In this document: in pieces, positions 1-64,000 of the stretch
Layout: each line of letters begins with the position of its first letter
Position numbering within the stretch: position 1 is the first letter of the stretch
DNA from: a virus
IMG/VR virus record: IMGVR_UViG_3300046798_000124
Span: 1-64,000 of that record
DNA: 64,000 bases
Reading direction: 5' to 3' (one strand)
Translations under genes and position numbers: made by a program
The notes under the pieces: generated by a model
What the model saw: the letters and a program-made list of their open reading frames with translations, nothing else
Told to the model about the DNA's origin: nothing
Database searches by the model: none

Positions 1-1064
1 GGTGGTTGGGGGGCGGGCGCCCCCCCCCGACGGGTACCGGTCGCGGTGTCGGAGACCGTGCCGCCGGTGTTGCCCGCCAGGTTGTTCAGGCCGATGTAGG
101 CGTTGGTGCCAGCCGAGACGTTGATGCCGTACGAGCCATTGCCGGTTGAGAGGTTGTCGACGACGCAGCAGTTCGACGCGGGGCTTGCCAGGGTGATCCC
201 GGAGTTGGTGTTACTGACGCACTGGTTGCCGACGGCCAGGACGTTGGTGCCCGTCAGGTACAGCCCCTCAGTCAGATTGGCGAAGATGATGCAGTTCGCG
301 ACCGTGATGTTCGGACCAGCGGCCACCAGCCCGACGAACGCCGCTGAGGTGACCAAGCAGTTGAGGACGCGGGTGCGAGCGGACCCCGACGCGATGTCGC
401 AGCCGTTGCCTGCCGATTGGCTCGCCCAGACGTTCTCGACAAGGCCGTCCGAGCCGGTGACCGTCCAGTTCCGATGCGTTGTCGTCCCGCTGTTCTGGGT
501 CTTATTGCCGTCCAGTGTCAGATCGCGCAGGCAACAGGTGTTGTGCGCCAGGTTGACCATCGGTCCGGTGGCAGCACCAGCGGCGTAGGTCAGGATGGTC
601 GCCGCCCGGCCCTGGCCTGCCAGTGTCGACCCGACCACGCTCGTCGTGATACCGGAGGTCAGGCTGAAGGCGCCTTCCGAGAGTTGGACCCAGCCACCGC
701 CCGACGGCAAGGCGGCTAAGGCGGCGTTGATCTCGACTTGATCGGCCGTGCCATCACACAGGTAATCGGCCTGCTTGCGCACCAGGGCTGATGCGCCGGC
801 CGCCGCGACCAGCAGGGTCGGGCCACGTCCGGTGACCGCCTGGGCTGCGATGTCGCCGCCGGCGATCTGGCCACCAACGTTGCTCGTACCGTTCGACCGC
901 AGGACGTTGCCCGACCCGACGTGGGCGACCTTGGCCAGGGCGATGGACGCTGCCGTGTTGACGTCGACGTCCATGATGGTGCCGTCGGTGATCTTGGCGC
1001 CACTGACGGTCCCGTCGAGCAGCTGGGCACCGTTGCGCTTGGCCTGGTACATCTTCTCGGTCAT
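1..1064 (-). CDS. tailspike / right-handed beta-helix (pectate-lyase-like) protein, runs off window start
   Basis: Manual translation from ATG 1064 (ATGA overlap with upstream stop): MTEKMYQAKRNG...ADYLCDGTADQVEINAAL...LSEGAF...LRDLTLDGNK, then N/G/I-rich beta-helix repeats. No stop before position 1, so absent from the ORF track. Confidence 0.75.
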   Translation of the reverse strand, partial: MTEKMYQAKRNGAQLLDGTVSGAKITDGTIMDVDVNTAASIALAKVAHVGSGNVLRSNGTSNVGGQIAGGDIAAQAVTGRGPTLLVAAAGASALVRKQADYLCDGTADQVEINAALAALPSGGGWVQLSEGAFSLTSGITTSVVGSTLAGQGRAATILTYAAGAATGPMVNLAHNTCCLRDLTLDGNKTQNSGTTTHRNWTVTGSDGLVENVWASQSAGNGCDIASGSARTRVLNCLVTSAAFVGLVAAGPNITVANCIIFANLTEGLYLTGTNVLAVGNQCVSNTNSGITLASPASNCCVVDNLSTGNGSYGINVSAGTNAYIGLNNLAGNTGGTVSDTATGTRRGGAPAPQP

Positions 1065-2107
1065 GACCGCAACACCACGATGAAGTCGGTGTTGCCGGTC
1101 TGGGCGGTCGCACATTCCAGCTTGATGAACCGCCAGGCCATGACTTCGCCCGGCACGTCGTAGGCGCGCCCGATCGTCACGGGCTGTGGCAACTCAACCC
1201 GCACGCCCGTGATGTCGTACAGCCCCAGGTAGGTCCCTCCAAGGGTGTCGCAGACATCGAAGCGCACGACCGTGCCGTCGAACGTGCCGGGGACGATCAG
1301 CCCCCAGTTGCCATAGCCCGCCGTGTCGAAGGCGTTCGACAGGTTGGCACCGCTCAGACAGGTCACGGTCATGACCGCCTCGCGCCGCAGCCCGACCCAG
1401 GTCAGAAACGTCGCCTGGGTCAGTGCGGCAGCCAACGCGGCGTTGGCTGTTGTCAGGTGGACGGCGAGGCGTTGCAGCCGCCCATTCAGCCCTGATGCGA
1501 GCGTGTCAGTCCCTGGTGGCGTCTCATTTGTGGCGCCGATCCGTGTTGCATCGTTCGCTTCGAGGACCAGGGCTGACGTGTTCAGGTTGGTGCCGGCGTT
1601 GGCGGTCACGGTCCCCGAGACCGGCAGCGGCGTCCCGGACCCGTCCACCTTCAGCCCACCGCTGGCCCCCAGCGCCGTCGGCAGCAGGGCGATCAGCGAG
1701 GTCAGGCGTTGGGCGATCCGTTGTAAGCGACCGTGGACCGTGGCGGTCGCCGTGTCACTTGCGGCTGCCAGGTCCGTCGTCTGGCCGTTGTTGGCCTGGA
1801 AAAACGATTCCGTCAGCAGGGTCGTCAGGTGCCCATCCAGGGTCGTCAGGCGCTGGGCCAGCCGCTGGAGACGGCCGTTCAGCCCTGAGGCCCCGGTGTC
1901 CGTCGACGGCGCGGTCTCCGTGGGCAACCCGATCTGCGCACCGCCGATCGGCAGACGCAAGCCATCGGTGTCGGTCGTCTCTTGCCAGGTCCCGTCAGAA
2001 CCCCAGCCGGCCTTGATCTTCTGGTAGTGAATCCCGCCGATGTCGTCGGTTGCGACCGGCGGATCGGTGACACCAGCGGATGGAACAACTTTGATGTTAT
2101 CGGCCAT
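1061..2107 (-). CDS. tail fibre-like structural protein with three internal repeats
   Basis: Start MADNIKVV at 2107 (GGAG RBS). Three copies of GRLQR(L/I)AxxLT. Located in tail operon. Confidence 0.65.
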   Translation of the reverse strand: MADNIKVVPSAGVTDPPVATDDIGGIHYQKIKAGWGSDGTWQETTDTDGLRLPIGGAQIGLPTETAPSTDTGASGLNGRLQRLAQRLTTLDGHLTTLLTESFFQANNGQTTDLAAASDTATATVHGRLQRIAQRLTSLIALLPTALGASGGLKVDGSGTPLPVSGTVTANAGTNLNTSALVLEANDATRIGATNETPPGTDTLASGLNGRLQRLAVHLTTANAALAAALTQATFLTWVGLRREAVMTVTCLSGANLSNAFDTAGYGNWGLIVPGTFDGTVVRFDVCDTLGGTYLGLYDITGVRVELPQPVTIGRAYDVPGEVMAWRFIKLECATAQTGNTDFIVVLRS

Positions 2108-2118
2108 CGCTGCGACTC

Positions 2119-2751
2119 CTAGTCTAGGGTCATGGTGGCCGTTGTAACTGTATGTGTCCCCTGTGCCCCGAACACCTCTTCGACCAGGCGCTGGAGAAAG
2201 CCAGAGCCCGTGGCGGTCAGGTCGATGGCCGATCCACCGGAGGTTGCCGACAGCTGGAGGGCGTCGGTCGTCAGGCCGGTCGCGATCACCCAGTACACGG
2301 TGCCTTCCACCAGGGGGGCCGGCAGCGAGGCCCCGGGGACCGCCCAGACCACGACGCTGTTCCCCGCCGCGAAGCCGTGCGCTGGCGCGTCTAGCGTGTT
2401 CGATGTGACACCGGTGGCGTTGACCGAGAAGTCTTCTGGGATGCCGCCGCCGTTCGGCACCATGCCGAGAAAGTTGCCGGCCGACAGGGCGTCCCAGAAC
2501 CCGCACCAGCGGACGGTGGTGCCGGCCGGGACATCGAACACCATGCTGGCGGTGGTCGCCTTGGACCGCGCCGCCGCCGCCCCCCAGGTCGCAGCTTTCC
2601 TGGCGTAGGCTGGTGCTCCGCCCGAGACCTCATTGGCGCCGGCGCTGCTGTAGGCCGCGTGCAGCGACCCGTGGGTGGCGCCGACGCCGGCCCCGCCCGA
2701 TTCGTCCAGGACATTCAGCATGCGCTGGACCGCGATGTCAGAAAAACGCAT
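2119..2751 (-). CDS. minor tail / virion structural protein
   Basis: MRFSDIAV...GSLH...NEVSGGAPAYAR...FDVPAGTTV..GFWDA, typical of phage fibre-type proteins. Confidence 0.65.
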   Translation of the reverse strand: MRFSDIAVQRMLNVLDESGGAGVGATHGSLHAAYSSAGANEVSGGAPAYARKAATWGAAAARSKATTASMVFDVPAGTTVRWCGFWDALSAGNFLGMVPNGGGIPEDFSVNATGVTSNTLDAPAHGFAAGNSVVVWAVPGASLPAPLVEGTVYWVIATGLTTDALQLSATSGGSAIDLTATGSGFLQRLVEEVFGAQGTHTVTTATMTLD

Positions 2752-2753
2752 CG

Positions 2754-2993
2754 TCAGTCTCCTATCGGTGAAGGATTCGCCGTCTTCAAGCAGGTCATGG
2801 CGGCGGCTTTGGCGTAGCAGCGGACGCCATCGGCGTCGAATCCGGTCGCGCTGACCGACGACAGGGCCAGCCACAGCACGAAGACCAGGGCGGTCAGGGC
2901 GAGCAGCACGGCGCCGCTTCCGATCAGCAGCCAGCCCAGGTCATGCGCCTTCGCGCCGCGGGTGTGCTCGTGGGCAACGACGGGGACGGTCAT
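2754..2993 (-). CDS. small single-pass membrane protein
   Basis: Hydrophobic LGWLLIGSGAVLLALTALVFVLWLAL; GGAG RBS. Confidence 0.55.
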   Translation of the reverse strand: MTVPVVAHEHTRGAKAHDLGWLLIGSGAVLLALTALVFVLWLALSSVSATGFDADGVRCYAKAAAMTCLKTANPSPIGD

Positions 2994-3002
2994 GGCGACT
3001 CC

Positions 3003-3410
3003 CTACGACGACGACGGCTCGCCCGGCGGCGCCGCACTGACCATCGGCACCCCGAAGGTCACGGACATCCAGCGGGCCAGACCGGCTTTGTCAACGCCCT
3101 GGCCGTTGACGGTGAACAGGGGAGCGCCGGGACCACCAATGACGGAGCTTGCGACCGCACGTCGAGCCGTCCGCCTGGAGATCGCGCGGTACCAGCCCTT
3201 GTGCCCATCCTTGGAGAGGTGGGGCACCGAGGCGGCTTGCGCCGCGTCCAGCGACCGCTCGGCTCGCAGACGGTCGAGGTTGTCGTGGTAGGCCAGCAAC
3301 AGACACTCCGGCATCGCTAGGAGCTGCTCGGGTCCGAGTCCGTAGAAGGCGGTGAGATCGGCGAGGAGAGCGCCATAGTCGGTTGGCTCACCTCGCCCAC
3401 CACTTCCGGG
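3003..3410 (-). CDS. tail assembly chaperone C-terminal (gpT-like) part, probably reached by -1 frameshift
   Basis: -1 frame open from 3419 to stop at 3003 and reads DYGALLADLTAFYGLGPEQLLAMP upstream of the ATG at 3314. Confidence 0.65.
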   Translation of the reverse strand, partial: PGSGGRGEPTDYGALLADLTAFYGLGPEQLLAMPECLLLAYHDNLDRLRAERSLDAAQAASVPHLSKDGHKGWYRAISRRTARRAVASSVIGGPGAPLFTVNGQGVDKAGLARWMSVTFGVPMVSAAPPGEPSSS

Positions 3411-3892
3411 GGTGCGTCCTCAGGCCGGCCCGCCGTGTTCCAGACCCCCAGCATCCGCAGGAGGTCAGTGGCTGGCCCCTCATCCCCCGGTGCGACAGCC
3501 GCCAGCACGTCAGCCTCGGCGGTCGTCAGCCCCGGGACCAGGACGCAGATCGTCTCGCGCAGGAAGGTGTGCCAGGCGACGATGAAGAGCGAGGTGTCCC
3601 GAGGGGCGGCCCCAGCCTCGACATCGCTCACCTGACTGCTCATCTCACCGAGCGCCTTCATGTAGGCGGCTTCAATCGACGCAAGCTCAGCCTTGATCAC
3701 CCCGGGACACCGCGGGCCAAACACGTAGGCCTGGAGCACTACGTCGACCAACTCCGGGGTCTGGTCACGACGCGGATCGTCCTCAGCCAGCGCCAACCAG
3801 AGCGGGTTGGTTCGGGAGATGACGACCGGATGCCGCTCGGGCACGAGGTGCCCGAGCCGAACCGGCAGAGCAGATGAGACCGGCATCGGCAA
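3317..3892 (-). CDS. tail assembly chaperone (gpG-like)
   Basis: Directly after tail tube genes; low-complexity S/P tail overlaps an open -1 frame. Confidence 0.65.
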   Translation of the reverse strand: MPMPVSSALPVRLGHLVPERHPVVISRTNPLWLALAEDDPRRDQTPELVDVVLQAYVFGPRCPGVIKAELASIEAAYMKALGEMSSQVSDVEAGAAPRDTSLFIVAWHTFLRETICVLVPGLTTAEADVLAAVAPGDEGPATDLLRMLGVWNTAGRPEDAPPEVVGEVSQPTMALSSPISPPSTDSDPSSS

Positions 3893-3897
3893 CTCCC

Positions 3898-4494
3898 TTA
3901 CGGCAAGGCGGGCACGACATCGCGGATCTTCGCCACGCGCGCCGGTGAGACCGAGGTATCGGGCAGCAGCGTCGCTTCGATCGGGACCATCGCCTTCGCG
4001 TCAACGGTGAAGTCGACGGCCATAGATCCCGACATCTGGCAGCGATAGCCGATGATCCGGAAGGCCTGGAGGTCCTGGGTCTGGATGTCGAAGCCAATGC
4101 TCACGAACACGTCGGTGATCAGCGAGCCGATGGCGAGGTCGTTGTGACCCTTCACCCCGGAGATCGGCGCCGTGGTCGTCAGGGTCCCCTGGCCCGAGGC
4201 CAGCTGGATCTTGGCCGGCGACATCTCGGCCAGGTTGAAGCTCATCGTGGCTGACCGAGCGGTCGCAGGCCGCATGACCGGGTCGAGCGACTGGTCCACC
4301 GAGACGTCGGCACGGGTGATGTCGGTGCCGAAGTGCAACCCGCCGTCGGTGTACCCCTGAAGGACCCATGGGGTCAGCCAGGGGTCGCCCCAGATCAGGG
4401 TATCGAGCGGCAGATCGTTGGTGGTGGCGTAGGCGGCGGTGTAGGCCCAGAAGTTTCTGGTTTGCAGAACTTGAAGGGCATCTGGTTCGGCCAT
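3898..4494 (-). CDS. major tail tube protein, copy 2
   Basis: W...GYTDGGL...VDQSLDPV...FNLAE tube motifs; GGAGG RBS. Confidence 0.8.
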   Translation of the reverse strand: MAEPDALQVLQTRNFWAYTAAYATTNDLPLDTLIWGDPWLTPWVLQGYTDGGLHFGTDITRADVSVDQSLDPVMRPATARSATMSFNLAEMSPAKIQLASGQGTLTTTAPISGVKGHNDLAIGSLITDVFVSIGFDIQTQDLQAFRIIGYRCQMSGSMAVDFTVDAKAMVPIEATLLPDTSVSPARVAKIRDVVPALP

Positions 4495-4503
4495 CAGGCC
4501 CTC

Positions 4504-5115
4504 CTATGGCAGTGCTGGTATGACATCGCGGATCTTCGCGACACGGGCCGGCGAGACCGACGTGTCAGGCAGCAGCGTCGCCTCGATCGGCACCATCGCC
4601 TTGGCGTCGACCGTGAAGTCGATGGCCATCGAGCCCGACATCTGACAGCGGTAGCCGATGATGCGGAACGGTTCGAGATCCTGCGTCTGGATGTCGAAGC
4701 CAATGCTCACGAACACGTCGGTGATCAAGGAGCCAATCGCCAGGTCGTCGTGACCTCGGGTGCCAACGATCGGGGCGAGACTGGTCAAGGTGCCCTGGCC
4801 TGAGGCCAGCTGGATCTTGGACGGCGACATCTCAGCCAGGTTGAACGACATGGTTGCTGACCGAGCGGTGGCTGGTCGCATCACCGGGTCGAGCGATTGA
4901 TCCACCGAGACGTCGGCGCGCGTAATATCGGTGCCGAAGTGGAGGCCACCGTCGGTGTACCCCTGAAGCACCCATGGCTTCGGCATCCCGGCGACCGTCC
5001 AGGCCGCGCCCCAGGCGATGGTGTCGGCCGGCAGATCGTTGGCGGTGTTGAAGTCGACGGTATAGGCCCAGAAGTTACGCGTCTGGAGTACTTGCAGGGC
5101 ATCCGGTTCAGCCAT
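4504..5115 (-). CDS. major tail tube protein, copy 1
   Basis: Same motifs; near-identical paralogue of 3898-4494; AGGAGG RBS. Confidence 0.8.
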   Translation of the reverse strand: MAEPDALQVLQTRNFWAYTVDFNTANDLPADTIAWGAAWTVAGMPKPWVLQGYTDGGLHFGTDITRADVSVDQSLDPVMRPATARSATMSFNLAEMSPSKIQLASGQGTLTSLAPIVGTRGHDDLAIGSLITDVFVSIGFDIQTQDLEPFRIIGYRCQMSGSMAIDFTVDAKAMVPIEATLLPDTSVSPARVAKIRDVIPALP

Positions 5116-5148
5116 CAGACCCTCCTTTCGGCACGCAGATGCACGGGA

Positions 5149-5421
5149 CTACTTCGGTGGGGCTGGTGGCGGTGGCGGCGGCTGCTGGGCATCGACCCCC
5201 AGACCACTGGCGGCTGCCTGCTGTTCAGCGGTCGTGCCCTCTTCGGCCAGGTTCTCGGAGGCCGACTGCGGGGCGTTGGTCGGGACCGTGTCGCTGAAGT
5301 AGTGGCCGCTGTCTTCGAGCGCCTTCTGGGTCGCTGCATCGACGGTGCAGTCGTCGCCCGGCTTCACGACGGTGCCATCGGCCAGGGTGAGCTCCTGGGC
5401 TGGTCCGAGATAGGTGGGCAT
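5149..5421 (-). CDS. small virion-operon protein
   Basis: MPTYLGPAQELTLADGTVVKPGD; AAGGAG RBS. Confidence 0.6.
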   Translation of the reverse strand: MPTYLGPAQELTLADGTVVKPGDDCTVDAATQKALEDSGHYFSDTVPTNAPQSASENLAEEGTTAEQQAAASGLGVDAQQPPPPPPAPPK

Positions 5422-5431
5422 CCGAGGCTCC

Positions 5432-6031
5432 TTACTGAGGGCTCTTGAGGCCGGGCACCACGAGCGGTGGCGCTCCGTAGGCGGTGGCCCGCACGTTGAT
5501 GCGGTCGAGCTGCTTCTGGGCGTCGTAGACCTCGATCCGCTCGAGCAAGCCGAGGCTGACCATGCCGACGTCGAGGTCAACGCCCCCGTCGGTTCCGCCG
5601 GCGCCGAGTTGATGCGCCAGTCCCGGATGTGAGTCAGCGAGATCCGGCAGGCCATAGGTGCCCGAGAAGAGGCGCTGGATCCGGTCGACCCGGTTGACCG
5701 CCTCGGGCGGCAGTCGGCCGGCAGCTAAGGCACCCTGCACGGTCATCACAAAGCCGTAGAGGCCGCCGTAGAGCCCACTGAACGGGCGGTCCAGGCAGTA
5801 GCGGGTCAGTCGGGTGTGCTTGCCGTTGCAGCGTCCACAGCGGAAGATCTCGCCGACATCGCCGAGCGACATGTTGACCAGGAAGAACTGACCGGTCAGC
5901 AGGCGTGTGCGCTCACGCTGCTGCTGCTCGGAGAGCAGGAGGCGGGCGATCCCCGGCAGGGCGATCTTCCGTCCACGACGGACCGCCAGCAGCGGCGTCT
6001 CCATGTCGACGTGGCCGTTCGTCGGTCCCAT
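5432..6031 (-). CDS. hypothetical protein with Zn-ribbon-like CGRCNGKH motif
   Basis: ATG 6031 overlaps upstream TGA. Confidence 0.6.
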   Translation of the reverse strand: MGPTNGHVDMETPLLAVRRGRKIALPGIARLLLSEQQQRERTRLLTGQFFLVNMSLGDVGEIFRCGRCNGKHTRLTRYCLDRPFSGLYGGLYGFVMTVQGALAAGRLPPEAVNRVDRIQRLFSGTYGLPDLADSHPGLAHQLGAGGTDGGVDLDVGMVSLGLLERIEVYDAQKQLDRINVRATAYGAPPLVVPGLKSPQ

Positions 6032-6501
6032 CAGCCCCCCAGCTCGGAGAGCGGGATCGCGCAGTAGCGGACCTGATAGGTCGCCCAGGTGCGCGGCCAG
6101 CCGGTCGGCGCGTCGGGAGATCGGTAGGGGCCGGTCTCGTGGACCACACCGCTGATCAAGGTGTTCGCAGCGCGGATCGTGCTTGGCCGCTGACGCTTCA
6201 CGTCGATCAGGTAGGCGTCCAGGAGGCGCCAGAGGGCGTGGGCCTGCTCCTCGGTTGGGCCGAGGCACGACAGATCGACCCGCTCCGTGAGGTACGGCGC
6301 CTCGGGATCCGGCGCCCCACCACGGCCACTCTCAATCAGGATCGCGGAGAGGTAAGGCGGCACCTTGATGCGCAGCGAGCCGTCCGGGCTTCTGGGCCAG
6401 CCGATCCAGACCCGGTCGCTGACGATGTCGGTGATCGGGGAGATGGATCTGAGGTACGCTCGCAGTGCCCCGGCCAGGTCCGGCAGCGTGGAGATGACCA
6501 T
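6031..6501 (-). CDS. tail terminator / tail completion protein
   Basis: Size, synteny, LRAYL...IVSDRV N-terminus. Confidence 0.65.
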   Translation of the reverse strand: MVISTLPDLAGALRAYLRSISPITDIVSDRVWIGWPRSPDGSLRIKVPPYLSAILIESGRGGAPDPEAPYLTERVDLSCLGPTEEQAHALWRLLDAYLIDVKRQRPSTIRAANTLISGVVHETGPYRSPDAPTGWPRTWATYQVRYCAIPLSELGG

Positions 6502-6956
6502 CAGCCGCCCCCTCGGGCGTTCGCTTCGGCCTGGAGGGTGCGTGGGACCAACGCCGCTAACATATCCAAAGTTGGTCGTATAAAAGGTTGGGCGCGATGT
6601 CGCGAAGTCCCTAATTCCTGGTAGATGGCGTGATCGGCTTCGGCGCCCAGGTTGAGCTGATACCGACCGGCGGCTTCGAAGATCTCGACGAAGGTCGAGG
6701 CCACCAACTCGCCGGTGTCAACCGGCGTCCTGGCCCGCATGTAGTCGAGGCCTCGGCGTCCGAGCGTGCTGAACGTCGCCTCGAGCACGTCCTCCGAGAA
6801 CTGGGTCACGCCCTCGCCGGCCCAGACCAACTCGGTGCCGGGCTCGTCCATCAGCAGCACCCGCCGGCCACCGTAGTAGAAGCCCTTGCCGGACCGGGAG
6901 GTACCGGTCAGCAGCTGCCCACGGCCGCGAGACTTCTGCCCAGGCCAGTCGGCCAT
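6501..6956 (-). CDS. HK97 gp10-like neck protein
   Basis: TPVDTGELVAS...HAIYQELGTSRHRAQPFIRP motif. Confidence 0.85.
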   Translation of the reverse strand: MADWPGQKSRGRGQLLTGTSRSGKGFYYGGRRVLLMDEPGTELVWAGEGVTQFSEDVLEATFSTLGRRGLDYMRARTPVDTGELVASTFVEIFEAAGRYQLNLGAEADHAIYQELGTSRHRAQPFIRPTLDMLAALVPRTLQAEANARGGG

Positions 6957-6957
6957 A

Positions 6958-7404
6958 TCAGGCCTCCCCCGGCGCCGGCAGCGGGATCGCCTCGGCGCCC
7001 TCAAGCTCGACGGCCGTCGTCACGGTGCCGGGACCAACGGGCGTGGCCTCGACCCGGACGACCGCCGCAGCGGCGAGAAGCAGCCGCCCTTCGCCGTCTC
7101 GGACGTCACGGACCAGGTCGCCAACGGCGATCGGGTCGTCGTGGCGCACCCAGAGAAAGGGCCGGCGGATCAGCAGGGCGCCACGGTCGTCACGGGAGAC
7201 CGTCTCGACGGTCCGCAGCTTGCAGGACCCGCCGGTGACCGGTGTCCCAGACGCCGTCAACTGCTGGCCCCAGTCATCGAGGACCGGGGCCAGCACGCCA
7301 TCCACGACGGGGACGATCGGCACCCGGGTGTAGGTCTCGTCGAGCGCCGACCCGAACAGGTGGCGCAACGTCTTGACCATGCCGGCCGTCACCAGGACCG
7401 GCAT
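6958..7404 (-). CDS. head closure / head-tail adaptor
   Basis: Synteny; DDWGQ and IAVGDLV motifs. Confidence 0.6.
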   Translation of the reverse strand: MPVLVTAGMVKTLRHLFGSALDETYTRVPIVPVVDGVLAPVLDDWGQQLTASGTPVTGGSCKLRTVETVSRDDRGALLIRRPFLWVRHDDPIAVGDLVRDVRDGEGRLLLAAAAVVRVEATPVGPGTVTTAVELEGAEAIPLPAPGEA

Positions 7405-7913
7405 CAGTCCGTCACCTCATCGGGTGGCGACCAGGGCTCTGCTGGCACCATCGTGCCGCCGTAGCGCATGGCGTTGGGGTCGGGCGGCCAGGGAGCCGTG
7501 ACCGGCGCCTTCGTCGTCAGACGAGCGCCGGTGTACGCTGACGTACCGGCGACGGTACCGGAGGCCCCGGCCTTGCGCGCGCAGGCGATGTCGGCCGTCA
7601 CCGTCTCGAGCATCTGCTGGTAGCTGTCGACCAGCTGGTGTGCCCGGATGCTGAGGCCGGCGCGGGTGTCGCTGGAGTCGAATCGGCGGGGAGCTAAGAC
7701 ACCAAGGACGAGGCGGATCGCGGACTGTCGGCAATGCAGCTCGCGCAGGCCAACGCGGACCTGGTCCCAGGCAGCGTGCCGCTCCCAGAGGTAATCGATC
7801 CGCTGGGCGATGATGCCGGCCGAGGCCGGCGCTGGCGGATCCCCGGTCTGGGGATCGACATCACCGACCTCGAGCACGATCTGTTGTTTGACCTCAAGCT
7901 CGGTCACGGGCAC
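7404..7913 (-). CDS. head-tail connector (adaptor) protein
   Basis: Synteny after capsid; IVLEVGD N-terminus; TGATG coupling. Confidence 0.6.
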   Translation of the reverse strand: MPVTELEVKQQIVLEVGDVDPQTGDPPAPASAGIIAQRIDYLWERHAAWDQVRVGLRELHCRQSAIRLVLGVLAPRRFDSSDTRAGLSIRAHQLVDSYQQMLETVTADIACARKAGASGTVAGTSAYTGARLTTKAPVTAPWPPDPNAMRYGGTMVPAEPWSPPDEVTD

Positions 7914-7925
7914 GGGCGGGGACTC

Positions 7926-8396
7926 CTACCGGTGAGCCTGACCGCCGGTCGGGCGGCTGGGTGGCGCCGGCGCCTGGACGGGTGTCGCCTTTGGCGCGTC
8001 ATCCGCCTTGGCCGTCTCCACTGTCTGGGCCGGTGTCGGCTCGACGGCCTCGGCGTCAGCCTTGGTCTTCGCCTCGGCCTGCGCTTCGGCCTCCTCCGGG
8101 GTCAGTGGGATCTCACTTGCGGCGTAGCCCGGGTACGCTTTGGCCTTCTCGGCTGCCGCCTTCTCGGCCTCGGCTGCGGCCTTCGGATCCCACTCCGGGT
8201 GGGCCTTCTGGTACTCCTCGACGGTGACGACCTTGCCGCTTGCTACGGCCGCGTCCACGTCGTACGGGCAGTCGGCGGGGATCATCTGCCCCTCGCTGTA
8301 CTGGGGCGCCGCGCCCCAGGTCTGGACGTTACAGACGTAGGTGTCGGCCGGCACCCGCCGCTGGCGCTGCTGTGGCTGCTGCTCTGGCTGGGTCAT
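7926..8396 (-). CDS. hypothetical Ala/Glu/Pro-rich virion-operon protein
   Basis: AAGGAG RBS; synteny. Confidence 0.6.
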   Translation of the reverse strand: MTQPEQQPQQRQRRVPADTYVCNVQTWGAAPQYSEGQMIPADCPYDVDAAVASGKVVTVEEYQKAHPEWDPKAAAEAEKAAAEKAKAYPGYAASEIPLTPEEAEAQAEAKTKADAEAVEPTPAQTVETAKADDAPKATPVQAPAPPSRPTGGQAHR

Positions 8397-8484
8397 CCCA
8401 GGCTCCTTAAATGCAGACCGCCCGACCGTCGTCCTGTGTTGGGAGGACCAGGAGACGGTCGGGCGGCGTCAGGGAGAGTGACGA

Positions 8485-9264
8485 CTACGAGGGGCGTTCG
8501 GCGGCGAGCCGCTCCCTTGCAGCTGGACGAAGATCGAGTATCTGTGTGTGCTTGCGGCTGTTGCACGATTTGCACAGCGGCTGAAGATTCGAAATGTCGT
8601 TCGACCCGCCAATGTCGACTGGGACGATGTGGTCGACGTGCAGTTCGATCTCGGGCTCCTGGCGCCAGCAGAACAGGCAGCGATGGTCGAACTCGGCCTC
8701 CAGCGCCTGCCACTCCTCGGCCGTCCAGTGCCCGCCGTTCAGGACGATCTTGTGCCGACGCCGATGGGTCGCGGCGTTCACGAGATCCTTGTTGGCCGAC
8801 TTCCACTTGGCGTGGATTGCTCGGTTGATCTCGGGGTGCTCCTCGCGATACCGCTTCAGGTTGGCGAGTCGCGTGGCGCGGTTCTCGGTGTAGTAGACGC
8901 GACCGGCTGCGCGAACTTGTTCCCGATTGGCCGCCTTGTGCTCTCGGGTAGCCCTGTTGTGACAGGGCGTACAGATCGACCGACGATTGTTCGTCGCCGG
9001 GCGCTTCAAGAAAAACTGCTCGATCGGCAACGTCTGGCCACACGCCGTACAGGTTTTCTCGGTCGCGTCGCGGTCGATGTAGTAGTGCGACGGCACCTTG
9101 TTCGGCCGGTCGCCCTTCTCTCGGTAGTAGCGCGCGGTCGACGCCGCAACGTGACACGGCTTGCAGCGGGACTGTCGCTCTCCCGTGTGCTTCCGCTTGA
9201 TGTAGAAGTCGTCGACCGATTTGGTCTCGCCACACGCTACACAGACCTTCATTTCCATTCCCAC
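8485..9264 (-). CDS. free-standing HNH endonuclease with repeated Zn ribbons
   Basis: CLFC...HVDHIVP...GGSNDISNLQPLCKSCNSRK, plus two KxCxxCG..CxPC modules. Confidence 0.9.
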   Translation of the reverse strand: MGMEMKVCVACGETKSVDDFYIKRKHTGERQSRCKPCHVAASTARYYREKGDRPNKVPSHYYIDRDATEKTCTACGQTLPIEQFFLKRPATNNRRSICTPCHNRATREHKAANREQVRAAGRVYYTENRATRLANLKRYREEHPEINRAIHAKWKSANKDLVNAATHRRRHKIVLNGGHWTAEEWQALEAEFDHRCLFCWRQEPEIELHVDHIVPVDIGGSNDISNLQPLCKSCNSRKHTQILDLRPAARERLAAERPS

Positions 9265-9293
9265 GAGAATCTCCTCTCGTGGGAATCATATCA
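9257..9293 (-). promoter_or_regulatory. RBS/start-sequestering hairpin with overlapping extended -10 (TGATATGAT)
   Basis: Minus strand ATTCCCACGAGA-GGAGAT-TCTCGTGGGAAT: 12-bp perfect stem covering the SD and the GTG start. Confidence 0.7.
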
Positions 9294-9316
9294 CAGGACC
9301 AACCATCCTACCAGGA

Positions 9317-10342
9317 TTAGCTCACATCCATGATGCAGATGGCGGAGGGAAACGTTAGCACCGGGCCGCCACTATGCCCGTCGTGTACGGTCAGCGTCCT
9401 CGGAATAACATCCGGGTCATCGACGACCTTCATGTAGGGGCCGGGGGCAGCACCCGGGTTGTTGGCGTTGCGGGTCATCCGGTACTGACCGATGCTCTCG
9501 CCGTTGCGGCGCCGGCCGACCACCACGACCCGGTTGTCAGGGAGGAAGGTGGTGAAGGTGCCGGAGGGCTCGGCCAGGTATCCCTCGTCGTAGGGCACGA
9601 TGGTCGGCAGTCCGTCGGCGGTCAGCAACTGCTGGACCCCGTCGGCGCTGTTGATCGTGGCGAGCCCCGGGCCTCGACGCCCGCCGATATCGTTCGGATT
9701 GGTGTTGCTCAACATGTTGTTGAGCGTGACCTGGTTCATGTACGCCTTGGCACCCGAGCCAAAGCTGACGCCGTAGCCGCGCCCCTTCAGGCGTACCGCC
9801 CGGAAGTCGGCCAGCGGGGTCGACGTCGCAGGGGTGCCCCAGCCGACGCCAGAGTCGAAGCTCTGCATCGTGTACTGGTCGGTGTAGATGACGGCGTTGT
9901 TCGGGGCCGGCACCGTGACGGTCCCGTTGAGCATCAACGTCCAGACGATCCACTCCTGGCGATCCAGGCGCCGCTGGAGCAGCTGGTTCTGACACTCCAG
10001 CACCAGATCGGTCACATTGATCGGCGTGTCGTCAGAGGCGCCCCACGGGCGGCGGATCGTCAGCTCGCGCTCGTCGATCGCCGCATACTCGCCGTAGACG
10101 CCCGGCTCGACCATGTACCGCTTGCCGCCGAGGCGCTGGATGCGCGCCGGCTGGCCGTTCAGGCCTCGCCCCTGCTGGAGCCCGATCACGTCATCCAGTT
10201 GTTCCCACTCGAGGTTGTGCTGATCGACGTTGACGATCGGGAAGAGATCGGGACCGAACGGCACCCGCTGCGCCGCCAACCGTGGCCCAAGCACCTGGGC
10301 GATCTGCTGGAGGTGCATAATCGAGGGGTAGATAAATGCCAT
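9317..10342 (-). CDS. major capsid protein (lambda gpE-like family)
   Basis: 341 aa after decoration gene; W.TP.TSTPLAD and FLPDNRVV motifs. Confidence 0.85.
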   Translation of the reverse strand: MAFIYPSIMHLQQIAQVLGPRLAAQRVPFGPDLFPIVNVDQHNLEWEQLDDVIGLQQGRGLNGQPARIQRLGGKRYMVEPGVYGEYAAIDERELTIRRPWGASDDTPINVTDLVLECQNQLLQRRLDRQEWIVWTLMLNGTVTVPAPNNAVIYTDQYTMQSFDSGVGWGTPATSTPLADFRAVRLKGRGYGVSFGSGAKAYMNQVTLNNMLSNTNPNDIGGRRGPGLATINSADGVQQLLTADGLPTIVPYDEGYLAEPSGTFTTFLPDNRVVVVGRRRNGESIGQYRMTRNANNPGAAPGPYMKVVDDPDVIPRTLTVHDGHSGGPVLTFPSAICIMDVS

Positions 10343-10357
10343 CTCACATCGCCTTTC

Positions 10358-10795
10358 TTAGACGCCTGGGAAGGCGATGATGCCGGCCGCGAGGTTGCCA
10401 CTGATGTAGTGGGCGCCCATCACGGTCACGGCGTTGGCGTCCAGTCCGACCAGGTCACCGGTCTTGAAGATCCCCGAGTAGAAGGCATCGACGGAGCGGG
10501 TCTTCTCGCCAGGATGCTCGCTTGTGCCGGCCGGTCCCCCGCCGAGGGTGGCGAACCCCAACGCGTCGGTGACGCAGTCGTAGCGGAGGACACACTTCGG
10601 CACCTGGGACCCGTCGGCGTTGCCCGAGGCGTACGCCTTGTAGGTGCCAGGGGTAGCGGTCAACTCCCCGAGGATCGTGCCCTTCAGGAAGGTGGTATTG
10701 GCGATCAGGTTGACGGCCTGTTCGGCGGCTTCGCTGTTCTCGAGGAACGGGTCGAGCCGACCCATGCCCCAGGTCTGAATCGGGGTCGTTGGCAT
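10358..10795 (-). CDS. head decoration protein (gpD-like)
   Basis: KGTILGE...YKAYASGNADGSQVPKCVL motif. Confidence 0.8.
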   Translation of the reverse strand: MPTTPIQTWGMGRLDPFLENSEAAEQAVNLIANTTFLKGTILGELTATPGTYKAYASGNADGSQVPKCVLRYDCVTDALGFATLGGGPAGTSEHPGEKTRSVDAFYSGIFKTGDLVGLDANAVTVMGAHYISGNLAAGIIAFPGV

Positions 10796-10805
10796 AATCG
10801 GCTCC

Positions 10806-11426
10806 TTACCGGTTCACACTGGCGATGCCGGCCAGCACCGTGCGACCAGTGGCGGTCTGCTGGAGGTAGGCCGCGATCTGGGCCTCATCGGCCACGGCAT
10901 TCGGATCGACCTTCGGCGTCTGCCGCTCGGCCATCACGAACTTGGTCACCCCGTCGAACATGTCGGCGGTCAACTCGCGCCGGCCCTCTCGGGCCGCCAG
11001 CAGGTTCTCCAGGTGCGCGACGCGGGTCGTGGTCTTGCCCTGGCCCAGCTGGACTGGCCCGTGCGTCTCGTCGTCGGAGGCCAACAGGCAGTAGAGCGCC
11101 ATCAGATGCGGTCGCTCGGGCGCCAGTGACTTCATCTCATCCTCGCGCTCGCGGCAGAACGCCTCGGCGCGGATCTGGATCTGCTGGAACCGCAGGCGGG
11201 TGTTCTCGGCCTCGGCGGCGACCAGGCGCTGACGGAGGGTGGCATCACCCGTCAGGTCGGCCGGCGGTGGCGACGTGGGGACGATGTGGGCGGGAGTGGC
11301 AGTCGTGGTGCCCGTACCGTTCGTGGCGGACGCGTTCAGGCTCATGATCTGGGCCTCCTGATCAGCCGAGGCCGGCGCCTCGGCGGCGGCGACAAGCTGC
11401 CGCAGGCCATCCAGCAAATTGCCCAT
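10806..11426 (-). CDS. nested in-frame scaffolding protein (Nu3-like)
   Basis: Internal GGAGGAG-N5-ATG before MGNLLDGLRQL; coiled-coil segment. Confidence 0.65.
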   Translation of the reverse strand: MGNLLDGLRQLVAAAEAPASADQEAQIMSLNASATNGTGTTTATPAHIVPTSPPPADLTGDATLRQRLVAAEAENTRLRFQQIQIRAEAFCREREDEMKSLAPERPHLMALYCLLASDDETHGPVQLGQGKTTTRVAHLENLLAAREGRRELTADMFDGVTKFVMAERQTPKVDPNAVADEAQIAAYLQQTATGRTVLAGIASVNR

Positions 11427-12434
11427 GGGGGCTCCTCCAACAGACGCGGCAGCCGGCGCCGGCACAGACCTCGGACGGTCCGGCAGGACATCCAGCAACT
11501 CGTCGTCATCGGGCGTCGGGGCGGGTCCGGCCGGACCCTTCCTCCGCGTGTCCTTGCCCTCGGTCCTCCCGAGATCGGCGAGGACCTCCTCAAATGACCC
11601 CAGGCGGTCAGCCATACCGCTTGCGACGGCATCAGCCCCGACCTTGAGGCCTCCAGCGCCAAACTCCTCGAGGACGGTCTCGCGAGAAACGACTCGATTG
11701 GCAGCGACGTCGTCCACGAACAGATCGCCCAGCACGTCGACCAGGGCTTGCAGCTGGGCCGCCCCGGCCTTGCTCTTCGGGTCTGGCCGCTTCTGAGGTG
11801 AGGCCGAGGAGACGAACTCGACGTAGCCCTCACGCTCCTGGCCATCCGGGACGGCCATCACCACGCCAATCGACCCGACCGCCGCCGTCTTGTTGACGAC
11901 GACCTCGGCAGCAGCCGACGCCAGCCAGTAGGCGGCACTGGCAGCCAGATCGCCGACGTAGGCCGTGATCGACTTGGCGGATCTGCCGTCGCGGATGATC
12001 GACGCAAGCTCGGAGATCCCGGCCGCTTCGCCACCCGGGCTGTCGACGTCGAGCACGATCGACGTAAAGCTGTCGTCCTCGAGGGCTCGGGTGAAGTCCT
12101 TCGCCAGGAGCTCGACCGACGTCATCGGCCCACCCGAGAGCGAGGACATCAGGTTGCCCCGGCGGATGATCGGCCCGGTGATCGGCAGGATCGCGGTCTG
12201 TCCCCGGCGATAGAGCGCCGCCGACCCATTAACCAGGACCGAGGTCTGCTGGTGGACGGCGTACCGATTCCAGCGCGCAGCCTGGGCTGCCTCCTGGACA
12301 CTCGGGTCAAAGTGGAAGGCTCGAGCGAGCATCTCCGGGCTGGTCTCATGCCGCTCGACGTACCGCAAGACAGCGGAGAGGACCTCGGGGCGGACAGCCC
12401 AGGCAGAGGCGTACAACTCGGCAAGGAGCGTCAT
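10806..12434 (-). CDS. S49 (SppA/gpC-like) prohead protease-scaffold fusion
   Basis: LDVDSPGG, AASAAYWLAS, VGSIGV motifs. Confidence 0.9.
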   Translation of the reverse strand: MTLLAELYASAWAVRPEVLSAVLRYVERHETSPEMLARAFHFDPSVQEAAQAARWNRYAVHQQTSVLVNGSAALYRRGQTAILPITGPIIRRGNLMSSLSGGPMTSVELLAKDFTRALEDDSFTSIVLDVDSPGGEAAGISELASIIRDGRSAKSITAYVGDLAASAAYWLASAAAEVVVNKTAAVGSIGVVMAVPDGQEREGYVEFVSSASPQKRPDPKSKAGAAQLQALVDVLGDLFVDDVAANRVVSRETVLEEFGAGGLKVGADAVASGMADRLGSFEEVLADLGRTEGKDTRRKGPAGPAPTPDDDELLDVLPDRPRSVPAPAAASVGGAPMGNLLDGLRQLVAAAEAPASADQEAQIMSLNASATNGTGTTTATPAHIVPTSPPPADLTGDATLRQRLVAAEAENTRLRFQQIQIRAEAFCREREDEMKSLAPERPHLMALYCLLASDDETHGPVQLGQGKTTTRVAHLENLLAAREGRRELTADMFDGVTKFVMAERQTPKVDPNAVADEAQIAAYLQQTATGRTVLAGIASVNR

Positions 12435-14005
12435 GGTTGGTCCCTCCGTGGAGGCCTGGGTGCCGGCTGCCGGCCGCGGCCGCCGCGCTGGGCCGGCCCG
12501 GAGGGCGCACCCGGATCCGGTTCACCGGTGTCGGCCCCGCCGTTGCCCATCTCGCCGCCGTCGGGGGCCGACGGTTCACCGGGAGCCGGCGAGGCCGGCG
12601 GCTGCAAGAGGTTCGGTTGGCTCCAGTCACGGACCGGCAGACCCAGCTGGGCATCGAGGTCGGTGAGTTGGCTCGAATGCAGGTACGAGGCGCGCATCAG
12701 GGCGGCGACCGCCGACATCAGCGCCGGCACGTCCTGGTGTTCGGTCGTCCCCAGCGTGGGGATCGGCACCAGCGTCTCCGCAGCCACCTCACCCCAGTTG
12801 CGTCGGACCCACGGCAGCAGGATCTGGTTCGAGACCATCTCGAGGACCGACTGCTTGCCCTGACGGACGATGGTGTCGAGGACGTCCTGGTGGACCGAGG
12901 CTGCCGACCGGGCCTGGTGCTCACCTTCCTCGGTCGCCAGCTGCTGGGTCAGGATCGCCTTGATGATCTGGGAGGAGTACATCCCGAGGGCGGTCTTGAA
13001 GGCCTGGCCGTCGCCCGTCAATTCGATCGGGTGGACGTCGGTCCCGTACGGCAGCGCCAGGGCGTAGCCGTTGCGCAGACCGAGCAGCGAGGCCAGCAGG
13101 TTCTCCTGCGGCGTCGGGAGGTCGGCTGCCACCGTCTCGTCGTCGTCAGGCGGCGACGACCCAAACGGATCGGTCTCAGGCACCGACTCGGCGTACTCGG
13201 GCGTGGTCGCCCAGACCGACGGCGAGGCGAACTGGCTGAGGTAGCGCAGGTACTCCGGGCTGACCTGGCGCTTCTTCCACCACGGGTCATAGGCCGGTCG
13301 CAACAGCGACGTGCCCCGGGGGTCGCAGTCCTCCGGCCGGTTCGTCAGAATGCAGAACTTGTCCGGCGGGATGATCCGAGCCGTCTCCGGATTGAGCAGC
13401 GCCCCGCTCGTCAGGACCGGATCGCCGGGTGCGGCTCCGAGCAGGCCGACCAGGTTCATATAGGGATCGACCACGAACGCGACCTGCGTCCCCGGCTTCG
13501 GCTTGATCGAGGTCAGCATCAGCAGCCGCTCGGAGCCGTGGGTCTGCCACTCGGAGACCTGTTCGGCGACCTTGTTGCCGTAGGCCAGGGCGTCGAGCAG
13601 GTTCCACAGCACCGAGTTGATCGGTAGGGTCATCCGCTCGAACATCTGCTGGGCCAGGTCGCGGACCTTGACGGCGCGCTTGTAGGCTGGCTTCTTCTGG
13701 TCGTCGATCGCGGGAGCTAACTGGAGGCCGTCTTCGAGGATCGAGGCCTTCAGGATGTTGATCGCCGCGTTGACGTCCGGGTCGCGGAGCATCTGGACGT
13801 AGACATCGGCCCCGAAGTCGGCCGTCAGATCGTCAATCGGATGCGGCAGCGCGACCGGCTTCGTCGCTCCATAGCCCGAGGGCGGGCCACCACCCGAGAC
13901 GAACTCCTTCCGGAGACGACGCGTCTCGGCACGCGTCAGGGCGGGGCCTGACGGCTGGATGACGCGGAGTGGGGGCTGACCTGGGGGTCTCGGCGAGACG
14001 GCCAC
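12431..14005 (-). CDS. portal protein (DUF935/Mu gp29-like)
   Basis: LDALAYG..VAE, PRGTSLLRPAY..WW.K, IIKAILTQQL motifs. Confidence 0.85.
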   Translation of the reverse strand: MAVSPRPPGQPPLRVIQPSGPALTRAETRRLRKEFVSGGGPPSGYGATKPVALPHPIDDLTADFGADVYVQMLRDPDVNAAINILKASILEDGLQLAPAIDDQKKPAYKRAVKVRDLAQQMFERMTLPINSVLWNLLDALAYGNKVAEQVSEWQTHGSERLLMLTSIKPKPGTQVAFVVDPYMNLVGLLGAAPGDPVLTSGALLNPETARIIPPDKFCILTNRPEDCDPRGTSLLRPAYDPWWKKRQVSPEYLRYLSQFASPSVWATTPEYAESVPETDPFGSSPPDDDETVAADLPTPQENLLASLLGLRNGYALALPYGTDVHPIELTGDGQAFKTALGMYSSQIIKAILTQQLATEEGEHQARSAASVHQDVLDTIVRQGKQSVLEMVSNQILLPWVRRNWGEVAAETLVPIPTLGTTEHQDVPALMSAVAALMRASYLHSSQLTDLDAQLGLPVRDWSQPNLLQPPASPAPGEPSAPDGGEMGNGGADTGEPDPGAPSGPAQRGGRGRQPAPRPPRRDQP

Positions 14006-14119
14006 TGAACGGAGGTCCTCGTCTGTGAGGACCTGGCGCCCATCTCAGGTCAGTGGCGGCCCTGAATGTCCGCCCAGCATGTCACGTTTCGGGAAGAGTA
14101 CCACGCAACCTCTAACCGG

Positions 14120-14359
14120 TCAACAGGATTTCACCGGTGTCCAGGTCCATTTGCCGTCACACCCAGGCTCGAGGCAGTACAGCGTCACGAGACGCGTCAC
14201 GGTACACGTCACGAGGTAGAGACGGGACCCGTCAGTCTCACCCATGACGCGTCGACACCCGTCACGGGGACACCGGACCTCGGCCCGCTCAGCCGTTGGG
14301 ACGCGTACCGACGACGGTACGACGTGCATGGTCCCCTCGTTGCCGTCGCTCAAGCTCAT
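14120..14359 (-). CDS. small Zn-ribbon protein (Com-like)
   Basis: EVRCPRDGCRR...CLEPGC; ATGA coupling. Confidence 0.55.
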   Translation of the reverse strand: MSLSDGNEGTMHVVPSSVRVPTAERAEVRCPRDGCRRVMGETDGSRLYLVTCTVTRLVTLYCLEPGCDGKWTWTPVKSC

Positions 14360-14610
14360 GCTCGGGGCAGGCCACATCTCCCCCCAAGCTCGCCGCGATC
14401 CACCGCCTCGACCACCAGACGGACCAGCTCCGAGATCGCCCGAGCGAACTCCGGCGGCATCTGGCCCTGGCCGTAGGCCCCGTGGATCGTCACCTCGACC
14501 GACTCGACGTGGCAGGCGCACACACAGGCACCACCACGCGGCAAGGGACAGGAATCCCGCACGTCGTTCCAACAGCACGCCTCGTCGTAGCCCGTCGTGT
14601 CCTGGCTCAT
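14356..14610 (-). CDS. small Cys-rich hypothetical protein
   Basis: GGAGG RBS; ATGA coupling; CVCACH. Confidence 0.55.
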   Translation of the reverse strand: MSQDTTGYDEACCWNDVRDSCPLPRGGACVCACHVESVEVTIHGAYGQGQMPPEFARAISELVRLVVEAVDRGELGGRCGLPRA

Positions 14611-14951
14611 GCCAACCCTCCCGGACCACGGGCGGCGCGCCGCCGGCGCTGGCGTTCTCGCTGCGCCGCAGCGGCCCCCTCGCGGCACTTCGTGGCCAGG
14701 GCTCCGGCGACGCGTCCCGTCCTCGGCGAGAACCGCTCGGCGGGCTCCCAGGCGCGGTGGTAGCTGCACCAGTGCTCGCCCTGCTCGCAATGCTCCAGGT
14801 ACACCTGGAGCGGGATCCCGAGGAGGGTCGCCCCGTGCCGCATCCGAGCGAGGTGCGTCTGGGGTGGCGTCGTCCACAAGGGGGGTCCCTCGACTTCCGC
14901 CCAGCGCAGCGTCTCGAGCCCGTCGCGCTCGAGGTAGTCGTACTCACTCAT
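14607..14951 (-). CDS. hypothetical Zn-binding protein
   Basis: GGAGG RBS; WCSYH...CREG. Confidence 0.6.
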   Translation of the reverse strand: MSEYDYLERDGLETLRWAEVEGPPLWTTPPQTHLARMRHGATLLGIPLQVYLEHCEQGEHWCSYHRAWEPAERFSPRTGRVAGALATKCREGAAAAQRERQRRRRAARGPGGLA

Positions 14952-15136
14952 GGCCTCCCCTCCCCCTGAACCCGCTCACCACGCTCGGCCGGCGACCAGG
15001 CCAGCACGGATTCCAGCAGGCCGTCACAGAGCCGTCCAACCTCAAGCAGCATGTCGCAGTGGTGGAGCCCGTCACGGTCGACCATCGCTGTCGGCCGGCG
15101 GCCATGCACCGAGCACCAGTATTCGAGCACCAGCAT
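14948..15136 (-). CDS. small hypothetical protein
   Basis: GGAGG RBS before MLVLEYWCSVH; coupled to next gene. Confidence 0.55.
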   Translation of the reverse strand: MLVLEYWCSVHGRRPTAMVDRDGLHHCDMLLEVGRLCDGLLESVLAWSPAERGERVQGEGRP

Positions 15137-15137
15137 C

Positions 15138-15473
15138 TCAGACCTCCACTGGGACCAGGGTCGTGTACCGCTCGGCCGAGTCAATCGGGTCGGCGTCCGA
15201 GCAGAGGAGCACCAGCTCCCAGACCGGCTCACCCCGCAGCCGGCAGAGCCGCCAGTCCCGAGCGATCACCCGCAGCCGGGTCGTCTGAAAGGCCGGGTGG
15301 ACGCAGAGCCCCGGCGGGATCTCCAGCAAGTCGCCACGATGGAACGCGTTGGCGTCGACCCCGGAGATCTCAAACTGCGGCACCAGGAACGGTGCGTCGT
15401 CGCCCGTGCGCTGGCGCAAGGCCATCGGTCCGAGCAGGCACCCGCCGGCGATCACCCTGGTCAGCATGGCCAA
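15138..15473 (-). CDS. hypothetical protein
   Basis: AGGAG RBS immediately after the terminase stop. Confidence 0.55.
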   Translation of the reverse strand: MAMLTRVIAGGCLLGPMALRQRTGDDAPFLVPQFEISGVDANAFHRGDLLEIPPGLCVHPAFQTTRLRVIARDWRLCRLRGEPVWELVLLCSDADPIDSAERYTTLVPVEV

Positions 15474-15476
15474 CTC

Positions 15477-17450
15477 CTAGATGACGTACTCGCGGCGACC
15501 GCCTCGACGGAGCGGACGGTCGGGATTCCCATAGGACCGGCGAATATCCGCGCCGGCGGCACGCTCGATGACCGCGCGCACCTGCGCGCGACGACTCGGA
15601 CCGGCCGGCTGTGCGGGTCGACTGCCGTACCCGGCCGCCGGCTGCACGAGATCGCTGCGGTTACCACCGACCGCCGCCGCGAACGTCGCCCCCGACGACG
15701 GCAGGGTCTCACGAGCGACCATGTCGTACACGCACGCATGCATCAAATGGTCTGGGCCGGAGTGCAGCCAGACCGAGACCGGCTGCCCTCGGGTGTCGGG
15801 CATCGTCGTCCGCGTCGGGCTCTGGAGATGGGCCTGGAACTCGGGGTCATTGACGACATCAGCCGGCGCCGGCTGGGCGATCTTGACGATCATGGCGCGG
15901 ACCCGGTCGAGCGCCATCGTCCGATTGATCGTGATCACGTCAACCTTGAGGCGTTCCAGCAGCCGGCGGTTCCGCAGCTTCTTCAGATCGAGGCCGTCCA
16001 TATGCCACAGCTGCCCTTTGAGGGCGCTCGGCCCGGGGTAGAAGGCGCGCAGCACGCGCCCTGGCCAGCGGGCGGCGAACTCCTTTGCCGAGTCAAGGTC
16101 CGGCTGGGCATCCACGATGCAGCGGCGAATCCTGAAGGTCCGCATCAAGCCATCGAGGTCGGCCCACTCATCGACACTGCCCACCGCCAGGATGTAGCGC
16201 CGACCGTCGGCGGCGTTGGTGGCCGAGGTAACCCAGTGCTTCTTGAAGCCGACGTCAACACCAAGGGTCGGGTCCGTCCATCGCCCCTTCGGCAGTTGCC
16301 CGTTCTCGAGCGGGGATGCCAGCTGGAGGATCTGCTCGAGGGTGACCTTGCTGCCGGCCACGGTGTACGGCAGGCCCAGGTCCGACTGGAAAAACTGCTG
16401 GCGCTCGAACGGGTCGGGGTTCACAGCAGCTGCGGCCAGTCGCAGCAAATCGACAGAAGGAAAGGCCATCGGCGGCACCCAGTACCCCCGCAGGCCCTGG
16501 ACCTCGGGCGCCTGCGAGACCCAGCGGCCCTCAGAGATCCGCTCCTCGTCGGTGACGAGGTCGCCGCACTCCGGGCAGTGCAGGGTGACACGGTGGCGCC
16601 GGATCTCCTCGGAGGGCCACTCGCCCCAGGCATCATGACCCTGGCCACGGACCCGCACGTCGCGGAGGAAGTCGTACAGCACCCAGGCGCCGCATCGGTG
16701 ACGCTGCTCGTAGCGGTGCTGATCGGAGTCGAGGAACATCCGGTGAATCCCAAAGCCGGGCACCGAGGGTGTCGAGATGTCGATCTCGCGGCGCACCATC
16801 GAGGCGTTCAGGCGGCGTCGCGCCAGCGCGACAGCCGAGCCGGCCATCTCATCGAACTCGTCCAGAATCAGGACGTCGGCCGGGAAGCTCTTGAGCGCCG
16901 AGGTCGACCAGCCGCCACGCAGATAGAGGAAGCTCTCGCGGACCTGTTTGAAGGTCACGGCATTGAAGGCGTCGTCGCCGCCGCCGAACAACTGCGAGAG
17001 ATAGGGACTTTCTCTCGCCAGTGAGGAGAGACGCTCCTTCGAGAAGTCCCCGAGGGCCTCTTTCTTGGGGAAAATATAGGCGACGTTCAGACCATCCTTG
17101 TCGTCGTCGGTCCAGACGGTCGCGCCCCGATCCAGGGCAAAGCCGGTGACGTTGATAGCGTACTCGGAGACGCCCCGCTGGGCCGGCTTGATGATCGCGA
17201 TGTGCTGGTGCGGGTCAGCGTAGATCTGTTTAAGCGGGCGGTGGCGCTCTAAGCTGAACGCTCTACCCTCCAGCTTACGGTGGAGGATCGCCCACTCCAG
17301 GGCATTGGTCGGGCCGGTGGCTGCGTGCTTCGCGAACTCGCGCACGACAGACGGCGCCTGCGCTCGGGCCGCCTCGGCCTGGCCCTGCAACTGCCGTGAG
17401 AGGGACGAGAGGAGTGAGCCTCGGAGACGTGACCCGGATGGACTGGACAT
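15477..17450 (-). CDS. terL: terminase large subunit (GpA-like)
   Basis: KPAQRGVSE Walker A variant, LILDEFD Walker B, ISTP, GVDVG nuclease, DHLMHA. Confidence 0.92.
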   Translation of the reverse strand: MSSPSGSRLRGSLLSSLSRQLQGQAEAARAQAPSVVREFAKHAATGPTNALEWAILHRKLEGRAFSLERHRPLKQIYADPHQHIAIIKPAQRGVSEYAINVTGFALDRGATVWTDDDKDGLNVAYIFPKKEALGDFSKERLSSLARESPYLSQLFGGGDDAFNAVTFKQVRESFLYLRGGWSTSALKSFPADVLILDEFDEMAGSAVALARRRLNASMVRREIDISTPSVPGFGIHRMFLDSDQHRYEQRHRCGAWVLYDFLRDVRVRGQGHDAWGEWPSEEIRRHRVTLHCPECGDLVTDEERISEGRWVSQAPEVQGLRGYWVPPMAFPSVDLLRLAAAAVNPDPFERQQFFQSDLGLPYTVAGSKVTLEQILQLASPLENGQLPKGRWTDPTLGVDVGFKKHWVTSATNAADGRRYILAVGSVDEWADLDGLMRTFRIRRCIVDAQPDLDSAKEFAARWPGRVLRAFYPGPSALKGQLWHMDGLDLKKLRNRRLLERLKVDVITINRTMALDRVRAMIVKIAQPAPADVVNDPEFQAHLQSPTRTTMPDTRGQPVSVWLHSGPDHLMHACVYDMVARETLPSSGATFAAAVGGNRSDLVQPAAGYGSRPAQPAGPSRRAQVRAVIERAAGADIRRSYGNPDRPLRRGGRREYVI

Positions 17451-17470
17451 GCCCCCTCCTCCGGGAGTGT

Positions 17471-18199
17471 CTACCGACGCTTGCGCGACCGCGCGGCGAG
17501 CGGGACGGCGTCGATCTGGACCAGCTGCTCAAGATCGGCGCCGATGGCCGATAACGTGTCAGGGTCGGTGACGTGGCGCCGCAACACATCGAGGACGGTT
17601 CCGAGCAGACCCAGCGCCTCATCCACCGTCAACGTCGCCTGGAGCTTCTCCAGGCGCTTGGCCTCCTGGTCCGCGAGTCTGGCTCTCCGATCCAGTTGCA
17701 GACCCAACTCTTCCCACGCCGCGTGATCAGCGAGACCCTGCTCGAGGGGCTCGGCCAGAAGCTCCAGCGCCTCCTGCATCTTGACGACGTTGCCAGCCGC
17801 ACGATGGCGACGGAACTCACGCCAGAGTCGACCCAGCTGCTTCCAGGCAGCACCGGACTCACCACTCGTGACGCGCTCCAGGAGGCCGTTAATCCGCTCA
17901 GTAATCAGGGTGACATCGGCCTGGAGGCTGAGCAGCTCAGGGTCATCGTGGGTGGCCATGAACCGCTCACCGAGTGGCGCCGGCAGGTATTTGCTGTAGC
18001 GGCCATGTCGGTAGCCCGGCGCCTGTGAGCCCCTGAGGTTACGACCCCCATGGTGGTAGCAGCGTGTACGCCCAATCATCGGCGGCAAGGGACAGAAGCG
18101 GCCGAACCGGTTCAGTGAGTTGCACTTCCCCTCAACCTGCTCGAGGTTGCCCGTTACGGGGATCGGGGTGCCCCTTGGGACGCCAACGGCTCTGCTCAT
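17471..18199 (-). CDS. terS: terminase small subunit (HGGxSTG-like)
   Basis: C...C...RCYHHGG...HGRYSK, directly upstream of terL. Confidence 0.75.
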   Translation of the reverse strand: MSRAVGVPRGTPIPVTGNLEQVEGKCNSLNRFGRFCPLPPMIGRTRCYHHGGRNLRGSQAPGYRHGRYSKYLPAPLGERFMATHDDPELLSLQADVTLITERINGLLERVTSGESGAAWKQLGRLWREFRRHRAAGNVVKMQEALELLAEPLEQGLADHAAWEELGLQLDRRARLADQEAKRLEKLQATLTVDEALGLLGTVLDVLRRHVTDPDTLSAIGADLEQLVQIDAVPLAARSRKRR

Positions 18200-18214
18200 A
18201 GGCCTATCCAGCGC

Positions 18215-19888
18215 TCATGTTCGCGATCCAAAAATCGAGCCGGCCTGTTTGAACCATGGCTCACGGGAGGGTGACACCGAACGCCCTCCACCATAAGACG
18301 CGTAGCGCGGCTTCCGCTTGAGCGGGAACGGCCGCGTTGCCCAGGCCACGAAGTCGGTCGGTACGACGGCACAGACACAGGTCCACCCGAGCGGCATCCC
18401 CATCAGCCACTCGACGAACAGCGCCGAGAGTTGCGGGCGCAAGATCCGGCCGCCGAGCGAGGATGGCAGCCCAGCCGCCTCGGTCGTCGGGTCGGGGTGG
18501 CCAGGCAGGAAGCCGCCCGTCATCGACCGGGTGACCTGTTCCGTCAGCGGGCGACTGTTCCTGTGGGCGACCTCCTCCGAGGCCTCGCCCGACCGGAAGT
18601 CCGACTGCCTCGGCGTCATCCACTGGTGACGGACCTGATTCGGCAGCTGCTGCCCTCGGGTCTCGTTCCCCTTGCGCCGCTCCTGAGAGTCCTCCGAATT
18701 CGGCATCCGGTAGTCGCGCGCTGCCGGCGTCGCCCAGTCCTTCGTCATCCCCGTCAGGGAGTCCTGCGCCCCCGGATGGTTGCCGGCCGACTCCGCGTCC
18801 TCGGCCCGACTGGTCGGCCAGAGCCGGATCGCGTCCGTCAGCGTCGTCCCCGGATGCATGCGGCCAGTGGTTGTCGTATGTCGGCCAGCGGAGGCTGCCT
18901 CCTTGGTGTTGGCCGTCGGCCAGTTCGCCTGCGCCTCCTGCGACTCCTGGGCCACGATCGAGAGCGGCACCCCCGCCCCGTTGCCGTTGTAGCCCTTCTC
19001 CTTTAAGAGTGCCTGTCGCTTCCGCCAGGTCTCCGGCCCCTCGCCGTCGTTCGCCACCGACGCGTTCGGGGTCGGCCAGGTCGTCCTGGTCACTTCCTGG
19101 GCCTGACCGTACAGGAGCGGCTCGTCGGAACGCTCCCCACCACGGTAGGCGTTCCTGCCCCCCGACTTCTGGGTCTGCCCATTCTGATTGGCTTCCCAGA
19201 TCCGCCGGTCCTGCGGCGTCAATTCCGTCTCGTCGTGGTACTCGCGCGGCAGGATCCCCTGGCTCAACTCGGCCATCTGACCCAGTGAGGGCTCCGACCA
19301 GTGGCAGTCTACCGTCAACGAGCCCTGGCTCGCCCGATCCGCCGCCACCCGCGGCGTCGACCAGGGCTCGGTCCCAGGCGAGGCACCACCAGCGGTTTCG
19401 GCCATGGGGAGCGCCAACATCGCTCGCTCGGAGACAGCCCCATTCCGCATCGAACCCGCTTTCGGAAAGGCCCCCGAGAACAACGTCGAGTCCTCGTCCG
19501 GTGAGCTGGGCAACGTTCTCCAGGTAGACGTAGCGGGGTCGAACCTCGCGAAGGACGCGGAGGACCTCGAACCAGAGGCCGGAGCGCTCACCGTAGATGC
19601 CGGCGCCACGTCCGGCCAGGGAGATGTCCTGGCAGGGGAAGCCGGCAACGACAAGATCCACGACGCCACGCCACGCTCGGCCGTCGAAGGTTTCGAGATC
19701 GTCCCAGATAGGGAAATGAGGTAGGGTGCCGTCAGACATGCGCGCCGCGAGAACGGCCACAGCAGGGGCTTCGTTCTCAACCGCAGCGACAGTTCGGTAC
19801 CCGGGGAGAGCGCGTCCGACGCCGAGTCCAAGCCCGCCGATGCCGGCGCAGAGCTCAAGACCGTTGAGGGGACGTAGACCCACCCCAT
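18215..19888 (-). CDS. alternative-frame partner chain of the C5 methyltransferase (TRD-like WxTP repeats, motif IX)
   Basis: Six WxT(P/A/S) repeats; FVEWLMGMPLGWT; ATG coupled to upstream TGA; GGAGG RBS. Confidence 0.75.
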   Translation of the reverse strand: MGWVYVPSTVLSSAPASAGLDSASDALSPGTELSLRLRTKPLLWPFSRRACLTAPYLISLSGTISKPSTAERGVASWILSLPASPARTSPWPDVAPASTVSAPASGSRSSASFARFDPATSTWRTLPSSPDEDSTLFSGAFPKAGSMRNGAVSERAMLALPMAETAGGASPGTEPWSTPRVAADRASQGSLTVDCHWSEPSLGQMAELSQGILPREYHDETELTPQDRRIWEANQNGQTQKSGGRNAYRGGERSDEPLLYGQAQEVTRTTWPTPNASVANDGEGPETWRKRQALLKEKGYNGNGAGVPLSIVAQESQEAQANWPTANTKEAASAGRHTTTTGRMHPGTTLTDAIRLWPTSRAEDAESAGNHPGAQDSLTGMTKDWATPAARDYRMPNSEDSQERRKGNETRGQQLPNQVRHQWMTPRQSDFRSGEASEEVAHRNSRPLTEQVTRSMTGGFLPGHPDPTTEAAGLPSSLGGRILRPQLSALFVEWLMGMPLGWTCVCAVVPTDFVAWATRPFPLKRKPRYASYGGGRSVSPSREPWFKQAGSIFGSRT

Positions 19889-19895
19889 CAGTCAC
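18261..19895 (-). CDS. C5-cytosine DNA methyltransferase, catalytic chain (motifs I-VIII, X)
   Basis: LCAGIGG, AGFPCQ, ENV, VGAPHGRNRWW, RLRGLGNAAVP; GTG start 19895. Confidence 0.9.
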   Translation of the reverse strand: MTDGVGLRPLNGLELCAGIGGLGLGVGRALPGYRTVAAVENEAPAVAVLAARMSDGTLPHFPIWDDLETFDGRAWRGVVDLVVAGFPCQDISLAGRGAGIYGERSGLWFEVLRVLREVRPRYVYLENVAQLTGRGLDVVLGGLSESGFDAEWGCLRASDVGAPHGRNRWWCLAWDRALVDAAGGGGSGEPGLVDGRLPLVGALTGSDGRVEPGDPAARVPRRDGIDAAGPADLGSQSEWADPEVGGQERLPWWGAFRRAAPVRSGPGSDQDDLADPERVGGERRRGAGDLAEATGTLKGEGLQRQRGGGAALDRGPGVAGGAGELADGQHQGGSLRWPTYDNHWPHASGDDADGRDPALADQSGRGRGVGRQPSGGAGLPDGDDEGLGDAGSARLPDAEFGGLSGAAQGERDPRAAAAESGPSPVDDAEAVGLPVGRGLGGGRPQEQSPADGTGHPVDDGRLPAWPPRPDDRGGWAAILARRPDLAPATLGAVRRVADGDAARVDLCLCRRTDRLRGLGNAAVPAQAEAALRVLWWRAFGVTLP

Positions 19896-20358
19896 CTCCC
19901 ACCTCAAAGCTCGACAGCACCGTGGCGGTATGCAGAAGCTCCGGCTCGCCGTCAAGCTGGCGACGGGCCTGTTCGGCCACGTAGGCGTCGAAGCCCGGAT
20001 CACGGTTCTGCTCGGCGCGGCGGGCGGTCTCTAGCTTCGCTCCAGGACAGCGTGGTCCCGCGTGGATAGCCCGTCCGTACGGCAGGACGTGCCGCAGCGC
20101 CTCGAGGCGGGTCGGGCCGAGCCTGGGGATCGACCGCAACAGCCAGTCCGGGCAGGGGATGAGCACCCGGTAACAGGTGATACCTGCCCGCCTGATGGCC
20201 ATGATGGTGTCCCGATCCAGACCCAGCCCCGACCACTCGGCCTCGGCGATCTCATCGTCGTACGGGTCGTGCCAGTAGATCCGGTGCGCCTCCCAGAAGG
20301 GAGCCAGATGGGCGGTGCTGGTGCGGTAGCGGCGCTCGGGCGGCACGATCATGACCAT
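19888..20358 (-). CDS. protein with RNA polymerase alpha-CTD-like HhH domain
   Basis: LGLDRDTIMAIRRAGI...LLRSIPRLGPTRLEAL pattern. Confidence 0.55.
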   Translation of the reverse strand: MVMIVPPERRYRTSTAHLAPFWEAHRIYWHDPYDDEIAEAEWSGLGLDRDTIMAIRRAGITCYRVLIPCPDWLLRSIPRLGPTRLEALRHVLPYGRAIHAGPRCPGAKLETARRAEQNRDPGFDAYVAEQARRQLDGEPELLHTATVLSSFEVGGD

Positions 20359-20361
20359 GGC

Positions 20362-21162
20362 TCAACCCCCAAGCCCACTCGGTGAGGCCGGCAGCAGGTA
20401 GGCTCGGACACCGGCATCCTCGAAGACCTCGGCAAGCTCCTCCAGGAGCTCCTCGGCCTCGGTCTCACTCCGGCACTCGACCACGAGCGGGTGGACGAGA
20501 TCATCGACGGCCCCGAGGTGACCCCCGCGACCGCCACCCTGTGGACCGAAGGCCGCGCCGACAACCCGCCCCTCAGGCGCATCATCCACAGGCTCACGCT
20601 TCGAACGGGCCGCAAGTCCCGCCAGCATCACCTTCAGGGGATCGGCCTGGACCTGGGCCTTCGCAGCCAGTTCCGCCAGCTTCTGTCGGTCGGCGGTCGC
20701 CATGGCGCCAATCGGGTCATGGGTCGCCAGAATCGCGGCCTCATCCTCGTCGCTCTGGCAGTCGATCCAGCCCACCGGCACCACCGCCTGGCCGGTCCGG
20801 ATCGCCTCAGCGACCCTGAGGTGGCCGTCGAGGATGCGTCCGGAGCGCCGGCTCACCAGGACCTCGCCGACGAAGCCCACCTCCTCGATCGCCGCTTCGA
20901 GCGCCTCACGCTGGGCGACGGGGTGGCCCCGAAAGTTATCGGGGTGGTTGATCAGGTCCGAGGGGTCGACGAGGTCGTGGGCGACGACGCGGAGGTGCCA
21001 TGCTGGGGTGGCGGCTCGGCGATCATCAGTGCCAACAGGACCGCCAGCCCCTGAAACTGCCGATGCTGTCGTGGCAGGGGTGGCGTCGGCACCCTCAGGC
21101 GAGAGTCGCGGGTCGGCTCGATCCGCTGATGAGGACGCGGTGCTCCGTCTGCCATCAGACAT
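20362..21162 (-). CDS. ParB/Srx N-terminal domain protein
   Basis: HPDNFRGH...IEEVGF...ILDGHLR. Confidence 0.8.
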   Translation of the reverse strand: MSDGRRSTASSSADRADPRLSPEGADATPATTASAVSGAGGPVGTDDRRAATPAWHLRVVAHDLVDPSDLINHPDNFRGHPVAQREALEAAIEEVGFVGEVLVSRRSGRILDGHLRVAEAIRTGQAVVPVGWIDCQSDEDEAAILATHDPIGAMATADRQKLAELAAKAQVQADPLKVMLAGLAARSKREPVDDAPEGRVVGAAFGPQGGGRGGHLGAVDDLVHPLVVECRSETEAEELLEELAEVFEDAGVRAYLLPASPSGLGG

Positions 21163-21319
21163 GTGCCCGGGCCAGCGCATGGCAGACGACGAGACCAGCA
21201 GCGAGGAACGCGAGGGCCAGGTCCGAGAGACCAAACGGCCCCAACTGGCCAACGCCGATCGAAGCCAGGAGCGCCAGGACACCGGCGATGGCGTAGAGCG
21301 CGGTCGCACCAACCAGCAT
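21155..21319 (-). CDS. small two-TM membrane protein
   Basis: MLVGATALYAIAGVLALL...; GAGGGGG RBS. Confidence 0.55.
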   Translation of the reverse strand: MLVGATALYAIAGVLALLASIGVGQLGPFGLSDLALAFLAAGLVVCHALARAHV

Positions 21320-21518
21320 GACGTCCCCCTCGCTGTGGTGATATTCCTCAACGGATTTCGTTGAGGATACTGCACACTCCAGGGTCCATGATACCGCACG
21401 GGTACCCAAAGTCCACCCAAACGGCCCAGGAATGGGTACTCCCTGGTCGGCTTGACTGGCTGACCATGAGTGAGGACTGTGACCGCACGTCTGCGGTCGG
21501 CGACTGAGGAGATGGAAC

Positions 21519-21704
21519 ATGCTTGAACAACGCCAGTGGTGCGAGGACATCGAGACGCTGCTGGGGTATGACGCGCGACCCGAGCCGCATTCCCGCTGCC
21601 GTCGCTGCGGGAGGGTCTACAGATGGTCCGGGTTCGTGTCGATCAAGATCGGCCCGTGTATCGCTGAGCGCTGGCCGTGTCTGGAATCGTCGGCCGGCGA
21701 CTGA
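21519..21704 (+). CDS. small Zn-binding hypothetical protein
   Basis: GAGGAG RBS; CRRCG. Confidence 0.5.
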   Translation: MLEQRQWCEDIETLLGYDARPEPHSRCRRCGRVYRWSGFVSIKIGPCIAERWPCLESSAGD

Positions 21705-21717
21705 GGAGGTGCGGGGG

Positions 21718-22008
21718 ATGGACAAGACAAGACTGGCTGAGATCAGACGCATCGCTCAGCATGCCGTCGATTATCCGTCAGTGACGGTTGGTGGCAGCAT
21801 GTCGATGCCGTCATGGACGACGCAGCTCGGCGGCGCGGTGCTCGACCTCTTGGTCGAGCGGGCAGCTATGCGGGCGGCGGGTGATGGGATGGCGCAGTGG
21901 TTGGAGACGTTGACGGAGCTTCACCCGGAGGCGCACTACAGCCGCGCGGCACTCCAGGCATGGCGGGCGCTCGCCGGCCAGGACGCGGCGACTGAGGAGG
22001 GGTCTTGA
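21718..22008 (+). CDS. hypothetical protein
   Basis: GGAGG RBS; MDKTRLAEIRRIA. Confidence 0.55.
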   Translation: MDKTRLAEIRRIAQHAVDYPSVTVGGSMSMPSWTTQLGGAVLDLLVERAAMRAAGDGMAQWLETLTELHPEAHYSRAALQAWRALAGQDAATEEGS

Positions 22009-22532
22009 CAGGATATTGTCCAGATTGCGGTGGAACCGCGTGCATCTGCCCGGTGCCGTCTGCCGCGACGGATGACCATGAGCCGTGGGTGTACGGCGAC
22101 CCAATGACGCCAGCACGCCTCGCCCGCATTCGTCAGGCAGCGAACGGCCCGTACGGCGTCACTGACGAGATGGCGGACGACCTGCTGGCCGAGGTCGCTC
22201 GCCTGCGATCCGAGCTCCACGATGCCAACGTTGCGGCGGTCGGCGCGGCCATGCTCCGTCAGAACACGCTCAAGGAGCGGGACGCGCTGCGGGAGGCGAT
22301 GGAGCGCATCGCGTACGGACCATGCGAACCCGGTTGCTATTCGGAGCGCGGATCGCCGTGCATATGCTGGCTAGACGTTGCGAGGCGGGCGCTCGCCGGG
22401 CGTGGCGAGGCAGTCCTACCCGACCCGCTCGACGGTGAAGTGGCACCATCTGAGCCACAGGATCGTCGGGACATCCCAGGTGGAGATACTGAGCGCGGCG
22501 TAGCGAATCTCGGCCAGGCCCCTGGCGGTTAG
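22005..22532 (+). CDS. coiled-coil hypothetical protein (Ead/Ea22-like pattern)
   Basis: MTPARLARIR...DLLAEVARLR; GAGGAGG RBS. Confidence 0.55.
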   Translation: MTGYCPDCGGTACICPVPSAATDDHEPWVYGDPMTPARLARIRQAANGPYGVTDEMADDLLAEVARLRSELHDANVAAVGAAMLRQNTLKERDALREAMERIAYGPCEPGCYSERGSPCICWLDVARRALAGRGEAVLPDPLDGEVAPSEPQDRRDIPGGDTERGVANLGQAPGG

Positions 22533-22889
22533 GTACACGGCGTCGTAGACCTCGGCCAGTTGCTCGAAGTCAATGGTCGGATCCGACCATTGGTCCGGCA
22601 TCCAACGGTAGGGGCGATCCGCCACCGCAAGTTGAAAGCCGAGCCAGCTGTCGATCTCATAGACGAGCGGGTTCTCGGCCGTCACCCGCCAGAGCGCCCC
22701 GTCCTTCAGAAAGCCGGGATTGTCCGTCCCGAGGCACCAGTCCATCCAGAGCGACGGCAGTCCAGGGACCTCCGGACAGGTCCAGAGTCCACCCGAGGGC
22801 TTGCCCAGTGGTCCGGCGTCCTTCATCGAGATCGGATTCCAGCGCTCCGGCACCGGCTCATCGCCAACGAAGATGCTGCTGAGCGCCAC
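22416..22889 (-). CDS. conserved phage protein (KPxGGLWT...IDFE...WDV family)
   Basis: Motif recognition; function unknown. Confidence 0.6.
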   Translation of the reverse strand: MALSSIFVGDEPVPERWNPISMKDAGPLGKPSGGLWTCPEVPGLPSLWMDWCLGTDNPGFLKDGALWRVTAENPLVYEIDSWLGFQLAVADRPYRWMPDQWSDPTIDFEQLAEVYDAVYLTARGLAEIRYAALSISTWDVPTILWLRWCHFTVERVG

Positions 22890-22892
22890 CGG

Positions 22893-23198
22893 CTACTCCC
22901 ACGGCCCATGGGTGCGCTCCGGGTTCAGCACGACCGCGACCATCCAGATGTCGAGGATCGGGATGAGCTTCTGCCACTCGTCCTGGTCATCGAGATCGCT
23001 CCAGCGGTGCTCAACCGCGGTGACGCGCGCCTGAAGTGGCGGACCAACTGGACGGTCAAGATCCTGGATAGGCCAGGGCAGGCACAGAAGCTCACCAACA
23101 CGGGGAACGGCCTCAACCTCAAGCTCGATCTGATGCGACTCCGTGAGACGACGGTCATCAGGATGCCCGCTGGGGTGCAGCTCGACCCAGACCCGCAT
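22893..23198 (-). CDS. hypothetical protein
   Basis: GAGG RBS; VPRVGE motif. Confidence 0.55.
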   Translation of the reverse strand: MRVWVELHPSGHPDDRRLTESHQIELEVEAVPRVGELLCLPWPIQDLDRPVGPPLQARVTAVEHRWSDLDDQDEWQKLIPILDIWMVAVVLNPERTHGPWE

Positions 23199-23199
23199 G

Positions 23200-23463
23200 T
23201 CAGGCCTCGGTCTCGGTCTGGCCGGTGTCCTCCAGGTCGGCGATGGTGCCGATGGGCGCGAAGTCCTTGACACCCAGGAGGACGCGGTCGCCGTGGCGCA
23301 GGTAGATGATGTCGTAGGGACCGTGTTCTGGCGGCCAGCAGACCAGCGCCGTCGCCCGCCAGGGGGCACCTGGACGGCTGAGGTAGACGGCGGCGTACTC
23401 CTGGCCACGGAAGCGGTAGATGCCACCCTCACGGAGCGGGCTCACGGTGTCAGGTGCCGCCAT
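23200..23463 (-). CDS. hypothetical protein
   Basis: Tight operon packing. Confidence 0.55.
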   Translation of the reverse strand: MAAPDTVSPLREGGIYRFRGQEYAAVYLSRPGAPWRATALVCWPPEHGPYDIIYLRHGDRVLLGVKDFAPIGTIADLEDTGQTETEA

Positions 23464-23887
23464 AGTCCACCCCATAGATCGCCCGCAGGTAGGTCTCCTC
23501 CGAGACCAGCGGCCGGAGCGCCGCCATCAGCCGCTCGGCGCGCGCGGCCAGGCGCTTCGGACAATCGTGGTGGACCTCGACGCGGCCGAACCTCGGCTGA
23601 AGACAGGTGGAGTAGTGCTCGATCGTCTGGTGGCCGTCGTAGGTGCCAGAGGTCGTACAGGTTGGACAGGCATGGATGGCCTCGGTATCGAAGCCGTCGG
23701 CAGCGAGCAGCACCCAGCCCTCCTCACCCACAAAGACACCCTTATGCCAGCCGGGCTTGACGCCATCGACCGTGGCGTAGAGCGTGGTCCCACAGGCGTC
23801 GTAGTCGTGGTAGCTCGGGTCGTCTCGACGGAACGCCGGCACCATGTCAGGCCGGCAGTTCAAACAGCCATGCACGTGCTCCGTCAT
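23450..23887 (-). CDS. Cys-rich hypothetical protein
   Basis: GGAG RBS; ATGA coupling. Confidence 0.6.
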   Translation of the reverse strand: MTEHVHGCLNCRPDMVPAFRRDDPSYHDYDACGTTLYATVDGVKPGWHKGVFVGEEGWVLLAADGFDTEAIHACPTCTTSGTYDGHQTIEHYSTCLQPRFGRVEVHHDCPKRLAARAERLMAALRPLVSEETYLRAIYGVDYGGT

Positions 23888-24045
23888 GTCGGACTCCCGT
23901 CCTGCTTCCAGGCGGTGAGACAGGCGAAGCCACAGAACACCAGGTCACCGGTCTGGGCTCGGGGCAGTGTGATCCGGGTGTAGGTCGGCAGGCGCTTCCC
24001 ACAGCCCGTGCAGTGGGTCGACTCAGCGGGCTTCGTGGCGGCCAT
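23884..24045 (-). CDS. small Zn-finger (TRASH-like CxxC...FCxxxC) protein
   Basis: CTGCG...FCGFAC; GGAGG RBS. Confidence 0.55.
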   Translation of the reverse strand: MAATKPAESTHCTGCGKRLPTYTRITLPRAQTGDLVFCGFACLTAWKQDGSPT

Positions 24046-24233
24046 CGTACACCTCCCCCCACGGCATGGTACACCGACCACTGGCCGGCCAAAGACGGCT
24101 GTTTTCGACGGGTTTCGGCCGTCTTACGGCGCATATGCGGCGGCGTATGACCAGAATCGGCGCGTTGGTGCGACGCGCGTGGGGATCTCTCGAAGGGGGC
24201 GCCGAGTGGCGAACATATTGATTCATAGCTCCG

Positions 24234-24698
24234 TCACTCGGGATCGTGGACCGGCGGCAGGGCCTCGTCGGCGGCCTGAAAGGCGTCGAGGGCAGCCGAG
24301 GTTGCTTCGGCGGCGGCGGTTAGCATGCGCCTCCGGGTCTCCTCCGGCGCCTGGTGGTGGTTGTAGTAGGTGGTCAGCAGGAGATCAGCGGAGGCGAGGA
24401 CGACGCGGGCGAGTGCCAGGCGCGTCCAGACGTAGCGCAGCTGCTGGCGCTGATGCTCGGCCTCAGCCGAGGCGTAGAGCGCCATCGCGGCCGCGGCCTG
24501 ACCTGGGGGGTAGCGCGGCGGCTCTTCGGGAGTACCGACGCCTGGGCGCACGTGCTCCTCCATCAGGGCCGCGGCATAGACCAGGTGGCTCACGATCTCC
24601 TGTGCCACGCGCGGGGACAGATCCTGGCCGGCGGTATGCACGACGTCGAAGCTGGTCCTGACGGCCTCCAGCACCACCGCCGCTACCTTCGGGTCCAT
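24234..24698 (-). CDS. helical hypothetical protein
   Basis: TGATG coupling. Confidence 0.55.
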   Translation of the reverse strand: MDPKVAAVVLEAVRTSFDVVHTAGQDLSPRVAQEIVSHLVYAAALMEEHVRPGVGTPEEPPRYPPGQAAAAMALYASAEAEHQRQQLRYVWTRLALARVVLASADLLLTTYYNHHQAPEETRRRMLTAAAEATSAALDAFQAADEALPPVHDPE

Positions 24699-25021
24699 CA
24701 GCGGGGCGCGTCCCACCGCGAGCGGGGCCTCGGGACACCAGGATTCCCGCGACTGGGATGCTGCGAGCTGTCAGCGCAGCGGGTACAGACCAGCGCCGAG
24801 CACGAGAGTCGCACCAGGAAGTCACCGGCCGATCCCAGACCGAGGTTGTTACACCAGAACCAGATCGAAACCCAGGCCTCACCGCCACGACGGACCTCAC
24901 TCACCTCACGGACGTAGTGAACCCGACCGGTGGTCCGGATCCGAAAGTAGGACGGTGGGTCCGGCAGGACGGTGACGCCCCGATCAGGCATAGCCCGCTC
25001 GTACTCGGGCAGGCGCACCAC
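24698..25021 (-). CDS. hypothetical protein (H...C...CxxC)
   Basis: Operon packing. Confidence 0.55.
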   Translation of the reverse strand: MVRLPEYERAMPDRGVTVLPDPPSYFRIRTTGRVHYVREVSEVRRGGEAWVSIWFWCNNLGLGSAGDFLVRLSCSALVCTRCADSSQHPSRGNPGVPRPRSRWDAPR

Positions 25022-25023
25022 GG

Positions 25024-25323
25024 CTAGCCACGGCCAGGTCGAGCTGCCGCAACCGTGGGGACGATGGAGGCCTGCTCGCGCTCAGTGAACGGGGCCTCGG
25101 CCATCACGACCCCGAGCGCCTTCGCCAGGTCCTCCCCCACCGCTCGGGCGGAATCCCGCACGGCAAGGCCAATCGTCTTCTCCAACCCCGGCGGGCCATC
25201 GGCCACCTTCACGTCGATGTCAACGGCGATCCCCACCTGCGTGGTCACCACTGTCACCTGGATCCCGACAGCCAGCAACCCAGCATTGGGAAGCTGCAAC
25301 GGCGGGCGCTTCTTCCTGGTCAT
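25024..25323 (-). CDS. hypothetical protein
   Basis: TGATG coupling. Confidence 0.55.
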   Translation of the reverse strand: MTRKKRPPLQLPNAGLLAVGIQVTVVTTQVGIAVDIDVKVADGPPGLEKTIGLAVRDSARAVGEDLAKALGVVMAEAPFTEREQASIVPTVAAARPGRG

Positions 25324-25640
25324 CAGACGGCATCCTCGGGCGGGGCGGCGGCGTCCTGGACCGCCCCAGCATAGTCAGCCAGGGTCAGCAGCAGCGTCCG
25401 GAGGGTCGGAGTGATGGCATCAGCCCCGAGGGTCAGACCCGGGACGAACGGCTCGGTCTGTTCGGCACTGTGCAGCGCAGCTTCCATCAGCAGCATGGCG
25501 ACGTCGTGATCAGAGGCGTCGACGCGGTGGTAGACGATCTCGAAGAGCGCGGCGAGGTGCAGGCTGAGATCATAGAACCACTCCAGGCGGGCAGCGACGG
25601 CGGCCGCGCGGTCAGAGAGGAGCGCGGGATCCTGCGTCAT
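25323..25640 (-). CDS. hypothetical protein, first gene of leftward block
   Basis: AGGAGG RBS. Confidence 0.55.
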   Translation of the reverse strand: MTQDPALLSDRAAAVAARLEWFYDLSLHLAALFEIVYHRVDASDHDVAMLLMEAALHSAEQTEPFVPGLTLGADAITPTLRTLLLTLADYAGAVQDAAAPPEDAV

Positions 25641-25685
25641 CAGGCCTCCTGGCGTACCGACGACGGTACGGGCCACTCATGTCTC

Positions 25686-25747
25686 CAGGATAGCACCAGA
25701 ACGGCCGTGCTGAAAATCCGGAGCAAAAAAATACCCGGACCCCTGAC
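25686..25747 (-). repeat. partial inverted copy of dispersed element core, followed by extended -10 TGCTATCCT
   Basis: Minus strand GTCAGGGGTCCGGGTATTTT...CGGATTTTCAG resembles GCCAGGGGTCCGGGAATTTTCAG at ~52319. Confidence 0.55.
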
Positions 25748-26445
25748 AGCCAGCCAAAGCCCGGGATCCGGGTACCGCATGGAGGGACGGCGTACGGTGG
25801 CCAGCACGCCGATACCCGAGGATAGCAGAACACCCGGTCAGTAGGGACGCACCCCCGGGACCGGGTGTCCATAGGCGAGGGGCTAAGACTCGCCCACCGC
25901 AGCATAGCAGAGAGATCCGGACCCAGAAAAGAGATGGCCCCATAGCGGAGGGAAAAACAGGAGGGATGGTCGGTACAGCGCAGAGAAGTGAGATAGAGCA
26001 AGGGGTTGGGTGGGGACCATGAGCGGTACAGCCGTCCCGGGTTGGCGGCACGTTGCGCTCCCGGCTGCGCTGGACTCCGCGCTGGTACCGGTACCGAGCT
26101 ATCGCCAGCACCTGACCTGGTTGTCAGTACTCGAGCATCATGCCTCGGGTGTCGGTAGAGCTGTGTCCTGTCGTCGATATCCGTACGGCCGGCCGGTAGC
26201 AGTAGCACCGGGCCTAGGCCGGTCGCGCGTACACACACGAGAACAACACGGCACACGGATGAGCGCTGGCCGGTAGCACGCCTATCTACTCGGTATGTGG
26301 CCCGGTGCCAGCAGCCCGGTAGTCGCCCGTTCTACTCGATAGGCCATGCGCCACCAGTACGCCGGTAGCCTTCACTGCTACTCGAAGTAACCCATACCCT
26401 ACGCTCGCCGGCTACCACCCGGCCTACTCGGTACCGGGCCTACCC

Positions 26446-26475
26446 TTGACACTGGGGTATACCGTGGTGTACCGT
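26446..26475 (+). promoter_or_regulatory. sigma70-type promoter with GGTATACC-NN-GGTGTACC operator
   Basis: TTGACA-18-TACCGT; same design at 29579 and 33955. Confidence 0.75.
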
Positions 26476-26505
26476 TAGGCCACCTTGACAACGGAGCGGC
26501 TAAGC

Positions 26506-26850
26506 ATGTCTTACACGCCACGCAATCCCGGCCTTCACAACCTGAGCGCACTACCGAGTGTTTTGCCACTGCCTACCCCATACGTCGAACGTGCCTATCC
26601 CATGGCAGACGATAGCCCGGCTACCGGCGAGTGCTACTGCTCGGCCGACTGCGTGCGTGGCGAGCCCGGCGACACGTGCGACTGTACTGAGTGCCATGAT
26701 GCCGAGTGGCTCACCATGACACCAGTACAGCGTATGTACTGCATGGATCATGCGGCCGGCCGTCACCGGCTACTCGCCCGGTCCGGGTGCCCGATGGCCG
26801 AATGTGCCGAACGTATCGCACGTAACCCGTACGTGAATGGGCATAGGTAA
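26506..26850 (+). CDS. Cys-rich hypothetical protein
   Basis: First ORF after promoter; start may be ~26602. Confidence 0.5.
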   Translation: MSYTPRNPGLHNLSALPSVLPLPTPYVERAYPMADDSPATGECYCSADCVRGEPGDTCDCTECHDAEWLTMTPVQRMYCMDHAAGRHRLLARSGCPMAECAERIARNPYVNGHR

Positions 26851-26854
26851 CCCT

Positions 26855-27334
26855 ATGGATACGATGCCAGACACCACATGTCTACGCTGTGGTGGCGCCA
26901 TGACATACCGTAACGATGCGTACCAGTATTGCCGTACATGTTTCTTCACTGGTAATGCGCATCATCGGGATATGTATGCTCCACTCATGGCACAGTTTCA
27001 GATGCTTCCACAGGTTGCCAGTGTGTATGTGAATCACACTGGCGGAGGATGTTTCGGTCTAGCAGTACAGCTGTCCGATAGTCGGTACGCCTTTATGACC
27101 GATGCGTACTACGATGAAACTACCGGCGCGCTAGAGTACGATGCTACGCTGGACAACGGCCCGGATGGCCTACACTGCATGGTGCTGTATCCATCTGAGG
27201 ATTCGTTCTACGATGACAACGACAGTACCGTATTGGAGTACGGTACCGGCCCGCATCTAGTCGAGTGGCTAGCCGGCCATATCTTCCTTGCTCATGAGAT
27301 GAAGCTTCAAGATGAAGGATGGGCGCCGTCATGA
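26855..27334 (+). CDS. hypothetical protein (CxxC..CxxC; HTGGGC motif)
   Basis: ORF with conserved-looking TGGGC motif. Confidence 0.6.
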   Translation: MDTMPDTTCLRCGGAMTYRNDAYQYCRTCFFTGNAHHRDMYAPLMAQFQMLPQVASVYVNHTGGGCFGLAVQLSDSRYAFMTDAYYDETTGALEYDATLDNGPDGLHCMVLYPSEDSFYDDNDSTVLEYGTGPHLVEWLAGHIFLAHEMKLQDEGWAPS

Positions 27335-27546
27335 AGTGGCAGATTCGTTACTCGTATGCGGAACGGCCGAACGATTCACAGCTGTACGATGCGTACACCA
27401 CCCGGACGCGCGCGCGTGCAACACTGGCCCGGCTCGCGGCCCGGTATGCATCCCAGTACGGCGACCGGCATGTCCGGTATCTCACGCCGGACAACATCGT
27501 CATAGCCGGCCGTACCGGATTCGACATCGTCAAGCGCTCGTCCTAG
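27331..27546 (+). CDS. small basic hypothetical protein
   Basis: ATGA coupling. Confidence 0.55.
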   Translation: MKWQIRYSYAERPNDSQLYDAYTTRTRARATLARLAARYASQYGDRHVRYLTPDNIVIAGRTGFDIVKRSS

Positions 27547-27629
27547 GATCGATCCGGCCGATAGCCGGCGAGTAACTCGCCGGCCTTCGAGTGGACCTAT
27601 CCACTAGATCTCACAGCGGAGTAGACCCC

Positions 27630-28472
27630 ATGGCAACGTATAGCGCGCGTACCCTGAAGGCATCCCTAGGCTTTACCAGTCTCACGACGCCGGACGGCTA
27701 TAACCCGAAACTGAAGAAAGGCCGGGCACAAGGGTACTCTTCGCTCATTCTGCATTTGGCCCCGGCGAAGCTGTCCGGCTATGACGTGTGCCAGTACGCG
27801 TCGGACCGGTGCCGGGCCGTTTGCCTTAACACGGCCGGCCATGGCGGGATCATCCGTCGAGGCGAAACCACCAACGCTATCCAGACGGCCCGGATCGCCC
27901 GGACGCGTTGGCTGTTCGAAGATCGGCCGTCCTTTATGGCCCAGCTGGCCCATGAGATCACAACGCATATCCGGCGAGCCCGGGCGCATGGTATGACGCC
28001 GGCCGTGCGTTTGAACGGTACCAGTGATCTTCCATGGGAAAAGATCACTGGCCCGGATGGCCGGACCATCCTGGACAGCTTCGAGCGTGTCCAATTCTAC
28101 GATTACACGAAAAGCGCCGGCCGCGCGCTTGCCTTCGCGGCCGGGCTTATGCCTTCGAACTACCACCTAACCTTTAGTCGCTCCGAGTCCAATGCGCTGG
28201 ACGTGTCGGCCGTTCTCCGGGCCGGCGTCAACGTGGCAGCCGTGTTTGCCACGGCCGAACTACCGGCCGAGTGGAACGGCTCGCCGGTCATATCCGGCGA
28301 CCATGATGATCTGCGATTCCTGGATCGCCGGCCGGCCATCGTTGGGCTAAAGGCAAAGGGAAAGGCCCGGCGCGACATCTCCGGATTCGTCATCCGTCCG
28401 GAGGATGCCCGGCCGGCTCTTGTCCTGCCGATGTTCGCTCAGGGTATGGCGCGCCCATCTATCGCCATCTAG
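27630..28472 (+). CDS. GP88-family phage protein
   Basis: VCQYASDRCRAVCL, VRLNGTSD, QFYDYTK, NYHLTFS, DLRFLD, VGLKAKG. Confidence 0.85.
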   Translation: MATYSARTLKASLGFTSLTTPDGYNPKLKKGRAQGYSSLILHLAPAKLSGYDVCQYASDRCRAVCLNTAGHGGIIRRGETTNAIQTARIARTRWLFEDRPSFMAQLAHEITTHIRRARAHGMTPAVRLNGTSDLPWEKITGPDGRTILDSFERVQFYDYTKSAGRALAFAAGLMPSNYHLTFSRSESNALDVSAVLRAGVNVAAVFATAELPAEWNGSPVISGDHDDLRFLDRRPAIVGLKAKGKARRDISGFVIRPEDARPALVLPMFAQGMARPSIAI

Positions 28473-28481
28473 ACCCCACAG

Positions 28482-28510
28482 GCCCGGCCTATCACAGGCC
28501 GGGCTGTTTT
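28482..28510 (+). terminator. intrinsic terminator
   Basis: GCCCGGCCT-ATCAC-AGGCCGGGC followed by TGTTTT. Confidence 0.7.
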
Positions 28511-28527
28511 CGTTAAGGGAGTTGCTC

Positions 28528-28614
28528 ATGTCCAGACTCACAGCCGTTGTCGTGGTGTACGTGTCGACGTTGGCAAGCGTCACAGCTGTTGCCGTGGCCT
28601 ACCTGTCGCACTAG
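28528..28614 (+). CDS. 28-aa hydrophobic peptide
   Basis: AAGGGA RBS; MSRLTAVVVVYVSTLASVTAVAVAYLSH. Confidence 0.5.
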   Translation: MSRLTAVVVVYVSTLASVTAVAVAYLSH

Positions 28615-28621
28615 CCTAGCC

Positions 28622-28661
28622 AAACGAGCCCGGCCCATCATGGGCCGGGCTCGTTTGCTTT
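28622..28661 (+). terminator. strong hairpin terminator
   Basis: AAACGAGCCCGGCCCA-TCA-TGGGCCGGGCTCGTTT followed by GCTTT. Confidence 0.75.
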
Positions 28662-28664
28662 AAC

Positions 28665-29030
28665 ACGCGTCCTAGGCCGGCCTAGGACGCGTCCACAGCC
28701 CGGATCGGCCGATAGTCGACCTATCGGCCGTGTTTGCTTTAAGCGAGCCTACAGCGTTGCCACTGTCCACCGGTCCGATACCCCACAGCACCCGGCGAGC
28801 CGTCAACGGCTCGCCGGCGCGTTCTGACGCGTCCGGCGCGCCTAGGCCGGTGCTGTGGCCACCATTGGCCATAGCTACCCTGTGGACGCGTCCTAGGACG
28901 GCCGGTACCGTCGACGGTACCGGCGAGCCTATCCCGGCCGATGGTAGGCCCGGAACGCTCGCCGGCCGTAGCGTTACGTTACGCGTTACGATAGGCCCGG
29001 CCGACGGTACCCTGACTCGATTGTCCGTTG
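28665..29030. repeat. non-coding cluster of perfect palindromes and hairpins
   Basis: 28665-28692, 28706-28730, 28792-28817, 28901-28924. Confidence 0.8.
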
Positions 29031-29307
29031 TCCGGTGTCAGGACGTGCGCGGCCAGGCCGCCGTGTCAGCTGACCCCGGTGTCAGGTCTCGGATGTCGCG
29101 ACGACGACGGCCTGGCCTGGATGTCATAGGTCGGCCGACGCCGGCCGTCCGGAGCGGCCGGGAGCTCGGTCCGAAACGTCCTGACGCCGATGTCATGGCG
29201 ACAGCGACCAGCTCGAGCCGTCACGCCAGCTGGAGCATGACCTCGGCGCCTGGCCGCCCCTGTCAGGACCGCCCCGCCAGGTCGAGCTGGTCACGACCTC
29301 GACGACC

Positions 29308-29463
29308 TGACCGAAATGTCATGACCCCCGGGTCGAGACGAGGGGGTCGGGACGGGGGCGTCAGGACCATCCGAGCAGGGGGCGGGAGGGGCGATTCCCT
29401 GTTAAGCAAGAACGGCCAGGGAATTTTTGATTTTCAGTTTCAGTCCGGCCGTTTTTCGGATTC
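29308..29463 (+). repeat. dispersed intergenic element, copy 1
   Basis: TGAC-N6-GTCA ... CAAGAACGGCCAGGGAAT..GATTTTCAG..TTTTT. Confidence 0.75.
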
Positions 29464-29578
29464 TACCATCTCGATCCAGACCTGGAGCTACCAGGATCGC
29501 CAGCCCGCTGGAGATTCCGCTCACTCGAAGGGATTCTCACCAGTTTTCACCAGTTTCTCGGATTCCCTCCGAAACCCC

Positions 29579-29607
29579 TTGACAGACGGTATACCGTGGT
29601 GTACCAT
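29579..29607 (+). promoter_or_regulatory. sigma70-type promoter with GGTATACC-NN-GGTGTACC operator
   Basis: TTGACA-17-TACCAT. Confidence 0.8.
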
Positions 29608-29636
29608 TGCCGTACACCCCAGAGGAGACACCCCTG

Positions 29637-30161
29637 ATGGACCCGATGACCCCAGAAACCTACCGTGCCCATGTCGCGGACATGGCTGATCTGATGCTCC
29701 AGTATCGCGCAGAAGACCCGTCCCTGGTGGGCGAGAAGCTCACCAGCGAGATCCACGAGTGGCTGAGCGCAGCCGACTCGTTCTTCCACTGGCACGACGG
29801 CGGCGAGCAGGGCACCGAGAACATTGCCCTGGACGTGCTGCGCTTCTCGGGCCACCGCCACGCTGCCGTGGAGGACGGACGCCCCGTCGCCGGCATCATC
29901 GCCCCCGACGAGGTGAACTTCGAGTACCTCGCCGCCCACGCCTTTGTGGCTGACGTGCTCGACCTCCTGGACCGCCGGGCCGTCCTGGATGCGACCCCCG
30001 ACCTGACCGACCGCGACGCCATCATCGCGTGGCTCGTCCTGAACGATCCGAACGGCTGCCACAGCGACGAGGACACCCTCGAAGAGGTGGGCGAGGTTCA
30101 CACCCTGGAGTCGGCGCTCGCCTGCTACCGCGACCAGATGGGCCTGGAGCAGGTCTCCTGA
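29637..30161 (+). CDS. acidic early hypothetical protein
   Basis: GAGGAG RBS; IAWLVLNDPNG. Confidence 0.65.
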   Translation: MDPMTPETYRAHVADMADLMLQYRAEDPSLVGEKLTSEIHEWLSAADSFFHWHDGGEQGTENIALDVLRFSGHRHAAVEDGRPVAGIIAPDEVNFEYLAAHAFVADVLDLLDRRAVLDATPDLTDRDAIIAWLVLNDPNGCHSDEDTLEEVGEVHTLESALACYRDQMGLEQVS

Positions 30162-30469
30162 TGACCACCGTAACCAACGACCTGACCACCCCGGAGCGCG
30201 CGGTTGCGCTCCTCCAGGCGCAGGGGATCCCCTGCCACTACGAGTCCTTCATGGGATCGATTTTCATCGAGGACGACGGCGCCGAGTGGCACTTCGGCAC
30301 CGTCAACGACACGTGGTGCGCCGACATCATGCACGACGCTGCTGTGGGCGACTCCTTCGGCTGCTGCGACACCGGGGTGCCCTCTGACACCCTCGACGCG
30401 CAGGCTCTTGCTTCCGCCATCGTCGCCGCCCTCATGCAGGGCACCGGCGTCGAAATCTGGAGGGACTGA
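30161..30469 (+). CDS. acidic early hypothetical protein
   Basis: TGATG coupling. Confidence 0.6.
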   Translation: MTTVTNDLTTPERAVALLQAQGIPCHYESFMGSIFIEDDGAEWHFGTVNDTWCADIMHDAAVGDSFGCCDTGVPSDTLDAQALASAIVAALMQGTGVEIWRD

Positions 30470-30471
30470 CC

Positions 30472-30726
30472 ATGGACCGTTGCGAGTACGACGACGCCCC
30501 GACGCCTGAGCGACCGACGAAGGTCTGGCACACCAACCCGGACGGCCGTCGAGGGTACCTCTGGCAGTGGATCTGCCCGGACTGCGGCGTCGCCCACATC
30601 ACCATCGTCAGCCCCACCATGTACGCCGGTCGCATGCCGTGCAGCCCCTGTCAGTGGAAGCGACAGGGCGGCACGTCTGCACCGCTCCCGCCCACCACCA
30701 AGAAGCCCAGGAGGGCACCCCGATGA
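30472..30726 (+). CDS. small Zn-finger protein
   Basis: CPDC...CSPC; GGAGG RBS. Confidence 0.55.
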   Translation: MDRCEYDDAPTPERPTKVWHTNPDGRRGYLWQWICPDCGVAHITIVSPTMYAGRMPCSPCQWKRQGGTSAPLPPTTKKPRRAPR

Positions 30727-31130
30727 CGACCCTGAAGCGTTCCGTGGCCGAGGCCACCAGTGTCGAAGCCCACGAGGTCTACAGCCTCATCCTGAGCGAG
30801 GGCGAGCCGGCTGGCTACGCCTACGCCATCATCCTGGACGGTCTGGGCGAGGAGATTGACCGCCTGTTTGTCGAGCCGCCGCCACCGCTTAAGGATCGCT
30901 GCCACGACGAGGACATCTGGTGGGGCGACCACCCCGAATCGGACCTCCTGGGGTTCTCGTCCGACCAGTTCTCGCCCACCGCCATGCCCGGCGCTGGCTT
31001 CTACAACAACGTGGACGACATGTGGGGCTGCCCCGACTACCCGACGGCCATCGCGGCGCTCTTCCTGGAGCACGCCATCCGGGTGGACCAGGACTGGTAC
31101 TTCGAGAACTCGGAGGCGTACTGGTCATGA
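30723..31130 (+). CDS. acidic hypothetical protein
   Basis: AGGAGG RBS; ATGA coupling. Confidence 0.6.
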   Translation: MTTLKRSVAEATSVEAHEVYSLILSEGEPAGYAYAIILDGLGEEIDRLFVEPPPPLKDRCHDEDIWWGDHPESDLLGFSSDQFSPTAMPGAGFYNNVDDMWGCPDYPTAIAALFLEHAIRVDQDWYFENSEAYWS

Positions 31131-31333
31131 ATGCCCGATGCGCCCTGCTCGCCAACCCCTACCGTAACGCCCCCGTGATGCAGTGCCCGACCGACATGCA
31201 CCGCTTCCACTACCACGGCCACGACCCGGCCGGCCCGTTCCGCCCGATGGTGCCGGGCCGGCCCTGCCCTCACCGCCACAAGAGCGTGCAGGCAGCACTC
31301 GCCTGCACCGCCCGCCTGGAGGTCCCCCGATGA
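31127..31333 (+). CDS. small His/Cys-rich protein
   Basis: ATGA coupling; CPHRHKS...AC. Confidence 0.55.
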   Translation: MNARCALLANPYRNAPVMQCPTDMHRFHYHGHDPAGPFRPMVPGRPCPHRHKSVQAALACTARLEVPR

Positions 31334-31698
31334 CCGCCGCCAATACCACCGATGTCGTGCTCGTGATCCGTGAGGGCGAGGTGCTCCTCCGTCGCGCCAC
31401 CCCCGGGATCCGGGTGACCATCCTCAACTACGACATGGCCGAGGACTTGCTCCGCTCCGGTGCCATCACCGACGACGGCACCGAGTGGGACGGTATCGGT
31501 ACTCTCCACCACGACGAGCGCGGCACCCCCTACCTCATGACCAGCCCGGCCGTGACCTGTGCGGTGTGCTTCGACTGGATCGGGGACGACGAGCCGCGCA
31601 CCAGCGTCGGCACCATGGACCGCGCCGCAAGCTTCTGCCGCCCCTGCACCATGGGGATGTCGCACGCGGACCTCATGACGGCACTCGCCACGGTCTGA
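31330..31698 (+). CDS. hypothetical protein with C-terminal Zn finger
   Basis: GGAGG RBS; CAVC...CRPC. Confidence 0.6.
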   Translation: MTAANTTDVVLVIREGEVLLRRATPGIRVTILNYDMAEDLLRSGAITDDGTEWDGIGTLHHDERGTPYLMTSPAVTCAVCFDWIGDDEPRTSVGTMDRAASFCRPCTMGMSHADLMTALATV

Positions 31699-31774
31699 CT
31701 CGGCTGGTAGCCGTGCAGCTTTCCTGCACGGCCTCCAAGCGGGCCACCCGCTACCACCCCTGAGGAGATCTCAC

Positions 31775-32065
31775 ATGACCACCGAGATAGCTCGCCATGC
31801 CCCCGTGATAGCCCTGCTCCGCGAGCAGGGGATCGCCGCTGAGGAAGCGGCGAGCGGCGGCAACTTCTACCACGTGAGTTTTGAGCTTCCGGACGGCGGC
31901 TACGTGCTGGCCGACGCCAATGAAGGCTGGTGGCTCGTCGGCCTCTATCGGCCGACTGACGACCCGTACTGGCGGATGGCTGAGGGCGAGATGCACGACG
32001 CCGACCTCCAGGAGGACGCTGACCCCGCCCTGGTCGCCGCGTGGCTGCTGGACGTCGCCCGATGA
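31775..32065 (+). CDS. hypothetical protein
   Basis: GAGGAG RBS. Confidence 0.6.
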   Translation: MTTEIARHAPVIALLREQGIAAEEAASGGNFYHVSFELPDGGYVLADANEGWWLVGLYRPTDDPYWRMAEGEMHDADLQEDADPALVAAWLLDVAR

Positions 32066-32349
32066 CGGCCGGACGATGTCAACGCTGCGGTTTCGCCGCC
32101 GCCGCCTACGATGAGTCGCTGTACAGGCAGTATGACGAGATGGTCTGCTGGGAGTGCTTCGAAGCTGAGCGACAGGCGCACCGGACCGCGTGCGAGATCT
32201 GCCATCAGCCGATCCCGCCCGACGACCCGCCACTCGGCGGCAGTGGCGCCCATGCCGCCTGCTACCGCCGCGCCGCCGCCGCCGACATGGACCGCCGTGC
32301 CCGCACGTACCGACGGGCGAACGGCATCCCCGACGCCGGCCGACCCTGA
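32062..32349 (+). CDS. double Zn-finger small protein
   Basis: CQRC..CWEC..CEIC..HAAC. Confidence 0.55.
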   Translation: MTAGRCQRCGFAAAAYDESLYRQYDEMVCWECFEAERQAHRTACEICHQPIPPDDPPLGGSGAHAACYRRAAAADMDRRARTYRRANGIPDAGRP

Positions 32350-32427
32350 CCCGTCGGCCTGGTCGCCGCCGCCAGGCCGCCGACGCCACGACCGCGGCCT
32401 CGAGAGCTCCAGCTCGTGACCCAGAGA

Positions 32428-32580
32428 CCCTGACCCAGATGTCAGGTCGAGGGCGTCGGGATGGGAGGGTCGGGACCGAGGGGGCACGACCGCCAGGTCA
32501 GGTGCCATGGGCGGTGGCCGGAGGACAAGAACCGCCAGGGAATATTCGATTTTCACTTCGACGCCGACCGATTTTCAGGC
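32428..32580 (+). repeat. dispersed intergenic element, copy 2
   Basis: CCCTGACCCAGATGTCAGGTCGAGGGCGTCGGGA identical to copy 3; CAAGAACCGCCAGGGAAT core. Confidence 0.8.
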
Positions 32581-32620
32581 TGGGCGACTTCACCGCCCCC
32601 GCCACCGAGAGGAGACGCTG

Positions 32621-32845
32621 ATGCTGTACGCCACCTTCCGCCGAGGATCCCACGATGAGACCACCCGGGTCCACCGGATCCCGTCCGTGACTGGTGAGCC
32701 GGGCTACTCCGACTACCGCCCCGCGCTCTGCGGCGCCACGGCGGCCCACCGCCTGTGGGCACCGGTCGAGACGCTGCCGCCGGCCGACGCCACCCCGCCC
32801 CGCGCCTATCTCTGCCCGCGCTGCTTCCCGGAGGGAGCCTCGTGA
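32621..32845 (+). CDS. small Zn-binding protein
   Basis: GAGGAG RBS; H..ALCG..CPRC. Confidence 0.6.
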   Translation: MLYATFRRGSHDETTRVHRIPSVTGEPGYSDYRPALCGATAAHRLWAPVETLPPADATPPRAYLCPRCFPEGAS

Positions 32846-33057
32846 CCACTGGTACCTGCGCCCGCTGTGACACGAGCTTCGAGCTTCACGGCTACCACTG
32901 GTGTCATCAGGTCTGCCCCGCCTGTATCCAGCCGCAGTGGATCGGGACCGATGGCACCATGCGCGCGGATGGCTTCTTCTGGCCCGCTGACCGCGAGCGG
33001 CTCGCCCGGCAGATCGCGGCCGATGGTGGCCGCTACATCCCCCGTTTCAAGGACTGA
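32842..33057 (+). CDS. small Zn-finger protein
   Basis: GTGA coupling; CARC..CPAC. Confidence 0.55.
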   Translation: MTTGTCARCDTSFELHGYHWCHQVCPACIQPQWIGTDGTMRADGFFWPADRERLARQIAADGGRYIPRFKD

Positions 33058-33059
33058 CC

Positions 33060-33329
33060 ATGTGGAGCATCTCCGATTCCCCGCCGCCAAGCTGGTACGA
33101 GCCGCCGGACGACATTGAGGAGGACGAACCCATGACAACGATCTATCGTCTGGCCGAGGGGCAGGGCTACGCGCTGGCCTTGCTCCAGACCGCCCCACAG
33201 GCCACCCCGTTCATGCGTATCCCGTGGGCCTCCCGCGTCATCAACGGCCCCCTGAAGCGCAGCGACGCTGCCCGCACCCTGTGGCAGGCGCGGCGACTCG
33301 GACGCATCGAGTCCATCACACGCACCTGA
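33060..33329 (+). CDS. hypothetical protein (alternative start 33132)
   Basis: RBS before both starts. Confidence 0.5.
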   Translation: MWSISDSPPPSWYEPPDDIEEDEPMTTIYRLAEGQGYALALLQTAPQATPFMRIPWASRVINGPLKRSDAARTLWQARRLGRIESITRT

Positions 33330-33365
33330 CCCGCCCGACCAGGCCGGGAGCTCCTGTCGCTCCGA

Positions 33366-33520
33366 CCCTGACCCAGATGTCAGGTCGAGGGCGTCGGGAC
33401 CGCGGCGACCAGGCCCCCAGGTCAGGCCCAGGCCGGCGCCGGCGCCGGCCTCCAGAACACAAGAACCGCCAGGGAATCCGGGATTTTCAGTTCGGGTCCG
33501 TCCGATTTTTGGACCGCCCC
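33366..33520 (+). repeat. dispersed intergenic element, copy 3
   Basis: As copy 2. Confidence 0.8.
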
Positions 33521-33535
33521 AGAAAGGAGGAATCC

Positions 33536-33712
33536 ATGACGGACGCGTGCAGCTGCCCCGAGCCGTTCACGGAGGACAGCTACCTCTGTCACCCGTGCGA
33601 GCAGCGGTGGATCGACGGCCTGATCGCCCAGGACGCCGACCGCGTACCCCCGGACGAGGTCGACAACGACCTCGACGCGGCGTTCCCCGAGAACGCCTTG
33701 ACTCCCCGCTAG
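33536..33712 (+). CDS. small hypothetical protein
   Basis: AAGGAGG RBS. Confidence 0.6.
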   Translation: MTDACSCPEPFTEDSYLCHPCEQRWIDGLIAQDADRVPPDEVDNDLDAAFPENALTPR

Positions 33713-33781
33713 GGAGGCGTTGGCGCCGGCGGCGATCTCACCCAACCGCCGGCGCCGACCACAGGAAAGCTGGGCACCCCC

Positions 33782-33949
33782 GTGGCGAACACAGCATACG
33801 CGACCGACCCCGTCGAGTACCGCGACATCCACGTCACAGTCTGCCGCTACCGCCGCCAGGGCCTCGTGTGCAGTACCTGCACCGCCGTCATCGAGCGCGC
33901 CGAGCGGGCACGCTCGACCGTCCAGATCCCCGAGAAACTCGTCTCCTGA
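33782..33949 (+). CDS. 55-aa hypothetical protein (H..C..CxxC)
   Basis: Manual translation. Confidence 0.4.
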   Translation: MANTAYATDPVEYRDIHVTVCRYRRQGLVCSTCTAVIERAERARSTVQIPEKLVS

Positions 33950-33954
33950 TCCTC

Positions 33955-33984
33955 TTGACAGACTGGTATACCACGGTGTACCAT
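33955..33984 (+). promoter_or_regulatory. sigma70-type promoter with GGTATACC-NN-GGTGTACC operator
   Basis: TTGACA-18-TACCAT. Confidence 0.8.
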
Positions 33985-34011
33985 CCTCATACACCCACGA
34001 AGGAGCACCCG

Positions 34012-34278
34012 ATGAGCATCGTCTACACGACCGTGACCGAGCGCGCCGACTACGACGGGATCGTCCTCTCCAGCACGCCCGTGGTCGTCTCGGCGACCGC
34101 CGGCCGCACCGATCCTGTGACCTTCCGCCGCGTCGAGCTGGATGACAGCTCAGACGGCTACTTCAGCCGCTATCAGGTCGAGCGGTACCACAGCTTCGGC
34201 TGCCTCGTCCTGTCGGAGGAGCAGTTCGAGCAGGAGGTCGACCAGGGCTTCATCGTCCTGGGCGAGCTACCGGCCTAG
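34012..34278 (+). CDS. hypothetical protein
   Basis: AAGGAG RBS after promoter. Confidence 0.6.
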   Translation: MSIVYTTVTERADYDGIVLSSTPVVVSATAGRTDPVTFRRVELDDSSDGYFSRYQVERYHSFGCLVLSEEQFEQEVDQGFIVLGELPA

Positions 34279-34377
34279 TCGCAGCACGCCGGGGCGGCGG
34301 TTGTCCCGCCCACGTTCGCCCATGGCTCCGGTACCGTCGGCGGTACCGGAGCCCACCACCACCCGAGAGGCACGAGC

Positions 34378-34608
34378 TTGGACTTCCAGACCTCGACCGA
34401 GACCACCGACTACGCTGCCGCAGCCAGGATCCACGTTCAGGGATCCTGTGGGCACCTCTTCTGGTGCTGGGTCAACGACCGCGACCAGAAGGTCGTGGAC
34501 GCGATCCTCGATCAGGTCTGCGGCGCGCCGTGCCCGAGGGCCTCCTGCACCACCGGCGGCGCGTTTGTGCCGGTCCCGCACCCCGAAGTGCGCCACTTCA
34601 CCCGCTAA
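34378..34608 (+). CDS. small Zn-binding protein
   Basis: CGH...CPRASC. Confidence 0.5.
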   Translation: MDFQTSTETTDYAAAARIHVQGSCGHLFWCWVNDRDQKVVDAILDQVCGAPCPRASCTTGGAFVPVPHPEVRHFTR

Positions 34609-34633
34609 CCCACCACCCGAGAGGATCCGACCC

Positions 34634-34801
34634 ATGCTCCTGATCAACACCGCGACCTGCTGCTGCGGCGACCTCGAATGGGCGCACGACGAGCACGGCT
34701 GCACGCGGGCCTTCTGCCCCTGCGCCACCTTTCGTCGCCACGTCGAGTGCGCGGCGTCACAGTCCGTGGCGCCATCCACCGGACACCGGGAGGCACCCTG
34801 A
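34634..34801 (+). CDS. small Cys-rich protein
   Basis: C.CGD...H...C..C.C..F. Confidence 0.5.
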   Translation: MLLINTATCCCGDLEWAHDEHGCTRAFCPCATFRRHVECAASQSVAPSTGHREAP

Positions 34802-34989
34802 TGACCTACCCCCCGCAGCCCCAGCCAGGACCGACCACGCGACCCCGCACCGTCCCCGAGTACGTCGGTTTCGGGTGCCTGGGCTGCCTGGGACTCGTCG
34901 CCGTCCTGATCGGCGGCTACCTCTCCCTGACCGTGCTGAGCGTCATCCTGGTCCTGATCTTCGCCGCGCTCAACACCACGCCCCACTGA
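34801..34989 (+). CDS. small membrane protein
   Basis: GCLGCLG followed by a long hydrophobic stretch. Confidence 0.55.
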   Translation: MTYPPQPQPGPTTRPRTVPEYVGFGCLGCLGLVAVLIGGYLSLTVLSVILVLIFAALNTTPH

Positions 34990-35009
34990 CACGCCACGTG
35001 CCACAGCAG

Positions 35010-35027
35010 GGTATACTGAGGTATACC
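35010..35027 (+). promoter_or_regulatory. operator copy GGTATACT-GA-GGTATACC overlapping -10 TATACT
   Basis: Same tandem 8-bp palindrome spacing as the three promoters. Confidence 0.6.
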
Positions 35028-35092
35028 TCTGTGATGGTGGGTGGGGATCTGCACCCCACCCACCGGCCGGCCACCCGAAGGAGTCGACTTCA

Positions 35093-35596
35093 ATGCCCGA
35101 CCGTGAGCAGTGTATCCCACGTGAGCTTCTCTGGAGCGATGACATGTCGACACCCGCACCGCGCCCTGGCCCGATCCAGTTCCGTTCTGTCGAGCTTGAG
35201 CCCCATCTTGAAGCGCGCTCTGATGGCAGTCTGGGTCAGGTCGCCGTCCGCGACCTTGGTCGTTACTACGAAGCCCTGAATCGAGCCCGTCCCACCTTCA
35301 GTCGTGATGAGGCACTGGCGATCATCGAGGTCTGCAACGGCACCCTCTGGGAGCCCTGGAGCATCCCCCTGCTCTGGGCGAGCGTCTCTGACGCGAAGGG
35401 CCTGGGCGAGCGCTGGTCCATCGACCAGGCCGCGCTGGTTGACCGCCTCCGCGCCCTCACCTACATCGAGATCCTCGCCATCATCGACTCAGCCGAGCGC
35501 GTCTGGCGTCAGGGCACCACCACCGGGCCGGCGCTCATCCAGACTCTTGAGGCGTCTGGCCTCATCGCTCCCACCCCCCAGGAGACCCGACCATGA
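35093..35596 (+). CDS. putative ribbon-helix-helix-type regulator
   Basis: PIQFRS...SLGQVAVRDLGRYYEAL N-terminus; operator directly upstream. Confidence 0.5.
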   Translation: MPDREQCIPRELLWSDDMSTPAPRPGPIQFRSVELEPHLEARSDGSLGQVAVRDLGRYYEALNRARPTFSRDEALAIIEVCNGTLWEPWSIPLLWASVSDAKGLGERWSIDQAALVDRLRALTYIEILAIIDSAERVWRQGTTTGPALIQTLEASGLIAPTPQETRP

Positions 35597-35973
35597 CCAC
35601 GAAGTACTTCTTCCACAGCCCGAGAGGTTTCTCGAATGAGGCAGACGTGTACGCCGTGCCGGCCGAGATCGCAGAGCAGTGGCTCGAAACGTTCGAGGCC
35701 CGTCTCGGGTCGAGCGCCGACTACGCCGCGACCGCCGTCGAGCCGATCACGCGGAGGGTGGCCGAGACACTGATCCGTCAGCCCGGCGTCGGCCTCCAGA
35801 TCGACGGCGACGACTACAACTACGAGGACTGCACCACGAAGCAGCTGACCCCCGCCTCGCTGAGGTCGGCCCGCCGTGCGGCGACCGCGATGATCGCAGA
35901 GATCAAGCGGGAGATGGACTTCGAGGCCGAGATGGCCGACGCCTATCCCGAGTTCGCGGTGCAACCGCGATGA
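35593..35973 (+). CDS. hypothetical protein
   Basis: AGGAG RBS; SPRGFSNE motif. Confidence 0.6.
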   Translation: MTTKYFFHSPRGFSNEADVYAVPAEIAEQWLETFEARLGSSADYAATAVEPITRRVAETLIRQPGVGLQIDGDDYNYEDCTTKQLTPASLRSARRAATAMIAEIKREMDFEAEMADAYPEFAVQPR

Positions 35974-36476
35974 CGATCCTGACGATCAGTCCCTACCAGA
36001 AGCCACCCTACACCCACGCCACGAACACCGGACGGCTGTTCCGCAGTCTGGGGGATGCCGAGGCGTACGTCGCGGGACGGGACGCCTACTGGGCGGTGTT
36101 TGCCTCCATCCCCACGGATCAGGTCGGCAACTGGCAGGTACCGTTCCCGATGTCCAGGCAGCAGTACGAGGACTGGGCTGAGCGGGTCGGCGTCGACGCC
36201 TGGGCCGACACCGTGATCCGCCAGAACGCCTACGCCTGCCAGTACTACGAACCCCAGACATTGACGCGTGAGACGGGCCTCCAGACGCTCAGGCTGCGAC
36301 TCGCCAACCGCCGGCTGGCCCAGCTTGAATGGGATGACCGGCAGCGCCCCGTGGTCTTGCCGATGGAGGTGCTCCAGACCTGTGCGGCGTGTGGCACCAC
36401 GCACCCTCCGCGCATGCTGCTGACCTCGCCAGTCGGAGTCGTATGCCCGGATTGTTATGACGAGGTGGAAGGATGA
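35970..36476 (+). CDS. hypothetical protein with C-terminal Zn finger
   Basis: ATGA coupling; CAACG..CPDCYD. Confidence 0.6.
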   Translation: MTILTISPYQKPPYTHATNTGRLFRSLGDAEAYVAGRDAYWAVFASIPTDQVGNWQVPFPMSRQQYEDWAERVGVDAWADTVIRQNAYACQYYEPQTLTRETGLQTLRLRLANRRLAQLEWDDRQRPVVLPMEVLQTCAACGTTHPPRMLLTSPVGVVCPDCYDEVEG

Positions 36477-36700
36477 CCCGCACCATCAATCGCTGCGAGT
36501 ACGTGACCCGACGCGCCGGCCAGTCCGTCACCGGCCAGTCCATCCCCCTGGACGGCCACGGCGATATGACGCAGATCTGCGGTCGGTTCGGCAGCCCTGT
36601 ACCGCACACGTTCCACGTCAAGCGGCCGGGCACCACGAGCGTCTACGACCCACGGGAAGGCACGGTCATTCGGTGTGCTGAGCACGCCGACACTGCGTGA
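36473..36700 (+). CDS. small hypothetical protein
   Basis: ATGA coupling. Confidence 0.55.
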   Translation: MTRTINRCEYVTRRAGQSVTGQSIPLDGHGDMTQICGRFGSPVPHTFHVKRPGTTSVYDPREGTVIRCAEHADTA

Positions 36701-36743
36701 GCTACTCAGCCTTCAATCCGCTACTTTCGAGAGGAGCACCTCA

Positions 36744-37310
36744 ATGACCGTACGAGATTGGCGAGCTGCGGAGTCGATCGTTACCCTGCCGATGGTCCCG
36801 ATGCAGTTCGCCAACTTACTCCCGCATCAAGAGGGCCTGTACATCGCGGTGATCGGTCACTGCTATGTGGGGTACGTGGGCATGTCCTGGACCTCGATCC
36901 TTTGGCGTTGGTATCAGCACCGTGCGATGCGTGGTACGGCCGGGAAGGCGGCTGCCCTGATCGAACTGGCGCATCGTTTCAGGCTCGATGGCATACAGAC
37001 ACCGGTCCTGATCCACTATCTGGTCGATGCGTGGGAGCACAAGAAGGATCTCCTCGCTGATGAGCGGAGCATCCGGGACATCTGGAATCCGCCGCTCAAC
37101 GCGCCGCGCTATGGCAAGGATGGGTCGCCGTGGTTGATCCGAGAGCATTGGGTGGCGCCACCAGAAGAAGGGGTCTACCGACCCAACATCGGATGGGACT
37201 ATGTGACAGCTGAGCATGGTCCAACATACTGGACACCGCCCGAGACAGCGTTGACGAGCACGGTTGGGATGTCCCTCATGCCTCCTGGCACGACAGCTTC
37301 GAGTGTCTGA
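36744..37310 (+). CDS. GIY-YIG-like endonuclease
   Basis: GLY...YVG.S...RWYQH...E...NPPLN. Confidence 0.65.
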   Translation: MTVRDWRAAESIVTLPMVPMQFANLLPHQEGLYIAVIGHCYVGYVGMSWTSILWRWYQHRAMRGTAGKAAALIELAHRFRLDGIQTPVLIHYLVDAWEHKKDLLADERSIRDIWNPPLNAPRYGKDGSPWLIREHWVAPPEEGVYRPNIGWDYVTAEHGPTYWTPPETALTSTVGMSLMPPGTTASSV

Positions 37311-37346
37311 CCTCGTCAGCCTTATGACGGCCACTCAGGAGAAACG

Positions 37347-37523
37347 ATGCCAGGGACAGGTGGCGGCGACCCGCTTCCGAGGCGGATTCGTTGCGGCTGG
37401 TGTAACGACTACGAGACGCCAGTCATGCGGTCGCACGTGGCTGCCCTGGCTCGATTGGAGAGTCACGTCAAGGAGTCGCATCCAGTCAGATACGAAGCGG
37501 CGATCAAACGGTCTGCCGAGTGA
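37347..37523 (+). CDS. 58-aa C2H2-type Zn-finger protein
   Basis: Manual translation: CGWC...LESHVKESH; AGGAG RBS. Confidence 0.6.
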   Translation: MPGTGGGDPLPRRIRCGWCNDYETPVMRSHVAALARLESHVKESHPVRYEAAIKRSAE

Positions 37524-37563
37524 CGACGATAAGCACGATTTCGTCGGGCGTACAGGAGGGACC

Positions 37564-37827
37564 GTGCCAAGAACTACGGCCGATGTCGAGGCTGAGTTAC
37601 TGCAAGACTACTACGGCGATCTACCCTGGCTCGACCTTCCGCCCACGTCGGGCTGGTACTGGTTCCGGGTCGTGCCATCGGTAGCGATCCACGGTCCAAC
37701 CCGCGTACGCCTAATCGGAGGGCGCCTCGTCGGTCAGGTCCACGACGGCGGGAACGGCGAGAAGCCGGTGGAACACTTTCAGCGGCAGTGGGCTGGACCG
37801 CTGGCCCGGCCCGTCCCCGCTGAGTGA
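37564..37827 (+). CDS. hypothetical protein (P..SGWYW...WAGPL motif)
   Basis: AGGAGG RBS. Confidence 0.6.
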   Translation: MPRTTADVEAELLQDYYGDLPWLDLPPTSGWYWFRVVPSVAIHGPTRVRLIGGRLVGQVHDGGNGEKPVEHFQRQWAGPLARPVPAE

Positions 37828-37872
37828 CTGACCTATCGAGTTTTTCGTTCGACACACTCCGGAGGACTGCTC

Positions 37873-37992
37873 ATGTTCATCGCTGGAAACACCCACCCGC
37901 TGGTGCTCTTGATCGCCTACCTCGTCTTCGCGGTGCTCTGGATTCACCGGTGGCGGCAGGCCAGGCGCGACGGGCGCTGGCTGCTGATCTGA
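37873..37992 (+). CDS. 39-aa membrane peptide
   Basis: GGAGG RBS; MFIAGNTHPLVLLIAYLVFAVLWIHRWRQARR. Confidence 0.55.
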   Translation: MFIAGNTHPLVLLIAYLVFAVLWIHRWRQARRDGRWLLI

Positions 37993-38039
37993 GTGGCCGA
38001 TCTCTCTACTCTGTGCATACCTACGCCCTGGAGGGGATC

Positions 38040-38240
38040 ATGACGACCCGAGGCCGGCTCTACCACCGCGCGTTCCGCTGCGGCGACTGCTGCGCGCTGC
38101 AAGTCGGTGAGAGCGACCTGTGCGCCGGAGCGTACGAGGGGATCTGTCACAAGGTCTGGTTCGAGACCTACGGGACGAAGCCGTGGGAGGATGACCGATC
38201 CTGGGAGTTGACCCAGGATCTCAGCAACACGCCATTCTGA
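38040..38240 (+). CDS. small Cys-rich protein
   Basis: GGAGG RBS. Confidence 0.55.
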   Translation: MTTRGRLYHRAFRCGDCCALQVGESDLCAGAYEGICHKVWFETYGTKPWEDDRSWELTQDLSNTPF

Positions 38241-38286
38241 GTGACCGACCTACGCAGATTTTCGTCTGGCCTGCACTGGAGGCGTC

Positions 38287-38511
38287 TTGGAGAGGATCAG
38301 AGACCAACTGTTCGGTAGCATGCGGCTCGCTGTCGAAGCCGGACACACCTCTGGTCGAGCAGTCGCCCAGAACGGCGACGAGTGGGTCTGTGTCTCCTGG
38401 TCGCCGTTGCCGTCCGGTCAGACGGCCGTCTCGATAGCCATCGGCATTTCCGAATACCGTGCGCGGATGCTCGCTGACCAGCGTCTTGCGGCTGAGGTTG
38501 CGAAGCACTGA
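38287..38511 (+). CDS. small hypothetical protein
   Basis: GGAGG RBS with TTG start. Confidence 0.5.
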   Translation: MERIRDQLFGSMRLAVEAGHTSGRAVAQNGDEWVCVSWSPLPSGQTAVSIAIGISEYRARMLADQRLAAEVAKH

Positions 38512-38553
38512 GAGCCGACCTATGCAGCTTTTTCTTCCCCGCAAGGAGGTCAC

Positions 38554-38706
38554 ATGAGGCCAGACGCACCGTTTTGCTCCCGCTGTGAACATGACGAGCG
38601 GCAACATCGCGTCTGGGCTGAGGGCTGCACCGCCATCATCACGATTGACGACAACGACGACGATGTCTACTGCGACTGCGAGCGGCTGTTTCTCGCAGTC
38701 GAGTGA
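38554..38706 (+). CDS. 50-aa Cys-rich protein
   Basis: AAGGAGGT RBS; CSRCEH...C...CDC. Confidence 0.6.
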   Translation: MRPDAPFCSRCEHDERQHRVWAEGCTAIITIDDNDDDVYCDCERLFLAVE

Positions 38707-38774
38707 CGGAGATATCTAGCCTTTTTGGCCCCACCCGGCGACTTCACCGCCGGCCACCACCGAGAGGAGACCCC

Positions 38775-39083
38775 ATGGACCCTGAGCTTCACGCCCGACT
38801 CACCCGGAGCGGCATCGACCCGGATCTGGCCCGTCTCTGCCGCCGCTGTCGGCACCCACGCCGCATCACCGGCTACGAGCAGGGGCGGCTCTCCTGGGTC
38901 TGCCAGACCCCATCCTGCCTCGCCGTCGGCTCGCCCCACCTCGTCTCCAGCATCACGATCCAGGCGACGTGCGCCCCCTGTGGCGACCCCGGTGAGCACC
39001 GCCTGGCCGAACTGTCGAACGGCGAGATGGTCGCCACCTGCCACGGCTGTCACACCGTGACGATCATGTCCCCCCTACCCTGA
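38775..39083 (+). CDS. multi-Zn-ribbon protein
   Basis: GAGGAG RBS; four Cys pairs. Confidence 0.6.
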   Translation: MDPELHARLTRSGIDPDLARLCRRCRHPRRITGYEQGRLSWVCQTPSCLAVGSPHLVSSITIQATCAPCGDPGEHRLAELSNGEMVATCHGCHTVTIMSPLP

Positions 39084-39228
39084 CATCTGTGTCAGGTCGG
39101 ATGGGTCGAGGCGTGGGGGTCGGGACGCCGAGGGCAGGGACCAGGCGGCGGCGATCCCCACGTCACCGACCACAAGGACAGCCAGGGAATCCGGGATTTT
39201 CGGAATGCCCTGACCGAATTTTCCGCGC
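39078..39228 (+). repeat. dispersed intergenic element, copy 4
   Basis: TGACATCTGTGTCAGG...CAAGGACAGCCAGGGAATCCGGGATTTTC. Confidence 0.75.
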
Positions 39229-39259
39229 ACCGCATCACCACCCGAAAGGAGCTCAGGCT

Positions 39260-39766
39260 GTGGTGTCCATCGCCAGAGACCCTGACGAATCGGCCGACGC
39301 GTTCCTGCTGCGCTACCTCACCACCGTCACCGAAGAGATGGTCGTGACCCAGCTGCCCACGCTGTCATACGCCTGCTACGAGCATCTTGTCCTGACGCTG
39401 GGGCGGCCCTACACGGCCCAGCCGCTGTCACCCCTCGCCACCTACGGCGAGCCGAAGAAGTGCTACGCCAACACCCTCCAGTTGGTCCGTGAACTGCCCA
39501 CGATCCAGTACGTCGAAGGCTTCGCCTACCACGCCGGAACCGGTATCGCCTACCTCCACGCCTGGGGCGCGGACACCCTCGGCCTGGTCTGGGACCGGAC
39601 CTGGGAGGACACGGCCGGGTGTGCGTACTACGGGATCCCCTTCCCTCGAGCCGACCTCGAGCGGTTCGACGCCCTCGGTCCTGACTACCTCGGGATCATC
39701 GAGAGTCACTACCTGCTCGGCTCACCCCTGATGAAGACCGGCCGACTCTTCCCACCCGGTGCGTGA
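39260..39766 (+). CDS. papain/transglutaminase-like fold protein
   Basis: CYAN...YVEG...HAW...D.TW, a Cys-His-Asp pattern. Confidence 0.6.
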   Translation: MVSIARDPDESADAFLLRYLTTVTEEMVVTQLPTLSYACYEHLVLTLGRPYTAQPLSPLATYGEPKKCYANTLQLVRELPTIQYVEGFAYHAGTGIAYLHAWGADTLGLVWDRTWEDTAGCAYYGIPFPRADLERFDALGPDYLGIIESHYLLGSPLMKTGRLFPPGA

Positions 39767-39808
39767 CACCAGCGTGTCACGCCGCCGACCGCGCCCAAGG
39801 AGGCTCCC

Positions 39809-40180
39809 ATGTCCCGTCCCAGCCACCCGTCACTCCCCACGTTCGCTCCCGAGATCGTGCTCCTCGACCGCCCCAGTGTGATCCTGAGGATCAGTCTGGC
39901 GCTCCGTGCGCGGAGTGGCCGACCCTGGCGCGTCGTCGGCGGCCAGGTCGGCTCAGACTACGGACGCCTCGTCGTGAGCGCCCCAGCTGGCCGACGCACG
40001 ACCGATGGCACGATGACCGACGAGGATCGTGTCGAGCTTGCCCACCTGCTCGCCATCCCGGAGCCGCTCGACCCGACCGGCTACGTGATCCCCGACAGCT
40101 ACGACCACTACCGCGCCGCCATCGACCGCGCCGAAGGTCGGCCACCACGCGTCGTCCCCCAGGAGCACCCGTGGGACTGA
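39809..40180 (+). CDS. hypothetical protein
   Basis: AAGGAGG RBS. Confidence 0.6.
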   Translation: MSRPSHPSLPTFAPEIVLLDRPSVILRISLALRARSGRPWRVVGGQVGSDYGRLVVSAPAGRRTTDGTMTDEDRVELAHLLAIPEPLDPTGYVIPDSYDHYRAAIDRAEGRPPRVVPQEHPWD

Positions 40181-40287
40181 CACCGAGGTGTTGAGACTCT
40201 TCATCAAACCCGTTGAACTCCGGTATCCTGGTACGGGGCACCTGGGCGCGAGGAGTACCCACTGCCCCAAGAACGAGCAGGGAGCGC

Positions 40288-41004
40288 GTGGTGCAGGCGT
40301 TGAACGAACGACACGGTGTGACCATGATCGACACAGCTGACCTGTCCGAGCGGGAGCGGGCACTGCTGACGCCGGCGGTGATTGCCCGCTGGACGGACGG
40401 GCTGGCCCCCGACGACGAGATCGACCCGACCGAGATCGTCGGCCTGGAGAAGCGGCGCCTCCAGGCGCTCCAGACGCTCCGGAAGGGCGCAGACCTCTCG
40501 GACCAGGAGTGGAAGCTGCTGCGCTTCCTCCAGCGCAACGAGGGGCGGACCTGTACCTACTTGCAGATCGCGCGGCACCTCTGGCAGACGCCATCCCACC
40601 GCGTCACCGCCCAGAGCCTGATCAGTATCAATGCCAGCCGACAGGGCCTCGGCGGGGTCGTCACCACCATCCACGTCCTGGTTCACGGCATCCGCTACAA
40701 GCTCGAGATCGACCCATTACGCCCACAGCACCTGTGCAATATCCGAGGCGTTGGGTATCGCTTTTACTCGCTGCCGCCATCGCTCAACGATGGCGAGAAC
40801 TACGAGCGGAGGGCCACCGAGTCCGCGGTCCTGCGCGAGCAGCTGTACCAGCAGCTGGGCCTGCTGGAGGGTGACTACGTGGCCGTCGAAGACCGCACCG
40901 GCACGCCCTACGAGACCCGTATTCGGCCCGGGCCAGAGCACCCGGATCACCCTGTCGCCATCGACGCCGACGTGATGACCGCTGCGTCCGAGCGACGGCC
41001 ATGA
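40288..41004 (+). CDS. OmpR/KdpE-type winged-helix regulator lacking a receiver domain
   Basis: LSDQEWKLLRFL...IRYKLEIDPLRPQHLCNIRGVGYRF. Confidence 0.8.
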   Translation: MVQALNERHGVTMIDTADLSERERALLTPAVIARWTDGLAPDDEIDPTEIVGLEKRRLQALQTLRKGADLSDQEWKLLRFLQRNEGRTCTYLQIARHLWQTPSHRVTAQSLISINASRQGLGGVVTTIHVLVHGIRYKLEIDPLRPQHLCNIRGVGYRFYSLPPSLNDGENYERRATESAVLREQLYQQLGLLEGDYVAVEDRTGTPYETRIRPGPEHPDHPVAIDADVMTAASERRP

Positions 41005-41210
41005 ACGACGACAGGCTGGATCCCGCCCTGCTAGAGCGCCTCAGGTGCTCGACCTGTGGGGACGTGCGTCTGGTCCGTTCCGCCACCGTCGAAGAGGTGG
41101 AGCGTCGGGGTATCCCCACGACGTACGACGCCCTCTTCATCGTCCCGGCGCGGTGCCCTACCTGCGACGGGCCGCCATCACTCCATGAGGAGACACCGTG
41201 CCCGAGTTGA
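41001..41210 (+). CDS. small Zn-ribbon protein
   Basis: CSTCG...CPTCDG. Confidence 0.5.
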   Translation: MNDDRLDPALLERLRCSTCGDVRLVRSATVEEVERRGIPTTYDALFIVPARCPTCDGPPSLHEETPCPS

Positions 41211-41575
41211 CCATCACCGTCAGCGACGACGACCTGGCCCGCCTCTGTGACGCCGGCGCCCAGCTGGGCACGACCGTTGAGCAGTTGGGCGCGGCGTTCA
41301 TCCACCGTGGCCTCATGTACCAGCGCGCTGGTCCGCGCCCCAACACCCAGGCCCAGGCCGCTGCCCGTGCGCTGCGCCAGTTGGAGCTCGCACGGGTGCT
41401 GCGCGCACGGGGCGAGACGCCCATGACCTGGGCAGAGAAGCAGCGGCTGGCCCAGCACTTCGGCGTCACCGAACGGACGCTCTACCGTGATCTCCTGGAG
41501 GTCACACGAGACCTCGGTCTGGTGCCCCCGGACGCCAGACGCACCCGCCCCACCCCGCAGACCCGCACCGCATAA
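41198..41575 (+). CDS. RHH + HTH transcriptional regulator
   Basis: ELTITVSDDDLARL; LAQHFGVTERTLYRDL. Confidence 0.7.
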   Translation: MPELTITVSDDDLARLCDAGAQLGTTVEQLGAAFIHRGLMYQRAGPRPNTQAQAAARALRQLELARVLRARGETPMTWAEKQRLAQHFGVTERTLYRDLLEVTRDLGLVPPDARRTRPTPQTRTA

Positions 41576-41587
41576 CCCACGCAGACG

Positions 41588-41624
41588 ACGGTACTTGACA
41601 TGATCATGTCAAGTACCGTACACT
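41588..41624 (+). promoter_or_regulatory. promoter embedded in a 32-bp perfect palindrome
   Basis: ACGGTACTTGACATGA|TCATGTCAAGTACCGT; TTGACA-18-TACACT. Confidence 0.75.
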
Positions 41625-41699
41625 CTGGTGGACAGGAAAATGGCCGTGCAAGACTTCACCCTTGCACGGCCGATGCGCCACCCGAGAGGAGACCCCGAC

Positions 41700-42407
41700 A
41701 TGGTCGCTCCAGCAGTCTACCAGACCAAGCTCGCGAAGACGGAGGCCACGATCGCGGCCCGCGCCGTTGAGGTATTCGCACAGTACCGCAGCTGGCGATT
41801 CGCCCACCGCAAGGCCGATGGCCACCCGTTCTTCATCATGGACGGCAGTCCGGTCAAGCAGTCGGACGGCACGATGGACCAGCCGGTCTATTACGTCGAC
41901 CTCCACGACTGCACCTGCCCGTCCCACCGTGATGGGCACATGGCCTGCAAGCACATGCGGGCGGTTCGACTCTGGTTCAACGCCGTGAAGGCGGGTGAGA
42001 TCACGATCCCTCGCCGGATGACGGCGAGGGATCGTGACGTGATGGAAGCCGCCCACGCCGAGAACGAGGCGATGGATGTGGCCGAGTCGGCCGACGCCCT
42101 GCTCGACGCCTACCACCGCGAGCAAGCACGGCGCCGTGCAGCGGCGTACGCCGAGCCCGAGCAGGACTGGTGGCAGACCGCCGACGGCGGCATCGTCTGG
42201 CTCCAGCCCGGCGACAGCTACGGCCCGGACACCGAGGGTCTCTCCGAGGTCGGTCAGCCGGCGCCGGCGGCGCCCACGGTACCGACGTCGGTACGCATGG
42301 CTGGCCTCAGTGAGGTCTGGCCCGCCTGTCAGGCTGCTGGATGCACCGACGACACGGAACCCCATGAGCGCTTCTGTCGACGCCACGTCCTTGTCGACGC
42401 ATTCTGA
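41700..42407 (+). CDS. SWIM zinc-finger protein
   Basis: CTCP.......CKHMRAV; GAGGAG RBS. Confidence 0.8.
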   Translation: MVAPAVYQTKLAKTEATIAARAVEVFAQYRSWRFAHRKADGHPFFIMDGSPVKQSDGTMDQPVYYVDLHDCTCPSHRDGHMACKHMRAVRLWFNAVKAGEITIPRRMTARDRDVMEAAHAENEAMDVAESADALLDAYHREQARRRAAAYAEPEQDWWQTADGGIVWLQPGDSYGPDTEGLSEVGQPAPAAPTVPTSVRMAGLSEVWPACQAAGCTDDTEPHERFCRRHVLVDAF

Positions 42408-42424
42408 GAATCCAAGGAGAGCCC

Positions 42425-42778
42425 GTGACCACCATCGCCGGATGTGACCATCACGATCAGACCGGGCTGGTCCCGGACAACCGCAGCCGAGCCCGTATGC
42501 TCGACCAGTTCGCGGCGGCCAGCGCCTTCGGGCGGGCCTTCTTTCAGATGGTGCTGGGCGCCGACCTGGACCTCTCCGTCGTGACGCCCACGGGCGTCCT
42601 GCGTCCACAGCCGACGATCACCATCGAGACCGAGAAGTTCCTGACCGCCTGGACCGCCTACATGGCGTGGCGCGAGCAGGAGCCGAGAGGCGACGATCTG
42701 CTGCCACCCTTTACCCGTGGCAGCGAGATCCGGGTTCCTCCCGACGAGATCGCGGACCCCCCTGAAGGAAGCGACTGA
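42425..42778 (+). CDS. hypothetical protein
   Basis: AAGGAG RBS. Confidence 0.55.
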   Translation: MTTIAGCDHHDQTGLVPDNRSRARMLDQFAAASAFGRAFFQMVLGADLDLSVVTPTGVLRPQPTITIETEKFLTAWTAYMAWREQEPRGDDLLPPFTRGSEIRVPPDEIADPPEGSD

Positions 42779-42834
42779 GAAGGGCGTCTCAGGCGCTGGT
42801 GTGGGGTCAACTGACCTCAAGGGTAGCGAGGGAC

Positions 42835-43494
42835 TCAGGGAGCGTGAAACGGCGGGGGAGCGCGCATGATGTAGACGATCGTCCCGGCCACCTTGACCTG
42901 GTCGGGGCGTAGCGTGCTCCCATCCGATAAGCCGTAACTGTGGTGTCCGCCACGGATGAACCGCCAGGCCGTCAACGTCGCCGCGCCGTGGAGGAGCAGG
43001 ACCAACTGCTCGCTCGTGGCGCGCGCGTCGGGGTCGAACAGGACTTGATCGCCGGGGAGGACGTGCGGCGTCATCCCGCCACCGTCGACGGTGGCCACGT
43101 AGACGCGAGCGCGTCCATCAAGCTGGGAGGCCGCGACGGTCAGGGTCCGTCCGGTCGGCACCAGCACGCCATCCGGGCCGAGCGTGACCTCCGGCGCGAG
43201 TGTCACACCTTCGATACCTAGCAGCGCCGTATCCCGCAGGCCCGGCATCCGGGTCTGCTTCTGGACACTGCCGATCAGGGTTGATTCCGGCACCTCCAGG
43301 GCCGTGCAGATGTCGCGAATGGTCGAGATACGTGGGGACTGGATCCGACCCCGCGTCAGGAGTGAGAGCTGGGAGACCGACACACCGGAGCGTGCCGACA
43401 GCCGGTGCAGTGATACCCCCCTTCTGCGCAGGAGCGTCCGCAGGCGCTGACCTATCGTCGTCTCGTCGTTCGGGGTGTGCGCGAGTGCCTGCAC
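42835..43494 (-). CDS. CI-like repressor (XRE HTH + degenerate S24 domain)
   Basis: IGQRLRTL..LSARSGVSVSQLSLL; GGGMTPHVLPGDQVLFDP. Confidence 0.8.
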   Translation of the reverse strand: MQALAHTPNDETTIGQRLRTLLRRRGVSLHRLSARSGVSVSQLSLLTRGRIQSPRISTIRDICTALEVPESTLIGSVQKQTRMPGLRDTALLGIEGVTLAPEVTLGPDGVLVPTGRTLTVAASQLDGRARVYVATVDGGGMTPHVLPGDQVLFDPDARATSEQLVLLLHGAATLTAWRFIRGGHHSYGLSDGSTLRPDQVKVAGTIVYIMRAPPPFHAP

Positions 43495-43568
43495 GAGTGT
43501 TGAACCTCCTCATCAGCCAGTGTACAAGAGCCGGCGTTGAAATGCATGCTGGGTCTTGTGGTCTGGCT

Positions 43569-43598
43569 GTTGACTTCCGTCAACGAGGCGTGTACCGT
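43569..43598 (+). promoter_or_regulatory. rightward promoter with palindromic operator GTTGAC-N4-GTCAAC
   Basis: TTGACT-17-TACCGT between divergent HTH genes. Confidence 0.7.
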
Positions 43599-43641
43599 TC
43601 CAGAGCACTGCCCTGACATGACCGCCTGGGAGGCCCCACCG

Positions 43642-44001
43642 ATGGCGCTGGACCCTGGCACCTTTCGACGCCGTGAGCGCACCATCGCCGATCCCGTTCC
43701 TGAGCTGACCCTGGTCGAGCAGCTGGAGGCCCAGTCGAAGGCTGAGTCGATCAGCGCCCGTGCGCTGATGCGGGCGATTGGCGTCGACCAGGGGCACTGG
43801 TCGAAGGTCCGACGGGGCCAGGAGCGGTTCGGCGTCCAGAGTTGCACCAAGATCGTCGCCGCCTACCCGGCGATGCGGGCCGCTGCTGCCCGCTACCTGA
43901 CCGCAAGCTACGGCCGGCCCTGTCTGAGCTTGCTCGAAGACGCCAGCCACCTCGTCCAGGCTGGGAGGGACGCCGACCGTCGTCGCACCGCCCACCGCTA
44001 A
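43642..44001 (+). CDS. Cro-like HTH protein
   Basis: SARALMRAIGVDQGHWSKVRRG; divergent from repressor. Confidence 0.7.
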   Translation: MALDPGTFRRRERTIADPVPELTLVEQLEAQSKAESISARALMRAIGVDQGHWSKVRRGQERFGVQSCTKIVAAYPAMRAAAARYLTASYGRPCLSLLEDASHLVQAGRDADRRRTAHR

Positions 44002-44127
44002 CCCCCAGCACACCAACAGCCCGGCCTGGTGGCCGGGCTGTTGGTTGAGGAGATCCGAGCGTGGTGCCGCCGCGCTCCCTGTCATCGTACCGCACCCGTC
44101 GTAGTCCGGGAAGTTGAGGAGGTCGTG

Positions 44128-44364
44128 ATGCAGAGCCAGCGCAACGGTGCCCAGAGGCCAGTCTCGCTCGACACCTTCAAGCTGATGCGCGGCGAACAGC
44201 TGCACCACCGCGAGCGCCAGGACGCCCACGACGACGGGGTGATGCAGGGGTTCTTCCTCGGCCTGTGTGCAGCGGTGCTCGGCTGGTTCGTGATCTCGGG
44301 CCATCTGGTGCGCCTGCTCTACGCCCTCGTCAGATCCATGCTGGCGCTGGACGGTGGAGCGTGA
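44128..44364 (+). CDS. small membrane protein
   Basis: GGAGG RBS; hydrophobic C-terminal half. Confidence 0.55.
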   Translation: MQSQRNGAQRPVSLDTFKLMRGEQLHHRERQDAHDDGVMQGFFLGLCAAVLGWFVISGHLVRLLYALVRSMLALDGGA

Positions 44365-45413
44365 GTGCGCCTGCCCATCGACCGGAGAAAACAAGCCCGG
44401 CGACCCGGCCGAAACTGGAGCATTTCGGTGCGATCATCAACGAGTTCATCTCGATCTGGAAAACGCCGGGCAAGATGATCTCAGCGCCATGGGCACACCC
44501 GCGCGTTCTCCACTTCGACTTGCACGCGGCCACCGGTCATGGCGTTGAGGGGCGGGACGGCAGTGCGTTGATCGCACTCCGCAACATGCTCGCCCGAGAT
44601 CTCTCTTTCGAGTCGTTTCTCTTCGAGCAGAAGCGGTACAAGTGCGACGCGCTCCGAGAGAACATCGTGGCGATGCTTCAAGAGCATCGCGAGGCGGTGG
44701 TGGAGGGTCCGTTTCGCTCGTATCTCGGCCACACCGCGAGACGCACACCCTGTATCGAAGTGTGCCCGGTCTGTCACCCGTCGGATCTCGCTGCCTGGAT
44801 CGACGACCACGCCCACATCATCATCGGCGACCACAATGAGACCATCGATGGTGTCCTGGCCGATCTCCGTGGACGACTGAGGAAGCGCGCCTACGGCCTG
44901 GTCGTGGCCGACCCGTACGGGATCAGTGATCTCGGTCAGGAGCCGCTCATCAAACTATCGCGGGAGCCACTTCTCCAGCGCGTCGATCAACTCGTCAACG
45001 TGGCGACGACAGCCGCGAAGCGCGGCGGCTACCAGCCGGCCTACGACCTCCTCGCGCCCATCCAGAAGACACGCCGCCTCGTGCGCGAGACGTTGCCAGG
45101 CGGCGTCGATCACGGCTGGAACTGGACGATGTTTCTGTTCTCAAACTGGCGTGCCGTGCCGGCGTTCATCCGCCTCGGATTCCACGACACGCAATCACCG
45201 GAGGGGAAGCAGCTGCTGGACCGCTTCGGCCTCACCGAGCGCCAGCGCAGAGGTGTGACCTCAGCCCCTTTCGCGATGACGCGGGGTACCGGAGCTACGC
45301 CGAGTACCTCGCCCACCCCCGGTTTCGGGCCGTGCGAGCCGATGTCTTCGCCCGCTGCGGCGGCCTCTGTGAACGGTTCGACCGCACCCGAGCCTCAGAG
45401 GTCCATCACGTGA
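44361..45413 (+). CDS. tcmP: three-Cys-motif partner protein (TcmP-like, SAM-dependent methyltransferase fold)
   Basis: FDLHAATG...GSALIAL, IGDHN, VADPYG; adjacent to DUF5131. Confidence 0.7.
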   Translation: MSAPAHRPEKTSPATRPKLEHFGAIINEFISIWKTPGKMISAPWAHPRVLHFDLHAATGHGVEGRDGSALIALRNMLARDLSFESFLFEQKRYKCDALRENIVAMLQEHREAVVEGPFRSYLGHTARRTPCIEVCPVCHPSDLAAWIDDHAHIIIGDHNETIDGVLADLRGRLRKRAYGLVVADPYGISDLGQEPLIKLSREPLLQRVDQLVNVATTAAKRGGYQPAYDLLAPIQKTRRLVRETLPGGVDHGWNWTMFLFSNWRAVPAFIRLGFHDTQSPEGKQLLDRFGLTERQRRGVTSAPFAMTRGTGATPSTSPTPGFGPCEPMSSPAAAASVNGSTAPEPQRSIT

Positions 45414-45505
45414 GATACCCGCCGTGGGGCACATTCGACACCGAAGAGAACCTGCTTGCAGTCTGCCGCCGTTGCCACTGCGAGATCCATGGGAAGGACG
45501 CATGA
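45266..45505 (+). CDS. HNH nuclease domain in -1 frame, joined to TcmP by probable programmed frameshift
   Basis: YAEYL..PRF...R..VFARCGGLC...EVHH..Y.......ENL.AVCRRCH..IH; no full-length start; stop overlaps ATG 45502. Confidence 0.75.
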   Translation, partial: PFRDDAGYRSYAEYLAHPRFRAVRADVFARCGGLCERFDRTRASEVHHVRYPPWGTFDTEENLLAVCRRCHCEIHGKDA

Positions 45506-46926
45506 CGGTACAGCTCGCGGTGCTCAACAGCCAGGTCATGACGGTCGAGGATCAACTTGCTGAGAGCGAGGCGATCATGGAGCGGGGGCTCTCGAGTTTC
45601 CTTGAAGTCGGCCGTGAGTTGATGAAGATCAGGGCTCACGAACTCTACAAGACGAGCGGCTACCGGAGTTTCTCCGACTACCTGATGGCCCGCTGGCCCG
45701 ACTTAGGGCGGGCCTACGCTGATCGTGTCATTGCTGCAACAAGGGTCGTAGACAACCTCGCGCCAATTGGCGGCACATTACCCGTAAGCGAGTCGCAAGT
45801 CCGACCACTGACGGTTCTTGAAGCACCTGAGCAGCTTGAAGCGTGGCAGCGTGTTTTGGAGAAGACCGGCAAGAAACCCGTCACCGCCAAGCTGGTCGAG
45901 CAGACGGTCGAGGAGTTGAAAGCCGAGATCGCCGCCCGCATCGAACCCGAAGAGGACGAAGCGGAAGAAGAGACACCGGACCTCGATCACCCGCCGATCT
46001 ACCACGACGATGAAGAGGACGATGAAGAGGACGAGGAGGGTGTCCCTGAGCCTGATGCCCCGGACGCCGAGCCCGAACCCGAAGAGACGCCGTTGCTGGT
46101 CCTCCAGGTTGTTGCCGAGCAGGCTCCAACTATTCGTCCCTACTACGACCTTCCCGCCTGGGAGGCGCTCTCGGCCGATGAGCAGCAGTGGGTGATTGCA
46201 CACGCCGCCGACAAGAGCGGCGCAGGATTCAATCGGACGAACGATAACGTCGAGTGGGCGCTCTGGACCTGGAATCCCGTCACCGGCTGCAATCATGGGT
46301 GCGACTACTGCTACGCCCGCGACATCGCCAATCGCTTCTATGAGGATCTGCCGGAGGGTGAGCGATTCGCGCCGGTCTTCCGCCCGAATCGACTCCACGC
46401 GCCCCGTCGGATGAAGGTGCCGGCCGCCGCCGCGCGGAATGTCGGCGAGAAGAACGTCTTTACGGGGTCGATGACCGACCTCTTCGGCAAGTGGGTGCCG
46501 CAGGACTGGATCGACGCCGTCTTTCATGAGGTCGTCCGTGCCGAGGAGTGGAACTTCCTCTTCCTGACGAAGTTCCCGCAGCGCCTTGCCGAACAGCAGT
46601 GGCCCGAGAACGCCTGGGTGGGCACGACCGTCGACCGTCAGGCGCGGGTCGCCACCGCCGAGCGGGCGTTCCGAGGTGTCACAGCCGGCATCAAGTGGCT
46701 CTCGGTCGAGCCGATGCTCGAGCGGCTGACCTTCTCGTCGCTGGAGATGTTCGACTGGGTCGTGATCGGCGGCGCCTCCGAGAGCAGCCAGACGCCGGCG
46801 TCGCAGCCACCGACGGAATGGGTCGAGCACCTCGTCCGTCAGGCCCGCGCCGCCGGCTGCCAGGTCTATTTCAAGACCAACCTCGGCTATCGGCCTCGCG
46901 AGTACCCACAGGGAGTGACACGATGA
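45502..46926 (+). CDS. DUF5131 (Gp37/Gp68) radical-SAM-like protein with extra N-terminal helical domain
   Basis: TWNPVTGCNHGCDYCYA, SMTDLF, FLTK, SVEPML, DWVVIGG. Confidence 0.9.
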   Translation: MTVQLAVLNSQVMTVEDQLAESEAIMERGLSSFLEVGRELMKIRAHELYKTSGYRSFSDYLMARWPDLGRAYADRVIAATRVVDNLAPIGGTLPVSESQVRPLTVLEAPEQLEAWQRVLEKTGKKPVTAKLVEQTVEELKAEIAARIEPEEDEAEEETPDLDHPPIYHDDEEDDEEDEEGVPEPDAPDAEPEPEETPLLVLQVVAEQAPTIRPYYDLPAWEALSADEQQWVIAHAADKSGAGFNRTNDNVEWALWTWNPVTGCNHGCDYCYARDIANRFYEDLPEGERFAPVFRPNRLHAPRRMKVPAAAARNVGEKNVFTGSMTDLFGKWVPQDWIDAVFHEVVRAEEWNFLFLTKFPQRLAEQQWPENAWVGTTVDRQARVATAERAFRGVTAGIKWLSVEPMLERLTFSSLEMFDWVVIGGASESSQTPASQPPTEWVEHLVRQARAAGCQVYFKTNLGYRPREYPQGVTR

Positions 46927-47174
46927 ACAGCACGGCGCAGCTTCCCGAGATCGTTGGCATATTCTGGGCGTGTCGTGGCTGCGGCGACGCAGTCTATCCG
47001 CAACGCTGCGAGCACGGAGACAGCGTGCCACTCAACCGGGATGGGACCTGTCACTGGGAGACGTGCCCGGCAGCCGGCCCGGATGGACCACCGGGGAGCG
47101 TGCTGCTCGTGCGACGCTCCGATGGCACATTCCGTCCGTACGCAGCACTCTCGCAGGAGCGGACTCCATCGTGA
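46923..47174 (+). CDS. small Zn-binding protein
   Basis: CRGCG...VPLN.DG..HWETCP. Confidence 0.55.
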   Translation: MNSTAQLPEIVGIFWACRGCGDAVYPQRCEHGDSVPLNRDGTCHWETCPAAGPDGPPGSVLLVRRSDGTFRPYAALSQERTPS

Positions 47175-47536
47175 CGGCGGTCCTGCTCGCGGCGTGGATC
47201 GCCCTGGCCTCAGCCGCCGGCTCCCCGGAGCCGGCGCCGGCCTGGTGCAGCGAGATGAACGTCACGGGGTACGTCCGCTCGGAATATGGGCCGCTGACCT
47301 ACGACGAAACCCCGATCTGGGTCGAGGGTATCGCCGCCGCCAGCTGGAACATCCCGCTGGGGTGGTATGTCGAGGTTGAAGGGGTAGGCATGTTCCGCGT
47401 GGCCGACCGCGGCATGCTCGGCAATTCGGGCTGGGTCGATATCGCCGTCTGGAGCCGCCAGGAAGCCTATGCCTTGACAGGGCGGAAGAACGTCTGTGTG
47501 TTCTCGCCCGACCAGCTGGGGACGCAGGCACCATGA
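47171..47536 (+). CDS. 3D-domain (MltA-like) exported protein
   Basis: Signal-like N-terminus; VTGY...IPLG..V.VEG.G...VADRG....VDI. Confidence 0.75.
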   Translation: MTAVLLAAWIALASAAGSPEPAPAWCSEMNVTGYVRSEYGPLTYDETPIWVEGIAAASWNIPLGWYVEVEGVGMFRVADRGMLGNSGWVDIAVWSRQEAYALTGRKNVCVFSPDQLGTQAP

Positions 47537-47598
47537 AGCCGGCGGCCGGCTGCCCATCCCCGTGGCGCCGGCCGCCGGTCCTCTCGGCCCATCGCTGG

Positions 47599-47760
47599 TC
47601 AGGCCGCGACGCGCTCCGAATGTCGCCACTCGCGCAGCGCACGGCGCAGCAAGTGAACGATGAGGCTGTTGACACTCCGATCGTCTTCAGCCGCCCATTC
47701 GGTCAGTTCAGCCAGCACGTCAGCCGGCAAGCGCAGCAGCTTGTTCGCCATTTCAGCCAT
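47599..47760 (-). CDS. Arc-like ribbon-helix-helix repressor
   Basis: LLRLPADVLAELTEWAAEDDRSVNSLIVHLL. Confidence 0.75.
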   Translation of the reverse strand: MAEMANKLLRLPADVLAELTEWAAEDDRSVNSLIVHLLRRALREWRHSERVAA

Positions 47761-47841
47761 GTATCTAGTGTAGACCACCTTGCCATCTCCTTGCACGGGT
47801 GTGATATCATGACTGTACCACATTCGTATGGAGTCTGAATC

Positions 47842-48636
47842 ATGATCACCGAAGAGCGCGCCAACGAGATCCTCGACGACACTGAGGACGAGGACGAGAC
47901 CCTGGTGGTCACGCCACTCTCGACCTACGAGAAGCTGGCGCTGCCGTTCGACCTGGCCGACCACGCCCGCGTCAACAAGGGGGGCATGGATCAGACGTTC
48001 GCGCCGTGGACGGTGTACGTCGAGCGGCTGAACAGCGTCCTCGGCGTCGAGAACTGGTCGTACCGGATCCCACGCGAGGGGTTCACCGAGACCGAGTGCT
48101 GGGTGCTCGCGGAGATCACCGCCTTCATCGACGGCGCCGAGATCGTGCGCCAGCAGTACGGCTCGGAGCCGATCGTCAAGGGTCGGGACGCCAAGCCGAC
48201 CACCGACCTGTTGAAGTCAACGGCGTCGGACGCGCTCAAGAAAGCCGCGTCTCTGCTCGGCGTCGGCCTCTACCTCTCGATCAAGGAGGAGCGCCTCGCC
48301 ATCGAGCAGGCGATGCGTGAGGCGGTCATGGAGGCTGCCGGGCAGATGCGCGGCGCTGGAGGCCCCCAGAGGGCGCCACAGGGTCAGGATCGGCCTGCCC
48401 CCGCCCCGACCCCGATGCGGCCACCACAGGCCGCTCAGCCGGCGCCGGCGCCGCTCGCAACTGGCGAGCGCGCCAGCCTGGAGAACAAGTACGAGGCGCT
48501 TCGCGAACAGGCTCGCCACACGGGCTTCCAGGCATCCTGGGCCACCGGTGGTCCCGAGCAGTTCAACGACATCCAACTGCCCAAGTACATCAACCTGCTG
48601 GAGCAGCACGTCGCTCGTCAGCGAGTGTCCGCGTGA
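47842..48636 (+). CDS. Rad52/Sak-family single-strand annealing protein
   Basis: ERLNSVLGVENWS...KSTASDALKKAASLLGVGLYL. Confidence 0.85.
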   Translation: MITEERANEILDDTEDEDETLVVTPLSTYEKLALPFDLADHARVNKGGMDQTFAPWTVYVERLNSVLGVENWSYRIPREGFTETECWVLAEITAFIDGAEIVRQQYGSEPIVKGRDAKPTTDLLKSTASDALKKAASLLGVGLYLSIKEERLAIEQAMREAVMEAAGQMRGAGGPQRAPQGQDRPAPAPTPMRPPQAAQPAPAPLATGERASLENKYEALREQARHTGFQASWATGGPEQFNDIQLPKYINLLEQHVARQRVSA

Positions 48637-48826
48637 CAGCCGCTGAGAGCCCTGGACGCACTGAAGGCGCCCCTGCGAGGACGCCCTCAGCCGCGCAGTC
48701 TTCGACGCCTCACCGAGCGCAGAAGAAACCCGTCACGGTCATTCTACCAGGTGAGACGTCCCACGTCGACCAGTGGGAGGTCGCGATGTCCGATCAATGC
48801 GCGCTCTGGCAGCAGGGGGGCAACTG

Positions 48827-49801
48827 ATGTTGGCGCACGAGTACCAGACGGTTCTGCCCCGCCCGTCGGATCGGTTCTCTGCGATGGGGCACCCACTGAC
48901 CGCTGACACCGACGTCTCCGATGCCGAATTCCGCTTGATCGCCGCGATCAAGCGCTACGACTGGCGCGATGGCGTCTGCCGTGCCTCGCAGGCCGTGCTC
49001 GGCGTGGACTGCGGCAAGGACGAGCGGACCGTGCGCCGGCTCGTCCTCGAACTCAAACGGAAGGATCTCCTGGTCGAAGAGAACGACCCTCGCCGCCCCG
49101 GGCGGTCCCGCGTCTATCGCCTCATCGGCGCAGCAACGACACACCCGCAAACTGGCCAACTTTGGCCAGTTTATGATCGAGACGCAGGCACCCAAACCGG
49201 CCAGAAACGGCCAGTTAAAGCGGACGATCCTGGCCAGTTAAAGCGGCCAAATCCGGCCGGGTTAAAGAAGACTCCGGAAGACCGGTTAACACCGGATACG
49301 GCTGCTACGCAGCCGGGCGCCGTCGATGACCCCATCGTGGTGTGTGCTCCACCGACGCAGGCGCCTCAACCAGCGCCGGCGCCGAAGCCGCTCCTGCCAG
49401 TCCCAAAGCCACGCGCCAGACCCGATCCGGTGACGAATCGTCTGGCCTGCGTCATCGACCGTATCCGCGCAGCTGGCCTCAATGTCGCTGTCAGCGGCCG
49501 TGACGGCGCGGCGCTGAAGGACTGCACGGCCGCGCCCGAGGAGATCGCCAACTGCTACATCGCCATCGCCCGGGGAGAGTACGGCGACGCCTACATGCGG
49601 CGCCGGCTGGCGATCCACTACGTCGCCACGGACGCCGTCAACGGCTGGCTGGTGCGTGATCAGGCCCCCACCACACCCACCAGCCCCAGGCCGATACCCG
49701 GCCGCGACGTGAACGCCGCCAGGACCGGCTACAGCGGAAGTCGAAACGGGCCGATTGATCCAACCATCGCTGAGATCTTCGAACGGACCATGGAGACGTG
49801 A
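48827..49801 (+). CDS. replication initiator (HTH, lambda O-like position)
   Basis: CRASQAVLGVDCGKDERTVRRLVLEL; internal iterons; upstream of DnaC-like gene. Confidence 0.75.
   Translation: MLAHEYQTVLPRPSDRFSAMGHPLTADTDVSDAEFRLIAAIKRYDWRDGVCRASQAVLGVDCGKDERTVRRLVLELKRKDLLVEENDPRRPGRSRVYRLIGAATTHPQTGQLWPVYDRDAGTQTGQKRPVKADDPGQLKRPNPAGLKKTPEDRLTPDTAATQPGAVDDPIVVCAPPTQAPQPAPAPKPLLPVPKPRARPDPVTNRLACVIDRIRAAGLNVAVSGRDGAALKDCTAAPEEIANCYIAIARGEYGDAYMRRRLAIHYVATDAVNGWLVRDQAPTTPTSPRPIPGRDVNAARTGYSGSRNGPIDPTIAEIFERTMET
49149..49290. repeat. probable replication origin iterons
   Basis: GGCCAGTTAAAGCGG twice (49209, 49232), degenerate copies, inverted repeat 49149-49172. Confidence 0.7.
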
Positions 49802-50931
49802 CGATGGCAGTGGAACTGACCCTCGTCAGCCAGTCCTTCGCGGAGGTTATCGCCCAGGCACGCTTGACCCCGGAGCAACTGGCTGAGGTCAAAGCTGCTG
49901 CGGCCAACGCCATCGACCCATCCGACCTGTTCGCCGCCGGCCCTACCTCCCACAGCGAGGGTCGCGTCTTCCGCTGCGAGCAGGCCCTCGCAGAGTATGC
50001 GGCTCTCGGCAAGAAGCCACCGAAGGCAACCCTGGTCGAGCACCGGGACTGGCAACGACGCCTTGCTGTCGCCCGTCGGCGCGATCAACTCCACGCCGAG
50101 CGGCAAGCCGTGTTCCCTGGCTGTCTCTGTCTGGGGTTCGGCGGGCGCTATCCGCAGGGCGGACTGACCGTCCAGACCGCCGATGGACGCACCGTCAGTG
50201 ACCCAACCTGGGCCGGCTTCCGCGACCCCTGCCCCTGTCCACTCGGGGTCGAACACGAGGCTCGCACACGGGCACGAGCCACCGAGCTACGAGCCGAAGA
50301 CCAGCAACGGCGCGTCAAGAAACTGGGCTTCGACCTGAAGCTGCCGGAGGGGCTGGGTGACACGCGCACCTTCGAGACCCATCCGGACCAGGAGAAGATG
50401 GACTGGATCAGGCACTGGTATGACGGCCACGGCAAACGTGGTCTGCTGCTCCATGGCCTGAACCAGCGCGGGAAAACCACCACCGCCTACCTCCTGGCGC
50501 TCCAGGCGATTCACGACGGCGTGGGCGTCGTCGGGCTGACCACGGTCGATCTGATGGAGATGCTGACCGACACCTACGACCACGATCACCGCCTGAAGGG
50601 CGACCCCGATCAGCCACCCCAGTACACCCACCAGACCCTCATCAAGTCGCTCCAGGTTATCCCGTTCCTGCTGCTCGATGATCTCGGTGTCGAGCCGTGG
50701 TCCGACCACACCGAACGGTCGCTGTACCAGATCCTGAACGTCAGGGATCTTCCCGGTTTATGGACGGTGATCACGACGAACCTCACCGGGCGGGAAGTCC
50801 TGAATCGCTACGGCAATCGTCTGGCGTCGCGCATCGGCGCCCTATGCGAGAACACGCGCTTCGGCGGGGCGGTCGTTGGACCGCTGGCCGATGCCCCGAT
50901 GCGCATGGACCCACAAGAGCCACCGTTCTGA
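49798..50931 (+). CDS. DnaC/IstB-like AAA+ helicase loader
   Basis: HGLNQRGKT, LLLDDLG, ITTNL, RYGNRLASRI. Confidence 0.85.
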   Translation: MTMAVELTLVSQSFAEVIAQARLTPEQLAEVKAAAANAIDPSDLFAAGPTSHSEGRVFRCEQALAEYAALGKKPPKATLVEHRDWQRRLAVARRRDQLHAERQAVFPGCLCLGFGGRYPQGGLTVQTADGRTVSDPTWAGFRDPCPCPLGVEHEARTRARATELRAEDQQRRVKKLGFDLKLPEGLGDTRTFETHPDQEKMDWIRHWYDGHGKRGLLLHGLNQRGKTTTAYLLALQAIHDGVGVVGLTTVDLMEMLTDTYDHDHRLKGDPDQPPQYTHQTLIKSLQVIPFLLLDDLGVEPWSDHTERSLYQILNVRDLPGLWTVITTNLTGREVLNRYGNRLASRIGALCENTRFGGAVVGPLADAPMRMDPQEPPF

Positions 50932-50942
50932 CTGGAGATCGC

Positions 50943-52241
50943 ATGACGACATCGCTGGCCCCGTACACCACCCCACCCACCGGCCTCGCCGCCGCCGACC
51001 AGCTGGGCCTGAGTGGCCGGCTGGTCGGTGACCACTACACCCTGCCGGCCGACACCCCGGTCGAGGCCTGGCTGCTGGATGGCGAGGTCCTCCAGTCCAT
51101 CGAGAAGCGGGTCGGGTTCTGGATCGGGGACTGGCTCAGGGCCGGCGAGGACCGCTACGGCAACGCCCGCTACACCCAGGCGCTGCAAGCCACCGGCCAT
51201 GCGTTCCAGACCCTGAAGAACGCCAAGAGCGTGGCCGGCAAGTTTCCCGTCGAGGACAGGGTTCACGAGGGCCTCGCGTTCGGCCACTACTCGGCCGCGT
51301 CGGGTCTGCCACAGGCCGATGCCCATGAGCTTCTCGAAGAAGCGGCCGAGCTGAAGCTCTCGACCAAAGATCTCCGAGACCGCGTCCGGCACCGCCAGGA
51401 TCAGATCAGAGCGGCTGAGCATGCCCAGAAGCCGGTCCCGAGGACGGAGATCGGCGGCTGCGACCTCTGGGTCGGGGACGCCTTGAGTCTGACGCTGGAC
51501 GATGGGGTGGTGGATCTCATCGTCACCAGCCCTCCCTACGCCCTGAAGAAGGCGTACGACGGCGCCGGCGACCTCCAGCCGCACTCCTGGTTCGATTTCA
51601 TCACCGCAAGCTGCGCCGAGGCCTACCGCGTGACGAAACCGGGTGGCCGCTTTGCCTTGAACATCCCACTCGACACGACCATCGGCGGGTGCCGGCCGAC
51701 CTACGCCGAGGCGGTCGCCGCTGGCCTCGCTTCTGGTTGGAAGTACCGCTCCTCCATCGTCTGGATCGATGGGCACCTCGGCAAGTCGACGGCCCGTGGC
51801 TCGTTCGACCAGGAGCACCAGGCCGGTACCGCAGCCTCCCCGTCGATCATCGCGCCGTCTGAGATGATCATCCTGTTCTCCAAGGGGGCCTGGTGGCGCG
51901 AGACGCCGCCGGACCGACCCTCGTACATCGACAAGGACGACTGGATCTCGTGGACCAACGGCTGCTGGTACTTCTGGGGTGAGAAGACCCCATGGGAAGA
52001 GCACCCGGCCCCGTTCCCCGAAGAGCTTCCCACCCGCCTGATCCATCTGCTCTCGTTCCCCGGCGACCTCGTTCTCGATCCATTCCTGGGAAGTGGAACG
52101 ACGGCAGTCGCCGCCATGAAAGCCGGCCGACGGATCGTCGGGACCGACATCAGCCAGACCTACATCAACAGCAGCCTGCGCCGCGTCGCCACTCTCCTGG
52201 AGACCCACCCTGGCCTGGACACCATGACCGATATGTCATGA
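50943..52241 (+). CDS. N4-C/N6-A DNA methyltransferase with LmbU-like N-terminal domain
   Basis: VTSPPY, HPAPFP, LDPFLGSGTT; N-terminal FWIGDWL..GE.RYG. Confidence 0.9.
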   Translation: MTTSLAPYTTPPTGLAAADQLGLSGRLVGDHYTLPADTPVEAWLLDGEVLQSIEKRVGFWIGDWLRAGEDRYGNARYTQALQATGHAFQTLKNAKSVAGKFPVEDRVHEGLAFGHYSAASGLPQADAHELLEEAAELKLSTKDLRDRVRHRQDQIRAAEHAQKPVPRTEIGGCDLWVGDALSLTLDDGVVDLIVTSPPYALKKAYDGAGDLQPHSWFDFITASCAEAYRVTKPGGRFALNIPLDTTIGGCRPTYAEAVAAGLASGWKYRSSIVWIDGHLGKSTARGSFDQEHQAGTAASPSIIAPSEMIILFSKGAWWRETPPDRPSYIDKDDWISWTNGCWYFWGEKTPWEEHPAPFPEELPTRLIHLLSFPGDLVLDPFLGSGTTAVAAMKAGRRIVGTDISQTYINSSLRRVATLLETHPGLDTMTDMS

Positions 52242-52367
52242 GGAGATCGACGAGGCCCGAGTGACAGGTTGGGTCGGTCAGGGGTACCGACGACGGTACG
52301 CGGCGCATCACAAGCAGCGCCAGGGGTCCGGGAATTTTCAGCCCGGCCCCGGTGAAATTTCAGATTC
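52225..52367 (+). repeat. dispersed intergenic element, copy 5
   Basis: TGACCGATATGTCATG...CAAGCAGCGCCAGGGGTCCGGGAATTTTCAG. Confidence 0.7.
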
Positions 52368-52378
52368 GGAGGACCACC

Positions 52379-53035
52379 ATGGCTCGACTCGACAGGCAGT
52401 TTGCGGAGTATCGCCGCCAGGCCCTCGCGTTCCCCGTCACGCGCGCAAACCAGCCGATCCTCCCGAAGATCGAGTTGCCCGGGTTCATCGCACTCGCATT
52501 GTCGGTAAATCTCTGAACGGACGCAATGTCAGGCCAACCGGTCTGGCTGGCGAGCGTGTCTCGCCGTTCACCCCTCCACCCCAGCAAGGCGATCTCGACC
52601 CAGCTCTGGCCGAAGCAGGCCCGCGATGAGGCCGAAGGACATCTCCTGCGGCTCCTGGGTCCAGCCGGCAACCCCGAGCGCGAACGGCTGTTCCGCATGC
52701 AAGTGACGATGTGCCTGCACCGAGCGTTGACCGACGAGGAGGTCGACCGGGCCGGTCCCGCCCTGCGGACCGACCTCCCGACCGATCTGGCTGGCGGTCC
52801 TGTCGAGATCCTCCGCGAGACCGAGGAGGGGCTTCTGACGACGAAGCCCTGCCACAGTCCGAGCCGGGTCAGCCTCGACCCCAGAGACCCGCTGCTCTGG
52901 ATCCCCTTCGACTGTGCAACCTGTCCACCCTGCCTTGCGCGCAAGGCCTTGCAGGAGGAGCGTGACCAGCTGAGCGGGGCTTGCCCCGTCTACCTGGAGG
53001 ACACCATGCGCGAGCGAGGGCTGCTACACACCTAG
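52379..53035 (+). pseudogene. hypothetical gene with single in-frame TGA at 52514 (nonsense or recoded)
   Basis: GGAGG-ATG 52379 is in frame with ORF 52526-53035. Confidence 0.55.
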
Positions 53036-53043
53036 GAGGCGCC

Positions 53044-53313
53044 GTGGCTCGTCGGACACCACCACCAGCACCAGACCCGATCAGCGTCGGTGACGTGGTC
53101 GAGTATGCCGGCCACCAGTGGGAGGTCCTGGTCCGCACGGTCTCCGACGAGACAACCGCGCCGCCGACGGTCCAGCTCAGGCTCACCCGCCGTGAGGAGC
53201 AGAAGGCATCCACCCCGTACGGGAAACCGCAGCGCTACAAGACCGTGCCGGTCTACTGCCTCGCCGACGCCAGGCGGTGCCGGCTGGTCGCCCACCAGGA
53301 GGGGTTGTTCTGA
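53044..53313 (+). CDS. hypothetical protein
   Basis: AGGAGG RBS. Confidence 0.55.
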   Translation: MARRTPPPAPDPISVGDVVEYAGHQWEVLVRTVSDETTAPPTVQLRLTRREEQKASTPYGKPQRYKTVPVYCLADARRCRLVAHQEGLF

Positions 53314-53597
53314 TGCCCAGGAAGGCCCACGCCCAAGGCCTGACCATACTGGCGACCAGGCGTGACACCCCGCGCCCCGCCTCGGTGCCCTGGTGGCTCG
53401 TGGTGGGCCTGTGCGCGCACGGGACGAGCCGGCAGAACGTCGCGGCGGCGTCGCCGGCGGCGATCCGCGCCCGCCTGGATGGGCTGACGGGCTGCCATCG
53501 TGTGCAGATGTCACCGCCGGCCGGGCTCTCGTCGCCCTGCCGCTGCTCGCTCGTGCGCCTGCTCGCCGACGAGGGGGAAGGAGCGAAGGATGCCTGA
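53313..53597 (+). CDS. small Cys-containing protein
   Basis: TGATG coupling. Confidence 0.5.
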   Translation: MPRKAHAQGLTILATRRDTPRPASVPWWLVVGLCAHGTSRQNVAAASPAAIRARLDGLTGCHRVQMSPPAGLSSPCRCSLVRLLADEGEGAKDA

Positions 53598-54153
53598 GCC
53601 CCGCTGCTGGCAGCTGATCTGGGACGGCCCGCCGCCACCGAACATGAACGGCTCGGACAGTCCGTTCCGCCGACGAGCCGCCCGCCGTCTCTGGCGCGCC
53701 AACGCGGCAGTGTTGGCCATCGCCGCCGGTCTGCCCCGGCGCGAGATCGTGCGCTATCTGGTCTCGGGGGTGATCAGCCGCCGCGCCCTGCTGGTGGCCG
53801 ATCAGGACGGCGACGTGAGTAGGTTCAAGAGCGTCATCGACGGACTGGTCGATGGCGACTACCTGCCCGGTGATAGCAGGCGGTACGTCGAGTGGGGACC
53901 GATCACCGAGCGTCGAGGTCCGGCCGGGTTCGTGCTGACGATCGAGGAGTTACCAGCCGATGACGCCGCCACGGTGCGTGCTCAGGCCCACTACACCCGC
54001 AACGACAGCCTGGATCTCATGTCGGCCGTCCGACGCGCGCACCGGAGAGCCCGTACGGCACCGCCGACACCACGACGGGTGCAGGTCCCTGGCGGTCCAG
54101 CTCGACGCGCCCTCAGGGTGACGCGCGTCATCGATCCTGGGCGTGGGAGGTAG
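53590..54153 (+). CDS. RusA-like Holliday junction resolvase
   Basis: PPNMN...DQDG....KSVIDGLVDG....GD. Confidence 0.6.
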   Translation: MPEPRCWQLIWDGPPPPNMNGSDSPFRRRAARRLWRANAAVLAIAAGLPRREIVRYLVSGVISRRALLVADQDGDVSRFKSVIDGLVDGDYLPGDSRRYVEWGPITERRGPAGFVLTIEELPADDAATVRAQAHYTRNDSLDLMSAVRRAHRRARTAPPTPRRVQVPGGPARRALRVTRVIDPGRGR

Positions 54154-54156
54154 TCC

Positions 54157-54411
54157 GTGGACCGCAGGGAGATCCGGGCGCAGCTGAAGCTGCTGACGCT
54201 GATCAGCCAGTGCAGGACGCTGCTCCAGGCGACCCTGATCCTCAACGTCGGCGTCCTGGTGTTCGCGCTCTGGACCGGCGACCTCTGGGCGCTGGTCGGC
54301 ACCGGCGTCGTCAATCTGGCGATCCAGCACGCGGACGGACTGGCACTCCGCACCCACCAGCGCGTGCTCCGTGAGACCGGCGCCATGCTCGCAGCCTGGA
54401 GTGGCCGATGA
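54157..54411 (+). CDS. small two-TM membrane protein
   Basis: Hydrophobic pattern; GGAGG RBS. Confidence 0.55.
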   Translation: MDRREIRAQLKLLTLISQCRTLLQATLILNVGVLVFALWTGDLWALVGTGVVNLAIQHADGLALRTHQRVLRETGAMLAAWSGR

Positions 54412-54989
54412 CCTTACTCTCCGACGGGACCCTGCTCTCGCGCCTGCGCGGCGACCCCTCCTGGGAGCCGTGGCAACGGATCCGTATCGAGCCGTTCGAG
54501 GACAGCATGCTCCAGCCGTCCAGTGTCGATGTCCACCTCGGAGCGCGACTTCAGGTCTACACCGGTGCCGTCACCGACACGCGACGTGACAACAGCCCCT
54601 GGTGGGAGACGCTCCAGCTCTCCCACCGGATGGACGAGGTGACCGCCTGGGTCCTCCAGCCCCAGCGCTTCTACCTGGCCGTGCTGGAGCAGTACATCCG
54701 GGTGCCGGAGGACTGCTGCGGTCAGGTCAACGGCATCTCCTCCCGCGCGCGTGATGGTGTGACGATCCACCAGCAGGCCGGGTTGCTTGACCCTGGTTGG
54801 GAGGGGTGGGCGACGCTAGAGATGACGGTCGAGAACCCGAACACCGTGCTCTACCCACACCAGCGGATCGGTCAGGTGACATTCCAGCTGCTCGACCAGC
54901 GCTGCATGACTCCGTATTCTGGGCGGTACCAGGGAGACCGGACCCCCCAGCCGGCCCGCGTGCTGTCAGGAAAGGAACGACAGTCATGA
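54408..54989 (+). CDS. dcd: dCTP deaminase
   Basis: LLSD, QPSSVDVHLG, SSRARDG, AGLLDPGWEG..TLE, YSGRYQG. Confidence 0.9.
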   Translation: MTLLSDGTLLSRLRGDPSWEPWQRIRIEPFEDSMLQPSSVDVHLGARLQVYTGAVTDTRRDNSPWWETLQLSHRMDEVTAWVLQPQRFYLAVLEQYIRVPEDCCGQVNGISSRARDGVTIHQQAGLLDPGWEGWATLEMTVENPNTVLYPHQRIGQVTFQLLDQRCMTPYSGRYQGDRTPQPARVLSGKERQS

Positions 54990-55237
54990 TTGGGTTCACC
55001 GATGCCCTGTTCTACCTCGTCGCCGGCGCGGCTGTCGGCTACCTGCTCTGCGATCTGCTCCGCTACCGGCGGCGACGCCGCGAGCGCCTCGAGCTGGACC
55101 GGGTGATCCACCGCGTCGTGGCGCTCCCTCACGACATCCAGACCGTCGACCCGCCGCCCATCACCACACCGACGGACACCGAGCCGCGGAATCGGATCTG
55201 TCGCCCCACCGCTGGAGCCGACGATGGTCGACGTTGA
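54986..55237 (+). CDS. small membrane-anchored protein
   Basis: N-terminal TM segment then basic stretch. Confidence 0.55.
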   Translation: MIGFTDALFYLVAGAAVGYLLCDLLRYRRRRRERLELDRVIHRVVALPHDIQTVDPPPITTPTDTEPRNRICRPTAGADDGRR

Positions 55238-55622
55238 CGGCATCGAGATCCACCCCAGTGCCATCGATGGACGGACCCCCGACTACCAGGAGTTCTTGCG
55301 CACCTGGGGATCCCACTGCGGCGCGCCGAAGAGCGTCTTCCAGGGTCACCTCAACGCCCTGATCCACGCCGAGCAGGCCGAGATGGGCCGGTACGTGATC
55401 ACGCAAACCCAGGCGATGGTCGACCGCGCGGCGCCACGCCACCGCGCACTCGCTCGATTGCTCACCGACATCAGCGACCACCTGGAGGGTCACGACTGTT
55501 ACGTCGAGCACTGCCTCCAGACCATGGCACCGGACGCCACGATCTGTCCGGCCCGCGCCAGGCTGGTCGACCGCAGCCGCCGCGCCATCACCGTGCTCGG
55601 GCTCGGGGGCGAGGCTGCGTGA
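55224..55622 (+). CDS. hypothetical protein
   Basis: GGAG RBS. Confidence 0.55.
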   Translation: MVDVDGIEIHPSAIDGRTPDYQEFLRTWGSHCGAPKSVFQGHLNALIHAEQAEMGRYVITQTQAMVDRAAPRHRALARLLTDISDHLEGHDCYVEHCLQTMAPDATICPARARLVDRSRRAITVLGLGGEAA

Positions 55623-56080
55623 TGGCCGCCAACCCGCTCGACATCTCCCGTGACGCCCCACGCGACCTGGTCCGCCTGCCGGCCGAGATCAGCGCCCTGC
55701 CATCGGCCTTCGGGGCGCTGATGAAGACGTACCGCGTCCGCTGCGGCCTTTCCCAGAACAAGCTGGCGCGATCCGCCGGCTGCGATCCCGCCTATGTCAA
55801 CCGCCTCGAGCGCGCCCCGTCCACCACCACCTCACTCCCGAGTCGGCGGTTCGTGCTGGCCTTCTGGGAGGTCTTCATGGAGGCGACCACACACACCACC
55901 CGCCCGATCACCACCGATGACCGCGAGCGCCTGTTGGTTGCCGCCGGCCTCTGTCCTGAGACCATCCTGGCAGCCGGCGGCTGGGACGCCTTCGTCGGAC
56001 GGATTCGCCGTCAGGTCGTCATCGGCTTCGTGTCTACCATCGAGCAGCTTGACGAAAGCTTGAGTCCCGCCGACCTCTAG
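55619..56080 (+). CDS. XRE-family HTH protein
   Basis: FGALMKTYR...LSQNKLARSAGCDPAYVNRLE. Confidence 0.8.
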   Translation: MMAANPLDISRDAPRDLVRLPAEISALPSAFGALMKTYRVRCGLSQNKLARSAGCDPAYVNRLERAPSTTTSLPSRRFVLAFWEVFMEATTHTTRPITTDDRERLLVAAGLCPETILAAGGWDAFVGRIRRQVVIGFVSTIEQLDESLSPADL

Positions 56081-56099
56081 GAGTCGGGTTGGCAAGGAG

Positions 56100-56482
56100 G
56101 TGATGACTCCGCCAGCTAAAGCAGGCGGCTTCTTGCGAAGCGTTCTGCATCAACAGCGGCTTCCGTATCTACGCACGGACCAGTGTCCCACGTTAGCGAT
56201 ACGAGGCTCCATCCAAGCCCTGTGCCAGTGTGACTGGCGGCATGCACCTGCATACGACCACTCAATCAGTTTTACCCAGGCTGAGAGTTCGAGCCTGGAA
56301 CCCACCGAACTGATTCTCTTGTCAAGGTGCGGGCTCCTGCCTGTCGACAGGACACCGCTAGCGATTGAAGCTGAGCGGCAAGAAGAACCATACGACCTGA
56401 CGGTTGAGAACGTGTATCTGAGCGGGCTGCGGCCCTGCCCCATTCCGCTGCCAGCTAAAGCAGGCAGTCCCCTGGAGCATTT
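56100..56482 (-). mobile_element. non-autonomous IS200/IS605-family element (no tnpA/tnpB)
   Basis: Two related subterminal hairpins C(C/T)GCCTGCTTTAGCTGGC(G/A)G; right end finishes TCAC; splits AAGGAG from the next start codon. Confidence 0.8.
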
Positions 56483-56485
56483 CTG

Positions 56486-56824
56486 ATGGGCATGGCGAAC
56501 GAGCCACCGCGGTACCTGATCTGGATCGGTGACAACGCCTGGGTCGATCCCTTCGAGGTGATCGCGGTCGACGCCTACCTCGAGGAGGGCGACCCGTCAT
56601 GGGCCAGGTGCCGGGTGCTGTTGCGGTCTGGCCACATCCGCTTTGGACTGCGGTCTCCAGAGCGCGTCGTCGCCGCCGTCCGCCACCCGGAGCGCGAGAG
56701 CGAAGTCGCGGAGGCACGAGAGATCCACCCCGATCCGGAGACGCTCTCCTCGGAGCGGCATCGCGGCCAGGTCCACGACGTCTCGGCTCCCGAGCCGCTC
56801 CGTCCCAGATCCACCGAGGGGTAA
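56486..56824 (+). CDS. hypothetical protein
   Basis: ORF whose original RBS lies on the far side of the IS. Confidence 0.55.
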   Translation: MGMANEPPRYLIWIGDNAWVDPFEVIAVDAYLEEGDPSWARCRVLLRSGHIRFGLRSPERVVAAVRHPERESEVAEAREIHPDPETLSSERHRGQVHDVSAPEPLRPRSTEG

Positions 56825-56832
56825 GAACGACG

Positions 56833-57051
56833 ATGCCTGCGACCGACGACATGCAGCTGCGGCTCCGGATCGAGAACGTCAGCACCTACCAGACCGCCAT
56901 CGATGCCAAGGCCCAGATCCATGTCCGCCTGGACAGCGTGATCATGGGTCCGGTCGACACCCTGGTCGGCCTCCTGGCCGCCCGCCGTGACGGGTATCCC
57001 ATCGTGACCGTGACCGTGGTCGAGATCGCTCCAGAGATCGACGATGCCTGA
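56833..57051 (+). CDS. hypothetical protein
   Basis: Operon packing. Confidence 0.5.
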   Translation: MPATDDMQLRLRIENVSTYQTAIDAKAQIHVRLDSVIMGPVDTLVGLLAARRDGYPIVTVTVVEIAPEIDDA

Positions 57052-57280
57052 CATGAAGCACTCCGGACTGGTGATCCCCGCCAGCGTCAAGCAGGAGACC
57101 GGTAGTGCCCTCTGGCAGGCCTCCTGCTCGTGCGGCTGGTCCCACGAGCGCACCAACAGCCAGCGGAACAACGCGACGCGTGCCCTCTCGCGGCACCTTC
57201 GGGCAGTTCGGAGCGACTCACCAGGGACCGATCAGCCAGCGCCACCAGGACTGCGTCGAGGGCGTTGGTGCGGGCTCTGA
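57044..57280 (+). CDS. small Zn-binding protein
   Basis: H...CSCGW...H. Confidence 0.55.
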   Translation: MPDMKHSGLVIPASVKQETGSALWQASCSCGWSHERTNSQRNNATRALSRHLRAVRSDSPGTDQPAPPGLRRGRWCGL

Positions 57281-57991
57281 CGCCTGGCGGGTCTCCAGCG
57301 CCAGCAGCGCGGCCTCCGCGACCAGGCGGCGATTCTCCGCGTACCGCACCGCCGCCTCCAGCTCGACACGCGTCGTGGTAGCCTCGGCCGTGACGCGTGC
57401 CGTCTCGCGTCGTGACGCGTCAAGATCGGTCTCGCTACGCTCGAGCTTCGCCCGCAACGCACCGATCATCTCGCTCCTCTCGACGAGCTGGGCGACCAGC
57501 TGCGGCACCACGCCTCCCGACACCTCCACGGACACGTCAGACGCGTGCTGATCGGTCTCTGACGTGTGGTGGTCCACCGGTGGCGGCGTCACTGACGCCT
57601 GCTGATCGCTGTCTGACGGCTGCCAATCTGGCGGCGACGTGTCAGGTTCTGTCAGGTTGTGTTGGGGTAGGGGTAGGTTAAGGGGAGGTTTGGGGTCTTC
57701 TGTCGAGGCCCCTTCGAGGGCAGCCGGCAGCTTGACCTGGAAGTAGCTGCCCTGAGGACGCTTCAACTGCTCGGCGATGACGGGTACCGTGGACCCGTCA
57801 TGAAGCGTCCAGGATGGCGCTCCAGCGCTGATCCGACGCCTGACCGTCGGCGTCGAGATTCCCAGCATCCTGGCGGCGTCCTCGACAGAATACCACTGCC
57901 ATCCGTCGTCGGTGACGTGTGCGTTGATCGGTCCCACCTCGGTCGGCGGCACGCGTCTGACGGATGGCCGACGCGTGGCATGATCGCACAT
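57218..57991 (-). CDS. HTH + coiled-coil protein (pSK1 Par/RacA-like architecture); start uncertain
   Basis: YSVEDAARMLGISTPTVRRRI; coiled coil; C-terminal SWWRWL. Confidence 0.65.
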   Translation of the reverse strand: MCDHATRRPSVRRVPPTEVGPINAHVTDDGWQWYSVEDAARMLGISTPTVRRRISAGAPSWTLHDGSTVPVIAEQLKRPQGSYFQVKLPAALEGASTEDPKPPLNLPLPQHNLTEPDTSPPDWQPSDSDQQASVTPPPVDHHTSETDQHASDVSVEVSGGVVPQLVAQLVERSEMIGALRAKLERSETDLDASRRETARVTAEATTTRVELEAAVRYAENRRLVAEAALLALETRQASEPAPTPSTQSWWRWLIGPW

Positions 57992-58169
57992 GACGGGTGG
58001 CGTGACGCGTACTCGGCGCTCGCACCGTGACCCATCGTGATGGAATCGTGATGGAGGCGGGCACCGACGTGCGTACCGTCGTCGGTACGTCACTCGTGTG
58101 ACTCGACAGAACACCCCGACTGTTTACAGGTGACAGCGCGACGCGCTGAGGCGTACCATCGGAGATGTT

Positions 58170-58196
58170 GCTGAGCGGTGTCACCACCGCTCAGCA
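58170..58196. other. GC-rich hairpin, possible terminator after the lysis operon
   Basis: GCTGAGCGGTG-TCAC-CACCGCTCAGC. Confidence 0.5.
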
Positions 58197-58491
58197 CCGT
58201 GCGGGGTCGAGGGTCAGGTAAGGGCGTACCCGATCCCCGGCCTCGCGCCTTGCTAAGAGCAGTCCCCCCTGCTCTCGGCGTGCTCACGACGAAGGCCGCG
58301 CCTATGGGGATACGCGCGGCCCACCTTGCGTCGTCACTGCACACTCAACACTAAACCGGTTCTCCACCCGCTGACAAGGGAGAAACAGTCTATTTCATGA
58401 AAGTTCCAGGCTGTTCGTGTCACAACCGCGCCGACAGGAAAAGAGGGGAGGCTCCATCCTGCCAGCACGGTCGCCCCGTGGGGTGCGGGCA

Positions 58492-58602
58492 TCATCCCAG
58501 GAGGTCAGGGGGTGGCAACGTGTCCTCGCCGTCGATCTCCTGTCGGACGAGGCTGACCATGACGACGCCACACGCGAGCAGCAGGAGCACCAGCAGTCCC
58601 AT
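58492..58602 (-). CDS. 36-aa membrane peptide downstream of endolysin
   Basis: GAGGAGG RBS; MGLLVLLLLACGVVMVSLVRQE. Confidence 0.45.
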   Translation of the reverse strand: MGLLVLLLLACGVVMVSLVRQEIDGEDTLPPPDLLG

Positions 58603-58623
58603 GGTCCACACGGTCGCCTCCTC

Positions 58624-59979
58624 TCAAGCCACGGGTGCGTACCGCTCGAGGCGGCCGACGGTGAGCAAATAGGTGTAGCTCACGCCGTTCTGACCGGTGG
58701 CCTGCTCGATGTCGTGAGGCGAGGGGGCGCCCAGCGGTAGCCAGGTCGAGCAGCGCACTGCCGGCAGCGTATTGTCCACCGCCATGGCGTCAAGAATTCC
58801 GGAGCCAATCTGTCCCCGCCACGGTCCATACGGATCGGTCGGATCCGGTGGCGAGATCGGCATCTCGGCCTCGGCGGCGGTATGGACCAGCCGCACGAGT
58901 GAGAAGCTCCCCAGGTACTCGAACTGCTCACGGTTCATGACCTGGCCAACCCCTTTCCACCCAAAAGCTGGGTTGGCGAGGAGCAGCTTGCCGTCAGCGG
59001 TCCCACGACAACCAGACCAGTGTCCCCAGGCCCTGCCGCCAATCAGCAGCGGGTGCTTCCGCGTCCTGGCTTCGGCTACGACGTCGTCGAACTCGACGTG
59101 GGCGTCCCACTCGCCGTGGTAACCGTTCTCGCCGTAGTGGCGCGTTGCCCAGGCAGCGAGGTTCTCGCCAGTCGCCAGCAAGAGGCCCTCGTCCATACTG
59201 ACGACACCCTCTGACAGCATGCTGTTCTCCAGCCACTGCTCGGTCGGTAGCCTGCCGTACGAAAAAAGTCCCCACCTCATACTCGTGCAAGAACACGACC
59301 AATTGTCGTTTTGACTAATGGCAGGGTAGGTCCAGTCGAAGGTTGGCAGCGGTATCTCGGCGGGTGGTGACACGGCGACTCCTCCTGGTGGACCGAGGTC
59401 GCGGCAGATGCCGGCGATCCGTGCTGCACCTTCTGGATCGCGCCCGCCGTAGACCAGCTGTCTGACCCAGCCCCAGTCCTGCTCCTCGCAGGCATTGATC
59501 AGGGAGTACCCCTGCGGGTAGCTGACACTGGGCAAGGCACGGGTGTCTCTGAACCAGAGCGCGATGATCGCCGCCGCCACGTCCGGATCGAGCGCCCCAT
59601 CCGGGTTGCTGACGAGGTCGATACTCCCAGGAGCGGCACCCCACAGCGACTCGACTTTCTGGCCATACGTCCGATAGTTATTCTCGTGCGTCAGTTGGAT
59701 TTCACCTCGCCCAAAAAATGGATAATAGTCGAGTGTTTTTCGATAAGATTCCGCAGGCTCGGGCTCCCCCAGGTAGCACCCCTCCCTGACAGGAGCAAAC
59801 TCCGAGGCTGACTCGATCGCGGTTGTACCCTGGACCCCTATCGCGACGTTGGGGGTCCAGATCCCACAGGCGTTCAGCTGCGCTGCAATGCGGGGCCAAT
59901 GCTCTCGAACATTGTCGAGCGGACACTCGCAGGCCAGGGCGATGCGGTCTGCTGGCCAGAAGCTCCACGGATCGATCAT
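58624..59979 (-). CDS. endolysin: GH19 glycosidase + C39-like peptidase
   Basis: FFGRGEIQLTHENNY...DLVSNPD; QNDNWSCS..H..LANPA; GGAG RBS before MIDPW. Confidence 0.85.
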   Translation of the reverse strand: MIDPWSFWPADRIALACECPLDNVREHWPRIAAQLNACGIWTPNVAIGVQGTTAIESASEFAPVREGCYLGEPEPAESYRKTLDYYPFFGRGEIQLTHENNYRTYGQKVESLWGAAPGSIDLVSNPDGALDPDVAAAIIALWFRDTRALPSVSYPQGYSLINACEEQDWGWVRQLVYGGRDPEGAARIAGICRDLGPPGGVAVSPPAEIPLPTFDWTYPAISQNDNWSCSCTSMRWGLFSYGRLPTEQWLENSMLSEGVVSMDEGLLLATGENLAAWATRHYGENGYHGEWDAHVEFDDVVAEARTRKHPLLIGGRAWGHWSGCRGTADGKLLLANPAFGWKGVGQVMNREQFEYLGSFSLVRLVHTAAEAEMPISPPDPTDPYGPWRGQIGSGILDAMAVDNTLPAVRCSTWLPLGAPSPHDIEQATGQNGVSYTYLLTVGRLERYAPVA

Positions 59980-60106
59980 CGATGTCGCTCCAGACTGGCC
60001 GCCTTCCGCCAGTTCGCGCGTGTGCTGTACCGAGCGCCGAGGCGCTGGCTCGACGGCTTGCGCGGGCGCGTCGGTGGTCGGCGCTGGCGTGCTCCACGCA
60101 GCCGCC

Positions 60107-60199
60107 TCACGGCCCAAGCACCACCTTCCAGAACGCCTGACCCCACAGCACCCAGGCGACCAGCAGCCCGATCAAGAGCAGCAGCAGGAAGAGCCCCAT
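60107..60199 (-). CDS. 30-aa membrane peptide in lysis cassette
   Basis: MGLFLLLLLIGLLVAWVLWGQAFWKVVLGP; TGATG coupling. Confidence 0.5.
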   Translation of the reverse strand: MGLFLLLLLIGLLVAWVLWGQAFWKVVLGP

Positions 60200-60411
60200 C
60201 AGTCGTCCCCTGGTGTGACGGTGCGGTTGACTGCAGTGGTGACGATCGTGTTCCAGGCGCCAAGCACTATTGCAAACCAGGATAACCCTAAGATGAATGG
60301 CGGTTCGGTTGAGGCCACGGTGAGTTGGCTGACAGGCCAGCCGATCAGCGACCCGATCAAAAGCACCCAGGCCAGGATCACCTGGGCACGCGGGCTCATG
60401 AGGGCGTTCAT
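60199..60411 (-). CDS. holin-like two-TM protein
   Basis: Two TM segments; upstream of endolysin. Confidence 0.6.
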   Translation of the reverse strand: MNALMSPRAQVILAWVLLIGSLIGWPVSQLTVASTEPPFILGLSWFAIVLGAWNTIVTTAVNRTVTPGDD

Positions 60412-60701
60412 CCGCCGTTCCGACTGACCAGGATCAGCCCAAGCTCCTGCTCGCCCGACCTGGGGTACCGAGCGTCAACCCGCTGGAGGTACTGCTCCAG
60501 CCGATCCAGCCGCCCCTCGATGGACCTCAGGTGCATCAGCATGAACGTCTCGGTCTCGACAGAACGCTGGAGCATCGCGGCCAGCTGAGCCATCCCCTGG
60601 CAGGCGTGGATCGCTTCCAGAGCTTGTAACTCCTCGACCGTGAGCTTCCTCCCCGGGTCAGTCAGGTCCGCTTCCCACATCCTCTGACTCTGCTGCGTCA
60701 C
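60408..60701 (-). CDS. small coiled-coil protein
   Basis: Operon packing. Confidence 0.5.
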   Translation of the reverse strand: MTQQSQRMWEADLTDPGRKLTVEELQALEAIHACQGMAQLAAMLQRSVETETFMLMHLRSIEGRLDRLEQYLQRVDARYPRSGEQELGLILVSRNGG

Positions 60702-60705
60702 TGAC

Positions 60706-61884
60706 TCACACCTTTCGTATAAACATCACGACCTGGTACGGTGGATAGCCGTTGTTCGGGCCGGCGGTCGGGCTGTTGTTGACTCCGGTGTTGGCCGGAG
60801 TCGATCCGTCGATCTGACCAGGACCACCGGTGTTGTCGCTGTTCCCACCGGTATTGCCCGTGCCCGCCTGGCCGGTGTTCCCAGCGATATCCATCGTGCC
60901 AGGGTCGTGGGTATGACTCCCATCACCACTGGTGTTGCCGGTCCCGCCGGTGGTGTTCTGGCCGCTTGGCCCTGACGTTTTTCCGCTGATACTCAGCGGA
61001 CTGCCGCTATGGCTGTGGTCAGGTCCACTGTGGACGTGGCCGGACATGCCGTGGAGGTGGGGCGCGACGCCGTGCTGGTGGCTGGCCATCAAGTGGGTAT
61101 GGCCGGCCGTCCCGCCGACCTGGGTCAGCGCGCCGATACCAGGATTCCCCGTGAAGCCCGGGACACTGTCATCGAACCCAATCGGCATCAGGTTGCGCAT
61201 CGTTGTCTCGATGACCCAGCCGGATGGCGGGGTGTTGGCGTTGCGCCACATCGCGATCACCCCAACCGGCACCTCGACCGAGGCGCCTGGGACTGACGCG
61301 GCGATGTCAGCCTTCGCCTGGGCGTAGGTCAGTCCGTTGAACAGGTCGGCGTCCAGTCCGGAGTTGACCCCGTCGTTCATGCTATGCCAGATCTTGGCCC
61401 AGCCTATCGTCCCGCCGTTGACAATCATCCGGATGTAACTGTTCTTCACGTCGGAGATGTCGAACGCCAGCTGGACCCGGTAGTCAACCCCCCAACTGGG
61501 GTGGCGGGACTGGATCAGGTGCCAGTCGGCTGGCACTGGCGTGACAGGTGGTGCATCACCCACGACGGGGAACGCGATCCGATAGAACCCTGACCCCGGC
61601 AGCGCGCCCGCAAATGAGTTGACGTTGGGATCGACGCTGACCTGATTAACCTTCTGCTCGATCATCGCCGCGCTCGGGATGGTCCCGTTCTGGTAGTCGC
61701 CGGCCTGCAACAGGCGCCAGAGGGCGCTGGTCGGCCCGTTCGCGATCAGCAGCCGACTGGCGGCCAGCGGGTCGCCACCGGTCCGACTGTCCAGCAGCGC
61801 GACGTTGGTCCCAACGGAGTTGCCCCAGTTGGAGGTGATGATGTTGCCCGGCGCCCAGGTGACCGGCAGGGGTATCAGTGGCAT
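60706..61884 (-). CDS. tail fibre with collar domain and HxH metal-binding tip
   Basis: SGLDAD, VPVGVIAMW..PPSGW, repeated HxH, PPYQVVMFIRKV. Confidence 0.85.
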   Translation of the reverse strand: MPLIPLPVTWAPGNIITSNWGNSVGTNVALLDSRTGGDPLAASRLLIANGPTSALWRLLQAGDYQNGTIPSAAMIEQKVNQVSVDPNVNSFAGALPGSGFYRIAFPVVGDAPPVTPVPADWHLIQSRHPSWGVDYRVQLAFDISDVKNSYIRMIVNGGTIGWAKIWHSMNDGVNSGLDADLFNGLTYAQAKADIAASVPGASVEVPVGVIAMWRNANTPPSGWVIETTMRNLMPIGFDDSVPGFTGNPGIGALTQVGGTAGHTHLMASHQHGVAPHLHGMSGHVHSGPDHSHSGSPLSISGKTSGPSGQNTTGGTGNTSGDGSHTHDPGTMDIAGNTGQAGTGNTGGNSDNTGGPGQIDGSTPANTGVNNSPTAGPNNGYPPYQVVMFIRKV

Positions 61885-61887
61885 GAT

Positions 61888-62472
61888 TTACGTCCCCAGT
61901 CCACCCGGCGAGAAGCGTCCCACGAACGCCCGTGCTATCCAGTCGATGGAGCGCCCCGCCGCTCCCGTCACCGAGATCAGGGCGTCATTCCCACTGAAGG
62001 AGAAGCCGACCGTCCAGCTGGAGGCGGCTGGGTCCTGGTGTGTCACCAGGCTTGTCATCGCGCCAACCTGGACCGGTCCAGCAGCCAGACGCTTCACGGT
62101 CACGTCGACCTTGAGCTTCTTGACCGCGCCGTTCCCGGCGTCGACCCCCATGACCTTCGCCTCAATGTCGTAGCCTGTCATCGTCGAGAGTGGGAGACGG
62201 AGCAGTTCATGGGTGACACCGTCGGTGGTACGTATGACCCCGTCGGTCTCGGTCGCGGCGGCGAACTCGGTGACCAACGGTGGGGCCACATGGGCGTCGA
62301 CGACCGGTTCAGCCTCCGGCGGCAACGCAAGCTGCGTCCCGGTGTCGTCGTAGGTATGCAGGTTCGTCTGTTGCTGCTCGTCGAGAAACGTCCCCAGCCC
62401 CGGCACGATGATCGTGGCTGCCGCCAGCTCCTGCTGGAGCAGCGGGAGGTCGACGCGCTTCGTGATGATCAT
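61888..62472 (-). CDS. tail-associated protein
   Basis: Synteny; GAGGTG RBS. Confidence 0.6.
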   Translation of the reverse strand: MIITKRVDLPLLQQELAAATIIVPGLGTFLDEQQQTNLHTYDDTGTQLALPPEAEPVVDAHVAPPLVTEFAAATETDGVIRTTDGVTHELLRLPLSTMTGYDIEAKVMGVDAGNGAVKKLKVDVTVKRLAAGPVQVGAMTSLVTHQDPAASSWTVGFSFSGNDALISVTGAAGRSIDWIARAFVGRFSPGGLGT

Positions 62473-62476
62473 CGAC

Positions 62477-63223
62477 TCACCTCTTCAACTGGATCGCGTA
62501 GATGACGCCGTTCAGCATCTGGGCGGTCATGGACGCGTTCGACGTCCGCCAGCGCCAGTTCAGGGTGTGGGCAACGGCCGACGGGATCGAGAACCGTCCG
62601 CCGGCCACCAGCATCTGCTGGGCGTTGTTCGTCGCGACGATGATCGGCATATCGAAAAATTCCGAGCCACCGTCGAGGTTGAAGGCGAAGTAGATCGCGT
62701 TACCGGCGTTGAGCGAGGTGTAGACACTGCCGATCGCCCAGACCAGGATCTCGTCGTTGATCGCGGATACTGGTATCGACAGGGATCCACCCGTGACGTT
62801 CACATACGCAGGGTTCGCCGTTGACTGCCCAAGCACGGTGGCGCCGTAGCCCTGTGTGACGGCGTGGGCCTGGATGTTCAGGGCCGTCACGGAATTGTTG
62901 GCCATATTTGCGTTGTCGATCGTTTGACCGGCAATGTTGCCGCCCGCTCCGCCGATGATGGTGCCGACCGCGATGTCGCTGGTCGCACCGGGGCCGCCGA
63001 CGATCTGCCCCCAGGCCGACTGGCCGCTGGCGGTCCGTCGCAGCACTCCCGGGGTCGCCCCCGGGGCTGTTCCCCCCAGTCCCAGCTTGGTCGCCAGGTT
63101 CTCGATGTTCGTCAGCATCCGGTTGGTCCCCGCGACATGACCGAGGCCCCCGTGCATCGAGAACAGGGTCTCGGCGACGGTCGCGTCGGGGACGTCGGGG
63201 ATACCGGTGGGAAAATCAACCAT
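62477..63223 (-). CDS. minor tail / fibre protein
   Basis: Fibre-shaft repeats (TIDNANMANNSVTALNI) and beta-rich C-terminal domain. Confidence 0.65.
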   Translation of the reverse strand: MVDFPTGIPDVPDATVAETLFSMHGGLGHVAGTNRMLTNIENLATKLGLGGTAPGATPGVLRRTASGQSAWGQIVGGPGATSDIAVGTIIGGAGGNIAGQTIDNANMANNSVTALNIQAHAVTQGYGATVLGQSTANPAYVNVTGGSLSIPVSAINDEILVWAIGSVYTSLNAGNAIYFAFNLDGGSEFFDMPIIVATNNAQQMLVAGGRFSIPSAVAHTLNWRWRTSNASMTAQMLNGVIYAIQLKR

Positions 63224-63234
63224 CGTCCCTCCTC

Positions 63235-64000
63235 CTATTCACCGAAGACGCCGGTGCCGCTGGGCGGTGGGCCGGCGCTGCCGAAGACGGCGGAATCGAA
63301 GCGTCCGCCGACCCGGTCAAAGACCCGTTCGACGCCCAGCGTCACGGTATGGAGACCGCCACCCGGGGCGATCTCGTGGGAGATCTGTTCGACCCAGTAC
63401 GGCTCGTTGATGGCGCCGTGCTGCTGGTACCAGCGGATCCGATCCGACACCCGGATGTGCATGATCGCGTTCATGTGCGCGGCGTCGACATTGACGATCC
63501 GCAGGGTCGCCTGCCGCCGTTCGGCCTGGTAGCGCAGGGCCATGCTGTTGACGATGTCCAGGGCCTGGCCGCGTTCGATCTCGGGCCAGGCGTCCATCGC
63601 GTGCTCTCGCGGCTGGTAACGGGCAGCGGCAACCGACGTATCGACCGTCGACCGGATCACCGATTCCGACCGCACGGGCAGGCTGACAGCGCGCAGCTGC
63701 GGGCCGTCGCTCCCACCAGCCCCGCCGAAGATCACCGCCCCGCCCGGTCCGGCGTTCCACTGGATCCGTACCAGGGTGCCCGACATCGACAGGAGCACCG
63801 GCGGCGCGACCAGCGTCCCGCTAAAGACGGTGTAATCCCCGCCCAGATCCAGCATATGCGCCTGCTTGTACGGCTCTTTCGTCACCCCTTCGATGACCGA
63901 GATGCCGGCTGGCAGGGCCAGCAACCCGCCATACTCCCAGACCCGTGCGACCTCCGGCGGATCGCCCGGCGGGTCCTGATCCGGGAACGGCGCACGATGG
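63235..64000 (-). CDS. minor tail (hub/Tal-like) protein, 5' end outside window
   Basis: IRVSDRI...YWVEQISHEI...FDSAVFG C-terminus; frame appears open to window end. Confidence 0.65.
   Translation of the reverse strand, partial: HRAPFPDQDPPGDPPEVARVWEYGGLLALPAGISVIEGVTKEPYKQAHMLDLGGDYTVFSGTLVAPPVLLSMSGTLVRIQWNAGPGGAVIFGGAGGSDGPQLRAVSLPVRSESVIRSTVDTSVAAARYQPREHAMDAWPEIERGQALDIVNSMALRYQAERRQATLRIVNVDAAHMNAIMHIRVSDRIRWYQQHGAINEPYWVEQISHEIAPGGGLHTVTLGVERVFDRVGGRFDSAVFGSAGPPPSGTGVFGE

Follow-up and report, generated by a model that had tools for sequence, protein, structure and literature searches.

Repeated co-oriented linkers between small unrelated genes of an uncultured soil phage: probably sequence-specific regulatory sites that may also serve as crossover points

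Co-oriented repeats that are specific to individual clusters of actinobacteriophages recur between small non-structural genes; they include the stoperators, SAS/ESAS and the EC, EI, EG and O motifs, and only the stoperators have a known function. Stoperator sites often touch stop or start codons. In Cluster A mycobacteriophages, these are asymmetric sites of 13-14 nt in short intergenic spaces, whose orientation follows transcription; more than 20 of them are distributed over both arms, one being the operator of the early promoter, and they have a dedicated monomeric two-domain repressor (HTH and stoperator domain) (PMC9283540). The SAS and ESAS repeats of Clusters K and EF are found in a region of small non-structural genes, in one orientation and tied to gene starts, with the upstream stop codon sometimes inside; the 13-mer SAS spans the ribosome-binding site and lies 3-7 nt from the start, ESAS is an imperfect 17-nt inverted-repeat pair, and their function was unresolved as of 2025 (PMC3203893, PMC12699233, PMC7302621). 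Likewise, the 18-nt motif of Cluster EC and the 30-nt motif of Cluster EI Microbacterium phages are asymmetric and occur in 5-12 copies of one orientation, in short gaps among small genes, where their ends lie upstream of the ribosome-binding site, at 21-30 nt from the start codon; their function is unknown (PMC7302621). T4-type phages, finally, carry PeSLs, a repeated intergenic cassette that precedes ORFans in a variable region, for which modular shuffling was proposed and partly shown, with shuffling and mini-circles demonstrated (PMC2839356, PMC4122927).

Here, we compare with these systems a tract in an uncultured, temperate, actinophage-like soil virus (IMG/VR record IMGVR_UViG_3300046798_000124; 74 kb, estimated to be 86% complete, with ~14% missing). 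In the window, by which we mean the whole stretch of 64,000 nucleotides that was analysed, the tract comprises eight small, unrelated plus-strand genes, ORFs A-H, with seven copies of a linker at their consecutive junctions (37301-38774; Table 1). We conclude that the linker most likely serves gene expression, as a signal of a type known from, though not yet explained in, many actinobacterial phages; probably it is a regulatory site recognised by its sequence, whose copies may double as crossover points.

Table 1. Linker copies, tract genes and other features of the record (positions are those of the window)
Feature	Position	Strand	Description
Linker copy 8	24201-24241	-	other arm; nhmmer E 4.4e-4, outside training set; quasi-palindromic
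Possible short copy	27589-27629	+	upstream of GP88-family gene; aligns by eye; without PWM/nhmmer support
Sigma-70-type promoter	33955-33984	+	TTGACA, 18 nt, TACCAT; promoter scan; nearest upstream of tract
Possible degenerate copy	36696-36743	+	upstream of ORF A; TCAGCCTT shared with copy 1 in alignment; without PWM/nhmmer support
ORF A	36744-37310	+	188 aa; weak GIY-YIG-like nuclease; first gene of tract
Linker copy 1	37301-37346	+	leave-one-out rank 8 of 148,286; nhmmer E 1.9e-6; upstream stop at motif positions 8-10
ORF B	37347-37523	+	58 aa; Cys/His-containing ORFan; strong ribosome-binding site; GC3 0.68; no Pfam/PHROG match
Linker copy 2	37518-37563	+	rank 12; E 5.4e-5; stop at 4-6
ORF C	37564-37827	+	87 aa; Trp-rich
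Linker copy 3	37822-37872	+	rank 3; E 5e-8; stop at 4-6
ORF D	37873-37992	+	39 aa; hydrophobic peptide; GC3 0.90; GGAGG ribosome-binding site
Linker copy 4	37991-38039	+	rank 9; E 7e-5; stop at -1 to 2; repeat family D1
ORF E	38040-38240	+	66 aa; Cys-rich ORFan; GC3 0.85; no Pfam/PHROG family match
Linker copy 5	38239-38286	+	rank 5; E 2.5e-7; stop at -1 to 2; repeat family D1
ORF F	38287-38511	+	74 aa; TTG start after GGAGG; GC3 0.71; no Pfam/PHROG family match
Linker copy 6	38510-38553	+	rank 15; E 2.6e-4; stop at -1 to 2
ORF G	38554-38706	+	50 aa; Cys/His-rich; GC3 0.73
Linker copy 7	38701-38774	+	74 nt; rank 3; E 1.5e-6; stop at 4-6
ORF H	38775-39083	+	102 aa; zinc-ribbon-like, weak zinc-ribbon Pfam matches; precedes next large intergenic element
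Larger bipartite intergenic element	39084-39260	+	one of five aligned copies; bounds tract downstream
OmpR-type winged helix	40213-41004		Pfam scan; candidate DNA-binding protein
CI-like HTH repressor with S24 peptidase domain	42835-43494	-	Pfam scan; candidate DNA-binding protein
Erf/Rad52-like single-strand annealing protein	47842-48636	+	Pfam Rad52_Rad22 E 0.0027; PHROG Erf-like E 1.5e-4
HTH (HTH_31) protein	55622-56080		Pfam scan; candidate DNA-binding protein

An unbiased repeat search of the 33-42 kb region returned the 46-nt linker as its top family. When a position weight matrix was built from six copies and used to rank the seventh among the 148,286 positions of the 74-kb record, each of the seven tract copies came out at rank 3-15, at the very coordinates given in the preliminary description, which had proposed a scan of this kind. 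A profile built from the seven copies recovered all of them with nhmmer (E 5e-8 to 3e-4), as expected because those copies trained it, and additionally an eighth copy. By contrast, two 'weaker copies' that had been proposed at ~36695 and 27589 can be aligned by eye but are not significant with either method. The repeats are genuine, with homology along the full spacer and uneven constraint, and therefore more than chance.

The linker core consists of GAGTGACYGACCTA, followed by AG and a T-run; this 14-nt core is part of a 25-nt motif in a spacer of 45-50 nt, and the gaps at the junctions measure 36-47 nt, with one of 68 nt. All eight copies follow the local gene direction, and every copy overlaps the upstream stop codon, in three registers. 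From the start of the motif to the next start codon, we measured 46, 46, 51, 49, 48, 44 and 74 nt for copies 1-7, and from its end 21, 21, 26, 24, 23 and 20 nt for copies 1-6 and 49 nt for copy 7, while the ribosome-binding site lies 37-40 nt from the motif start in six copies. Every gene downstream of a tract linker has its own strong ribosome-binding site and start. The preliminary description had noted the stop codon within each motif, the spacing of 44-51 nt (74 nt for the last copy) and the GGAG(G) ribosome-binding sites ahead of the next starts, all of which our measurements bear out.

Conservation is uneven along the spacer. There are 0.18 mismatches per site in the first 14 columns, compared with 0.37 beyond (permutation P=0.00035), and the columns G1, A2, G3, C7, T13 and A18 are invariant. 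The use of stop codons accounts for part of the conservation of the 5' box, which is a point against the reading we favour below. The homology spans the entire spacer, including a poorly conserved leader; it extends over 25-45 nt at an identity of 60-75% between most copies, and in the last 15 nt before the starts nothing but GGAG(G) is conserved. On the level of individual copies, copy 3 is nearest to the consensus, has TGA in all three frames and is the reference copy of repeat family D1; copy 6 has a one-base deletion within the 5' box; and the 3' half of copy 7 is a different leader, which also precedes the genes with starts at 32621 and 41700. The eighth copy overlaps the stop (GAG TGA, motif positions 4-6) of a gene at 24234-24716(-), lies ~195 nt from the next start (~170 nt from the motif end) and can form a hairpin of -11.2 kcal/mol (z -2.6). 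In this copy, the constant feature is the stop overlap and not the start distance, which would also fit a role at the upstream gene's 3' end and in this respect speaks against the favoured reading.

Across the linkers, RNAalifold found neither consensus pairs (0) nor covariation, and an Rfam search gave no match. The fold z-scores run from -1.4 to +1.4, and those of single-sequence folds of the seven tract copies from -1.4 to +1.0; the fold energies resemble those of shuffled sequence. Some copies show a 5-nt GAGTG/CACTC complementarity, with no 17-nt repeat pair; this closing stem never varies and is therefore uninformative for or against a fold. The scans detected no terminator and no sigma-70-type promoter in any spacer, and a TANNNT hexamer, read directly from the sequence, occurs in only two of the seven. 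The nearest sigma-70-type promoter upstream (Table 1) is the likely source of transcription through the tract; other such sites were found at 41595 and at 37203, the latter inside ORF A, and the sigma-70-type promoters bear other, GGTATACC-type repeats. Further candidate signals were set aside: an ECF-type promoter (GTGAC-N17-CGT) is present in three of the seven copies only, a host LexA box was considered and dropped, and for T7-like promoters no such polymerase gene was recognised (the control was uninformative), the 1,672-aa ORF being a tape-measure protein with an M23 peptidase domain.

No paralogy was detected between the tract proteins, and this idea was dropped; nor could any of the genes be assigned to a Pfam or PHROG family, with only weak or faint matches for ORFs A, G and H. 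ORF A has coding-type GC by codon position (GC3 0.70) and the motifs GLY..YVG..R..E..N, which are invariant across three homologues. Nucleases of the GIY-YIG type have GIY and YIG strands, a conserved Arg, and catalytic Glu and Asn residues, set in a beta-beta-alpha-alpha-beta-alpha core. Pfam GIY-YIG matches two of the three family members, but with a best E of 1.4e-3 it falls short of the cut-off; a profile search of the PDB returned nothing, and the AlphaFold model (pLDDT 31) is too poor for a fold search. Of the gene labels in the preliminary description, the GIY-YIG-like one is weakly supported and the other protein labels are without database support; the sole PHROG match of ORF G is a faint HNH (E 0.007). 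Two further remarks of that description apply: the tract is less GC-rich (0.62-0.64, compared with ~0.67 nearby), and the neighbouring genes are coupled, mostly by overlaps of 1 or 4 nt. Five of the eight tract ORFs have a GC3 of 0.69-0.74, the tract ranging from 0.68 to 0.90, whereas the flanking genes reach 0.83-0.92. As for ways in which the small genes might be joined in translation, three of the seven neighbouring pairs are in frame without an intervening stop, about as expected by chance, so stop-codon read-through fusions were rejected, and translational bypass was dropped because of the separate ribosome-binding site and start of each gene.

Homologues of individual tract genes are scattered. 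One homologue of ORF A sits at a different locus in an unrelated 73-kb phage, from which the motif is absent; ORF C has eight homologue clusters (53-75% identity), on contigs that differ from those with homologues of ORF A, ORF H or gp39260. One homologue of ORF H lies on a 4,601-nt contig and a homologue of gp39260 likewise on a 4,601-nt contig, whereas the contigs with homologues of ORF C, ORF H and gp39260 otherwise differ in size. Neither single-protein nor alignment-based locus searches of IMG/VR, JGI metagenomes and GTDB genomes found a relative with the tract, and a comparison of the tract DNA with cultured phages gave no match in near or distant mode. Scans for the motif yielded no match in IMG/VR, 84 in metagenomes and 34 in genomes, all but one single per locus; re-scoring of the metagenome loci, most of them AT-rich, with the position weight matrix revealed no real cluster of motif copies. 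A scan for the core of the larger element gave one match, which is unrelated. The same phage occurs in other soil and rhizosphere runs, with no RNA run among those listed; the contigs of four runs over 33.3-41.1 kb are short and near-identical with no joints listed, and are thus uninformative on rearrangement.

Set against the described systems, the linker shares with the EC and EI motifs its asymmetry and its placement in short gaps in eight co-oriented copies, six of which end 20-26 nt before a start. It differs in sequence, in occupying consecutive junctions of one 1.5-kb tract and not the whole genome, in overlapping the upstream stop and in being homologous over the whole spacer; moreover, EC and EI phages encode a sigma factor, whereas none was found in this 74-kb record. 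Like a stoperator, the linker has a constrained, asymmetric 14-nt box that is co-oriented with the local genes in all eight copies. Unlike the stoperators, however, it is represented by eight sites, of which seven share one tract and no site coincides with a promoter; the repressor that could be recognised is of the CI type and carries an S24 peptidase domain. Its resemblance to SAS/ESAS lies in the small-gene region, the single orientation and the upstream stop within the repeat, but the linker block stands 20-26 nt upstream of the start, has no inverted-repeat pair and is conserved in the ribosome-binding region only as GGAG. With PeSLs, it has in common a 5' edge that holds the upstream stop, a 3' edge with ribosome-binding site and start codon, and the ORFans downstream; PeSLs, by contrast, combine a consensus sigma-70 early promoter with a stable stem-loop that acts as a terminator or attenuator, both of which the linkers lack. 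Integron cassette arrays have an IntI-type tyrosine recombinase beside them and attC sites, imperfect inverted repeats that form a hairpin. They, too, line up small unrelated genes with a junction element that recurs, yet the tract has no integrase, no attC fold and none of the promoterless-cassette logic.

The reading that we favour, and to which we give an even chance, is that the linker is a new member of the cluster-specific, co-oriented and asymmetric intergenic repeats of actinobacteriophages, a regulatory site read by its sequence, with crossovers as a by-product. The tract would then form the distal end of an early transcription unit on the plus strand, a variable segment of ORFans whose spacers have four parts: a constrained, asymmetric 14-nt 5' box, GAGTGACYGACCTA, which is TGA-prone and would give the upstream gene a stop whatever its frame; a looser A18/G19 and T-run; a poorly conserved leader of ~12 nt; and, 6-9 nt ahead of the following start codon, a strong GGAG(G) ribosome-binding site. 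We infer that the box is read on the DNA, by sequence and not by fold, by a phage or host protein, which would control the transcription that enters or crosses each small gene, either blocking it as at a stoperator or enabling it as at a factor-dependent promoter, while the rest of the spacer would provide each gene with its own translation start. As a by-product, the shared homology of 25-45 nt would offer natural crossover points for general recombination, and such crossovers would explain why the spacers enclose genes that are not related and vary in composition. It is plausible that ordinary homologous recombination shuffles genes by way of the linkers. The signs of this are indirect: unrelated genes of uneven composition, an independent distribution of their homologues, and an encoded Erf/Rad52-like protein, the only recombination protein recognised in the record.

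Some features of the linker set sit uneasily with this regulatory reading. The copies are clustered, seven within 1.5 kb, whereas stoperators and the EC motif are dispersed; no copy overlaps a promoter that could be recognised, and the search of the record turned up no sigma factor. Furthermore, with eight related copies, ancestry and selection are hard to tell apart.

The preliminary description had also suggested repeated RNA-processing or translation-control sites. The idea of a repeated expression-control site is the better-supported half of its interpretation, whereas a structured RNA site is unsupported. A signal in the polycistronic mRNA, a single-stranded site for protein binding, processing or enhanced translation that uncouples the small genes and sets their dose, would fit the strict co-orientation with transcription (8/8), the tight 37-40 nt between motif start and ribosome-binding site in six copies, the strong ribosome-binding site of every downstream gene and the U-rich spacers, which are weakly structured and therefore accessible. 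We nevertheless regard it as unlikely, given the missing consensus structure and covariation, the lack of an Rfam family, the copy at 24241(-) some 195 nt from the next start and the annotated genes, among which neither an RNase nor an RNA-binding protein was recognised. Decidedly unlikely, in our view, is that recombination comes first and the spacers are PeSL-like mobile boundary cassettes through which genes are swapped, gained or lost by homologous recombination, possibly helped by the Erf/Rad52-like protein or by GIY-YIG breaks. Homologous spacers do enclose unrelated, compositionally mixed ORFans whose homologues are independently distributed, the layout of stop, ribosome-binding site and start is PeSL-like (PMC2839356), an annealing protein is encoded, and the leader of copy 7 recurs at two other genes; but with a homology of just 25-45 nt, at no more than 60-75% identity between most copies, the spacers offer recombination a poor substrate, and the position-specific constraint favours a sequence-reading function over mere homology. 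That the spacers are neutral relics of serial duplication or unequal crossing-over, whose sole function is to carry the ribosome-binding site, would agree with their side-by-side position and with a homology that includes even the poorly conserved leader. This is improbable in view of the strongly uneven conservation (P=0.00035), the spacer length, which varies by no more than a few nt, six copies being nearly free of indels, the same box kept in a distant copy on the other arm, and the flanking genes, which bear no trace of common ancestry.

Two further proposals invoke dedicated enzymes. We consider it very improbable that the GIY-YIG-like nuclease recognises or cuts the spacer and, with the Erf/Rad52-like protein, drives break-induced gene exchange during co-infection, as an integrase-free form of cassette shuffling. 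The integron-like site-specific gene capture proposed as one option in the preliminary description, with the spacers as attC-like sites, is supported by no more than the array-like look of small unrelated genes that share a recurrent junction, and it is contradicted on its defining features because there is no site-specific recombinase and no attC-like fold. Six-frame searches of the whole 74-kb record gave no match to PF00589 at E<=0.1 (the control was positive in 14/14 genomes) and none to PF00239 (positive controls were run), and thus neither a tyrosine nor a serine recombinase, neither integrase nor resolvase, also beyond the window, where the preliminary description had advised looking for a recombinase. 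The earlier statement that no recombinase is present in the window holds for site-specific enzymes across the record; however, the record does encode the Erf/Rad52-like annealing protein. Likewise, the absence of attC structure had been recognised before and agrees with the lack of an imperfect-palindrome fold; together with a spacer of only ~45 nt and a ribosome-binding site for each gene, this makes such a system extremely improbable.

Accordingly, the linker tract reveals no new mechanism of gene capture. Within the actinobacteriophage repeats, the linker family is an unusually clean case, with the same spacer at seven consecutive ORFan junctions and a 5' box that doubles as a stop in three frames. 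It extends this arrangement to uncultured soil phages, gives reporter and binding tests a compact group of sites, and ties a regulatory repeat to the way in which new genes can slot into a phage genome.

The linkers, i.e. the spacers that separate the small genes of the tract, are a real and well-defined repeat family. All seven copies listed in the preliminary description are present at their positions, and three approaches agree that the motif goes beyond chance: with a leave-one-out matrix, in which six copies score the seventh, each copy ranks 3rd to 15th of 148,286 positions; when repeats are searched for blindly, the 46-nt spacer emerges as the leading family; and an nhmmer profile built from the seven copies picks up a single additional significant site (E 4e-4), on the minus strand in the other arm. 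This eighth copy again overlaps a stop codon (GAG TGA), that of a gene in the same orientation, and the next start is ~195 nt away. The weaker copies that had been suggested at 36695 and 27589 align on visual inspection but have no statistical support. Several soil and rhizosphere metagenomes contain the same phage, and no relative carrying the tract was found in the other collections searched (IMG/VR, JGI metagenomes, GTDB genomes).

Homology covers the entire spacer, beginning at the stop of the upstream gene and reaching the ribosome-binding site. The 5' part of the consensus consists of GAGTGACYGACCTA, 2-3 variable bases, AG, one base and a run of 4-5 T, while the 3' part comprises ~12 poorly conserved bases and then GGAG(G), which sits 6-9 nt ahead of ATG, GTG or TTG. 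Mismatches per site amount to 0.18 in the first 14 columns (the box) versus 0.37 thereafter (P=0.00035, permutation), and columns G1, A2, G3, C7, T13 and A18 are invariant. The reported overlap between stop codon and motif is found every time, with the upstream stop falling within the box in one of three registers (positions -1 to 2, 4-6 or 8-10); the box therefore terminates any reading frame that enters it. Each of the three frames of copy 3 contains a TGA, and the other copies mainly retain the TGA that is used. This use as a stop codon accounts for part of the conservation of the box, but not for those invariant positions that do not belong to a stop codon. Separately, the 3' half of linker 7 (GGCGACTTCACCGCC...CCACCGAGAGGAGAC) recurs in the leaders of two other genes and therefore represents a second spacer type joined to the motif.

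In our gene calls, the tract comprises eight rightward ORFs (A-H) of 188, 58, 87, 39, 66, 74, 50 and 102 codons; the gaps between them measure 36-47 nt, except for the last (68 nt). As previously described, most neighbouring genes are coupled, with overlaps of 1 or 4 nt, and GC content is slightly lower in the tract: GC3 is 0.68-0.74 in five of its ORFs versus 0.83-0.92 in the flanking genes, although these five are still coding-patterned by codon position. Pfam and PHROG offer no family for any gene between the spacers, and no tract gene is a paralogue of another. For the first gene, ORF A, a set of 1.84 billion representative proteins contains only two homologues; all three proteins share GIY-YIG-type motifs, and two of the three match Pfam GIY-YIG models weakly. 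One homologue is found in an unrelated 73-kb phage (IMGVR_UViG_3300005937_000006, 59% GC), which has only three genes in common with the window phage and no copy of the linker motif. There, it adjoins a homologue of gp47171 (9195-10558 of that locus), a gene that lies 10 kb from ORF A in the window phage; the nuclease-like gene has therefore moved. Homologues of ORF C, ORF H and gp39260, the gene just downstream of the tract, reside on contigs of differing size, except for an ORF H and a gp39260 homologue whose contigs have the same length, 4,601 nt. This crude but consistent evidence suggests that the small genes move independently of one another, as is the case in other mosaic regions of phage genomes.

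The full record comprises 74,167 bp (IMG/VR, estimated completeness 86%), of which the window covers bases 1-64000, with a GC content of ~66%. A DNA search yielded no match to cultured phages, and the large terminase is at best only ~25% identical to theirs. The rightward block encodes a CI-like repressor with an S24 peptidase domain, an OmpR-type winged-helix protein, a DnaC-like loader, methyltransferases and an Erf/Rad52-like annealing protein. The product of the longest ORF is not a polymerase but a tape-measure protein that carries an M23 peptidase domain. Elsewhere in the record, the virion module contains two adjacent ~200-codon tandem paralogues (86% identical), and an 863-aa protein is built of many repeats of a ~100-aa unit, which also occurs in the neighbouring 254-aa protein. 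A gene matching Pfam GP88 (E 5e-43) lies in a compositionally distinct segment of lower GC (26-28 kb) with its own promoter and terminators. In one patch, 4-5% of sites differ between the window and the contigs of one other soil run, compared with 0-1.4% in pieces between 37.6 and 41.1 kb; this looks like a local mosaic patch between strains.

Features of the phage genome and their positions
Feature	Position	Orientation
Tract ORFs A-H	36744-39083	rightward
Linkers, seven tract copies	37301-38774	plus
Linker, eighth copy	24241-24201	minus
Linker 7, 3' half	38727-38774	plus
Recurrences of linker 7, 3' half	32575-32620, 41665-41699	
gp47171	47171-47536	
Head and packaging genes (terminase, portal, protease, capsid)	from ~25.7 kb	leftward
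Terminase	15477-17450	leftward
Tail and lysis genes	74 to 57 kb of record	leftward
Small early genes, replication genes, regulators	~26 to 56 kb	rightward
Tandem paralogues	3898-4494, 4504-5115	minus
Proteins with ~100-aa units	within record 70281-73639	minus
GP88 gene	27630-28472	
Divergent patch	35027-35989	
Sigma-70-type promoters (TTGACA, 17-18 nt, TACNNT)	26447-26482, 29588-29620, 33955-33984, ~35015-35035, 41590-41625	
Hairpin-plus-T terminators	28480-28740	
TGAC-N2-10-GTCA palindromes (examples)	37308, 39081, 39764, 41208	
Larger bipartite element	29200-29460, 32350-32620, 33330-33535, 39084-39260, 52242-52378	co-oriented

The phage has sigma-70-type promoters, paired with operator-like repeats (GGTATACC-type or TTGACATGATCATGTCAA palindromes) that are probably operators of the CI-like repressor, as well as ordinary terminators. 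The spacer resembles neither kind of signal, and a TANNNT hexamer occurs in only two of the seven spacers. Two further repeats were observed. TGAC-N2-10-GTCA palindromes number 26 in the whole record versus 13 ± 4 expected, and several of them include the TGA that terminates a rightward gene. A larger intergenic element, present in five copies, consists of a CCTGACC-N4-ATGTCAGG palindrome, a G-rich stretch, CAAGAACNGCCAGGGAAT and two GATTTTC tracts, in this order, ahead of a ribosome-binding site; these elements partition the early block, and one of them marks the downstream limit of the linker tract.

The conserved block of the linker is short, asymmetric, unstructured, orientation-bound and position-specifically constrained, and lies at a fixed distance ahead of the ribosome-binding site. 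By elimination, its reader is most likely a sequence-recognising protein. We favour recognition on DNA, which would affect transcription through or into each gene, either as a stoperator-like block or as a factor-dependent promoter; phage winged-helix or HTH proteins are candidate readers. The main rival is a reading at the RNA level, with the block acting as a single-stranded binding, processing or translation-enhancing site. RNAalifold detects no shared fold and no consensus pair among the copies, Rfam gives no match to the spacers, and folding of the seven tract copies is no more stable than that of shuffled sequence; a real hairpin exists only in the minus-strand copy (z -2.6).

These folding results agree with the earlier statement that the linkers lack attC structure. 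Likewise, the reported absence of a recombinase from the window extends to the whole record, where a six-frame search with positive controls found no sigma factor, tyrosine integrase or serine recombinase. The integron-like gene-capture system that had been proposed thus fails on its defining features, a tyrosine or serine recombinase and an attC-like fold. Whether the block is read on DNA or on RNA, the 25-45 nt shared at every junction may offer a place of crossover for general recombination. Given this shared sequence, the annealing protein and the frame-ending box, the tract would tolerate gene gain and loss, for which the linkers would serve as crossover points.

The nearest described elements are the EC and EI repeats of actinobacteriophages, SAS/ESAS (PMC3203893, PMC12699233) and stoperators (PMC9283540). 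The Cluster EC 18-mer, whose function is unknown, occurs in 12 copies of one orientation, 21-30 nt before starts, and the Cluster EI 30-mer is another such cluster-specific repeat (PMC7302621). Descriptively, the linkers match the EC/EI kind; they lack the features that define SAS/ESAS, stoperator systems, integrons or the PeSL cassettes of T4-type phages (PMC2839356), although the latter are near in layout and proposed evolutionary role. The linkers belong to a known but unexplained kind of repeat, within which they form a new family, distinguished by its side-by-side occurrence at seven junctions and by a box that provides a stop in three frames.

Follow-up and report, generated by a model that had tools for sequence, protein, structure and literature searches.

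The TcmP-HNH-DUF5131 cassette

The window is the whole 64,000-nucleotide stretch of DNA analysed here, from a soil phage of temperate type. Its early/recombination operon carries a cassette in which a TcmP-like gene, an HNH nuclease segment lacking a start codon of its own and a DUF5131 gene succeed one another with overlapping boundaries. The TGA of a short upstream ORF overlaps the GTG of tcmP, and that ORF therefore belongs to the same tightly coupled operon. The features are as follows:

44029..44364, + strand: upstream ORF of 111 aa, no family; its TGA overlaps the tcmP GTG (GTGA)
44361..45413, + strand: TcmP-like gene in the zero frame, 350 aa, assigned from profile matches and a predicted structure
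45249..45255, + strand: SD-like AGAGGTG, 10 nt 5' of the heptamer, a possible stimulator
45266..45272, + strand: slippery heptamer C CCT TTC in tcmP phase, the proposed -1 frameshift site
45281..45312, + strand: GC-rich stem-loop of 12 bp with one bulge, 8 nt 3' of the heptamer, a candidate stimulator
45269..45505, + strand: HNH nuclease segment in the -1 frame, 78 codons plus TGA, without its own start codon
45502..46926, + strand: DUF5131 gene, 474 aa; its start ATG overlaps the HNH stop
46923..47174, + strand: small Cys-rich ORF of 83 aa, no family; its ATG overlaps the TGA of the DUF5131 gene (ATGA)

Searches of 50,697 deposited phage genomes with the region, TcmP and the HNH (blastn, tblastn) gave no match, and a scan of the TcmP alignment against IMG/VR found nothing.

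Residues 1 to ~300 of the TcmP-like protein are predicted, from a structural model and a structure search, to adopt an RlmJ-like class I SAM-methyltransferase fold, and the AF2 pLDDT of the model drops after ~295. RlmJ, the 23S rRNA m6A2030 methyltransferase of DUF519 fold, comes first both in the Foldseek search with the model (E 1e-5, TM ~0.44-0.48) and in the PDB profile search, and the two proteins share a Rossmann SAM-binding motif (DLxAxxG) and D-P-x-G/Y at the catalytic-loop position. Their identity is only ~12%, however, the TM is moderate and the DPPY catalytic motif of RlmJ becomes DP(Y/N)G in TcmP; a methyltransferase role is putative. The match to NCBIfam TIGR04474 (33.2-33.9 bits) falls under the 53-bit cut-off; because 59 of 62 aligned homologues match this family at E<=1e-3 (best 1.4e-19), we regard the protein of the window as a divergent branch. 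Against PADLOC PDC-M30 the B component of the locus scores 130 bits and the A component, TcmP, gives a weak match of 19.7 bits (E 1e-4). Residues 305-350 form an unconserved tail, which results when HNH-coding sequence is translated in the wrong frame. Functional studies of either TcmP or DUF5131 did not turn up in literature searches.

Translated, the frame of 45266-45505 reads ...PFRDDAGYRSYAEYLAHPRF...EVHH...CRRCHCEIHGKDA, followed by the stop. This segment matches Pfam HNH PF01844 with 23.8 bits (E 5e-5), above the gathering score of 21.4, and PHROG HNH families with E values down to 2e-9, and the catalytic residues H47/H48, N62 and H71/H75 are conserved. Two CxxC zinc-binding pairs are typical of its 33 closest homologues; here the second is intact (C67, C70), whereas the first reads C35-E-R-F38 (CERF, not CERC). 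An additional Cys, at position 31, might or might not make up for Phe38, and the presence of Phe at a nearly invariant zinc-ligand position could reflect relaxed constraint in this particular phage.

The 474-aa downstream protein comprises an N-terminal helical domain, an acidic linker and a DUF5131 radical-SAM-like domain (aa 249-466) with the motif CNHGCDYC (CxxxCxxC), which scores 148.5 bits against Pfam PF07505 and 140 bits against PADLOC PDC-M41B. Sequence searches of the N-terminal 143-245 aa against Pfam and PDB returned nothing; the helical domain resembles DUF3102 / Plasmid_parti_N as a language-model and structure lead only, and it is probably DNA-associated.

The junction between the two frames

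A sequence-only reading of the window had placed an HNH domain in the -1 frame of tcmP, behind an in-phase heptamer and overlapping a low-complexity zero-frame tail, and each of these elements was borne out. The tcmP-phase codons TCA GCC CCT TTC GCG create an X XXY YYZ heptamer with Pro303 (CCU) in the P site and Phe304 (UUC) in the A site, and the 47 zero-frame codons that run on to 45413 are rich in P/S/T/A/G. The HNH frame is open from a stop at 44927-29 and, as had been claimed, contains no ATG, GTG or TTG from 44930 to 45331; its first start-type codon is the GTG at 45332, 15 codons into the conserved domain. The heptamer is placed exactly where TcmP homology ends (residues ~295-303, among the 150 homologues listed), and the conserved HNH N-terminus (Y..YAEYL.HPRF) starts 7 codons past it. 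Efficiency measurements, which come from E. coli rather than actinobacteria, place C_CC.U_UU.C and the class H_HH.U_UU.Y near the top of the -1 motifs, with U_UU.C second among the tetramers (PMC4066793).

Both candidate stimulators of the earlier description, AGAGGTG 10 nt upstream of the heptamer and a stem-loop 8 nt downstream, are present. The hairpin has a dG of about -20 to -25 kcal/mol, a stability reached by only 1.5% of the 40-nt windows within +/-1.5 kb; compared with dinucleotide shuffles, the 65-nt stretch that contains it reaches a z of only -0.88, which is not significant. No Rfam family matched within 45100-45520. The description of a dnaX-type combination of SD, heptamer and hairpin holds for this window but does not extend to its relatives: there a comparable purine run simply follows from a conserved (K/R)EKA peptide, which non-shifting loci encode as well. 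A strong downstream hairpin is found only in the window; among the relatives with a start-less HNH, L021, L023 and L048 have a weak 6-bp stem around the 20th percentile, and an equivalent stem is absent in L015 and L005.

The frame change could in principle occur at the level of nucleic acid, either as a 1-nt sequencing or assembly error that hides an in-frame fusion or as RNA polymerase slippage on C4T3. Such an origin would fit the character of the slip site, a short double homopolymer that is extended to C6T4 in L005, and the existence of in-frame fusions in relatives. Logan contigs from two other runs (X4 record 17, 45080-45741; X9 record 24, 45033-45627) nevertheless span the slip site with 0 differences and 0 gaps, with no sequence variants among them, and this identity makes the assembly indel that had been named as a possible refutation unlikely. 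The same arrangement recurs in many independent assemblies, one isolate genome included. Runs of 3-4 bases are far below the lengths known to cause transcriptional slippage. We consider a frame change in DNA or RNA highly improbable.

Recurrence in related loci

Our comparison set comprised about 55 loci carrying an HNH of the window's type; two distant loci, L002 and L003, were all that a JGI metagenome scan added, and they were excluded. TcmP, HNH and DUF5131 are separate coupled genes in most of the set. Four loci (L009, L049/L060, L056, L065) encode in-frame TcmP-HNH fusions, which implies that a TcmP-HNH protein is viable as a product. In seven, the window included, the HNH is start-less and lies in the -1 frame, and five of these seven (the window, L015, L021, L023 and L048, the last being the isolate genome of Streptomyces sp. 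NPDC005322) carry an in-phase C CCT TTY at the junction. The remaining two are L005, with an in-phase tetramer T TTC, and L067, which has no recognisable slip motif and thereby suggests that another route to HNH expression may exist in the family. An in-phase X XXY YYZ near the junction was found in none of the ~45 own-start or fused loci; own-start loci keep the same ...PL(P)F ending in non-slippery codons, for example CTA CCG TTC TAG in L010. As CCT makes up only ~10% of Pro codons in the window region and C occupies ~42% of third positions, the heptamer would arise by chance at ~0.04 per lineage. At least three lineages share this in-phase heptamer at the equivalent junction, and in the tree the shifted, fused and separate forms are interleaved, with at least two origins of the heptamer form. 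Homologous loci had been proposed as the place to look for a conserved heptamer and hairpin or for in-frame fusions: the heptamer and the fusions were found, while the hairpin is not clearly conserved.

To extend the comparison to database TcmP proteins, we derived their -1-frame content from their residues. Tails that fit a -1-frame HNH (>=0.73; median 0.37) were present in ~19 of the 150 distant TcmP cluster representatives listed, which share <=50% identity with each other, and Pro-Phe stands just upstream of the compatible tail in 14 of these ~19. One homologue from another assembly, P0003, is 65% identical to the window's protein and has a similar zero-frame product of 351 aa; its zero-frame tail is devoid of Cys and Trp, so that its -1 frame cannot hold ATG, GTG or TTG.

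We weighed whether the HNH might instead be made alone, initiating either at the GTG at 45332, to give 57 aa, or at a non-canonical start that escaped recognition, its overlap with tcmP being incidental to high GC with rare out-of-frame stops. That GTG does exist, database proteins P0037 and P0038 (52-53 aa) start near the equivalent position and high GC lengthens spurious ORFs. A start at 45332, however, has no preceding SD and deletes Y8, Y11, E13, Y14, L15 and P18, which are (nearly) invariant in the 33 homologues, and the 20 codons before the conserved Tyr of the window's HNH domain also lack CTG, ATT, ATC and ATA. The HNH domains of L021, L023, L048 and P0003 contain no ATG, GTG or TTG anywhere, which argues against a separate start, and separate initiation leaves the recurrent in-phase heptamer unexplained. 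We judge independent synthesis of the HNH very improbable. Termination-reinitiation at the TcmP stop was rejected: this stop precedes the HNH domain by 8 nt in L015, L021 and L048 but falls 127 nt inside it in the window, and there is no start-like codon nearby.

The HNH could also be a decaying remnant of a free-standing gene that fell silent with the loss of its start codon, next to a heptamer that arose by chance. The free-standing HNH with its own start in most relatives, the loss of one zinc-ligand Cys in the window and the start-less, motif-less L067 all fit this view. Against it, the 78-codon frame is intact and retains the invariant His, Asn and other conserved residues, and lineages of <50% identity repeat the conserved start-less open arrangement, invariably in the -1 frame and together with this rare-codon heptamer; the existence of in-frame TcmP-HNH fusions also speaks against decay. 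We judge a remnant to be about as improbable as independent synthesis.

The downstream coupling showed no dependence on junction type. The predicted overlap of the HNH stop with the DUF5131 ATG is present (ATGA at 45502-05), and the association of TcmP with DUF5131 as a pair was confirmed in that DUF5131 lies downstream in nearly all related loci whose contig reaches far enough. Nearly all loci, whatever their junction, share the overlap of HNH stop and next start together with an SD within the HGK(E/D) codons. Because the overlap is family-wide, the coupling is not specific to frameshifting, and the suggestion that frameshifting ribosomes gate DUF5131 translation gained no specific support.

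A predicted frameshift and its place among known systems

We propose, with a probability of roughly 0.8, that the HNH is made as a tail of TcmP through a programmed -1 slip on C CCU UUC. Most ribosomes would stay in the zero frame of tcmP as far as the stop at 45413, yielding the 350-aa TcmP with its junk tail. A fraction, with tRNA-Pro on CCU and tRNA-Phe on UUC, would slip back by one base and re-pair with CCC and UUU, then translate the HNH in the -1 frame until they reach the TGA at 45503-05. The shifted product would be TcmP 1-303 joined to the HNH, 381 aa in all, with the junction ...TSAPF-RDDAGYRSY...; the sequence-only reading had arrived at the same one (...GVTSAPF/RDDAGYR). The slip rate may be raised by the downstream stem-loop and perhaps by the SD-like run. 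Such a fusion would physically tether the nuclease to the methyltransferase-fold TcmP, partner of the DUF5131 radical-SAM-like enzyme encoded next. The core of the earlier interpretation, a -1 shift that gives both TcmP and TcmP-HNH, is strongly supported at the level of sequence by the recurring heptamer, the fusions, the start-less relatives and the identical read sets. The anatomy of the junction, its recurrence in the other read sets and its conservation among relatives are directly observed, and from them we infer that slipping occurs at some rate; the TcmP, HNH and DUF5131 proteins presumably act on DNA. A base-modification module with a dosed nuclease for self/non-self discrimination, as had been put forward, is speculation.

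The predicted arrangement resembles dnaX, IS3/IS911 orfAB and the phage tail chaperones G/GT in that an in-phase heptamer allows an upstream ORF to be extended by a start-less -1 ORF, with two products per mRNA; the window also has a candidate hairpin 8 nt downstream of its heptamer and an SD-like run 10 nt upstream. Those systems usually employ A AAA AAG or G GGA AAG, in contrast to the C CCU UUY found here; stimulators are not conserved across the present family, and some relatives have separate genes or a plain fusion at this junction. The combination of a methyltransferase-fold TcmP with an HNH is a gene family new for recoding. C CCU UUU is the West Nile virus frameshift site, and the NS1' site of the West Nile / Japanese encephalitis serogroup belongs to the same heptamer class as that of the window, although it is used by a eukaryotic ribosome, is stimulated by a pseudoknot and lies in unrelated genes with unrelated biology. 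As a gene pair, the cassette matches the 'three-Cys-motif' TcmP/DUF5131 pair (TIGR04474 + PF07505; PADLOC PDC-M30, PDC-M41), in which a TcmP-like protein adjoins a CxxxCxxC DUF5131 protein. It departs from that pair in the HNH inserted between the two and tied to TcmP, in the ~245-aa N-terminal extension of the DUF5131 protein and in its location in a phage early/recombination operon, not a bacterial defence island.

Literature searches found no report of a frameshifted HNH fusion, and the TcmP-HNH junction is most likely, judged from comparative sequence evidence, a new and conserved recoding site in an enzyme cassette. To our knowledge, only a few -1 frameshift families have been proven in bacteria and phages: dnaX, IS elements, tail chaperones and a handful more. 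The site proposed here is conserved, also in a cultured Streptomyces genome, and the shift is easy to test because relatives with separate genes or a plain fusion at this junction serve as natural controls. For annotation, it means that gene callers give TcmP a meaningless tail of 10-80 residues and miss or truncate the HNH. The fusion also provides a Rosetta-stone link that would make the HNH an integral partner of TcmP, and it offers an experimental handle, DNA cutting or binding, on a TcmP/DUF5131 pair so far listed only as a defence candidate. More tentatively, and with considerable doubt, the TcmP-to-HNH shift may be an ancient, repeatedly re-invented switch in a widespread phage and prophage cassette, used by ~1/8 of the TcmP lineages of this branch, that fixes the ratio of free TcmP to TcmP bearing the nuclease; the HNH would then be the arm through which a SAM/radical-SAM machine of TcmP + DUF5131 engages DNA and chemically alters it. 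If this were true, the family would rank among the larger unannotated recoding families in bacterial viruses.

Sequence and read support for a start-less HNH frame

The segment in the -1 frame of tcmP encodes an HNH domain scoring over the Pfam gathering score. This frame is open from 44930, yet its earliest ATG, GTG or TTG is the GTG at 45332, where initiation would delete the conserved HNH N-terminus, and no CTG or ATH codon occurs within 20 codons ahead of the domain. Homologues of the 79-aa -1 peptide are numerous (71-101 aa, 56-68% identity), and most start with Met up to ~25 residues ahead of a conserved Y..YAEYL.HPRF block, so the HNH family is normally a small free-standing protein. 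The tcmP-phase codons GCC CCT TTC provide an X XXY YYZ heptamer, and the TGA of the HNH frame overlaps the following gene's ATG. On re-checking, the features described in the sequence-only reading (start-less HNH, in-phase heptamer, AGAGGTG, hairpin, stop/start overlap) all proved correct.

Features of the locus
42835-43494, minus: CI/LexA-like repressor (HTH and peptidase S24), upstream of and divergent from the operon
44361-45413, plus: tcmP-like gene, zero frame, 350 aa
10 nt upstream of the heptamer: SD-like AGAGGTG
45266-45272: heptamer C CCT TTC
45266-45505, -1 frame: HNH domain
45281-45312: 12-bp stem-loop, starting 8 nt downstream of the heptamer
45502-46926, plus: DUF5131 gene
47842-48636, plus: Rad52/22-like annealing protein (weak match), downstream of the cassette

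To check for an assembly indel, we compared Logan contigs of other runs (soil and rhizosphere) over 44361-46000. Two of them (record 17 of set X4, 45080-45741; record 24 of set X9, 45033-45627) span the heptamer with 0 differences and 0 gaps, and two X2 contigs meet across it; these are low-depth assemblies, possibly from one sampling campaign, yet separate read sets, and their exact match argues against an indel.

The tcmP product is a divergent TcmP, scoring 33 bits against TIGR04474 (cut-off 53 bits), a family matched by 59 of 62 aligned homologues. An AlphaFold model on 62 homologues (pLDDT 86) predicts a class I SAM-methyltransferase fold with RlmJ nearest, confidence falling past residue ~295. 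A word-index search with TcmP returned only two relatives; an exhaustive phmmer search returned 345. The database protein P0003 (65% identity, another assembly) has the same 351-aa zero-frame product, its tail aligning with the junk tail of the window; since an ATG, GTG or TTG in the -1 frame needs a Cys or Trp in the zero frame, and this tail has neither, the P0003 HNH cannot have such a start. In nearly all of the best 150 of the 345 homologues, the match ends at query residues ~287-303, coinciding with the heptamer. From each of these 150 protein sequences we derived the residues encodable by the -1 frame and compared them with the HNH consensus. The 150 are representatives sharing <=50% identity with one another; in ~19 of them the tail reaches a compatibility of 73% or more (median 37%), and these tails align to one another. 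Pro-Phe stands directly ahead of the tail in 14 of the 19, always preceded by a residue with a codon able to end in C. P0056 ends ...NSPLPKGSPR ahead of its HNH-shadow tail, and its Pro-Lys could be written as C CCA AAG, which would put another classical slippery heptamer at this junction.

Junction types across the family

HNH-based scans yielded 43 IMG/VR loci and 13 bacterial-genome loci (including Actinomadura, Streptomyces, Streptacidiphilus and Streptosporangium), with 3 more from a family-wide genome search and 2 new ones from a TcmP-based scan. Almost all have the gene order TcmP-like, HNH, DUF5131 protein with N-terminal extension. In the majority the genes are separate, HNH having its own ATG or GTG, usually overlapping the TcmP stop and 2-18 codons ahead of the conserved Tyr (further upstream in L017 and L004). 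Four loci carry an in-frame TcmP-HNH ORF (L009, L049/L060 from Actinomadura cremea, L056, L065). Seven have a -1-frame HNH that lacks a start codon: the window, L015, L021, L023, L048/L061 (Streptomyces sp. NPDC005322), L005 and L067.

An in-phase C CCT TTC or C CCT TTT lies at the junction in five of these seven, 21-48 nt ahead of the conserved Tyr codon. L005 has CTT TTC, an in-phase U_UU.C tetramer, and the protein P0045 ends ...SPLFDL... in the same way. The L067 junction (3043-3438) showed neither an X XXY YYZ nor a Z ZZN motif; its HNH frame starts right at the stop of TcmP (CTG TTC GAC CTG TAG CGT ATC), and one has to go back 36 codons, into tcmP, to reach an ATG. Near the junction, separate-gene and fused loci had no X XXY YYZ motif in phase; the remaining in-phase heptamers lay 178-1071 nt away. 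In the low-GC phage contig L030 (2792-3064) a start-less HNH occupies the +1 frame of TcmP, with the junction GAC AAA TTT CCT GTA. If tRNA-Phe slipped by +1 there, from UUU to UUC, the ribosome would move into the HNH frame; this may be a +1 variant of the fusion, or a CTG or ATC start may be used instead.

Many non-shifting TcmPs likewise end ...PL(P)F in non-slippery codons (CTA CCG TTC TAG in L010, CTG CCC ATT in fused L009), so Pro-Phe belongs to the TcmP C-terminus at the protein level. With CCT at ~10% of Pro codons and C at ~42% of third positions in these genomes, NNC CCT TTY is expected at ~4% of x-Pro-Phe sites, whereas it occurs in every canonical start-less lineage. Free-standing TcmPs often finish in Q-x-x-P-L-(P)-F or QLSLQIIF (GQQPLPF*, GQIPLRF*, GQLPLFK*; L010 ~830-853, L012 ~4020-4044, L057 ~1700-1724, L030 ~2840-2862), an ending that we take to resemble the bacterial beta-sliding-clamp binding motif QL[SD]LF. 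Shifting loci carry their slip site within the Pro-Phe codons of this C-terminal ending.

On the TcmP tree, shifted, fused and separate forms are intermingled, all within one half of the family. The sister of the window is L005; L021/L048 have separate-gene loci as sisters and fall inside a set of fusions. The heptamer form requires at least two origins on this tree; L015 and L023, left out because their TcmP is more divergent, add a third. With the in-phase heptamer recurring in start-less loci, fusions elsewhere and identical independent read sets, the comparative evidence supports programmed -1 frameshifting well, at a probability of roughly 0.8.

Precedent for the proposed slip site, and candidate stimulators

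H_HH.U_UU.Y heptamers are among the most efficient for -1 shifting in E. coli, C_CC.U_UU.C being named a high-level frameshifter and U_UU.C ranked the second-best tetramer (Sharma et al. 2014, PMC4066793); the West Nile virus slip site is C CCU UUU. The proposed dnaX-type combination of SD-like element, heptamer and hairpin is present in full in the window, but its flanking elements fade among relatives. The window hairpin ranks in the top 1.5% of local 40-nt windows for stability yet is not significant against shuffles. A 6-bp GCGGCG/CGCCGC stem with differing loops lies 7 nt downstream in L021, L023 and L048, and L015 and L005 have no convincing downstream structure. In relatives the purine-rich runs on the upstream side code for a conserved (K/R)EKA peptide that occurs in non-shifting loci too. 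Stimulators are thus plausible in the window and candidates only for the family. L021 and L048 are identical over the heptamer and the following 27 nt, with different flanks, which dual coding alone could explain.

Operon coupling and function

The site lies inside a densely packed plus-strand operon of a 74,167-bp soil viral contig (IMG/VR), with GTGA or ATGA overlaps at 44361, 45502 and 46923. The divergent CI/LexA-like repressor and the weak Rad52/22-like gene place the cassette in the early/recombination region of a temperate-type phage. A small Cys-rich, zinc-ribbon-like ORF (46923-47174; CRGCGD...CEHGD...CHWETC) is ATGA-coupled to the DUF5131 gene; a search for a family match to it found none.

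Whatever the junction class, nearly all loci have an HNH stop that overlaps or abuts the start of the gene behind it (ATGA, TGATG, TGAnATG), and the HGK(E/D) codons GGnAAGGA at the HNH end form a built-in SD for the next gene (45490-45505 in the window, equivalent in ~45 loci). The HNH-DUF5131 coupling is real, but a family trait; the idea that frameshifted ribosomes gate DUF5131 finds no specific sign, stop/start coupling being present in every junction class. The DUF5131 domain match is strong (148 bits; CNHGCDYC), and the protein matches the PADLOC candidates PDC-M41B and PDC-M30B, TcmP matching PDC-M30A weakly. The ~245-aa N-terminal extension of the DUF5131 protein (45502-46236) comprises a helical domain followed by a strongly acidic linker (EEDEAEEE...DDEEDDEEDEE); the first ~150 residues resemble DUF3102/plasmid-partition-N-like helical domains, though only by language-model features and predicted structure.

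The first zinc-binding CxxC of the window HNH reads CERF (45359-45379, residues 31-38), Cys38, a nearly invariant ligand among homologues, having become Phe by one base from TGC. This calls for caution about HNH activity in this particular phage. An unusual Cys31 (Ala in homologues), four residues ahead of the CERF, may mean either that the ligand has moved or that decay has set in. The literature searched reports no function for TcmP or DUF5131. That HNH is fused to TcmP repeatedly, whether in frame or through a frameshift, is good evidence for joint action of the two; they may act on DNA, and the shift may set a protective ratio. The -1 frameshift mechanism itself is known already; new, per the literature and databases searched, would be its use in this gene family, its spread, and three solutions coexisting at one junction.
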